Origin: Clostridiales bacterium
GTDB taxonomy: Bacteria > Bacillota > Clostridia > Lachnospirales > CAG-274
NCBI GenBank assembly: GCA_021203425.1
Contig: JAJQBF010000262.1
Coordinates: 1 to 32,000, forward strand
Length of the DNA: 32,000 bases
Direction: 5' to 3'
The notes beneath the pieces were generated by a model that was not told the origin of the DNA, did not search any database, and saw nothing but the letters and a program-made list of their open reading frames with translations. Numbering within the stretch: the stretch's first letter is position 1; the number at the start of each line of letters is the position of its first letter. Shown here one piece after another: positions 1 through 32,000 of the stretch. Made by a program: the position numbers and the translations under genes.

Positions 1-165
1 AATTTGCTGGTAAATAGAAATATGTAAAGAATAACTTTTCGTGCGTTCGTCCTGCGAGGAGACCAGAAGCTATTTTGGGATGAGAGCAACTGGCAACCGT
101 TATGCGTTCAATGCCATAACGAAAAGACGCTGAAAGAGGATATAAACCCGGAATACAAGTATTGA
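1..165 (+). pseudogene. 3' remnant of an HNH endonuclease gene (HK97 gp74-like C-terminal motif)
   Basis: Frame 1 reads ...RGDQKLFWDESNWQPLCVQCHNEKTLKEDINPEYKY* (stop 163-165). This matches the C-terminal half of phage HNH nucleases (GD..LFWD..NWQ.LC..CH..KT). Stops occur in all three frames within nt 1-30, and no Asp-His precedes RGD, so only a 3' fragment seems to survive. The window edge limits certainty. Confidence 0.4.
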
Positions 166-184
166 AAATGGAGGAATATGCGAT

Positions 185-502
185 ATGCGAAATAACAGAA
201 AACAAAATAAAGCCGATTATGGCAGATTCGGAATAATCGCCGCTATTACAGCTGCGGTTATTTTTATTGTGGTAATTGCGGTGTCCTGTTGTGGGGCAAA
301 GAATGAAAACATTGATGTTGAGGGCTTGGAAAATGGGGCAAATAGTGGGGTAGCTACAGAAGCCGTTTCTACAGAAACCCACACAGCGGAAATTACGGAA
401 AGCCCAACAACAGAACCCCTTGAAACAGAGGACGCTACCACAGAGGAAAAAACCTTGAACCACGACCTTCCCGATACAAGCGGGTTTGGTGTACCCCTTT
501 AA
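185..502 (+). CDS. small membrane-anchored protein with Thr/Glu-rich linker; probably the N-terminal part of the downstream transglycosylase
   Basis: GGAGG at 171-175, 9 nt before ATG 185. One hydrophobic helix (FGIIAAITAAVIFIVVIAVSCC) is followed by a low-complexity linker. The ORF ends inside a C4/T3 run at 494-500, where the SLT frame is already open. Confidence 0.5.
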   Translation: MRNNRKQNKADYGRFGIIAAITAAVIFIVVIAVSCCGAKNENIDVEGLENGANSGVATEAVSTETHTAEITESPTTEPLETEDATTEEKTLNHDLPDTSGFGVPL

Positions 503-989
503 CACAGTGTCATTTGACTGGGACGAGGCTGCGCTTGACGGTTGGAGACACTACGACATACCAACGGAGTACAAGGAGACAGGCGGTTACTTCCCTGACG
601 CAATGCAGGTGTACACTTACGGCTTGTGTAAAGAGAATGGGCTCGACTACTCAATGGTTCTTGCCTTGATTGAAGTCGAGAATGGTTACAAGTACGATGC
701 AGTGAGTGTGAGCGGTGCTGTTGGTTATATGCAGATTGTTTCAAGGTACTACTCAGAGTATTCAGAAGAAGCTCTTCTCAATCCTTATCTTAACATTGAA
801 ACTGGCATTGACTACCTGAACGAACTGAGTGAGAGGTTTGATTCGAAAGAAGAGGTGTTGACAGCTTACCATTACGGCACTGTGGGAGCATATGCTCTTT
901 ATTGGAACAAGGGCAGGACAGGTTCTCCTTATTCAGATACAGTTTTGGAAGTGGCAGCAAGAATACAGGAGGAGCTTTTCGGAGCGTGA
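486..989 (+). CDS. lytic transglycosylase (SLT domain) protein
   Basis: Contains the SLT signature LALIEVENGYKYDAVSVSGAVGYMQI (catalytic Glu ... GxxGxMQ). The frame is open from nt 459 and has no convincing RBS or ATG of its own (the track start is TTG). This suggests a frameshifted fusion with 185..502. Confidence 0.75.
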   Translation: MVYPFNTVSFDWDEAALDGWRHYDIPTEYKETGGYFPDAMQVYTYGLCKENGLDYSMVLALIEVENGYKYDAVSVSGAVGYMQIVSRYYSEYSEEALLNPYLNIETGIDYLNELSERFDSKEEVLTAYHYGTVGAYALYWNKGRTGSPYSDTVLEVAARIQEELFGA

Positions 990-1320
990 AGGCTGACCCC
1001 TCCGGGGCGGTCTGAATCTCTGTGGGGCAAAAGCCCTAGGAACGGTGCGGCCCTTTCTGTTAATTACCGCAAATTTCATAGACCACGGCCCCTTTGTGGT
1101 TTGGGGCTTGAAATGAGCGTGTAAAAATTAACAACCGGATTTTACGAAAACCTATGATTTTCCCTGAAATATCATAAAAATCGTGGGTTTTGGCATGATT
1201 CGGTTGAATCAGAAGTAAAGATAAATCGCCGCAAAAAATGCGGCGGTTCGGAAGAAAAAATAAATCTTCTTTATAGCTTTTTTAATATTTTTTATGAAAA
1301 AAGCATAGACTTTCGGCGCA

Positions 1321-1980
1321 ATGTGGGAAGTTTTTAGCGGAGTTTTGACGCAGCAAGGATTTTTTGAAAGGACAGTGAGTGCTTTGAAACCGACAATGGA
1401 ATTACTTATGGCTGATTTGTTTCCCGACGGTACTTTGGAAGAGTTAGCCGAGGAAAGTGTAAAAAAGTTGTGCTTGGAATGTGGTAAGTCATTAGAACAG
1501 AAACCCACAGGCAGACCTAAAAAGTTCTGCTCAGATAAATGCAGGAGCCGCTGGCATTCAAAGCACCCGGCTCCCGAAAACTGGTCAAGTACAAGAGTTG
1601 CTCTGTGTCCCCAGTGCGGCGGTGAATTTTTGGCAAGCCGTGAGACACCGAAACCGAGAAAATATTGCAGCCGAGCCTGTGCGAACAGGGCAAGGGCAAA
1701 GAAAAAACAAGAAAGGAGAAAACTAATGGGAGTTCTATATGATGTGGCGGTTGAAGGCAAAGCACTTAAGACCGTCGGAGTTTTTACGGTCAGCAATACG
1801 CTGGCAATTTGTGTACATGAGATTGACTATACGGATGACCAGGTTTTGGCCTCCAGCAATGGCGACAGTCCTAAGTGGTACCCGATAACGGAACAGAAAA
1901 ATAAGGACACAGGTGAATGGGAGCAGGGCTTTATGTTCAGCTCTTTTTTCATACTGTTTTCCGAAGTTATGAGAGTGTGA
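1321..1980 (+). CDS. zinc-ribbon protein (two CxxC...FCSxxCR-like motifs), read through into an 84-aa conserved small protein
   Basis: Motifs CLECG...KKFCSDKCRSRWH and CPQCGG...RKYCSRACANRA. A strong internal RBS (GAAAGGAG, 1711-1718) precedes an in-frame ATG at 1726. A TAATG stop/start overlap lies out of frame at 1724-1728. This implies two ancestral genes (about 1321-1726 and 1726-1980). The 5' start is uncertain (ATG 1321, 1396 or 1408). Confidence 0.5.
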   Translation: MWEVFSGVLTQQGFFERTVSALKPTMELLMADLFPDGTLEELAEESVKKLCLECGKSLEQKPTGRPKKFCSDKCRSRWHSKHPAPENWSSTRVALCPQCGGEFLASRETPKPRKYCSRACANRARAKKKQERRKLMGVLYDVAVEGKALKTVGVFTVSNTLAICVHEIDYTDDQVLASSNGDSPKWYPITEQKNKDTGEWEQGFMFSSFFILFSEVMRV

Positions 1981-1999
1981 AGGAAAGGAGAAGAGCAAA

Positions 2000-3298
2000 A
2001 TGAAAATGGACAAATTAAACATCCGCACAATGAAATTGGCGGATTTAAACCCTGCGAAATACAATCCGAGAAAAGAACTTAAACCCGGTGACTCCGAGTT
2101 TGAAAAGTTGAAAAATTCTATTAAGAATTTTGGCTACGTGGAACTGATTGTGGTCAATGAGGCAAATGACAATACAGTTATTTCAGGACATCAGAGATTG
2201 TCGGTGCTGAAACATCTCGGTGAGACGGAAGCAGAGTGTGTAATTGTCAATATGAATGAGGCTGACGAAAAAGCCCTTAATATTGCTATGAACAAGGTTT
2301 CCAGTGAATGGGATACCGTTAAGCTGGCAGACCTGCTTGATGATTTGAAGTCACTTGACTATGACCTTCAATTTACAGGTTTTGATGCGGCGGAAATAGA
2401 TGATTTGTTCAGCAATGTACACAACAAGGATATAAAAGAAGATAACTTTGATGTGGAAGAGGAACTTAAGCGTCCGGCATTCTCAAAGCTGGGTGACATC
2501 TGGCATATTGGAAAACACAGAGTAATCTGCGGCGACTCCACTTTGCCGGAGACTTACGAAAAGCTGCTTGACGGAATCAAAGTAAATCTTGTGTGTACGG
2601 ATCCTCCGTATTTCGTGAACCTTGAAAGCACCTCCGGGAAAATAAGAAACGATGACCTTGATGACAAATCTGCTCTTGAGTTCCTTATGAAAGTTTTTAA
2701 ATGCTTTCATGATTTTATGGCAGAGGATGCTTCAATTTATGTTTTTTATGCTACTGCAAAGACCCGTATTTTCTTTGACGCTTTTGAGGACTGCGGCTTT
2801 AAGGTAGGTGTCGGTCTGGTGTGGAAGAAAGACAGACTTGTTCTTACAAGGACGGATTGGAAATATCTCCATGAGCCACTCATATTCGGCTGGCGTAAAG
2901 ACGGAAGACATCGTTGGTACGGAGATCAGAAGCAGACGACTGTATTTGAATTTCCTCGTCTCAAAAGTTCAAAGGAAGAAGGTTTTGGACATCCGTCCAA
3001 CAAGCCTGTACCACTGCTTGCTTATCTCATCAGGCAAAGTTCTATGACAAACGGTGTTGTGTTAGACGGATTTCTCGGTTCCGCATCTACTTTGATTGCC
3101 TGTGAGCAACTTGACCGTGTTTGCTGCGGTGTGGAAATTGAAGAAAAATATGTGGACTGTGCTGTGAAAAGATATATCCAGTTTAAAGAAGGCAACAGCT
3201 CTGATGTGTATGTTATTCGAGACGGTCAGAAGCTGACCCTTGATGAAGTGCTGCAGTTGACAGAGGAAGGAGGCACAGACGATGTCATTAATAATTGA
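2000..3298 (+). CDS. ParB-like nuclease domain fused to an N6/N4 DNA methyltransferase
   Basis: RBS AAAGGAGAAG lies upstream. The N-terminus has the ParB-type motif (VISGHQRLSVLKHLG). The C-terminal half has the DPPY motif (VCTDPPYF) and the FLGSAST AdoMet-binding region. Confidence 0.85.
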   Translation: MKMDKLNIRTMKLADLNPAKYNPRKELKPGDSEFEKLKNSIKNFGYVELIVVNEANDNTVISGHQRLSVLKHLGETEAECVIVNMNEADEKALNIAMNKVSSEWDTVKLADLLDDLKSLDYDLQFTGFDAAEIDDLFSNVHNKDIKEDNFDVEEELKRPAFSKLGDIWHIGKHRVICGDSTLPETYEKLLDGIKVNLVCTDPPYFVNLESTSGKIRNDDLDDKSALEFLMKVFKCFHDFMAEDASIYVFYATAKTRIFFDAFEDCGFKVGVGLVWKKDRLVLTRTDWKYLHEPLIFGWRKDGRHRWYGDQKQTTVFEFPRLKSSKEEGFGHPSNKPVPLLAYLIRQSSMTNGVVLDGFLGSASTLIACEQLDRVCCGVEIEEKYVDCAVKRYIQFKEGNSSDVYVIRDGQKLTLDEVLQLTEEGGTDDVINN

Positions 3299-3920
3299 CG
3301 AGAGTATGTTCGGTAAGCCGCTTCGGGTTAGCGGCACTATTGTTTTGGAAGATGTCTCCGAAGATGCTGAGGCTGTAGAAACCGAGGTTGGTACAGATAC
3401 TGATACTGAAGAAATAAATACAGAAGGACAGGATACCGAAAGTCAGAGTTCAGATAGTCAAGAAGAGCAGGATACAGCCGAACAGCAGGAAACACCGGAG
3501 ACAGACGAGGTAGATACAGGTTCAGTTGATGATGCCGAGAATGACGGAAACACAGAAGTTATCGGTTATGGCAAACTGCGGACAATGATGAATATCAGAA
3601 ATAAAAATTCTTTGGACTCTGAGATTGTGACCATCTATAAGAAGGACACCATTGTTCCAATTCTTCAGTATTGCAGTAATTCATGGGCGAGGATAGTCTG
3701 TGAAGAAACTGACTGCGGTTATGCCTATGTTTGCAATACAAACAATGTATATCTGATTATCGGCAAGAGTATCTACACTGTGGAAAAGGGAGATACCATA
3801 AAATCTATTGCCGCTGCCTTGCTGGGAGATGAGGAACGGTACACAGAAATTAAAAGCCTAAATGAATTTTCCTCAAACGTCATTGCAGAAGGACAGGTTC
3901 TTCTGATACCGGAGGTGTAA
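3282..3920 (+). CDS. acidic-linker protein with SH3b-like and LysM peptidoglycan-binding domains
   Basis: GGAGG upstream of ATG 3282. The D/E/T-rich low-complexity N-half is followed by an SH3b-like segment (MNIRNKNSLDSEIV...NSWARI...GYAYV). A LysM segment follows (YTVEKGDTIKSIAAALLGDEERYTEIKSLN...GQVLLIP). Confidence 0.65.
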   Translation: MSLIIDESMFGKPLRVSGTIVLEDVSEDAEAVETEVGTDTDTEEINTEGQDTESQSSDSQEEQDTAEQQETPETDEVDTGSVDDAENDGNTEVIGYGKLRTMMNIRNKNSLDSEIVTIYKKDTIVPILQYCSNSWARIVCEETDCGYAYVCNTNNVYLIIGKSIYTVEKGDTIKSIAAALLGDEERYTEIKSLNEFSSNVIAEGQVLLIPEV

Positions 3921-3923
3921 CCG

Positions 3924-4172
3924 ATGACAGAAAATTATGAACAGAATAAAAAGCAACTGACCCTTGGCAGTCTTTTCTCAGGCTCCGGGGGTTTTGAATT
4001 GGTGGGGGTTCTTGCCGGGATTAAACCTGTTTGGAAATCAGATGTTGAACCCTTCGCTATAGCAGTAACAAATAAACGTTTTCCAGATGTGAAACATTAT
4101 GGAGATGTTTCAACTTTGAAAGGTGGTGAATTGGGGGCTGTCGATATTATTACTTTCGGCTCCCCCTGTTAG
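3924..4172 (+). CDS. C5-cytosine DNA methyltransferase, fragment 1 of 3 (motifs I-IV; stops right after the catalytic Pro-Cys)
   Basis: Motif I LFSGSGGFE and motif IV ITFGSPC are followed immediately by TAG (4170-4172). The expected continuation QDMSIAG is in the +1 frame. Confidence 0.8.
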   Translation: MTENYEQNKKQLTLGSLFSGSGGFELVGVLAGIKPVWKSDVEPFAIAVTNKRFPDVKHYGDVSTLKGGELGAVDIITFGSPC

Positions 4173-6105
4173 CCAAGATATGAGTATTGCCGGAAAAAGA
4201 TCGGGATTGGACGGAGAGCGTTCAGGTCTTTTTTATGAGGCAATCCGTATCATAAAAGAAATGAGGTGTGCAACAAATGGACAATATCCAAGATATGCAG
4301 TCTGGGAGAATGTTTTCGGAGCTTTCAGTTCCAACAAAGGAGAAGATTTCAAAGCAGTCCTCGAAGCGTTCATCCAAATTGCCGAGCCAAAAGCCCCTCC
4401 GGTGCCTATGCCTGAAAAAGGGACCTGGCCCTATGCTGACATTTTACTGGGAGACGGATGGAGCATTGCTTACAGAACTCTTGACAGTCAATGGTGGGGA
4501 GTTCCCCAACGACGTCGTCGAATCTTCCTTGTCGCAGATTTTGGAGGCAGGAGTGCAGGAGAAATATTATTTGTCAGCGAAGGCTTGTCTGGGTATACTC
4601 CGCAGGGCTTCCGCACGTGGAAAGGAACTGCCGGAGATTTTACGCAAGGCACTGGAGCGGCAGGCGGCGGCAGGAGAAGTGAAGGAGAACGAATAGTTTT
4701 AAATGACCAAGGCGGTCAGCGTATGGATGTAACGGAAGATGTCACCTGTACCTTACGTGCTGAAGCTCACCATCCTCCCTGTGTTATTGATGGTGCGGCG
4801 GGGTTTTGCACTGAGCATTCCGCAAAGAGCCGGAGCATTGAATATGAGGAAGAGAAAAGTCCAACGCTCCGAGCCGGAGTTGTTCCGGCTGTACAGATGT
4901 ATGAAAAGCACTCACAAGATACACGATACACAGGACCGTTGGAGGTTGCACCAACAGTAAGTGCTACCTACGGCATGGGCGGAAATAATCAGCCGTTTGT
5001 GACAGAGGCAGAGCAGATTCCGCAGGCTCTTCGTATGCGTCAGGGTAAATCCGGCGGCGGAAAAGGTCCATTAATACAAGGTAACCTTTCGGGTACTCTC
5101 GGCTGCAGCAATGACCAAACTGTATTTGTGCCTGAACCGAAATCTTGTTATTGGGACGGTTCCCAAACTGTAGGAACACTGACCCATAGAAATGCGAGCG
5201 GTTCACAGCGTATGCCGGATAAGGAAAATTTCAATTGTGTATTGGAAAAATCGCATAAACAAAAAGCCTATGGCATAAGTGCTTTTAAGTCAAATGCTAT
5301 GCTTTCGGATAATCCTCACTCCGGCATTTACGAAGCGGAAACAAGCAGAACTCTTAACTGCAATGGCGGATCACCTATAAATCAACAAGGCGGCATTGCC
5401 ATTGTGGAAGAAGAGTCTGTGGCGTTTGCCCAGAACCAACGTAACGAGGTCAGAAATTTAGAAGATAAGACCGGGACTTTACAAGCAGAACCGGGAATGA
5501 AACAGCAGACCTATGTTTTGCAGGGCAATACGATAGGCAGGTCTGATAAGAACGGTTCGTGGGGCTGTGGGGTTAGTGAGGATGTGTGTTATACGCTTAC
5601 CGATGTTGGCCGCCATGCGGTTGTTGCTCCCGATCCCGTTGCGGCTCCCGACCCTGTGTATTCAATGACCACAGGTTCTTATATGAATATTTCTGAGGAG
5701 AAATCACCTACGCTGTTGGAACGTGATTATAAAGACCCGACTGCAGTGGCACCTGTGCCTATGGATACAGGAAAGGAAAACGACCCCAGTTATGGTATAG
5801 ACAGAGCAGCATTCAATCAAGGAAAGAACGCAAAGTTCGGTTTCTCTATTGAAGAGGAATTATCTCCAACACTTGTATCAAAAGGACCGAATGCTGTGTC
5901 TAAAACGGAAACCCATTATACTGTGAGACGATTGACACCTACAGAGTGTGCCAGACTGCAGGGCTTTCCTGACTGGTGGTGCAGCGATTTGGGAAATCCG
6001 AATCCAACGGACGAAGAGCTTAAACTTTGGATGGACGTTTGGGAAACTCACAGGCAGGTAATCTCTCACGCTTCAAAACCGAAAAGCAGGTGCGTAAATG
6101 GTTAG
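4123..6105 (+). CDS. C5-cytosine DNA methyltransferase, fragment 2 of 3 (motifs IV-IX with a very long variable region)
   Basis: True homology starts about nt 4171 (SQDMSIAGKRSGLDGERSGLF). Also present are ENV (AVWENVFGA), motif VIII (PQRRRRIFLVA) and motif IX (RRLTPTECARLQGFPDWW). About 420 aa between VIII and IX carry nine TL-dipeptide modules plus one TV variant. Confidence 0.85.
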   Translation: MVNWGLSILLLSAPPVSQDMSIAGKRSGLDGERSGLFYEAIRIIKEMRCATNGQYPRYAVWENVFGAFSSNKGEDFKAVLEAFIQIAEPKAPPVPMPEKGTWPYADILLGDGWSIAYRTLDSQWWGVPQRRRRIFLVADFGGRSAGEILFVSEGLSGYTPQGFRTWKGTAGDFTQGTGAAGGGRRSEGERIVLNDQGGQRMDVTEDVTCTLRAEAHHPPCVIDGAAGFCTEHSAKSRSIEYEEEKSPTLRAGVVPAVQMYEKHSQDTRYTGPLEVAPTVSATYGMGGNNQPFVTEAEQIPQALRMRQGKSGGGKGPLIQGNLSGTLGCSNDQTVFVPEPKSCYWDGSQTVGTLTHRNASGSQRMPDKENFNCVLEKSHKQKAYGISAFKSNAMLSDNPHSGIYEAETSRTLNCNGGSPINQQGGIAIVEEESVAFAQNQRNEVRNLEDKTGTLQAEPGMKQQTYVLQGNTIGRSDKNGSWGCGVSEDVCYTLTDVGRHAVVAPDPVAAPDPVYSMTTGSYMNISEEKSPTLLERDYKDPTAVAPVPMDTGKENDPSYGIDRAAFNQGKNAKFGFSIEEELSPTLVSKGPNAVSKTETHYTVRRLTPTECARLQGFPDWWCSDLGNPNPTDEELKLWMDVWETHRQVISHASKPKSRCVNG

Positions 6106-6221
6106 CTAATCCCTACTCCGATAGTGCTGTTTACCGTCTTTACGGCAATAGTATCGCTTTACCCTGCGGTTATTTTGTTCTGCGCGGTATCGCCTGGGCG
6201 GCTGAAAAAGAAAAAAAGTAA
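6027..6221 (+). CDS. C5-cytosine DNA methyltransferase, fragment 3 of 3 (motif X)
   Basis: KTEKQVRKWLANPYSDSAVYRLYGNSIALPCGYFVL contains motif X (GNSIALP). It joins fragment 2 if the A4 run at 6075-6078 were A5. Confidence 0.8.
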   Translation: MDGRLGNSQAGNLSRFKTEKQVRKWLANPYSDSAVYRLYGNSIALPCGYFVLRGIAWAAEKEKK

Positions 6222-6228
6222 TAACATA

Positions 6229-6275
6229 GTCCGCTGTATTCCTGAGTAGGAATCCCACTTAGTGATACGGCGGAC
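6229..6275 (+). terminator. long hairpin immediately after the C5-MTase stop (possible terminator or RNA element)
   Basis: GTCCGCTGTAT (6229-6239) pairs with ATACGGCGGAC (6265-6275), giving an 11-bp stem with one G-U. The 25-nt loop holds an inner TCCT/AGGA hairpin. The downstream U tract is weak. Confidence 0.3.
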
Positions 6276-6451
6276 AGGTTTATTACATAAACTGCACAAA
6301 TACAAAACCCAAAATTGTGAAATAGGTAAAATCTGATAATAATCAGAAAAATGATTTGCAATTTTTATCGAAAAGAGTGATTAATACAATAACCAAAAGA
6401 AAGGAGCGATGATGCTATGATGAAATTTGAAAAAACATTGATGACCGTAAG

Positions 6452-7387
6452 GTGCTTGTAAAGCGGTTGAAAGAGCTGACAGGCTTGCATTCGGTTTATA
6501 CTTTTATGCCGAGGAGCGCATTTGAAATCGGACAATATACTGTTGAAAGGGATGGCAGCCTGACTGTGGAAGAAGCCGAAACGGATACTGCTGTGCTGAA
6601 CACACTTCTTGACGAAGGTTTGATTATCGGTGACTTGCCGGAAGAAACAAATGTGGAAACTACCGAAACTTCCGAGATTGCCGAAAGTGAGACTGCCGAA
6701 GCCGAAAATGCAGACTGCTTAAGCATAAGTTTCCCGGTTTCACAGCACACAGGAAATTCCCTGCGAAATCTTATCCGCTTGCTTTACAGCCGAGGCGATA
6801 TGATTAACAAGGCTGTGGGTTCACACTTCAGAATAGACAAGGGTTTGATTAAGGCGCTTTCCGATGATCGCTGTACCTACAGCCCTGTCAGCCTGAGAAC
6901 AGCCGTTGAAGATTATGAAAATGAAAACGGTACTTCAATGTCAGGTATTAAAATCACTGATGAGGAAGTCACATTGACAGGCTTTCCTCTTACGGAGGAT
7001 TCAAACCTTACCAAAGCCTGTACTGAGCTTGCTGTACTGATGAATAAAATGTCAATCAAGCAGAAAAGGATTCAGGCAAAGGAAATTGACTCCGAAAATG
7101 AGAAATACGCTTTTAGGATTTGGCTTTTGCGTTTGGGTATGAACGGCACAGAATACAAACAGACAAGAAAACTTCTTATGGAGAACTTGGAAGGAAACTG
7201 TGCCTTCCGAACAGAAGAGGAAACCGAGAAATTCAAGGTCAAGGAAAAGCAGAAACGTGACGCATTGAAAGCAACGAAAGCCGCTGAACAGGACAGTGCT
7301 GATGAGGATAACGTCTCTGAACAGGACAGTGCCGATGAGGATAATGTCTCCGAGCAGGACAGTGCCAATCAGGACAATTCTGAATAA
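6452..7387 (+). CDS. conserved mobile-element protein of unknown function with C-terminal acidic tandem repeats
   Basis: Long ORF whose track start is GTG with no RBS. A well-placed RBS (AGGAG, 6402-6406) and ATGATG at 6417 open a 14-codon ORF in another frame. Adding one A to the A6 run (6430-6435) gives MMKFEKNIDDRKVLVKRLKELTG. The gene is therefore probably 6417..7387 with a frameshift. Confidence 0.65.
   Translation: MLVKRLKELTGLHSVYTFMPRSAFEIGQYTVERDGSLTVEEAETDTAVLNTLLDEGLIIGDLPEETNVETTETSEIAESETAEAENADCLSISFPVSQHTGNSLRNLIRLLYSRGDMINKAVGSHFRIDKGLIKALSDDRCTYSPVSLRTAVEDYENENGTSMSGIKITDEEVTLTGFPLTEDSNLTKACTELAVLMNKMSIKQKRIQAKEIDSENEKYAFRIWLLRLGMNGTEYKQTRKLLMENLEGNCAFRTEEETEKFKVKEKQKRDALKATKAAEQDSADEDNVSEQDSADEDNVSEQDSANQDNSE
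7286..7384 (+). repeat. 3 x 33-bp in-frame tandem repeat (EQDSADEDNVS)
   Basis: Units at 7286-7318, 7319-7351 and 7352-7384. The first two are nearly identical and the third is diverged. They encode the C-terminus of the 6452..7387 protein. Confidence 0.9.
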
Positions 7388-7520
7388 TGGGGAGGCCGAA
7401 AAATTTGAGGCCGCTCTTCCATTATAGACATGTTAACTCTGAAATGTGTATTTATCAAGTGATTTTTGCATAGTAATGTGCACAAATTTATGGCAAGCAA
7501 AAGACTGTATCTTTGGTGGA

Positions 7521-7624
7521 TTTATTATCGAAAAATGACTGGATATATCTCCGAATAGATGGTAATATGTGTTTAACCGAAGGGGAACACCCCACGGAAA
7601 TCAAAAAAACGGAGGATTTACAAA
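7521..7624 (+). promoter_or_regulatory. conserved promoter and 5' leader cassette, copy 1
   Basis: A/T-rich TTTATTATCGAAAAA. Putative -35 TGGATA (7540-7545), a 17-nt spacer, -10 TAATAT (7563-7568). Hairpin CCGAAGGGGAACACCCCACGG (7577-7597), A-rich tract, GGAGG (7611-7615), ATG 7625. Confidence 0.6.
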
Positions 7625-7849
7625 ATGAAAAAGAACACATTTACAGAGGACTACAGAACATTCAAAACCTACGAAGCCGAGTACCGCGCAGCCGAGAACG
7701 AGGCAGACAGAGAGGCAGTAAGAAAGAAGGTCAACGAATTTTACGCAGGGATTGACGCAAAGGGCAAGGATTATGAAAGGCTTTACAGCCTTTACACAGA
7801 GGCTCAGGAAAGGGGCAACGAATACATCGACATTCGTGATAACATTTAG
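7625..7849 (+). CDS. cassette 1 small protein (N-terminal part; the reading frame continues past an in-frame TAG to 8071)
   Basis: Strong RBS. TAG at 7847-7849 is followed by 73 more open codons in the same frame (DKDVKALINSFRKYGIEKFTFSSTWSS...), ending at TGA 8069-8071. A terminator follows directly. The second half has no RBS or start of its own. Confidence 0.7.
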   Translation: MKKNTFTEDYRTFKTYEAEYRAAENEADREAVRKKVNEFYAGIDAKGKDYERLYSLYTEAQERGNEYIDIRDNI

Positions 7850-8080
7850 GACAAGGATGTAAAAGCCTTAATTAACAGCTTCCGCAAATACGGAATTGAA
7901 AAATTTACCTTCAGCTCTACTTGGTCAAGCACAGCTGAAACAGCATGGCTTTTCCTTCAGAACGGCTGTACCTTGGAAGGCATGACTGAGCTTCATGGAT
8001 ATGAAAAGATTACTTTAGGAAAAGAAAGAGAATTTGAAACAATTCACGGATACGTTTTCAAAATAAACTGATATAGCGGC

Positions 8081-8102
8081 GAGCCTCTTCGGAGGCTCTT
8101 TT
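8081..8102 (+). terminator. rho-independent terminator of cassette 1
   Basis: GAGCCTC-TTCG-GAGGCTC followed by TTTT, 10 nt after TGA 8069-8071. Confidence 0.75.
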
Positions 8103-8202
8103 CCGTTGAATTAAAACCCCGGCAAATGCTACGGAGAACCGACTCTTTTAAACAGTTGGAGTCGCAGAAAATATAAACAATACAATCAGTAAATGTTTGT
8201 GT

Positions 8203-8310
8203 ATATTATTATCAAAAAATGTCTGGCTATTCTCCGAAAACAGAGGTAATATGTGTTTAACCGAAGGGGAAAAACCCCCACGGAAATCATAAAAAACGGA
8301 GGATACGAAC
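8203..8310 (+). promoter_or_regulatory. conserved promoter and 5' leader cassette, copy 2
   Basis: TGGCTA, 17 nt, TAATAT (8247-8252). Hairpin CCGAAGGGGAAAAACCCCCACGG (8261-8283), GGAGG (8298-8302), ATG 8311. Confidence 0.6.
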
Positions 8311-8556
8311 ATGAAAAGAGCAAACACAAAGAAAACAGAATGGGTAGTCAGAATGCTGGGTTGGAGCGGCAAGTCTTACACAACTGTGGATGAAGAAGGA
8401 ATCAGAACCTACCATCCGGGCACAAAATTCGGTTGGATGGACATTAAGGTTTTTGATAACTTTAGTGAAGCTGACAATTGGCTTTTGAATTTAGTGAGAA
8501 CAAAGGGTGGATTGATTACCGATTTCACAATAAAAAAGCGTGAGGTTATAGCGTAA
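8311..8556 (+). CDS. cassette 2 small protein A (81 aa, unknown function)
   Basis: RBS plus ATG directly after the conserved leader. TAA stop followed by a GC hairpin. Confidence 0.7.
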   Translation: MKRANTKKTEWVVRMLGWSGKSYTTVDEEGIRTYHPGTKFGWMDIKVFDNFSEADNWLLNLVRTKGGLITDFTIKKREVIA

Positions 8557-8562
8557 GGAGTT

Positions 8563-8587
8563 GGCAGCAGCCCCTTCGGGGGCTGCC
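8563..8587 (+). terminator. intercistronic GC-rich UUCG hairpin (attenuator or processing site rather than a full terminator)
   Basis: GGCAGCAGCCCC-TTCG-GGGGCTGCC with no U tract. It is immediately followed by the RBS of the next gene. Confidence 0.3.
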
Positions 8588-8608
8588 ATAGGAAAGGAGA
8601 GATACACA

Positions 8609-8818
8609 ATGACAGAATACGAAAAATTGGTCGCCGCCGAAAGGTACGCACACACTGTAGAAATTATCGAACCTACAACAGGCAAGATTGGTGTGGCAAA
8701 CACAACGGAAAAGGGTGTGGCTGTATTTTACGGAGCCGATGACGGAAGCGATGACAAGGTTATCACAGCAGAAGAATTCAGCAAGGATTTCCGAATTACG
8801 GCGATTATTGATAACTAA
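8609..8818 (+). CDS. cassette 2 small protein B (69 aa, unknown function)
   Basis: RBS AAAGGAGAG precedes ATG 8609. The track ORF 8561.. begins inside the hairpin and is unlikely to be the real start. Confidence 0.65.
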   Translation: MTEYEKLVAAERYAHTVEIIEPTTGKIGVANTTEKGVAVFYGADDGSDDKVITAEEFSKDFRITAIIDN

Positions 8819-8832
8819 CAACAGGCAGAGGA

Positions 8833-8855
8833 GAGTCGGAGAACCGACTCTTTTT
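8833..8855 (+). terminator. rho-independent terminator of cassette 2
   Basis: GAGTCGG-AGAA-CCGACTC followed by TTTTT. Confidence 0.75.
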
Positions 8856-8906
8856 AACTGCCGGAATGGTAGAAAATATACACAATACAATCAGTAAATA
8901 TTTGTG

Positions 8907-9011
8907 TATTTTATTATCAAAAAATGTCTGGCTATTCTCCGAAAACAGAGGTAATATACACTTAACCGAAGGGGAACACCCCACGGAAATAAAACACGGA
9001 GGATTTACAAA
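8907..9011 (+). promoter_or_regulatory. conserved promoter and 5' leader cassette, copy 3
   Basis: TGGCTA, 17 nt, TAATAT (8952-8957). Hairpin CCGAAGGGGAACACCCCACGG (8966-8986), GGAGG, ATG 9012. Near-identical to copy 2 over about 175 bp. Confidence 0.6.
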
Positions 9012-9233
9012 ATGGAAGATTACAGAGAATACGAGGAAACAACAGCAGAGCAGATTGAGGAAGCCTTAATGGGGATTCTCAGATACAGAGAGAGTGCAGA
9101 GGACACAGCCCTTGCAAATTTGGAGGACACAGCGAGCTTTCAGGAAGGTGGAGTTATGACCTACAACAGAGGGTTGGTGCTGAGAATGGCAGACGGAACG
9201 GAGTTCCAGATAAGCATTGTTCAGAGTAGGTAA
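9012..9233 (+). CDS. cassette 3 small acidic protein (73 aa, unknown function)
   Basis: RBS plus ATG after the conserved leader. TAA stop followed by a hairpin at 9242-9267. Confidence 0.7.
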   Translation: MEDYREYEETTAEQIEEALMGILRYRESAEDTALANLEDTASFQEGGVMTYNRGLVLRMADGTEFQISIVQSR

Positions 9234-9241
9234 AAGGAAAA

Positions 9242-9272
9242 GGGAGGGATTCTTCGGATTCCCTCCTGCTTT
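9242..9272 (+). terminator. terminator-like hairpin of cassette 3
   Basis: GGGAGGGATTC-TTCG-GATTCCCTCC (one internal mismatch) followed by TGCTTTC. Confidence 0.55.
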
Positions 9273-9360
9273 CAGATATCTGTGAATAAGCCTGAGTGTG
9301 TATAACTGACAAATCACACAGCCTTATTTCCTCTCATTTTCGTGTAGTATATAGCACATA

Positions 9361-9443
9361 ATTAATTGGATAAAATGTGTTTTCAGAGGTAATATGTGTA
9401 TAAAGAAAAGGGAACACCCCTAAAAAACAAGGAGGACACAAAA
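9361..9443 (+). promoter_or_regulatory. conserved promoter and 5' leader cassette, copy 4 (shorter variant)
   Basis: TGGATA (9368-9373), 17 nt, TAATAT (9391-9396). Hairpin GGGAACACCC (9411-9420), TAAAAAACAAGGAGG, ATG 9444. Confidence 0.55.
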
Positions 9444-9734
9444 ATGACAAGAACAGAAAGAAACGAGTACAACTACTTCAGAAAGCAGATTAATGACTTA
9501 GGAGCAAGTAACACCTGCATGATGAGCATTCGCACAAACGCAGGGAGCGAATACAAAAAAGCCCTGCATGAGCTTTTCACAGAATGCGGTTTCCACTCCT
9601 GCGAAGTAAAAACCGACCCCATTCGCTTCGATGATAATGAAAGAATTTTCTACATAAAGGGCATTGACCACGAACATTGGACAAACCTTTACACCGAAGA
9701 GGAAAAAGAGCTTTTTGCAAGGAAGCTGAACTGA
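9444..9734 (+). CDS. cassette 4 small protein (96 aa, unknown function)
   Basis: ATG 9444 follows AAGGAGG with good spacing. The track start at 9396 lies inside the leader and is unlikely to be real. Confidence 0.7.
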   Translation: MTRTERNEYNYFRKQINDLGASNTCMMSIRTNAGSEYKKALHELFTECGFHSCEVKTDPIRFDDNERIFYIKGIDHEHWTNLYTEEEKELFARKLN

Positions 9735-9844
9735 ACAGCCGAGACGAAACAAGCCGAACACAGAACCCCGAAATGGGCTGTGTCTCGTATAGGGTGAATT
9801 TGTTATTGTGTATAAGTGACTGGTTTTGATGATCATTTTTGTGG

Positions 9845-9940
9845 GATTTATTATTGAAAAAAACTGGATATATAGCGGCTTCAGAGGTAATATTTGTATA
9901 ACCAAAGGGGAAAACCCCTAAAATTAAGGAGGCATACAAC
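9845..9940 (+). promoter_or_regulatory. conserved promoter and 5' leader cassette, copy 5
   Basis: TGGATA (9865-9870), 17 nt, TAATAT (9888-9893). Hairpin GGGGAAAACCCC (9907-9918), TAAAATTAAGGAGG, ATG 9941. Confidence 0.55.
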
Positions 9941-10252
9941 ATGAGTAAAATAATAATTAAAGAGGCAAACATCAAGGACACAACAAAAATTAACGATTAC
10001 AGATTGAGAAACACAACAACAATTGAACAGCTGACCCTTGACAGCAACCCAGGCTACGCCGCAATTCTTGTTTACGGAAGGTACATACTTTTTACGGACT
10101 TGAATTGGAAGGGCAAATTCATAGCTGCCATTTATGAGTTTTCTACAGACAAAAATGATATGGATGACCCGATAAGGCTGAAGGAAACCGCTAAAGAGGT
10201 ATTTGATGACAGCGGACACGCAGCAGAGTGGTGTTTTAACAAGATTAAATAA
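9941..10252 (+). CDS. cassette 5 small protein (103 aa, unknown function)
   Basis: RBS plus ATG after the conserved leader. TAA stop is followed by two UUCG hairpins. Confidence 0.7.
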   Translation: MSKIIIKEANIKDTTKINDYRLRNTTTIEQLTLDSNPGYAAILVYGRYILFTDLNWKGKFIAAIYEFSTDKNDMDDPIRLKETAKEVFDDSGHAAEWCFNKIK

Positions 10253-10296
10253 AGCTTTGCCTCTTCGGGGGCTTTGCACGTTATATGGAATTTTCT

Positions 10297-10324
10297 AAGA
10301 CTTCTTCGGAGGTCTTTTATTTTG
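10297..10324 (+). terminator. rho-independent terminator closing the cassette array
   Basis: AAGACTTC-TTCG-GAGGTCTT followed by TTATTTT. Confidence 0.7.
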
Positions 10325-10350
10325 CCCATTTTACAAAGGAGGAGAATCCA

Positions 10351-10818
10351 ATGCAAGACAACATCATAAAAAGCATTTCATACAGTCAGGAAGAAATCCT
10401 GCAATGGACTCTTAAGCTGTATGTGCCGGAGGGCTGCTTTGAAGTAGACCCTACATTTTCAAAAGGTAACTTTTATAAAAGCGGAGCTGTGCCAAGACCT
10501 AAATATTGCTTTGATATTATTCCGCAGGCAGAAGGAGTTACACAGACTGTCTGCCGTTCACTGCCTTTTACCGAAAAGTCAATCGGCAGTATGATAATTG
10601 ACCTGCCTTTTCTTGCTACTACTGGGGTTTCACTAAAAGGGAACGATGGAAACATTGTAAACCGCAGATTTGGTGTGTGTAAAAACGAAACGGAGCTTAC
10701 ACAGCTTTATGAAGATACGCTTGCTGAGGCTTGGCGAGTTCTTAAGCCGGGCCGGTGTTTTGGTTATGAAATGTCAAGACAAGGTTTCAAGCGGAAAGCA
10801 ATATATAATGCACTGTGA
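10351..10818 (+). CDS. putative DNA methyltransferase, N-terminal fragment (frameshifted)
   Basis: AGGAGG RBS and ATG 10351. A DPPY-like motif (IIDLPFLA) is present. Homology-like sequence runs to ...RVLKPG, then continues in another frame (GVLVMKCQDKVSSGKQ...). The junction is at GGGCCGG, 10750-10755. Confidence 0.5.
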   Translation: MQDNIIKSISYSQEEILQWTLKLYVPEGCFEVDPTFSKGNFYKSGAVPRPKYCFDIIPQAEGVTQTVCRSLPFTEKSIGSMIIDLPFLATTGVSLKGNDGNIVNRRFGVCKNETELTQLYEDTLAEAWRVLKPGRCFGYEMSRQGFKRKAIYNAL

Positions 10819-11023
10819 TATTTATGAAATGGCAAAAGAAATAGGTTTTTACCCAATTGACCTATTTATTTTGCTTGCTAAAAACAGGCTCATAGCCGAT
10901 TGGCAGCGGAACCAAAAACATGCTCGAAAATACCACAGTTATTTTTGGGTGTTTCAAAAACCTGTGAAAGGAGGAAAACGAGATGGCAACAAGAGGAAGA
11001 AAACCAACTCCCACAGCAATTAA
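10670..11023 (+). CDS. putative DNA methyltransferase, C-terminal fragment
   Basis: From about 10754: GVLVMKCQDKVSSGKQYIMHCDIYEMAKEIGFYPIDLFILLAKNRLI...QKHARKYHSYFWVFQKP. This resembles the C-terminal part of small phage DNA methylases. It overlaps the terS start by 41 nt. Confidence 0.5.
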   Translation: MVCVKTKRSLHSFMKIRLLRLGEFLSRAGVLVMKCQDKVSSGKQYIMHCDIYEMAKEIGFYPIDLFILLAKNRLIADWQRNQKHARKYHSYFWVFQKPVKGGKRDGNKRKKTNSHSN

Positions 11024-11357
11024 GGAGCTGGAAGGTAATCCGGGCAAACGCCCTTTAAATGAAAAAGAGCCGAAGCCGCAGAAAAAAGCACCTACTTGCC
11101 CTAAGTGGCTTGACCCGGAAGCAAAGAAGGAGTGGCGGCGACTTGCAAAGCAAATGGAGAAGCTAGGCATTCAGACCGAGGTAGATATGGCGGCTTTTGT
11201 CGGATATTGCCAGTCATACAGTCGCTACGTTGAGGCAGAAGAGTTTATCAGTCAGCACGGAACAATCGTAAAGACACCATCAGGATATTATCAGCAAATT
11301 CCTCAAGTCTGTATCGCCCAAACCTATCTTAAAATTATGAGTCGTTTTGCAGAGTAG
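10983..11357 (+). CDS. terS: terminase small subunit, P27 family (interrupted by an in-frame TAG; the frame stays open to 11456)
   Basis: MATRGRKPTPTAIKELEGNPGKRPLN... is the typical P27-family N-terminus. After TAG 11355-11357 the same frame reads FGLTPASRNRIVAAD... to TAA 11454-11456. That is the conserved C-terminal motif of this family, and it ends next to the terL RBS. Confidence 0.85.
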   Translation: MATRGRKPTPTAIKELEGNPGKRPLNEKEPKPQKKAPTCPKWLDPEAKKEWRRLAKQMEKLGIQTEVDMAAFVGYCQSYSRYVEAEEFISQHGTIVKTPSGYYQQIPQVCIAQTYLKIMSRFAE

Positions 11358-11458
11358 TTTGGTCTGACCCCTGCATCGAGAAATAGGATTGTGGCTGCTG
11401 ACAGTTCAAAAGATACAGAAGATGAGATGGAGAAGATTTTGAACGGAGGGGATTAAAA

Positions 11459-12520
11459 GTGGAGACAAGACCAAAGGACTATCCAAAACTGACTGACTAT
11501 ACACCGTCAAAGTTTATGCTTCCCGACTCCCACTATGATAAAAAGAAGGTGGATAAAGCTGTAAATTTTATAGAACAGCTAAAACACACCAAAGGAAAGT
11601 GGGCAGGGAAACGTTTCTGGTTATTGCCTTGGCAAGAAACAATAGTTAGGGATATTTTCGGGACCACTAAAAGTGATGGTAAGCGACAATTCAGGACAGC
11701 ATTTGTCAAAATATGCAAGGAAATGGGCAAAAGTGAGCTTGCTGCAGCTGTTGCACTGTATATGCTGTATGCAGATAACGAACCATCTGCAGAAGTTTAC
11801 GGTGCTGCATCAGACAGACAGCAGGCATCAATTGTATTTGATGTTGCCAAACGAATGACAGAACTGACACCGGCACTGTTGAAGCGCAGCAAGATTATAG
11901 CAGCACAGAAACGTCTGGTAAATTATACTAACGGAGGCTTTTATCAGGTTTTATCAGCAGATGTTGCAAATAAGCATGGGCTGAATATATCCTGTGTCGT
12001 TATAGATGAATGTCACTCGTTTCCGAATAGAAATTTATATGAGGTGTTGTCGCAGGATGCCAGTGATGCAAGAGAACAGCCGCTGACCTTTGTAATCACC
12101 ACAGCAGGCAATGATAAACATTACATATGCTATGGACTCCATACAAAGGCAAAAGATATTCTTGAAGGCAGAAAGACAGGCCCGGCTTTTTATCCTGTGG
12201 TATATGGCCTTGAAGAAGATGATGACTGGGGTGATGAGAATAATTGGTTTAAGGTTTGTCCATCTCTCGGCTATACTGTAGCCCTTGACCGTATGCGTGA
12301 TGTTTATCGGAATGCCATAGAGAATCCGGCAGAGGAAAACGCCTTCAAACAATTGAGGCTCAATATTTGGGTGAACAGTGCTGTTAGGTGGATATCGGAG
12401 CACGTTTATGCAAGGGGAAACAAGCCTATAGATGTTGAAGCTCTTAAAGGTCGTGATTGTTATGGCGGACTGGATTTGGGATATTACAGCACTTGTTTTG
12501 ATTTTTCCGCCAAAGGATGA
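11459..12520 (+). CDS. terL: terminase large subunit, N-terminal (ATPase) fragment
   Basis: GGAGGGG RBS and GTG 11459. Terminase_1-like motifs are present (KRFWLLPWQETIVRDIFG; VVIDECH). The frame is lost after ...CYGGLDL at 12478-12480. Confidence 0.85.
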   Translation: METRPKDYPKLTDYTPSKFMLPDSHYDKKKVDKAVNFIEQLKHTKGKWAGKRFWLLPWQETIVRDIFGTTKSDGKRQFRTAFVKICKEMGKSELAAAVALYMLYADNEPSAEVYGAASDRQQASIVFDVAKRMTELTPALLKRSKIIAAQKRLVNYTNGGFYQVLSADVANKHGLNISCVVIDECHSFPNRNLYEVLSQDASDAREQPLTFVITTAGNDKHYICYGLHTKAKDILEGRKTGPAFYPVVYGLEEDDDWGDENNWFKVCPSLGYTVALDRMRDVYRNAIENPAEENAFKQLRLNIWVNSAVRWISEHVYARGNKPIDVEALKGRDCYGGLDLGYYSTCFDFSAKG

Positions 12521-13070
12521 TGAGGACAGTTATATATTGCTGCCTTTTTTCTGGCTTCCCGAAGATACGCTTGAACTTCGTGTACGCAGGGCTCATGTGA
12601 ATTATGATTTGTGGCGAAGACAAGGTTTGTTTTATGTAACTCCGGGAGATGTAGTTGACTACAATTACATTCGTAAGAAAATTAATGAACTGGGTGAAAT
12701 TTACCACATACGTGAGATTGCCCATGACCGTTGGAATGCAAGCCAGCTTGTCATTGAACTGGGCTTTGATGCTTTCACAATGGTTCCGATTGGTCAGGGA
12801 ATGGCTTCAATGGCGGCTCCTACAAAGGAATTTTATAAGCTGCTTTGTGAAGGTAAAATCAATCACGGAGGCAATCCGGTATTGGAGTGGATGGCGGGAA
12901 ATGTTGTTGTAGAAACAGATGCCGCCGGAAATGTTAAGCCCATCAAAGAAAAAAGTACAGAAAAGATAGATGGCATAGTTGCTGCTATTATGGCTCTTGA
13001 CCGTTGTATCAGAAATGAAGGAGTAATTCAAGGTAGTATTTATGACGAGAGGGAACTCTTCGTTTTGTAA
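12432..13070 (+). CDS. terL: terminase large subunit, C-terminal (nuclease) fragment
   Basis: From about 12480: DITALVLIFPPKDDEDSYILLPFFWLPED...IDGIVAAIMAL, the typical terL nuclease domain. It joins the N fragment with a 1-nt change in the G3 run. Confidence 0.85.
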   Translation: MLKLLKVVIVMADWIWDITALVLIFPPKDDEDSYILLPFFWLPEDTLELRVRRAHVNYDLWRRQGLFYVTPGDVVDYNYIRKKINELGEIYHIREIAHDRWNASQLVIELGFDAFTMVPIGQGMASMAAPTKEFYKLLCEGKINHGGNPVLEWMAGNVVVETDAAGNVKPIKEKSTEKIDGIVAAIMALDRCIRNEGVIQGSIYDERELFVL

Positions 13071-13083
13071 AGGGGGATAAAGA

Positions 13084-13689
13084 ATGCAAGAAAACATAGA
13101 AGAAAGAATCGGCGATGAGTATTCAAGAATAGATCCGGATGATATAGTCGGAAAACGCTTTGGAAAACTCGTGGTTGAAAAGATGGAAGTTTATAAAAAC
13201 CATAAATATTATTATCGCTGTAAATGCGACTGCGGAAAGGAGCCTTTAATTCACCGCGGTCGTATTTTATTTGGAGCTACAAGCTGCGGCTGTGACACAC
13301 CCCGTCCTGTTGATCCACAGGATATTGTGGGAAAGAGGTTTCACAAGGTGTTAATAGCTGAATATATCGGTTATCAAAAAAATTCAAGCGGAAGAAATCG
13401 CAGCTATTATCGTTGTATATGCGATTGTGGAAATGAGTTTATTACAAGCCGAACCCGATTGATGTATGGGGAGGTGAAAAGCTGCGGCGACTGTACAAAA
13501 ATTGTTCAGGAGGAAGACCATTATAAGTATATTTGTCAGAACGGCGATTCGTTTATATTTGATGAGATAGACATGGAGCTTGTGAAATCCCACCGTTGGT
13601 ATATAAGTAACGGTTATCCCGTTACGCGGTCAAACGGAGACAGGTACAAAAAAACTGACTCGCATGATGCTAGATATACTTGGCAGTGA
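13084..13689 (+). CDS. HNH-AP2 homing-type endonuclease, N-terminal fragment (two Cys-rich repeat modules)
   Basis: Two copies of D.IVGKRF.K..........YYRC.CDCG........R...G...SCG.C. The ORF ends shortly after the A7 run at 13648-13654. Confidence 0.65.
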   Translation: MQENIEERIGDEYSRIDPDDIVGKRFGKLVVEKMEVYKNHKYYYRCKCDCGKEPLIHRGRILFGATSCGCDTPRPVDPQDIVGKRFHKVLIAEYIGYQKNSSGRNRSYYRCICDCGNEFITSRTRLMYGEVKSCGDCTKIVQEEDHYKYICQNGDSFIFDEIDMELVKSHRWYISNGYPVTRSNGDRYKKTDSHDARYTWQ

Positions 13690-14056
13690 GCGTGCAAATA
13701 TACACCATAGTGATTTCGATGTAGACCATATTGACGGAGATACGAGAAACAATCGAAGAGACAATCTGCGTATAAGCGAACACAGGAACAATATGAAGAA
13801 TTTGAAACTGAAGGCAAATAACACTACAGGTTATAAAGGTGTATCGTTTGATAAATCCCACGGGAAGTATTATGCGCAGATTGGTTCAGATGGTGTCCAT
13901 CATTTTTTAGGATATTATAATAATCCCGAAGAAGCAGCGAGAGCCTACGATAAGGCGGCTCGTTTTTATCATGGAGAATATGCCTGTGTGAATTTCCCAC
14001 TTCCGGGTGAGCAAGGATGCAGAAGAAACGAAGAAAAGGAGGTAGCATACGCATGA
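13664..14056 (+). CDS. HNH-AP2 homing-type endonuclease, C-terminal fragment
   Basis: HNH core (VDHIDGDTRNNRRDNLR...HRNN) is followed by an AP2-type DNA-binding domain (TGYKGVSFDKSHGKYYAQI...FLGYYNNPEEAARAYDKAARFYHGEYACVNF). The frame is open from 13607. Confidence 0.8.
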   Translation: MMLDILGSERANIHHSDFDVDHIDGDTRNNRRDNLRISEHRNNMKNLKLKANNTTGYKGVSFDKSHGKYYAQIGSDGVHHFLGYYNNPEEAARAYDKAARFYHGEYACVNFPLPGEQGCRRNEEKEVAYA

Positions 14057-14331
14057 CAGACTCAGATGAAAGCAGAATTATGACAGTGGAGTATTTATAT
14101 GAGTGGCTTGAAAAGCTGATGGACAGCGGTCTCGGCGATATGAAAATACGCTGTGAGGACGGTTATCTCCACAGAGATGAGTTGGGAATTGACAGCTACA
14201 ATAACGAAACGAGAATTATAGGAATGCTTTATAACCGCGGCGATTTTAAGGTTTGCTGTGAGTTAAAAAACGATATTGAAAAGGCATTCGAAAGGTTCAG
14301 CATTAGAAGCAGTAAGAGGTATGAGTCATGA
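14053..14331 (+). CDS. hypothetical protein (92 aa)
   Basis: AAGGAGG RBS before ATG 14053. The stop overlaps the next start (ATGA). Confidence 0.55.
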   Translation: MTDSDESRIMTVEYLYEWLEKLMDSGLGDMKIRCEDGYLHRDELGIDSYNNETRIIGMLYNRGDFKVCCELKNDIEKAFERFSIRSSKRYES

Positions 14332-14501
14332 AAGAGAGATATTTTACGGTAACACACAATAACCGTTCTTATGTGGTAATCGGAAACGAAAACACAAGCC
14401 TTGATACGGTTTGGAACAGCCAAAAATGCTGGTTTATGAAAGGCAGCGAAGTAACTATTGAAGATGATAAAGGAAATCGTAAAGTGTTCAGAAAGGAGTA
14501 G
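14328..14501 (+). CDS. hypothetical small protein (57 aa; below the ORF-track cutoff)
   Basis: ATG 14328 is translationally coupled to the upstream stop. It reads MKERYFTVTHNNRSYVVIGNE...KVFRKE and ends at TAG 14499-14501, just before the portal ATG. Confidence 0.45.
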   Translation: MKERYFTVTHNNRSYVVIGNENTSLDTVWNSQKCWFMKGSEVTIEDDKGNRKVFRKE

Positions 14502-14504
14502 CTT

Positions 14505-15983
14505 ATGGGATTTATACAATGGTTGGGATTTAATGGCAAGCCGAGAGACGCACCTGTGGAAGAGGCTCCTATCGAGGAAGTGCCTGTAGTAGATGCTCCT
14601 GTGGGAGATACGCCTGTGAAAGACACACCTGTGGGAGTTTCACCGGAACTGCCGGATATACAGGACAACGTCCGAGATAGCGGACAAACTTTTATGTTCG
14701 GCAGAGCATACAGTGGTGAAAGAGTAGATGAGAAATCATCTTTACAGATAGCCACTGTGTATGCCTGTGTTCGTTTGCTTGCGGAAACTGTAGCGAGCCT
14801 GTCGCTGCACCTTTACAAGTACAAAGGAGACAACGGTAAGGAAAAAGCTATGGAACACCCGTTATACAAAATTCTTTACAGACAGCCGAACCCGGAAATG
14901 ACCTCTTTCAGCTTCAGAGAGTGTATGATGCCCCATATGCTTTTGTGGGGCAATTGTTATGCACAGATAGTCAGGGATAACAGAAATGAAATTCTCGGTT
15001 TATATCCGCTTATTCCTCAGAATGTGGAAATAGACAGAGACGAAAGCGGAGAGATTTTCTATATATACCACACCTATGAAGATGACAAAGCCGGAGAAAC
15101 TGGTATGGACTATTATTTCAAGCGTGAAGATATTCTCCATATACCCGGCTTGGGATTCAACGGTTTAGTCGGTTTCAGTCCGATTGGTATGATGAAAAAT
15201 TCCCTCGGCTCTGCAATCGCTGTGGAAAAATACGGTTCGGCATTCTTCCGAAACGGAGCACAGCCAAGCGGTGTGCTGGAGCATCCCGGTGTATTGAAAA
15301 ATCCCGATAAGGTAAGGGAATCATGGAACAGCACCTACGGCGGTTCTTCAAATGCTCATCGTGTGGCTGTACTTGAAGAGGGAATGTCCTACAAAGCAAT
15401 TTCACTTCCGCCGGAAGATTCACAATTCCTTGAGACACGCAAGTTCAGTGTTTGCCGTATTTTCAGAGTTCCTCCGCACCTTGTACAGAGCTTGGAACAC
15501 GCTACCTTTTCCAACATTGAACATCAGGGCATTGACTTTGTTCAGCATTCCATAACCCCATGGATTATCCGCTGGGAACAGGCAATAATGAAAGACCTTT
15601 TGCTCGAAGAGGAGCAAGATGTTTACTTCCCGAAATTTAATGTGGACGGATTACTCCGAGGTGACTATAGAAGCAGAATGCAAGGATATGCTATCGGCTT
15701 TGCAAATGGATTTATGAGTCCCAATGAGATAAGAGCCCTTGAGGGATTTAATCCCATATCGGCTGAAGACGGTGGTGACGATTTCTACCTCAACGGCAGC
15801 TATACAAAACTCAAAGATGCAAGCTCTGTGTATGGGGTAAATACTGAGGGTACACCTCCGAAAGAGGATGAACCGGAAGAGGAAAAGGAAAAAGAAAAAC
15901 CTGAAGAAACTGAGGAAACCGAAAGTGACAGTGATAATCAGCCGAGTGAGAACAGGCGAAAAGAAAGGAGAAAAGTTCTATGA
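14505..15983 (+). CDS. portal protein, HK97 family
   Basis: AAAGGAG RBS. The conserved portal core is present (SSLQIATVYACVRLLAETVASLSLHLY...; FRVPPHL...). It has an unusual N-terminal (D/E)xPVx pentapeptide repeat and an acidic C-terminus. Confidence 0.85.
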   Translation: MGFIQWLGFNGKPRDAPVEEAPIEEVPVVDAPVGDTPVKDTPVGVSPELPDIQDNVRDSGQTFMFGRAYSGERVDEKSSLQIATVYACVRLLAETVASLSLHLYKYKGDNGKEKAMEHPLYKILYRQPNPEMTSFSFRECMMPHMLLWGNCYAQIVRDNRNEILGLYPLIPQNVEIDRDESGEIFYIYHTYEDDKAGETGMDYYFKREDILHIPGLGFNGLVGFSPIGMMKNSLGSAIAVEKYGSAFFRNGAQPSGVLEHPGVLKNPDKVRESWNSTYGGSSNAHRVAVLEEGMSYKAISLPPEDSQFLETRKFSVCRIFRVPPHLVQSLEHATFSNIEHQGIDFVQHSITPWIIRWEQAIMKDLLLEEEQDVYFPKFNVDGLLRGDYRSRMQGYAIGFANGFMSPNEIRALEGFNPISAEDGGDDFYLNGSYTKLKDASSVYGVNTEGTPPKEDEPEEEKEKEKPEETEETESDSDNQPSENRRKERRKVL

Positions 15984-16347
15984 AAAAATTTTGGAACTGG
16001 GTCACAGATGACGCAGGTGAAAGAACCCTGCGGCTTGAAGGATCCATTGATTCAGATGACATCTGGGGTGATTCCGTAACCCCTAAAGGAAACGGAGAAA
16101 CCCGACAAGCAGGGCAAAAATAAGCCGGACGAAGATGATGACGATGAAGACGAAGATGAAGATAAGAAAAAGGGCGTACACCTTTATTCTGCACGTCTTA
16201 TGAATCAGGTTATTTTAAATCATCTCGGCGTAACTGTTCCTACTGTGGCGAACAGTATACAGACCGTTTCATCAACCGGAAAACCGTTACAGCCTATCAT
16301 AGGTATGGACGGTAAAACGAACGATGGCAGTTGCCATACCAGATTTT
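15980..16347 (+). pseudogene. ClpP/S49-type prohead protease remnant (catalytic core deleted)
   Basis: ATG 15980 overlaps the portal stop. MKKFWNWVTDDAGERTLRLEGSIDSDDIWGDSVTPK is the typical N-terminus of phage ClpP-like head maturation proteases. The frame then stops at 16121-16123. An acidic C-terminal-like tail (EDDDDEDEDEDKKKGVHLYSARLMNQV...) continues in another frame to 16347. Only about 440 bp separate portal and capsid genes, which is too short for an intact protease. Confidence 0.6.
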
Positions 16348-16416
16348 AGAAAAGCAGCTGGAGTTTTTAAGATGACCCCGGCTATTTTTATACACAAAAT
16401 ATTTTTACGGAGGTAA

Positions 16417-17628
16417 ATGACTATGAGTAAAATTCTTGAACTGAGAAGTAAAAGAGCTGCTCTGTGGGAGCAGACAAAAAAGTTCCTTGAAAACCACCGC
16501 GGCGTTAACGGTCTTGTAGCAAGTGATGCCGTTGAGCAGTACAACAAAATGGCAGGAGATGTTAAGGCATTGAGAGACGAAATTAAACGTCTTGAAGAGC
16601 AGGAGGCTTTTGAAGCACAGCTTAAGGCTCCTACAAGTAAGCCTGTGACAGGCAAGCCCAATGCGGAGGTTAAGCCTAAATCAACAAAAGCTACTGCTTC
16701 ACCTGAGTATTCCGAGGCTTTCTGGAATATGATCCGCCTTCGCGGCGATTACGGTGCAATTCAGAATGCTCTTTCTGTCGGTGTGGACAGCGAGGGCGGC
16801 TATACTGTGCCGGACGAGTTTGAACGTCAGCTTATTGAGGCATTGGAAGAAAATAACATCTTCCGCGGTATGGCTCACATTATTCACACAAGCAGCAGCA
16901 CTCGCAAGATTCCTATTGCAGAGGAAACAGGTATGGCATCATGGATTGACGAAGGCGAGGAGATCCCCAAAACTTCATTGACATTCGGTCAGACCACACT
17001 TTCTGCTTACAAACTCGGCACTATGATTAAGATCTCAAACGAGCTTCTTCACGATTCCGCTTTTGACCTTGCAGCTTATATTTCCCGCCGTTTCGGTGTG
17101 ACTATGGGCAATACAGAGGAAGATGCCTTTATCAACGGTGACGGTATCGGCAAGCCTCTGGGTATTCTTGATGATGCCGGGGCACAGGTTGGTGTAACTG
17201 CTGAGTCTCAGACTGCAGTTACCTTTGACAATCTGTACGGTCTCTATTACTCACTGAAGAGTCCGTATCGTAAGAAAGCAACTTTTCTTTGCAATGAGGC
17301 TCTTGTATTGCAGCTTATGACCATCAAAGATGCTAACGACAATTATATCTGGAAACCCGGTCTTGGTATTGCACAGCCTGACACACTGCTTAACAGACCC
17401 CTCAAAACTTCCTCATTTATGCCTTCTGTGGAAGCCGGCAATAAGGTTATGCTTTTCGGTGATATGAGCTACTACTGGATTGCGGATCGTGTAGGTCGTA
17501 CCTTCCGCAGACTGAACGAGTTGTATGCAAGAACCGACCAGGTTGGTTTCCTTACTACACAGCGTGTAGACGGAAAGCTGATTCTTCCTGAAGCGGTGAA
17601 AGTTCTTCAGATGGCAGCCGGAGCCTAA
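16417..17628 (+). CDS. major capsid protein, HK97 family
   Basis: GGAGG RBS; the start is ATG 16417 or 16423. A delta-domain-like coiled N-terminus (SKILELRSKRAALWEQTKKFLENHR) is followed by a typical HK97-fold body. Confidence 0.85.
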   Translation: MTMSKILELRSKRAALWEQTKKFLENHRGVNGLVASDAVEQYNKMAGDVKALRDEIKRLEEQEAFEAQLKAPTSKPVTGKPNAEVKPKSTKATASPEYSEAFWNMIRLRGDYGAIQNALSVGVDSEGGYTVPDEFERQLIEALEENNIFRGMAHIIHTSSSTRKIPIAEETGMASWIDEGEEIPKTSLTFGQTTLSAYKLGTMIKISNELLHDSAFDLAAYISRRFGVTMGNTEEDAFINGDGIGKPLGILDDAGAQVGVTAESQTAVTFDNLYGLYYSLKSPYRKKATFLCNEALVLQLMTIKDANDNYIWKPGLGIAQPDTLLNRPLKTSSFMPSVEAGNKVMLFGDMSYYWIADRVGRTFRRLNELYARTDQVGFLTTQRVDGKLILPEAVKVLQMAAGA

Positions 17629-17668
17629 GATATAGGTAAGCTATATTTTTTAGTGAGGAGGGTGCCGT

Positions 17669-18001
17669 ATGATTTTAGTCCCTTTGAGTGAGGCAAAGAC
17701 CTATCTTAGGGTTGACAGTTCCGATGAGGACGCTTTAATCGGCGTCCTCCTTTCCACTGCTAAACGTCTGTGTGCAGATGTGGCAAGGCTTGATTCCGAG
17801 AAATGGTCTGTGGTAAGCGGAGAAACCGAAGATGAAGATGTATATACCGATGAAGAGCTTGAACGGATACGTGAGGTTATGAGGGTAGCTATTCTGTATA
17901 CCGTTGGGTATCTTTTTAAACACAGAGAGGAGGCAGACCATCATGACCTTGTGATGACACTCCGAAACCTGCTTTTTGCAATCCGAGAGGGTGTGTTTTA
18001 A
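17669..18001 (+). CDS. head-tail connector (gp6-like / QLRG-type) protein
   Basis: GAGGAGGG RBS. LSEAKTYLRVDSSDEDALIGVLLSTAKRLC is the characteristic N-terminus of this family. Its position after the MCP fits. Confidence 0.7.
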   Translation: MILVPLSEAKTYLRVDSSDEDALIGVLLSTAKRLCADVARLDSEKWSVVSGETEDEDVYTDEELERIREVMRVAILYTVGYLFKHREEADHHDLVMTLRNLLFAIREGVF

Positions 18002-18339
18002 TGAAAATTTCACTACTAAATGAAAGGGTTACTTTTGAAAAGAACACAACTGTGGTAGATGAAAATGCCAACCATAAAAATGTGTGGGAGGAATATTTCT
18101 CCTGTTATGCTTACGCAGACTCCTCCGGGGGCAGTAAGGAGCAGCAGACTGCCGGAGTTATAGTTTCCGATATAGGTCTTGTGTTCACAGTGAGATATTG
18201 CTCTGAGTTATCTGTTTTAGACAGCACTCACTACAGAGTGAGATTTCAAAACGAAGCCTACAATATTAAATCTGTTGATATGATGAACTATCAGCACAAG
18301 TCCATAAAAGTAACCTGTGAAAAAGAGAGGAGGGAATAG
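18001..18339 (+). CDS. head closure / head-tail adaptor protein
   Basis: Coupled start (TAATG). The size and the YRVRFQNEAYNIKSV motif fit phage head-closure proteins. The gene order also fits. Confidence 0.65.
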   Translation: MKISLLNERVTFEKNTTVVDENANHKNVWEEYFSCYAYADSSGGSKEQQTAGVIVSDIGLVFTVRYCSELSVLDSTHYRVRFQNEAYNIKSVDMMNYQHKSIKVTCEKERRE

Positions 18340-18342
18340 CCT

Positions 18343-18724
18343 ATGTCAAGCAGGACAGTTAGCATTGACAAAATGGCTGAAGCCATTAACGAGGGGGCTT
18401 AGAGAATATGCCAACTTGGCTGCCGATAAGATGAAGGAAGCTATAAAGAAAACTGCGAAATCCGTAAAAGAAGAAATATCGGCAAATGCTCCCAAAGGCA
18501 CCGGAGCCTATGCCAAAAGCTGGGCGACAAAAGCTACCTCCGAAAGCTCCGAGGCTATATCAATGACTGTGTATTCCAAAAACCGCTATCAGATGGCACA
18601 CCTTTTGGAGAAAGGTCACGCTCTCGGGCAAGGCGGCAGGGCAAGGGCATTTCCTCATATTGCTCCGGCTGAAGCTAACGGAGAAACAATGGTAGTAGAA
18701 CTAATCGAGAAAGCACTGAGTTAA
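18343..18724 (+). pseudogene. HK97 gp10-like tail-attachment protein, frameshifted in a G5 run
   Basis: GGAGGG RBS and ATG 18343. It reads MSSRTVSIDKMAEAINEG, then TAG at 18400-18402. The rest (LREYANLAADKMKEAIKKTAKSV...TGAYAKSW...) is in the track ORF 18317..18724. A G5-to-G4 change at 18393-18397 restores one frame. Confidence 0.65.
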
Positions 18725-18735
18725 AGGAGGACGCT

Positions 18736-19053
18736 ATGACACACAAAGAAATAATCGCATTGGTAGCGGAAATTGGAATTCCATATGCCTACCACCATTT
18801 CGCAGAAGGAGAATCTCCCGCTCCTCCGTTTATCTGTTTCCTCTATCCGAATGCTGTACAGTTTGGGGCGGACAATAAGGTCTTTCATAGTGATACAGCT
18901 GTAGATATTGAACTGTATACAGATGAAAAGAACCCTGAACTTGAAGAAACTGTGGAAACAGTCCTGAATGACCATGATATTTATTTTGAAAAATCAGAGG
19001 TTTGGATTGATTCCGAGAAACTTTATGAAGGCCTCTATTCTATTGTGGTATAG
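18736..19053 (+). CDS. tail completion / terminator-like protein
   Basis: AGGAGG RBS. The call rests on size and on position between the connector genes and the major tail protein. Confidence 0.5.
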   Translation: MTHKEIIALVAEIGIPYAYHHFAEGESPAPPFICFLYPNAVQFGADNKVFHSDTAVDIELYTDEKNPELEETVETVLNDHDIYFEKSEVWIDSEKLYEGLYSIVV

Positions 19054-19088
19054 GGGTAAAAATTTTATGAAAGGATAGGTGCTGAATT

Positions 19089-19706
19089 ATGGCTAATTCA
19101 AAAAATAAGGTTAAATATGGTTTGCGTGATGTGTATTATGCGAAAGCAGCATTCGATGATGATACAGGCGATGTCACCTATGATGAGCTGGTTCATATTC
19201 CCAGTGCTGTGAGCTTGTCACTTGACCCGGAAGGAGAAAACGAACCGTGGTACGCGGACAATGGAATTTTTATAGTCCTCGGATCAAATCAGGGCTATAC
19301 GGGCTCAATTGAGGTGGCTTTACTCCCTGAGAGTTTCTATATTGACATTCTTCATGAGGAGAAAGACTCGAACGGCGTTATGGCAGAGGTATCTGATGCG
19401 GAAATTGAGCATTTTGCTTTGACGTTTCGATTTGAAGGTGACAAGCATAAAGTCCTCCATGTGTTGTACAACTGTACCTGTTCCCGTCCGGCTATGGAAT
19501 CCTCTACAGTTGAGGACAGCAAAGAGCCTCAGACAGATACACTTGACCTGACCGTTTCTCCACTTGCAAACGGCTATGTCAAAGCAAAGACCAGTGAATC
19601 TACTCCTGATTCGGTTTATAACAGCTGGTTCACGCAGGTATATGAACCGCAGGGTACAGCAGAAGATGAAACTGCTGAAGAAGACACTGAAAACGCAAAC
19701 GGATAA
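19089..19706 (+). CDS. major tail protein (phi13/TP901-like)
   Basis: Position, size and the N-terminal motif KVKYGLRDVYYA. The C-terminus is acidic. Confidence 0.75.
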   Translation: MANSKNKVKYGLRDVYYAKAAFDDDTGDVTYDELVHIPSAVSLSLDPEGENEPWYADNGIFIVLGSNQGYTGSIEVALLPESFYIDILHEEKDSNGVMAEVSDAEIEHFALTFRFEGDKHKVLHVLYNCTCSRPAMESSTVEDSKEPQTDTLDLTVSPLANGYVKAKTSESTPDSVYNSWFTQVYEPQGTAEDETAEEDTENANG

Positions 19707-19755
19707 AAATCAGTGATAAGGGGACGGGGCAGCCTGTTCCCATTAATATGAAAGG

Positions 19756-20133
19756 ATGGATTATATGGCATTGACAAAGACAATTAATATTGACGGAATA
19801 CCGGCAACTTTCAAAGCAAGTGCTTCTGTTCCGAGATTATACAGAGTTAAGTTTGGCAGGGATATATACAAAGACCTGAGACAGCTTGAAAAAGCTGTGG
19901 GAGAAGGTGATGAGAATGCAAGTAACTTGGATATGTTCAGTCTTGAGATGTTCGAGGATCTTGCATGGGTAATGGCTCGTCATGCTGACCCGAAAGGTGT
20001 GCCGGATAATCCTGATGAATGGCTGGAACAGTTCAATACGTTTTCTATCTATCAGATATTGCCAGAACTTATTGAGCTGTGGGGCTTAAATGTACAGACA
20101 CAGGTTGAAACTAAAAAAACTTCGAAAAACTGA
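19756..20133 (+). CDS. tail assembly chaperone (Gp15/gpG-like)
   Basis: Located directly between the major tail protein and the tape measure. The start is ATG 19756 or 19765. An A7 tract lies near the 3' end. Confidence 0.65.
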   Translation: MDYMALTKTINIDGIPATFKASASVPRLYRVKFGRDIYKDLRQLEKAVGEGDENASNLDMFSLEMFEDLAWVMARHADPKGVPDNPDEWLEQFNTFSIYQILPELIELWGLNVQTQVETKKTSKN

Positions 20134-20140
20134 GCGGGAA

Positions 20141-20305
20141 ATGACAACACCGCTCTTTTTACTTAGGTGTGTGCAGATAGGCATATCAATTCGAGACCTC
20201 GATCTGGTCACAGCGGGAATGGTAAATGATATGTTTTCCGAGATGCACCGAGATGAAGAAAAATTTGATTATGTTGCTACGCAGGCTGACTTTGACCGCT
20301 TTTAA
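20141..20305 (+). CDS. second chaperone ORF (gpT-like; stand-alone 54 aa or a +1 frameshift extension of the upstream ORF)
   Basis: The frame is open from 20090 and overlaps the chaperone 3' end. ATG 20141 has only a weak RBS. The conserved-looking sequence is MTTPLFLLRCVQIGISIRDLDLVTAGMVNDMF. Confidence 0.5.
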   Translation: MTTPLFLLRCVQIGISIRDLDLVTAGMVNDMFSEMHRDEEKFDYVATQADFDRF

Positions 20306-20345
20306 GTTAGGCTGCTTTTTTACAGCCTAAAAGAGGTGGCAGAGT

Positions 20346-22478
20346 ATGGCAAACCGTATAGCGGGTATCACGATCGAGATAGGCGGATCCACAACCAAGC
20401 TGTCGAAGGCTTTGGAATCGGTTAATAAAGAGATAAAATCAACACAATCACAGTTGAAAGATGCTGAACGTTTATTGAAAATCGACCCATCTAACACAGA
20501 GCTTCTTACACAAAAGCAGAAGTTATTGACTACTGCCATCTCCGATACTAAGGATAAGTTAGCTACTTTAAAGACAGCGGCGGAGCAGGCAAATGAGCAG
20601 TTGCAGAACGGGGATATTACTCAGGCACAATATGACGCCCTTCAAAGAGAAATTGTGGCTACAGAACAGGAGCTTCAAAGACTGGCTGATCAAGCGGCGG
20701 AAGCTAACACAGCACTGAATAAAATCTCAGAGGTCGGCTCTACTTTAGAGACTGTGGGCGGTAAGATGACAAGTGTAGGTACAGAGCTTACCACCAAAGT
20801 AACGGCTCCCATCGTGGCTTTTGGCATGGCGGCTGTGGCTACAGCAGCAAACTTTGAAAGCTCCATGTCTCAGGTTCAAGCCACTATGGGTATCACAAAG
20901 GACAGTACATCTGAGTTAAACGGTGAGACTGTGAACACAATGGAGGCTTTATCGGGCTTGGCAAAGCAGATGGGGTCCGAGACAGCTTTTTCGGCTTCCA
21001 AGTGCGCCGATGCACTTAATTATCTGGCATTGGCAGGTTATGATACTCAAGAGATATGTGATATTCTTCCTATCGCTCTGAACTTAGCGGCGGCAGGCGG
21101 TATTGACTTAGCTAATGCCTCCGATATGGTTACTGACGCTATGTCCGCTTTGGGTATGGACACATCTGAGGCAAGTCTGATGGTAGACCAGATGGCTAAA
21201 ACCGCAAGCACTACCAATACCTCTGTAGCACAGCTTGGCGAAGGCATTCTTACAATCGGTGCTACTGCTAAAAATATGGCAGGAGGTACAGCCGAACTGA
21301 ATACTGCTTTAGGTATACTTGCTAACAACGGCATCAAAGGAGCCGAGGGCGGTACACACCTCAGAAATGTTATTCTCTCACTTCAAAGTCCAACTGATAC
21401 CGCAGCGGCTTGTATGGAAAGTCTCGGATTACAGGTTTATGACAGTGAGGGAAATATGCGTTCTCTTAACGATATACTCGGAGACTTGAATGCTTCAATG
21501 AACGGTCTGACCAGTGAAGAGAAGAACAATATTATTTCCACAATATTCAATAAAACAGACCTATCCTCTGTAAACGCTCTTCTTGCGAATACCGGAGACA
21601 CTTGGGATTCTCTACAGCAGTCCATCATAGACAGCGGTGGGGCTGCACAGGATATGGCAGACACACAGTTGGACAACTTAAGCGGTCAGCTTACTATTTT
21701 GAAGTCTGCTCTTGAGGGCTTAGCCATTGCCTTCGGTGAAACTCTTATGCCTGTGATTAAGGCTGTTGTTGAGAAAATTCAAGGATTTGTTGAAAAACTT
21801 AATTCTATGGACGAGGGGCAGAGAAAGGTTATCGTGTCAATAGCCGCAGTAGCAGCGGCAATAGGTCCGCTGCTTGTTATATTCGGTACTCTGATAGGTA
21901 CTGTGGGAAAAGCATTGACAAACTTTGCAAGTTTGGGAACGGGCATCCTAAAGGTAGTGGGGCATATCCAAACCGGAACAGGTATGGCAAGTAAGCTTGC
22001 GGCAGCTTTATCCGGCATATCCGCACCGGTTCTTGCGGTTGTGGCTGTGATTGCGGTTCTTGTGGCTGCTTTCAAAACGTTATGGGATAACAACAAAGAG
22101 TTCAGAACAGCTATTATTGAAATATGGACTAACATCAAAGAAACGGTTGTTGGTTTCATAGACGGTATTAAAGAAAGACTATCGGCTCTCGGTATTGATT
22201 TCCAGGGCTTCGGCAGCATATTGGAAGTGCTGAAAATTGTGTGGATGGAATTCTTTAACCTGTTAGCTCCGCTTTTCGAGGGAGCTTTTTCGGCTATATC
22301 AACACTTCTTTCCACCGTTTTAGATGTTATACTCGGACTTTTAGATGTTTTCATAGGGCTTTTCACGGGCAATTGGGAGCAGATGTGGACAGGTATCAAA
22401 GAGATTTTTTCAGGCATATGGGATGGAATCACAGGTATTTTATCAACTGTACTTGACATTATCACGGGGTTTACTTGA
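20346..22478 (+). CDS. tape measure protein, fragment 1
   Basis: The N-terminal coiled coil, central TMP core (...ALNYLALAGYD...DMVTDAMSALG...) and hydrophobic segments are present. The frame is lost at the G4T3 run 22466-22472. Confidence 0.85.
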   Translation: MANRIAGITIEIGGSTTKLSKALESVNKEIKSTQSQLKDAERLLKIDPSNTELLTQKQKLLTTAISDTKDKLATLKTAAEQANEQLQNGDITQAQYDALQREIVATEQELQRLADQAAEANTALNKISEVGSTLETVGGKMTSVGTELTTKVTAPIVAFGMAAVATAANFESSMSQVQATMGITKDSTSELNGETVNTMEALSGLAKQMGSETAFSASKCADALNYLALAGYDTQEICDILPIALNLAAAGGIDLANASDMVTDAMSALGMDTSEASLMVDQMAKTASTTNTSVAQLGEGILTIGATAKNMAGGTAELNTALGILANNGIKGAEGGTHLRNVILSLQSPTDTAAACMESLGLQVYDSEGNMRSLNDILGDLNASMNGLTSEEKNNIISTIFNKTDLSSVNALLANTGDTWDSLQQSIIDSGGAAQDMADTQLDNLSGQLTILKSALEGLAIAFGETLMPVIKAVVEKIQGFVEKLNSMDEGQRKVIVSIAAVAAAIGPLLVIFGTLIGTVGKALTNFASLGTGILKVVGHIQTGTGMASKLAAALSGISAPVLAVVAVIAVLVAAFKTLWDNNKEFRTAIIEIWTNIKETVVGFIDGIKERLSALGIDFQGFGSILEVLKIVWMEFFNLLAPLFEGAFSAISTLLSTVLDVILGLLDVFIGLFTGNWEQMWTGIKEIFSGIWDGITGILSTVLDIITGFT

Positions 22479-22938
22479 TGTTGTGCTTGGGTGGTTCGGC
22501 ACAAGCTGGGAAGAGGTCTGGACAGGCATTAAAGATTTCTTTGTCAGCATATGGGAAGGAATAAGCGGCTTCTTCTCAGGTATTCTGACAACAATTCAAA
22601 CAGCGGCGACAACGGTGTGGACAGCCATTTCGGGCTTCTTCAGTTCTATTTTTGAAACCATATCCTCTGTGGTTACTACGGTTTGGAACGGTATATATAA
22701 CACAATTGTGAATGTATGGAACACAATCTATTCCATTATAGAACCTCTTGTGACCGCTTTCGGATATTTGTTTGAGACGATTTTTCAGGCAATTCAGCTT
22801 GTCATAAGCACTGTTATGGAAGTTATACAGACTACCATTACAAATATATGGAACGCTATAGTGTCTTTTATAACGCCTATTTTGGAAAGTATAAAAAATA
22901 CTTTTGATACAATCTGGAATGCTATAAGCACTGTGTGA
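22423..22938 (+). CDS. tape measure protein, fragment 2
   Basis: From about 22471 it continues the TMP repeat pattern (LLDVVLGWFGTSWEEVWTGIKDFF...). It ends at an in-frame TGA, 22936-22938. Confidence 0.85.
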   Translation: MESQVFYQLYLTLSRGLLDVVLGWFGTSWEEVWTGIKDFFVSIWEGISGFFSGILTTIQTAATTVWTAISGFFSSIFETISSVVTTVWNGIYNTIVNVWNTIYSIIEPLVTAFGYLFETIFQAIQLVISTVMEVIQTTITNIWNAIVSFITPILESIKNTFDTIWNAISTV

Positions 22939-23580
22939 AACGGTGTTAAATCCACTATATATACAGCCTTAAGCGGCATAAAAAGCACTGTTTCAACGGC
23001 TGTCAGCGGCGTGAAAAGTACGGTTTCCACAGCTTGGAGTGGAATAAAGAGTACAACTTCTACACAGTGGAAAGGCGTTCAATCAACCTTAAGCAGCACT
23101 TGGGACAGTATAAAATCAACTGTGACTGATACCACCAAATCTGTGCAAAGTACAATTTTCACCTGTTGGTCTGCGATTAAGAGTACGAATGTTTCTGACT
23201 GGAACAGCATAAAATCAACGCTTTCTACCTGTTGGAGCAGTATAAAATCCACTATAAGTACGGCGACAAGCGGTGTGAAGAGTACCATTTCCACAGCTTG
23301 GAGTGGGATAAAAAGTACCACAAGTTCCACTTGGGATAGTATTAAATCTACTATGAGCAGCACTTGGTCAAGTATAAAATCCACAATATCTTCAACAACA
23401 AGTTCCTTAAAAAGTACGATTTCCTCTGTGTGGTCATCGGTAAAGTCAACCACAAGCAGCTCTTGGAGCAGTATTAAGTCAACAATTTCTTCAACACTGT
23501 CTTCTATGAAATCTGCTGTAAGTTCCGGGCTTTCAAACATTAAGAGCAGTATGAGTTCTACTTTTAGCTCTCTGGTATCG
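22939..23580 (+). repeat. 33-nt (11-aa) periodic repeat region inside the tape measure gene
   Basis: About 19 consecutive 11-residue units are of the form (W/L/V)-x-(G/S)-(I/V)-K-S-T-x-S-x-x. Confidence 0.8.
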
Positions 23581-24081
23581 TCAGCCTACACTTGGGGTAG
23601 GGACATCTGTTCACAGCTTGCCTCCGGTATATCATCTGCGGCGAGCAGTGTAATAAACAAAGCCAAAAATCTGGCTCAGTCTGTGTCTGATATTATAGGG
23701 TTCTCTGTTCCCAAAACAGGACCTCTTTCAGATGCCGATGAGTATATGCCTGATTTTATGGAGCTTATGGCAAAGGGCATTCAGGGCAATATGGGAGATG
23801 TCTTGGACAAAGTAAAAACTGTGGCTGGCTCGGTTAAGGATATGATGACTGAGGGCTTTGTTATGCCGGAGATGTCATCACTTAAAGTACCTGAACTTGC
23901 TTTTGCCGGAGCCGGTTCTACGAACACAACCACAACAAATAATAATCAGAAAACCACTAATCTCGGCGGAGTAAACATTTATGTTTACGGTTCAAACAGC
24001 CAAAGCAATGATGAACTTGCTAAGATGTTGGCTGATAAGTTAAACGATATGTTAGATGAAGATAATGCTGTATTTAAATAG
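23011..24081 (+). CDS. tape measure protein, fragment 3
   Basis: Same frame as fragment 2 and open from 22939; the track start is GTG. It carries 11-residue repeats (W.SIKST.SST) and then a C-terminal domain. Confidence 0.85.
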   Translation: MKSTVSTAWSGIKSTTSTQWKGVQSTLSSTWDSIKSTVTDTTKSVQSTIFTCWSAIKSTNVSDWNSIKSTLSTCWSSIKSTISTATSGVKSTISTAWSGIKSTTSSTWDSIKSTMSSTWSSIKSTISSTTSSLKSTISSVWSSVKSTTSSSWSSIKSTISSTLSSMKSAVSSGLSNIKSSMSSTFSSLVSSAYTWGRDICSQLASGISSAASSVINKAKNLAQSVSDIIGFSVPKTGPLSDADEYMPDFMELMAKGIQGNMGDVLDKVKTVAGSVKDMMTEGFVMPEMSSLKVPELAFAGAGSTNTTTTNNNQKTTNLGGVNIYVYGSNSQSNDELAKMLADKLNDMLDEDNAVFK

Positions 24082-24104
24082 GAATAATGAAAACAAGTTG
24101 AAAT

Positions 24105-24138
24105 TTGTATTGCAGATTGTCATACAACGTGGTATAAT
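24105..24138 (+). promoter_or_regulatory. promoter with overlapping inverted repeat for the toxin-antitoxin cassette
   Basis: -35 TTGCAG (24110-24115), 17 nt, extended -10 TGGTATAAT (24130-24138). The inverted repeat TTGTAT (24105-24110) / ATACAA (24122-24127) spans the spacer and is a candidate operator. Confidence 0.55.
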
Positions 24139-24162
24139 AGAAACAAGAAAGGCGGTGTTGAC

Positions 24163-24462
24163 ATGGCTGTTAAAAGTGCAAATGTAACGGCAAGAGTTGA
24201 ACCTAATGTAAAACTTGAAGCTGAAGCAATTATTGAAAAACTTGGTTTATCTGTTTCAGCAGTGATTAACTCTTTATATAAGCAGATTATTTTAAAAAAC
24301 GGCATCCCATATATGCTGACAATTCCGAGTGCTCCGAAAGCAAGGGATGAAATGACAGTGGCAGAGTTCGATGCTGTGATGAAAACAGGATTTGAACAGG
24401 CGAAAAACGGCAGTTCTATTCCTGCTGAAGAAGCCTTTGACCAACTTTTAAGAGGTGTATGA
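24163..24462 (+). CDS. type II antitoxin, RelB/DinJ family
   Basis: The N-terminal ribbon-helix-helix pattern ANVTARVEPNVKLEAEAIIEKLGLSVSAVINSLYKQIILKNGIPY is typical of RelB/DinJ. A 4-nt ATGA overlap links it to the toxin gene. Confidence 0.8.
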   Translation: MAVKSANVTARVEPNVKLEAEAIIEKLGLSVSAVINSLYKQIILKNGIPYMLTIPSAPKARDEMTVAEFDAVMKTGFEQAKNGSSIPAEEAFDQLLRGV

Positions 24463-24794
24463 TGAAAATCTATGAAGTAAAAATCACACCATACGCACTC
24501 GAACAAATGTCAGAAATTCGTGATTATATTGCATATCAGTTTTTGAATCCAAGTGCTGCACGCAATCTTATAGAAGAGATAAGGGCGGCGGTTTTGAAAT
24601 TAAATAAGATGCCGCAGCGTTACAGACCCATTGATGAAAAACCATGGGGAGATTTCGGTGTTCGTAAGTTGATGGTGAAGAACTTTTATGTCTATTATTG
24701 GATTGAAGAAGAGACTGCAATAGTTCACATAACGGCAGTTACCTATGCAATGAGAGATCAAATAAATGTTCTCACAAAAATGAATATTGATTGA
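24459..24794 (+). CDS. type II toxin, ParE/RelE family
   Basis: YEVKITPYALEQMSEIRDYIAYQFLNPSAARNLIEEIRAAVLKLNKMPQRY...VYYWIEEETAIVHITAV fits the ParE/RelE plasmid-stabilisation toxin pattern and size. Confidence 0.8.
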   Translation: MMKIYEVKITPYALEQMSEIRDYIAYQFLNPSAARNLIEEIRAAVLKLNKMPQRYRPIDEKPWGDFGVRKLMVKNFYVYYWIEEETAIVHITAVTYAMRDQINVLTKMNID

Positions 24795-24807
24795 TATTGC
24801 GATAATT

Positions 24808-24836
24808 AAGCATCTCGAAAACGGGGTGCTTTTTTC
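24808..24836 (+). terminator. rho-independent terminator of the TA cassette
   Basis: AAGCATC-(10-nt loop)-GGTGCTT followed by TTTTT. Confidence 0.65.
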
Positions 24837-24865
24837 TTGCAAAAAACATGAAAGGAGGAGCATAT

Positions 24866-25630
24866 ATGCCGGTATCACAATTTGATGTAAGGAGCCGTTT
24901 CAAACGGCAGTATTTAACCTTTAACGGTAAATCAAGTAAAGATTTTCTTCTGTATTTGTCGGGTCCCGGTATATATAATTCTCCGGCTCCCGATGTTGAG
25001 GCAACGAGTATTCCAAGGCTGAACGGCGATTTGATACAGAATAATGCCAAATCGGGAATGAGACGCTTTGTCAATGTGGATATAAAATACGAAGCCTTCT
25101 TTTTCAACGGTTTGCCGAAGAAAACAGCCGCTGTGAAAAGCTGGCTTTTATCTCCCACAGGCTACTGTAAACTTCAAGATACCTATGACCCGGAGTTCTT
25201 CCGTATAGGTATGTGTACTTCTGCCTTAGAGTTTGATGTAACAAGGCACAAAGTGGCTGAAATGGAGATTGTGTTTAACTGCAAACCCCAGAGATGGTCG
25301 GTAGAGGAGCAGAAATCAGTTACTTTAACTGATTCGGGCGGAGTAATAAGAAACCCTTTCGACTTTTATTCACAGCCGCTGATTACTGTGTCGGGAAAGT
25401 CACAGGGAACACTGACTGTGGGCGACTATTCTGTGGTCATATATAATTTTGATAACGAAGATATAATACTCAATTCTGAGACGCAAAATGCTTATACTTC
25501 CGCAGGAGATTTCTGTAGCACAGCTATTTACTCAGAAGAGTTTCCTGTTTTTGCACCGGGGAACAACACAATTGAGTGGAGCGGAGGAATTACCTCTGTG
25601 GAAGTTATACCGAGGTGGTGGACACTATGA
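24866..25630 (+). CDS. distal tail protein (Dit)
   Basis: GAAAGGAGG RBS before ATG 24866. Position after the TMP and size both fit. The stop overlaps the Tal start (ATGA). Confidence 0.7.
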   Translation: MPVSQFDVRSRFKRQYLTFNGKSSKDFLLYLSGPGIYNSPAPDVEATSIPRLNGDLIQNNAKSGMRRFVNVDIKYEAFFFNGLPKKTAAVKSWLLSPTGYCKLQDTYDPEFFRIGMCTSALEFDVTRHKVAEMEIVFNCKPQRWSVEEQKSVTLTDSGGVIRNPFDFYSQPLITVSGKSQGTLTVGDYSVVIYNFDNEDIILNSETQNAYTSAGDFCSTAIYSEEFPVFAPGNNTIEWSGGITSVEVIPRWWTL

Positions 25631-27579
25631 TACCTTGTTTATATGACATTTCAGAAACTGAATACACAACCAACGGTATAGGAAAACTGGCGGACTGCAT
25701 TTCCTGTACCGTTACTGAGAAGCGAAACGGCAGTTACGAGTTAAAAATGGAGTACTCCACAGACGGTATTCACGCAGAGTCCATAACCGAAGGTGCAATT
25801 ATTTATGCTAAGCATGCCGACAATAAGTCTCCGCAGGCTTTTAGAATATATAAAATAACCACACCTATGGACGGAAAACTTGAGATAGCGGCGAGGCATA
25901 TAAGCTACCAGCTTAATTTTATAACTGTGTCTCCTGTAACTGTGGTTTCAGGAACGGACGAACAGATTAACCTTGCTTTTGAGGGGCTTTTAGAGAATGC
26001 TACAAGTGAATGTCCGTTTTCCTTTGAGACTGATATGACCTCAACAGCTTACTTCGGCATATTGGAGCCGACCTCTTTCAGAAATGCTTCAGGAGGTATT
26101 GACGGAAGTATGTTGGACACCTTTGGTGGTGAATTCGAGTGGGATATGTACAAAGTGAAACTTCTGAAAAACAGGGGCAGCGACAACGGTGTGAGAATAG
26201 TCTACGGCAAAAATTTAGTTGATTTCAATATGGAACGCTCTATTGAAGAAGTTATTACAGGAGTACACCCTTTCTGGAAAGACGGAGACACAGGCGACCT
26301 TGTGGAGCTGTCGGAGAAAGTAGTCACACTTTCAGACAGCGACTATCCATATGAAAAGATTATGGTTCTTGATTGTTCAGACCAGTTCGAAGAACAGCCT
26401 ACAGAGGAAGCACTTCATTCTTATGCTCAGTCTTACTTGGAAAGCACAGATTACACTGAGCCAGACATCGATATTGACATAGACTTTGCCCAACTGTGGC
26501 AGACAGCCGGGTATGAGGATATAGCTGAGGCAGAACGTGTGAACCTGTGCGATACCGTTCGTGTGTATATTTCAAAGCTGAGTATAGAGGTATCTGCAAC
26601 TGTGACAGAGACAGAATACGATTGTTTGTTGGAGAGATATAATTCAATTACTCTCTCAAACAGCACCACTTCAAGCAGGAACACATCATTCTCTCTATCG
26701 GTAGCCACAACTTCACAGGTCAAATCCCTTATAGCTCTTACCGATTCGGCTATAAGGTTGTCGGTTCATAAAACTTATGCTATCAATGCCAATTTGGAGA
26801 ATAACTACTCGACAACTGTGGAAGTTAAGTCTTTAATAGAAGAAACAGAAGAAGCCATAACCCTGTCTTTTACTAAAACCCTTGAAAGCTATTCTACTAC
26901 AGAACAGGTTAAGTCTATGATAGAGGTGTCAGAGGGCAGTATTCTTCTTCAAATATCCGAAACCTATGTCTCCGAAGATGAACTTGGCGACTACACAAAG
27001 AATACCGAAATAAGATCACAGTTTGCTATGGATTCTACCAGTATATCAATAATATCAGGAGTTATAACCTTTGAGAGTAATACCATAAGCATAGAAAGCG
27101 ACAACTTTAAGCTGACAACTTCCGGCGAAGTATCAGCAAAAGGTTCTTTCACAACAGGAGACGATGCCACATATAAAATGGAAATGTCATCCGGCGAAAT
27201 TACGGGTTACTATAACGGCGATAAGGTCGGTACAATCTCTATGAAAGCCGCAAATGCATGGGTTATTGACGGAGAAGCCCACACTTACCGAGGTGTGTTA
27301 ATAGACTGTGAAGATATTGATCTGAGCGGAGTTATGGTAGACATTACGGCTGATTATCTCAACATCAATTATGATGAAGGCTGCTATTATTACGGCGGTT
27401 CGGGTACGATACGTGCTGTTTATGACTGGGACTGGTCGGATTACAAGGTTGTAACTGATTTGGAAATTGATTTGAACAACGGCACAGCAAGCTGGTCAGA
27501 TTATTATATCAGCGCCATATCTACACTGTATTATAAAACAATTCAGTTTCATAAGGGGCTTATGGTAACGACTTTATAA
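25627..27579 (+). CDS. tail-associated protein (Tal / prophage tail endopeptidase-type N-terminal domain) with C-terminal repeat modules
   Basis: The N-terminus MIPCLYDISETEYTTNGIGKLADCISCTVTEKRNGSYELKMEY... is typical of siphovirus Tal proteins. The middle region has three repeats of about 28 aa (..YSTT..VKS.IE.....I.L). Confidence 0.75.
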   Translation: MIPCLYDISETEYTTNGIGKLADCISCTVTEKRNGSYELKMEYSTDGIHAESITEGAIIYAKHADNKSPQAFRIYKITTPMDGKLEIAARHISYQLNFITVSPVTVVSGTDEQINLAFEGLLENATSECPFSFETDMTSTAYFGILEPTSFRNASGGIDGSMLDTFGGEFEWDMYKVKLLKNRGSDNGVRIVYGKNLVDFNMERSIEEVITGVHPFWKDGDTGDLVELSEKVVTLSDSDYPYEKIMVLDCSDQFEEQPTEEALHSYAQSYLESTDYTEPDIDIDIDFAQLWQTAGYEDIAEAERVNLCDTVRVYISKLSIEVSATVTETEYDCLLERYNSITLSNSTTSSRNTSFSLSVATTSQVKSLIALTDSAIRLSVHKTYAINANLENNYSTTVEVKSLIEETEEAITLSFTKTLESYSTTEQVKSMIEVSEGSILLQISETYVSEDELGDYTKNTEIRSQFAMDSTSISIISGVITFESNTISIESDNFKLTTSGEVSAKGSFTTGDDATYKMEMSSGEITGYYNGDKVGTISMKAANAWVIDGEAHTYRGVLIDCEDIDLSGVMVDITADYLNINYDEGCYYYGGSGTIRAVYDWDWSDYKVVTDLEIDLNNGTASWSDYYISAISTLYYKTIQFHKGLMVTTL

Positions 27580-27597
27580 AGAATAAGGAGGAAAATT

Positions 27598-27807
27598 ATG
27601 CTTAGTTTTGTGAAATTAAATGATAACGGAGGTATCTGGGCAAACCGTGATGAGGCTTTGGCGTATCTTGCCATAGGCTACAAGGTTTACACAGGTGTTG
27701 ATCAGACTGTGGAAATGACCGAAGAGGATTTGAATGCCATTGTAGAATGTGACACAAGAGCTGCAAAAAGCCGAACTGTAGCCGTTGCGGTCAATGCGGA
27801 AGGGTAA
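27598..27807 (+). CDS. hypothetical tail-module protein (69 aa)
   Basis: AAGGAGG RBS and a compact ORF within the operon. Confidence 0.55.
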   Translation: MLSFVKLNDNGGIWANRDEALAYLAIGYKVYTGVDQTVEMTEEDLNAIVECDTRAAKSRTVAVAVNAEG

Positions 27808-27816
27808 GGTGAGCTT

Positions 27817-28128
27817 ATGCTCGGAATTAATGCAAGAGTTGAAGATCTGCGTGAGCAGATTATAAAAGATATTAATAAAGCACAGATGCCTGCCTGTATT
27901 CTGGATTATATTTTAACCGAAATTTTAAATGATGTAAGGCTTCAACGGATGAGTGAGGTTCAGAAGGAACGGCAGAAGTTCAGAGATGAGAATGCCCCTG
28001 TACCAGGCGAGGTTCCTATTAGAAAAGCTGACGGTAAGGGCGGCACTGTGGAAAGCGGAAATGTTAGGATAGAAAAACGGACTTTTAACGGAGATGATAT
28101 TAATGGTAACGGTAACACGAACAGTTGA
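27817..28128 (+). CDS. hypothetical tail-module protein (103 aa)
   Basis: ORF in operon context. The weak RBS (GGTGAG) lowers confidence. Confidence 0.5.
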   Translation: MLGINARVEDLREQIIKDINKAQMPACILDYILTEILNDVRLQRMSEVQKERQKFRDENAPVPGEVPIRKADGKGGTVESGNVRIEKRTFNGDDINGNGNTNS

Positions 28129-28648
28129 ACTGTCGCTGACTGAAAATCTTATCCCTGTTGTTATTCATGCAAAGCAGTATGATAATATGACAAGGCAGAT
28201 TAAATGCTCTATATACCAAGATAACACTTTGATTTCTCTTGACTCTTCTGTATCTGTAAATATCACCGGAACACGTTCAGACGGAGGATATTTTCAGTAT
28301 AATTCATCTGTGGACTCTTCTGTTGCCTATGTTTTAAATGGCTGTGTCTGTTTTTGGGTTACGTCATTAATGACAAAGGCTTCCGGCAGAGTACCTGTGG
28401 ACATTACACTGACAGACGGAAACGGCAAAGCTATAGGCACCTTCTCCCTTATTCTCAGTGTAGAAAAAGCCGCTGTAGAAAGCGAGGGCTTAACCACAGC
28501 TTCTTACTCTGCTCTTGTAGAAACACTGGCTGAAAATATAGCATCGATGTATGTTAATGACAGCGGATACCTTATTATAGACACAAACGACAGTCCCGGA
28601 ATAACCGTAACCTCCGACGGTGAGGGCGGCATTACAGTAGACTATTGA
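28103..28648 (+). CDS. BppU-like baseplate/upper-fibre protein
   Basis: GGAG RBS before ATG 28103. The pattern ...HAKQYDNMTRQIKCSIYQDNTLISLD...ITGTRSDG resembles BppU N-terminal domains. Confidence 0.5.
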   Translation: MVTVTRTVELSLTENLIPVVIHAKQYDNMTRQIKCSIYQDNTLISLDSSVSVNITGTRSDGGYFQYNSSVDSSVAYVLNGCVCFWVTSLMTKASGRVPVDITLTDGNGKAIGTFSLILSVEKAAVESEGLTTASYSALVETLAENIASMYVNDSGYLIIDTNDSPGITVTSDGEGGITVDY

Positions 28649-28661
28649 TTGGAGGGATTTT

Positions 28662-29918
28662 ATGAGTGTATTTTCATGCGGCAGGGTTGTAACAATACCC
28701 TGTGGAAATTGGGACAGCACAAAGGCATATGAGTGTTTAAGCCTTGTGTATAACCCAACAAACGGCAACAGCTATATAGCAAGAAAAACAGTTCCGGCAG
28801 GCACAGCATTAACCGATACAGATTGTTGGGCGATGAGTTCAGAGTATTCCTCACAGTATGCTGATCTTGCGGAAGGTGTTGAAACGTTGAAAACACAGGT
28901 GGCGGCAAATGTTTCTGCAAGTACCGATAATAACGCAGACTATGCTGCCGAGGTTTCAGACGCAAGGGTCGATTCGGAGGGAAATACATCAGCTTCCCTT
29001 GGTGAAGCTATGCGTAAGATTGATGCTGAGGTTGTTGACGTAAGAACAGATGATGAAGGACTTGTCCACGACAGCATGGGCGAAGCCGTTAGGGAGAGAA
29101 TTGGTGCTTTGGATGATGCCATATTCGAAAGTGAAAATGCGGCATACACAAACACAGGGGTAAGCACCGCATCAAGTCATTATTTCGGTTTGGCATTTAC
29201 CGAAGATGTGTATCTGAAAACATTGACACCTCAGTTTTCATCAGACTCCGGCACCTTTACGTGGTGGGTAGTTAAAACAGACAAGGACATTATTGCGGAT
29301 TCATCATCACCTGATAAAGGAACTGTGACTGTTACGGGAACAAAATATTCCGCATCTATCGGAGATACCATTGAAATCAACCGTAAAATTTCCACAAAGA
29401 TGGCTGTATTCATTATCCCCGATGATTCGGATACAAGGATCATGTTTTCGAACAAGACTGCCGGCACAGAACTGAATACAGCGAGACTTTGCTATATCGG
29501 TGGTAAAACAAATTATTCAAGTGCTTACGGAACAGGCTCAAGTGTGTGGTATTACAGCGGTGCCTTTGTACTTTGCGAGAAAAATGAGAAGTATGTGAAA
29601 ACAGAAGAGTTGGAATCCTACGCCAAAACAGAGGATGTGGAAAATGAACTTCTCCTTTATGCAAAGAAGGAAAAATTAGACAATTATGCTCAGCGTGAAG
29701 AAATTTATAATATCGGTCAGGAAGATGTTATATATGACGTATCCGGCATCAATAAAACAACATCAAATTGTTATTATGGTTTCAACCCCAAAAATTCAAT
29801 ATATATTAAGACGTTGACACCGAGGTTTTCCGGCACTGAGGGAACCTTCACATGGGCAGTCGGAACCACAACCGATGACAATATAGCTAATGAGTCAGCC
29901 TTGTCGCTTACCGATTGA
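28662..29918 (+). CDS. tail fibre protein, part 1 (ends at an in-frame TGA)
   Basis: GGAGGG RBS. It contains copies 1 and 2 of a repeated module (YYG....IYIKTLTP.FS...GTFTW.V). TGA at 29916-29918 falls inside copy 2. Confidence 0.8.
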   Translation: MSVFSCGRVVTIPCGNWDSTKAYECLSLVYNPTNGNSYIARKTVPAGTALTDTDCWAMSSEYSSQYADLAEGVETLKTQVAANVSASTDNNADYAAEVSDARVDSEGNTSASLGEAMRKIDAEVVDVRTDDEGLVHDSMGEAVRERIGALDDAIFESENAAYTNTGVSTASSHYFGLAFTEDVYLKTLTPQFSSDSGTFTWWVVKTDKDIIADSSSPDKGTVTVTGTKYSASIGDTIEINRKISTKMAVFIIPDDSDTRIMFSNKTAGTELNTARLCYIGGKTNYSSAYGTGSSVWYYSGAFVLCEKNEKYVKTEELESYAKTEDVENELLLYAKKEKLDNYAQREEIYNIGQEDVIYDVSGINKTTSNCYYGFNPKNSIYIKTLTPRFSGTEGTFTWAVGTTTDDNIANESALSLTD

Positions 29919-29948
29919 ACTGAGCAGGAGATCGGCAGCACAATTGAA

Positions 29949-31367
29949 TTGGAGCAGACACTGAAGCCCAATCAAACCCTTATCATTCATGGAAATGATG
30001 AAAGCATTTTAACCTATGCCAGTGATTCCAACAGTTATTTTTACTGCACTAACGGAACAAAAACTATCGGTCAGTTTTTGAATGTCTCACTTTCTGCCTA
30101 TGCTGAACTGGTTCTGCCGACCGAAACACCGATTTACGCCACGAAAGAAGAGTTGGAACAGGCTGAAGCAGATACCGATGAAAAATTAGACAGCTATGCC
30201 AAAAGCGAAGCCCTTGACGATTATGTAAAACGAATTGAAATCTTCGAGACAGTCACCTGGGAAGAAACCCTTGAATTTGAAGCCAAAAGCAAGACAACAG
30301 CCAACAGCTATTACGGAATTAATCTGCAAAATGACATTTATATAAAAACGTTTACCCCTGCTTTCAGTGATACTGTGGGAACTTTTACTTGGTGCGTAGC
30401 CACATCTACAGACGGCGAACCTATTGCACAGGGTTCAAAGATGACTATAAGCGAGTGGACGGAACAGGAAATCGGCACAGCTATTGAATTCAATAACACA
30501 CTGCTGACCACTCAGCCTCTAATTGTTTACGGCAATGATGACAGTATTTTGATGTATTACAATAAGTCCAATGATTATTTTAAGATTACGGGTACGTCTG
30601 CAACATCTGCCGGACAGTATTTAACCGGCTCTCTTGCCGGAGAGATAGTTGTGCAGTATACGGAAGAAGAGACAGTATTTACTTCAAAAGATGACCATAA
30701 TGCTTTGCAGGAAGAGGTAAATGAGGTTAAGGAGAACATTGCGGAGAATAGTAACCCCAATCCTCTGTATGGCAAAAAGCTTGTGGGAATCGGAGATTCC
30801 ATGATGCAAGGGCATTCCATTTCCAAAGCCAACGGATGGCTTGCGAAAATCGCCGACCGAAACGGTATGACCTATGTCAATTACGGCATCAACGGTACAT
30901 ATATGACCAACAAGCTCTACGGTACCAGCGAGGGCGTTGTTGACCGCTATTCTGAGATGGACGACGATGCAGATTATATTCTCATATTTGCAGGCACAAA
31001 CGACATTTCCGCAAGTGTAACTATCGGTGATGAAGACAGCACAGACGAGTCTGAATTTTACGGTGCTTTGAATTCCATTTGCCAGGGGCTTATGAGCAAG
31101 TATCCTAACGGAAAGATTGGCTTCATTACTTCACATGTAAGGAGCAAGTCGGCAAGGACCAAAACGCTGAACTATATCGAGGCAATCGAGACAGCCTGCC
31201 AAAACAACGGCGGCATACCGGTTTTCAACAATGCGAAAAACGGCGGTCTTTGCTATTGGAATTCGGAGCAGGCGGCACAGCTTACACTGGGGGATAATTG
31301 CCACTACAGTGCGGAGGGAATGGAGTGGTTCTCGTGGAAATACGAAGCATTTTTGAGAAGTCTGTAA
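29949..31367 (+). CDS. tail fibre protein, part 2, with C-terminal SGNH/GDSL hydrolase domain
   Basis: Same frame as part 1 and open from 29919; the track start is TTG with no RBS. It contains module copy 3, then the SGNH blocks GDSMMQG, GINGT, FAGTNDI and DNCH. Confidence 0.8.
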   Translation: MEQTLKPNQTLIIHGNDESILTYASDSNSYFYCTNGTKTIGQFLNVSLSAYAELVLPTETPIYATKEELEQAEADTDEKLDSYAKSEALDDYVKRIEIFETVTWEETLEFEAKSKTTANSYYGINLQNDIYIKTFTPAFSDTVGTFTWCVATSTDGEPIAQGSKMTISEWTEQEIGTAIEFNNTLLTTQPLIVYGNDDSILMYYNKSNDYFKITGTSATSAGQYLTGSLAGEIVVQYTEEETVFTSKDDHNALQEEVNEVKENIAENSNPNPLYGKKLVGIGDSMMQGHSISKANGWLAKIADRNGMTYVNYGINGTYMTNKLYGTSEGVVDRYSEMDDDADYILIFAGTNDISASVTIGDEDSTDESEFYGALNSICQGLMSKYPNGKIGFITSHVRSKSARTKTLNYIEAIETACQNNGGIPVFNNAKNGGLCYWNSEQAAQLTLGDNCHYSAEGMEWFSWKYEAFLRSL

Positions 31368-31490
31368 AAATCCACAGTCAATATGAGGCTTCAACGCTTT
31401 CTGCTGACTGTGTTTATATATAAATCAACTAAACGGACTGTGAAAGCAGCCCTATTTTATTGCCCTTTTTAGGGCGGAAAGGAGAAGACT

Positions 31491-31754
31491 ATGGATAAAA
31501 TTGCAGATTTAGTAACCGGAGAAGCAATTCTTCAGTGGCTGATTATTTTCCTGTTAATTGCTTATTTCTTCTATAAAGAATATCCTAAGTTTAAGTGCCG
31601 TATAACCGGAGGAACGAAAAAGGAACTGGAAGATGAGAGCCGGGAAAAGAAATTTGATGAGAGGCTTACCAAAGCTGAGTCTCGAATTGCCGATATTGAA
31701 GGAAAGCTGAAAAATGACTATAAAAGCCTTGAGGGGCTTCTGAAAGATGAGTAA
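31491..31754 (+). CDS. holin-like membrane / coiled-coil protein (possibly continuing past TAA to 31919)
   Basis: AAAGGAG RBS. One TM helix (ILQWLIIFLLIAYFFY) is followed by a coiled coil. After TAA 31752-31754 the same frame stays open (EDKRILQASLEEREITMRALLAIIDGLHEMGANGP...) to TAA 31917-31919. Alternatively, a separate 38-aa ORF starts at ATG 31803. Confidence 0.5.
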   Translation: MDKIADLVTGEAILQWLIIFLLIAYFFYKEYPKFKCRITGGTKKELEDESREKKFDERLTKAESRIADIEGKLKNDYKSLEGLLKDE

Positions 31755-32000
31755 GAGGATAAGCGAATTTTACAAGCATCATTGGAGGAAAGGGAGATAA
31801 CAATGAGGGCTTTGCTGGCTATCATTGACGGACTTCATGAAATGGGAGCCAACGGACCTACAACCGAAGCCCATAATGAGATAACGGCTTATCTTTCTAA
31901 ACAGGCTCACAAGGTTTAAGATAGGTGGTGGTTTTATGTGGAGTGAAAAGTACTTCAACCAGTGTTATTATCTTTTTGGATATGCCCGTAAGTGATATTG

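Follow-up and report, generated by a model that had tools for sequence, protein, structure and literature searches.

In the 32,000-nt window (the whole stretch of DNA that was analysed), we found a unit of about 110-120 nt, with a predicted promoter, a small RNA hairpin and a ribosome-binding site, that is present five times on the plus strand between 7505 and 9943, each time ahead of an unrelated small ORF. As judged from related prophages, these predicted promoter-leader units are a lineage-wide feature of temperate siphophages of gut Clostridia (Ca. Heliusvirales-like), not a local duplication. We think it probable that the unit is a lineage-specific terminator/sigma-A-type promoter/5'-UTR module that would provide both autonomous cassette expression and modular shuffling.

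The repeat array in the window

The elements of the unit follow one another in the order upstream boxes, T(T/G)G(C/A)TA, 17-nt spacer, TAATAT, 5' hairpin, A-rich linker, GGAGG and ATG. We found that the pattern GGTAATAT-N4-WTAAMSRAARGGGAA has exactly five matches in the window (7561, 8245, 8950, 9388 and 9886, all on the plus strand) as compared to 0.00 expected from shuffles, and that TGGMTA-N17-TAATAT has five matches with 0 mismatches at the same sites. When the five units are aligned, mean column identity is 78% over about 110 nt, and a 146-nt stretch has 89% identity between units 2 and 3. The five-copy unit proposed in the first-pass annotation is thus real, and the start codons that it gave (7625, 8311, 9012, 9444 and 9941) are correct. 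Its -10 positions hold at 7563, 8247, 8952 and 9888, but that of copy 4 begins one position earlier, at 9390 instead of 9391; likewise, its count of five is right for the plus strand but overlooked a sixth, promoter-only copy on the minus strand at 7494..7414. An nhmmer search with the family profile detected this copy, which matches positions 8-88 of the model. Its sequence is TTGATA-N17-TAACAT, it has neither an SD nor cargo, and it is directed into the 3' end of the ORF at 6452-7387; in related loci L010, L012, L042 and L091-093, a divergent equivalent precedes an 84-aa acidic protein.

7414-7494, minus: sixth unit, promoter-only, back-to-back with unit 1; nhmmer E = 5e-7
7505-7627, plus: unit 1; nhmmer E = 5e-24, CM 85 bits
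Unit 1 promoter: upstream boxes 7509-7535, -35 TGGATA 7540-7545, -10 TAATAT 7563-7568, predicted +1 A 7575
7577-7597, plus: unit 1 hairpin CCG-AA-GGGG-AACA-CCCC-A-CGG, -10.3 kcal/mol
Unit 1 translation start, plus: SD GGAGG 7611-7615, ATG 7625
8189-8313, plus: unit 2 (pattern, nhmmer profile, CM)
Unit 2 promoter, plus: -35 TGGCTA 8224-8229, -10 8247-8252, predicted +1 A 8259
8261-8283, plus: unit 2 hairpin, GGGG-AAAAA-CCCC inside CCG/CGG, -10.8 kcal/mol
Unit 2 translation start, plus: SD 8298-8302, ATG 8311
8894-9014, plus: unit 3 (pattern, nhmmer profile, CM)
Unit 3 promoter, plus: -35 TGGCTA 8929-8934, -10 8952-8957, predicted +1 A 8964
8966-8986, plus: unit 3 hairpin, -9.7 kcal/mol
Unit 3 translation start, plus: SD 8998-9002, ATG 9012
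9327-9446, plus: unit 4 (pattern, nhmmer profile, CM)
Unit 4 promoter, plus: -35 TGGATA 9367-9372, -10 9390-9395, predicted +1 A 9402
9410-9420, plus: unit 4 short hairpin GGG-AACA-CCC(C) without outer stem, -5.0 kcal/mol, z = -1.7
Unit 4 translation start, plus: SD AGGAGG 9430-9435, ATG 9444
9828-9943, plus: unit 5 (pattern, nhmmer profile, CM)
Unit 5 promoter, plus: -35 TGGATA 9865-9870, -10 9888-9893, predicted +1 A 9900
9906-9919, plus: unit 5 hairpin (A)GGGG-AAAA-CCCC(U), -8.0 kcal/mol, z = -0.9
Unit 5 translation start, plus: SD GGAGG 9928-9932, ATG 9941

A TGTGTAT heptamer had also been noted once upstream of every -10; it is enriched across the whole window (22 occurrences vs 3.9 expected) and has no positional conservation. 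Copies 2 and 3 alone have it inside the upstream box that is conserved across the family (TTTGTG); the heptamer of copy 1 is part of the spacer of the minus-strand promoter copy, and those of copies 4 and 5 are found farther upstream, within TGTGTATAASTGAC (2 copies).

Cargo genes and terminators

7625-8072, plus: cassette 1 cargo, DUF7698 gene with an in-frame TAG at 7847-7849
8081-8102, plus: cassette 1 intrinsic terminator GAGCCTC-TTCG-GAGGCTC + TTTT (terminator scan)
8311-8818, plus: cassette 2 cargo, two ORFs, 2a and 2b
8311-8556, plus: ORF 2a, 81 aa, family G11
About 8562-8588, plus: cassette 2 internal hairpin, -18.4 kcal/mol, without T-run
8609-8818, plus: ORF 2b, 69 aa, own SD
8828-8855, plus: cassette 2 intrinsic terminator GAGTCGG-AGAA-CCGACTC + TTTTT (folding, -16.6 kcal/mol, z = -4.3)
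9012-9233, plus: cassette 3 cargo, 73 aa, family G16
9242-9275, plus: cassette 3 terminator-like hairpin GGGAGGGAUUC-UUCG-GAUUCCCUCC, weak T-run (folding, -16.4 kcal/mol)
9444-9734, plus: cassette 4 cargo, 96 aa, family G6 (14 members)
9736-9796, plus: cassette 4 end hairpin with ...CTGTGTCTCGTAT tail, without U-tract (folding, -17.5 kcal/mol)
9941-10252, plus: cassette 5 cargo, Nmad4-domain protein, 103 aa; PF18756, E = 4e-14
10254-10320, plus: two array-closing hairpins (terminator scan, folding)

The five first ORFs represent five different cargo families, in agreement with the claim that the cargo is unrelated. An intact 147-aa cassette 1 protein, and with it a set of six proteins, has to be given up because the TAG interrupts cassette 1: both halves jointly match DUF7698 (the second half at profile positions 49-107, E = 4e-11; family G2, 49 members), the family G2 representative among relatives carries Trp where cassette 1 has TAG, and an identical 74-aa ORF is present in two independent short-read assemblies. 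The cassette 5 cargo belongs to the second commonest family (G1, 69 members), which is usually the final cassette ahead of terS. A Pfam/PHROG search with the cassette 3 cargo and a Pfam search with the cassette 4 cargo gave no matches. In the window prophage, terL, the prohead protease and the MTases carry inactivating lesions, and four of the five cassettes are intact.

Terminators had been proposed for cassettes 1, 2, 3 and 5, and we recovered those at 8081 and 10297 by the terminator scan and those at 8833 and 9243 by folding. The cassette 2 terminator was probably left unlisted by the scan because G-T pairs were counted and the T-run was absorbed into the stem. For cassette 4, where no convincing terminator had been resolved, the end hairpin has no U-tract; the same 'hairpin + CTCGTTAT' type also occurs at cassette ends in relatives (sequences upstream of terS). 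The second closing hairpin (10297-10316 plus T-run) is a strong intrinsic terminator about 30 nt ahead of the MTase/terS operon, and an equivalent terminator lies 25-60 nt upstream of terS in 60 of 65 relatives. Family-wide, a terminator-like hairpin with a T-run is found at most 190 nt upstream of 41% of units, as compared to 17% of random segments; that a strict upstream terminator occurs in 41% of units only counts against the terminator as part of the module.

Recurrence and conservation of the predicted promoter

We found about 440 copies with a unit profile in 140 of 160 related loci, from prophages whose hosts are Lachnospiraceae, Oscillospiraceae and further Clostridia (among them Acetatifactor, Dorea, Oribacterium and Ruminiclostridium); the window terS has 74-78% identity to records classified as Ca. 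Heliusvirales. In the IMG/VR loci (n = 80), 208 of 215 profile matches are on the terS strand, and in the genome loci (n = 80), 223 of 233 are on the plus strand, with up to 13 copies in the 10 kb upstream of terS and almost none downstream. The promoter and 5' leader anatomy recurs family-wide, with an SD and start codon at the expected distance in 207 of 210 units. A search of relatives for the leader with other cargo, which the first-pass annotation had suggested, gave 58 families of first ORFs (median 94 aa), with Amidoligase_2, Nmad4, DUF7698, DUF3846, DUF4313/4314, GGACT and other DUF domains and no matches to PADLOC defence models; an anti-defence or host-takeover role of this cargo is putative, a guess by association. 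In all three complete genomes, the recombinase/integrase operon, too, is preceded by a unit-type promoter, located after the endolysin terminator, and the replication module of these genomes contains none.

Across 354 distinct units, T at -35 (100%), G at -33 (99%), the A (97%) and final T (89%) of the -10 element, an A at the predicted +1 (88%) and a pyrimidine at -1 (95%) are conserved, as are AAGGG, GGAGG and ATG, and TGG replaces TTG at -35 in 25% of units. In orthologous cassettes, the unit is less conserved than the CDS (78% vs 89% identity, with a floor near 57%), so that it is the motifs that are conserved, the pattern expected of regulatory sites. The window hexamers fit only 8 of 12 sigma-70 consensus positions, which explains why a generic sigma-70 scan of the window called none of the five units. 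Promoter activity, the start site (the A 7 nt past the -10), the sigma factor and the timing are predictions that we infer from these patterns. Conservation of the bases flanking the -35 (C at -36, T at -29) and of the upstream boxes is strong and exceeds the sigma-A requirement, which could mean dependence on a phage factor.

It is possible, although we consider it unlikely, that a phage activator or sigma-like factor recognises C-TTGCTA-T and the upstream boxes and that the cassettes are co-induced at one lytic stage (middle or late). Such a factor would account for conservation near the -35 and at -66 to -41 in excess of sigma-A needs, for the TGG variants and for the restriction of units to the HNH-MTase-array-terS block and the int operon. 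The candidate regulator is a DUF1492/Sigma70_r4 protein that relatives encode upstream of HNH (in PV036413.1, in the same direction as the block), but its gene is outside the window and its binding is putative. In addition, the hexamers and spacing are sigma-A-like, whereas a good -35 is usually missing from activator-dependent promoters, and a promoter common to the integrase operon is odd for a late regulon.

Another reading, also possible without being likely, is that the cassettes are moron-like and constitutive, being on in the prophage with cargo that aids the lysogen and terminators that shield the late genes. The cargo has no known defence or conversion function, cassette 1 itself carries a nonsense codon, and lytic-cycle genes typically occupy such a site between the replication/modification and packaging modules; on the other side are the promoter-gene-terminator layout of each cassette, the strong terminator ahead of terS in most relatives, the intact state of four cassettes despite the lesions elsewhere and the promoter shared with the int operon, since constitutive expression is frequent for serine-integrase genes.

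Rather unlikely, in our judgement, is a repressor-controlled 'establishment' regulon, in which a repressor on the upstream boxes would keep strong sigma-A promoters off in the lysogen and brief firing after DNA entry or on induction would give a burst of anti-defence/takeover proteins and integrase. Amidoligase_2, DUF3846, DUF4313/4314, Nmad4 and methyltransferases are typical of conflict/establishment regions, and the cargo and adjacent methyltransferases suit such a region. The integrase is under the same promoter type, and the array would lie at the genome end that a pac/cos phage injects first. In p576, EGeRS2 is a conserved strong promoter with an element just upstream of the -35 that precedes several variable operons (PMC8708921), and the window units share this architecture, with a repeated conserved promoter and an upstream element; in contrast to EGeRS2, we did not find the operator TTATCCCnnTTATCCC here. 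Moreover, no RHH/HTH repressor was recognised among the window cassettes, neither dyad nor direct-repeat symmetry is clear in the upstream boxes, and the PADLOC result means that the cargo are not known defence proteins, nothing more.

Leader hairpins, cassette exchange and the proposed module

The five window leaders fold as described in the first-pass annotation, and the hairpins of copies 4 and 5 are marginal (3-5 bp). The distinct leaders of the family (n = 224) have a mean MFE of -5.2 kcal/mol (mean z-score -2.2), 60% fold at -4 kcal/mol or better, and the first paired base is 9-11 nt past the -10, that is, +2 to +4 from the predicted start. A covariance model built from the five window leaders alone found 49 further leaders. 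In the stem (32 distinct rows), 88.6% of cells pair and two-sided changes occur at 5 of 7 pairs (27 cells), as compared to 0 of 500 shuffles that match and slid controls that pair at 31-61%, all counted after the alignment had been fitted to the structure of the model, and with sequences related to one another. The stem thus covaries, a check that had been proposed earlier, and this rules out a recent local duplication without a functional RNA.

The hairpin is absent from approximately 35-40% of leaders, members of one cargo family may have it or lack it, and in the Nmad4 family, where the unit is nearest terS, 43% have it. A role of the hairpin as a binding or translational-control site, suggested in the first-pass annotation, is putative; an optional tuning element suits these data better than an operator that every unit must have. 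The 5' GAAAGGG can pair with the anti-SD at -8.9 kcal/mol, as compared to -9.5 kcal/mol for the real SD. In Bacillus, 5' stem-loops and SD-like elements, such as the aprE leader and STAB-SD, are mRNA stabilisers. The aprE leader and STAB-SD are cited in PMC3997798 as references 106 and 109. By analogy, we infer that the leader hairpin may be an mRNA stabiliser.

That the hairpin instead acts in antitermination, as a nut/put-like site, or is the target of a translational regulator, with a polymerase that is modified there and reads through the cassette terminators and the terS-proximal one into the late operon, seems to us quite improbable. There is no promoter space between the conserved terminator and terS, so that late transcription would need read-through, and the covarying stem, the small, G+C-rich and boxB-like hairpins with A-rich loops and a Com-like zinc-ribbon 'translational regulator' in one relative are consistent with this idea. 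However, the leaders without a hairpin include many orthologues of the same cargo, among them some nearest terS, loop sequences show no conservation among leaders, no boxA-like element was found in the leaders, no Rfam family matches the leader, and we found no candidate for an N-like protein. A recent local duplication or selfish miniature mobile element with no regulatory role is hardly credible, for although the similarity of units 2 and 3 suggests recent duplication or conversion and unit identity is 63% within vs 57% between loci, the distribution and conservation pattern contradict it: the copies are spread across phages whose terS differ by up to 30%, orientation is strict, the SD/ATG distance is fixed, conservation is motif-wise and not whole-length, stem changes are compensatory, and no terminal inverted repeats or target duplications were seen.

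Three close pairs of relatives differ by one cassette each, with junction overlaps of 17-155 nt inside units, cassette order among relatives is a presence/absence mosaic, and one and the same cargo can have different leader types. When we collected distinct indels within arrays (n = 57), 22 had both breakpoints in a unit and 16 had one; the 22 of 57 compare with 4.4% expected (units are 21% of the span; binomial p about 1e-15), for events that are partly non-independent and with BLAST breakpoint placement that is ambiguous inside repeats. The single-cassette indels of close relatives, with junctions in units, support the idea of a cassette-exchange hotspot, and the unit copies appear to act as recombination points for cassette gain and loss. 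The PeSLs of T4-like phages likewise mediate modular shuffling, as is proposed here for the units of the window.

In the terminator/promoter/5'-UTR module that we hold to be probable, the preceding cassette's terminator would be followed by upstream boxes (ATnTTTGT near -66 to -59, TTAT near -53 to -50 and AA near -42/-41, which in the window form a UP-like A-tract) and a sigma-A-type promoter, C-T(T/G)G(C/A)TA-T, a 17-nt spacer and (G)G-TAATAT or TG-n-TATATA; the predicted start site is the conserved A behind a pyrimidine, exactly 7 nt past the -10. The 5'-UTR of about 45 nt would open with a small G+C hairpin, preceded by 1-3 unpaired nt, or with the purine-rich, SD-like GAAAGGG, and continue through an A-rich unstructured linker to the consensus GGAGG and ATG. 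Host RNA polymerase would initiate at every unit and the transcript would end at the cassette's terminator, so that every accessory gene and the integrase operon would be transcribed separately. Most likely, the mRNA 5' end is guarded from 5'-dependent decay by the 5'-terminal hairpin or the SD-like element, which would also tune yield, and the A-rich linker and strong SD would allow efficient translation. Because about 110 nt are repeated every 0.4-1 kb, copies would recombine within and between phages, which would delete, insert and re-sort whole cassettes and so make the stretch from the DNA-modification genes to terS a hyperplastic accessory region.

Unit anatomy and prophage context in the window

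When we read positions 7400–10330 directly and aligned the five proposed promoter/5' leader units (units 1–5, + strand, 7505–9943), we found that the anatomy described in the first-pass annotation holds in all five copies. An A/T-rich segment is followed by TGGATA or TGGCTA, a spacer of exactly 17 nt, TAATAT, a hairpin, an A-rich linker, GGAGG and ATG, with 7–9 nt from GGAGG to ATG. ORF reading placed all five start codons as annotated, and the –10 element of unit 4 starts at 9390 rather than 9391 as first reported. A degenerate pattern for the –10 element plus the 5' half of the hairpin matches the window five times (0.00 expected), and a –35/N17/–10 pattern finds the same five sites with zero mismatches and invariant spacing. 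The hexamers match just 8 of 12 sigma-70 consensus positions in a generic promoter scan, and the promoter is a predicted one. Because the thresholds of the generic promoter and terminator scan miss the units and one terminator, we relied on direct reading and folding instead. Units 1–3 and 5 carry the upstream tract TTATTATCAAAAAA, and units 2 and 3 are 89% identical across 146 nt. Folding gives the leader hairpins of units 1–5 MFE values of –10.3, –10.8, –9.7, –5.0 and –8.0 kcal/mol and bears out the reported extension in units 1–3, where CCG/CGG encloses GGGG/CCCC in a two-helix hairpin; units 4 and 5 form the inner 3–5 bp alone.

All five reported copies were found, but the count was one short, since a promoter-only copy lies on the opposite strand:

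7414–7494, minus strand: promoter-only copy of the unit (TTGATA-N17-TAACAT), back-to-back with and divergent from unit 1, without SD or cargo

Transcription from this copy would enter the 3' end of ORF 6452–7387 antisense. Its counterpart in relatives drives an 84-aa acidic protein, and the window copy therefore looks like a relic. The heptamer TGTGTAT, which had been listed as a shared element upstream of every –10, is enriched across the whole window (22 occurrences, 3.9 expected) and occupies a homologous position in units 2 and 3 only, which rules it out as a shared, positional operator. Separately, a 14-nt motif, TGTGTATAA(C/G)TGAC, is found at 9297–9310 and 9807–9820, 80–95 nt upstream of the –10 element, in units 4 and 5 only (2 copies compared to 0.26 expected with up to 2 mismatches, a number reached in 2 of 100 shuffles).

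Family clustering assigns the products of the cassettes to five unrelated families, in agreement with the lack of mutual similarity first described. The 147-aa ORF assigned to cassette 1 is not intact: an in-frame TAG at 7847–7849 splits this DUF7698 gene at a conserved Trp, for which relatives have TGG. Two independent short-read assemblies, SRR15221335 and SRR15221326, contain this truncated 74-aa ORF as well, so an error in assembling a single data set does not explain the TAG. We considered stop-codon recoding and found no support for it: the codon differs from that of the conserved Trp by one TGG-to-TAG change, and the prophage also has frameshifts in terL and other genes.

A hairpin follows every cassette of the window.

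Hairpins at cassette ends in the window
8081, + strand: clear intrinsic terminator (scan)
8833, + strand: clear intrinsic terminator (folding)
10297, + strand: clear intrinsic terminator (scan and folding)
9243, + strand: strong hairpin with a weak T-run, end of cassette 3 (folding)
9736–9796, + strand: hairpin without a U-tract, end of cassette 4 (folding)

Of the terminators first assigned to cassettes 1, 2, 3 and 5, three are clear and that of cassette 3 has a weak T-run; cassette 4, for which none had been resolved, ends in a hairpin that lacks a U-tract. At 9736–9796, at 10254–10285 and in many relatives, the cassette-end hairpin is followed by a conserved ...CTGTG(T/C)CTCGT(T/A)AT-like tail in place of a U-tract, which may be a second, weaker end signal or a processing site. 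UUCG tetraloops cap nearly all of the hairpins at cassette ends and within cassettes (8081–8098, 8565–8589, 9243–9267, 10262–10275 and 10297–10316).

Every gene of the window is on the + strand. The array (cassettes 1–5) is preceded by genes for an SLT transglycosylase, an HNH-type protein, a ParB-methyltransferase, a LysM protein, a C5-methyltransferase and a 311-aa protein, which matches an 'amidoligase enzyme' PHROG outside the catalytic domain. It is followed by another methyltransferase, terS (Terminase_4), terL, portal, and capsid and tail genes. The terL gene (11459–13070) is frameshifted near 12481, and identical split ORFs are present in a Logan contig (L174); the prohead-protease region (15980–16372) retains only residues 1–35 and 211–284 of its homologue in a related locus (L091); and the C5-methyltransferase (4123–6221) and the small methyltransferase (10351–11023) each occupy two overlapping frames. 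These terL, protease and methyltransferase lesions are signs of a decaying prophage. Despite lesions elsewhere, four of the five cassettes are intact. Two repeats were also seen in coding DNA. The C-terminus of ORF 6452–7387 has an acidic EQDSADEDNVS repeat, for which three tandem 33-nt repeats (7277–7375) code. In the tail region, a 27-nt repeat occurs five times at 23097–23486 within ORF 23011–24081, and its spacing in multiples of 33 nt suggests a repetitive protein domain.

Distribution and conservation of the unit in the phage lineage

The window terS is 74–78% identical to that of at least 15 GenBank human-faeces phages classified as Caudoviricetes, Ca. Heliusvirales, with Blautia, Faecalimonas, Dorea, Agathobacter, Coprococcus and Acutalibacteraceae as hosts, and the gene order HNH – MTase – amidoligase-type genes – terS – terL – portal is common to the window and these records. 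Judged by terS, the one protein compared formally, and by genome layout, the window prophage appears to belong with this lineage, which is widespread and 97.9% temperate (PMC11283538). The words promoter and intergenic are absent from the main text of the lineage paper (PMC11283538), and the unit is not described in the Heliusvirales literature searched.

An exact-pattern scan of IMG/VR with the –10 plus hairpin consensus of the window returned 7 single chance matches in unrelated contexts, because the motif is too variable for exact patterns. Likewise, blastn against INPHARED phages left the array unmatched apart from one 120-nt match between the interior of cassette 4 and amidoligase-region DNA. 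We then sampled loci anchored on terS (69–88% identity), 80 from IMG/VR and 80 from named genomes (Lachnospiraceae, Oscillospiraceae, Acetatifactor, Eisenbergiella, Oribacterium, Dorea, Ruminiclostridium and others). With a profile made from just the five window units, nhmmer found more than 80 copies; a second profile, rebuilt from 68 distinct copies, gave 215 matches in the IMG/VR set (208 on the terS strand) and 233 in the genome set (223 on the + strand). Upstream of terS there are as many as 13 units per 10 kb, and downstream of it almost none; the minus-strand copies are chiefly divergent pairs at one array edge, as in the window. In complete genomes, units are restricted to the stretch from the amidoligase-type genes to terS, plus one copy before the recombinase/integrase operon. 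In all three complete Ca. Heliusvirales genomes (L171–L173), this copy lies after the endolysin gene and its terminator, and no unit was found in the replication module.

Unit-type promoters before the recombinase/integrase operon (complete genomes)
L171, 2955–3034, minus strand
L172, 3215–3268
L173, 39591–39649

We derived the family-wide anatomy from 354 distinct unit copies. Upstream boxes read ATnTTTGT at about –66 to –59, TTAT at about –53 to –50 and AA at about –42/–41. Positions –36 to –29 read C-T-(T/G)-G-(C/A)-T-A-T, with T in 100% and G in 99% of copies, and the –10 region reads AG-n-(G/A)G-T-(A/G)-A-T-A-T, with a variant TG-n-TATATA that reads as an extended –10. An A lies exactly 7 nt after the –10 element in 88% of copies and a pyrimidine precedes it in 95%, which is the signature expected of a start site, and we use this A as the predicted +1. 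The 3' part of the leader is (C)C-n-n-AAGGG-n-AAA, then A-n-GGAGG, then ATG; SD and start codon are at the expected distance in 207 of 210 units. The idea that units are more conserved than adjoining coding DNA was ruled out: in orthologous cassettes, units are 78% conserved as compared to 89% for the coding sequence, with a floor of about 57% set by the boxes. Unit similarity is thus due to motif constraint and not to recent spread of one sequence. Within-genome homogenisation is modest (63% unit identity within loci, 57% between loci); a genome-specific leader type, as for a phage-specific partner, was rejected given this weak effect and the presence of hairpin-bearing and hairpin-less leaders in one genome.

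To quantify the leader hairpin without a model, we folded 224 distinct leaders and obtained a mean MFE of –5.2 kcal/mol and a mean z-score of –2.2 relative to shuffles, with 60% at –4 kcal/mol or lower. In leaders folding at –2 kcal/mol or lower, the first paired base is mostly 9–11 nt after the –10 element, which is +2 to +4 of the predicted transcript. Between phages, pairing is kept as the sequence changes in both the outer helix (CCG/CGG or CGG/CCG) and the inner helix (GGGG/CCCC, GGGC/GCCC, GCGG/CCGC, GGC/GCC, GGGA/UCCC), and the loops vary (AACA, AAAA, AAAAA, GAAAG, AGACA and others). A covariance model built from the five window leaders only found 14 plus 35 further leaders. In the larger set, 88.6% of cells pair and, in 5 of the 7 pairs, both partners have changed (27 cells), counts that come from an alignment fitted to the structure and from mutually related sequences. 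None of 500 shuffles reached the observed covariation, and slid partners pair at 31–61%; whether the stem covaries, a question raised at first pass, can thus be answered in the affirmative.

About 35–40% of leaders lack a stable hairpin and either read ACCGAAAGGGAAAAC... or hold a mini-hairpin in which the same G-run pairs with an upstream C-run (CCC-GAAG-GGG, GCC-GAAA-GGC). The share with a hairpin differs by cargo family (43% for Nmad4, 88% for DUF7698). Since the same cargo family occurs with and without it, the hairpin is selected but optional. The invariant purine tract GAAAGGG pairs with the 16S anti-SD at –8.9 kcal/mol, compared to –9.5 kcal/mol for the true SD. No U-tract follows the leader hairpins, which continue into A-rich sequence, and this rules out an intrinsic terminator or attenuator. 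Sequestration of the SD through long-range pairing of the 5' CCG with the CGG beside the SD was also rejected (3 bp only, non-compensatory, unpredicted by folding). Rfam had no match in the window at the gathering score, and permissive filters up to E = 1 over 7400–10400 gave one chance match to a eukaryotic lncRNA (E = 0.42).

Cargo turnover and indel breakpoints at units

The leader recurs family-wide with other cargo, as the first-pass annotation had proposed to check: first ORFs after 414 units fall into 58 families (numbered G0, G1 and so on), with a median length of 94 aa in an earlier, smaller census. Amidoligase_2 is the commonest Pfam domain, and Nmad4 (G1), DUF7698 (G2), GGACT, DUF3846, DUF4313, DUF4314, DUF7678, DUF6900, zinc ribbons and one Sigma70_r2 protein are also found. 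PADLOC had no matches to the window cassette peptides or to three common cargo families, and an anti-defence or host-takeover role for the cargo is a guess.

Cassettes are present or absent in a mosaic fashion along the loci, and their order is largely colinear (G0-G2-G5-G1, G0-G2-G6-G1 and G2-G6-G5-G1 are examples); the window order is G2-G11-G16-G6-G1. Three close pairs of loci differ by exactly one cassette, with the junction within units.

Junction overlaps in pairs of loci that differ by one cassette
L040/L044: 20 nt, at the SD segment
L102/L101: 152 nt
L091/L092: 108 nt

When we surveyed all pairs at 85% identity or more, we found 57 distinct indels inside arrays, of which 22 have both breakpoints in a unit and another 16 have one. 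Units make up 21% of the span, so that 4.4% of indels would be expected to have both breakpoints in units (p ~1e-15, for events that are not fully independent). These data support the cassette-exchange idea put forward at first pass. For 41% of units, the 190 nt upstream contain a strict terminator, as compared to 17% for random segments. The Logan short-read contigs of the window element (L008, L009, L175, L176) are just 1.2–3.6 kb long; L008 begins within unit 3, and L175 and L176 appear to end near units. Unit repeats thus seem to fragment assemblies, and such arrays may thereby be hidden in metagenomes.

Interpretation and comparison with known systems

Taken together, these data indicate that the unit is real and non-random and that evolution has maintained it as a regulatory module. 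All of them are most simply explained by a lineage-specific expression module, which would consist of a terminator, a sigma-A-type promoter with upstream elements, a 5'-UTR that opens with a 5'-terminal hairpin or SD-like tract, and a strong RBS. Each accessory gene, and the integrase operon, would be an autonomous transcription unit, and the repeated units appear to double as recombination substrates through which cassettes are added, removed and re-sorted.

Among described systems, the PeSLs (promoter-early stem-loops) of T4-like myoviruses come closest; they combine a sigma-70 early promoter with an A/T-rich upstream region, with a stem-loop of G-run and C-run that acts as terminator/attenuator at or before the start site, and with SD/ATG (PMC2839356; PMC4122927). 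PeSLs occur in dozens of copies in hyperplastic regions before small ORFans and drive modular shuffling (Arbiol et al. 2010, PMC2839356; Comeau et al. 2014, PMC4122927); their promoter and terminator activity has been measured, and recombination of neighbouring copies yields encapsidated mini-circles (PMC2839356; PMC4122927). The unit resembles PeSLs in its sigma-70-type hexamers with canonical spacing, its A/T-rich upstream region (the tract in four window units and the family-wide boxes), the SD and start codon of a small ORFan at its 3' end, its concentration in a hyperplastic region, and the way copies bound indels or replacements between close relatives. In contrast to the PeSL stem-loop, that of the unit is located downstream of the predicted +1, lacks a U-tract, shows covariation and is often absent, and termination falls to separate UUCG-loop terminators. 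Units are found in temperate siphophages of Gram-positive Clostridia, whereas PeSLs are found in virulent myoviruses of Gram-negatives, a different phage order, and we claim no sequence relationship. Promoter activity and mini-circles have been demonstrated for PeSLs, while units are known from sequence analysis. The unit is thus PeSL-like in most respects, with one defining feature failing: its stem-loop is a transcribed, covarying 5'-UTR element and not a terminator.

How the units are controlled allows several rival readings. Firing could depend on a DUF1492/Sigma70_r4 regulator, which relatives encode upstream of HNH (L171 32988–33413), although the gene is not in the window. Expression could also be constitutive, as for the morons of lambdoid phages, promoter-gene-terminator units inserted between conserved modules; morons normally each have their own unrelated promoter, whereas here one conserved promoter/leader is common to all cassettes and the whole phage lineage. 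The SPO1 host-takeover module and T4 early promoters, from virulent phages, are arrays of small genes with near-identical strong promoters and strong ribosome-binding sites. These likenesses, to independent promoter-gene-terminator units and to small-gene arrays, are looser than those to PeSLs or EGeRS2. A third reading is repression in the lysogen in the manner of EGeRS2 of p576 (pLS20-family clade II), a strong sigma-A promoter with a conserved element just upstream of –35 (Val-Calvo et al. 2021, PMC8708921). EGeRS2 is repeated before operons of variable genes, mostly of unknown function but including methyltransferases and anti-restriction genes, with a proposed role in co-ordinated, transient expression (PMC8708921). 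Architecture and cargo logic are similar; however, the EGeRS2 dual heptamer operator TTATCCCnnTTATCCC, which adjoins the –35, was not found within or close to any unit even when 3 mismatches were allowed. In EGeRS2 an RHH repressor gene is under one of the copies; no DNA-binding domain or RHH repressor was detected among the window cassette proteins, though small RHH proteins are easily missed. EGeRS2 also belongs to a conjugative plasmid rather than a phage, and it is not reported with a 5' hairpin or a recombination role.

Within the expression-module reading, the 5' end of the leader needs a role. In 5'-terminal mRNA stabilisers of the aprE-leader or STAB-SD type, half-life is prolonged by structure, or by an SD-like tract, a few nucleotides from the 5' end. 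The unit hairpin is 1–3 nt from the predicted 5' end and is followed by the A-rich linker and a strong SD, a position that matches known Gram-positive 5' stabilisers, and the anti-SD complementarity of GAAAGGG fits as well, so stabilisation of the mRNA 5' end is the likeliest single role for the hairpin or SD-like tract, though we propose it tentatively. The references in PMC3997798 include the aprE-leader 5' stem-loop and STAB-SD as Bacillus examples; the units share with them a hairpin or purine tract near the predicted 5' end before a strong RBS, but their hairpins are shorter (7 bp in two helices, or 3–5 bp). The SAS/ESAS of Cluster K mycobacteriophages is reportedly a 13-bp translation-start motif without a promoter, said to be repeated directly upstream of the start codons of unrelated genes, with adjacent inverted repeats at some copies. 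It is more loosely similar, in being a conserved motif with a ribosome-binding site before a subset of unrelated genes in one phage lineage; it differs in that the unit is ~110 nt long and contains –35/–10 elements.

The terminator before terS bears on a further reading. In 60 of 65 relatives (L010–L169), a strong intrinsic terminator directly precedes the packaging operon, 25–60 nt before terS, with no promoter-sized gap between it and the terS SD; the window counterpart is at 10297–10316. Late transcription must therefore cross it, by read-through or antitermination, and a nut-like role of the leader is formally possible. Lambda nut consists of boxA and a boxB hairpin with a conserved GNRA-like loop and serves N antitermination. 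The leader resembles it in that a small G+C hairpin, whose loop is A-rich, would form near the start of the transcript, upstream of terminators to be read through; however, no boxA-like match was found on the + strand of any leader, loops are not conserved, the hairpin is optional and no N-like gene was identified. More broadly, the leader, with its covarying 5' hairpin and invariant AAGGG, might be the RNA site of a phage trans-acting antiterminator or translational regulator that makes the array a timed regulon, but we consider this improbable. Candidate factors are the DUF1492/Sigma70_r4 protein and a Com-like zinc-ribbon 'translational regulator' (56 aa) encoded in a relative (L173 1395–1565); the latter gene is also not in the window. 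An integron-like system was rejected: integron cassettes are promoterless and attC-ended, beside an intI tyrosine recombinase and a single Pc promoter, whereas each cassette here has its own promoter-like unit and ends in ordinary terminators, and no integrase adjoins the array.

In the gut Clostridia of humans and animals, prophages of the Ca. Heliusvirales type rank among the most widespread phages, and the main interest of the unit lies in the prevalence of this lineage together with directly testable predictions. The promoter/leader module would be a handle for finding the fast-turnover accessory genes of the lineage, which are candidates for anti-defence, host-takeover or lysogenic-conversion functions. 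It would also be a compact promoter/5'-UTR part, apparently portable, for gut Clostridia that are poorly tractable. The work raises the question of how late genes are reached across the conserved terminator directly before terS. If the trans-acting-factor reading were true, each unit would express only its own cassette without the factor; with it, polymerase would pass the cassette terminators and the terS-proximal terminator, and the array would double as an entry gate to the late genes in a very prevalent human-gut phage order. As an expression module that doubles as a recombination substrate, the unit would provide a concrete mechanism for gene shuffling in temperate Gram-positive phages, recombination at repeated regulatory modules, and would extend the PeSL principle beyond T4-like phages.
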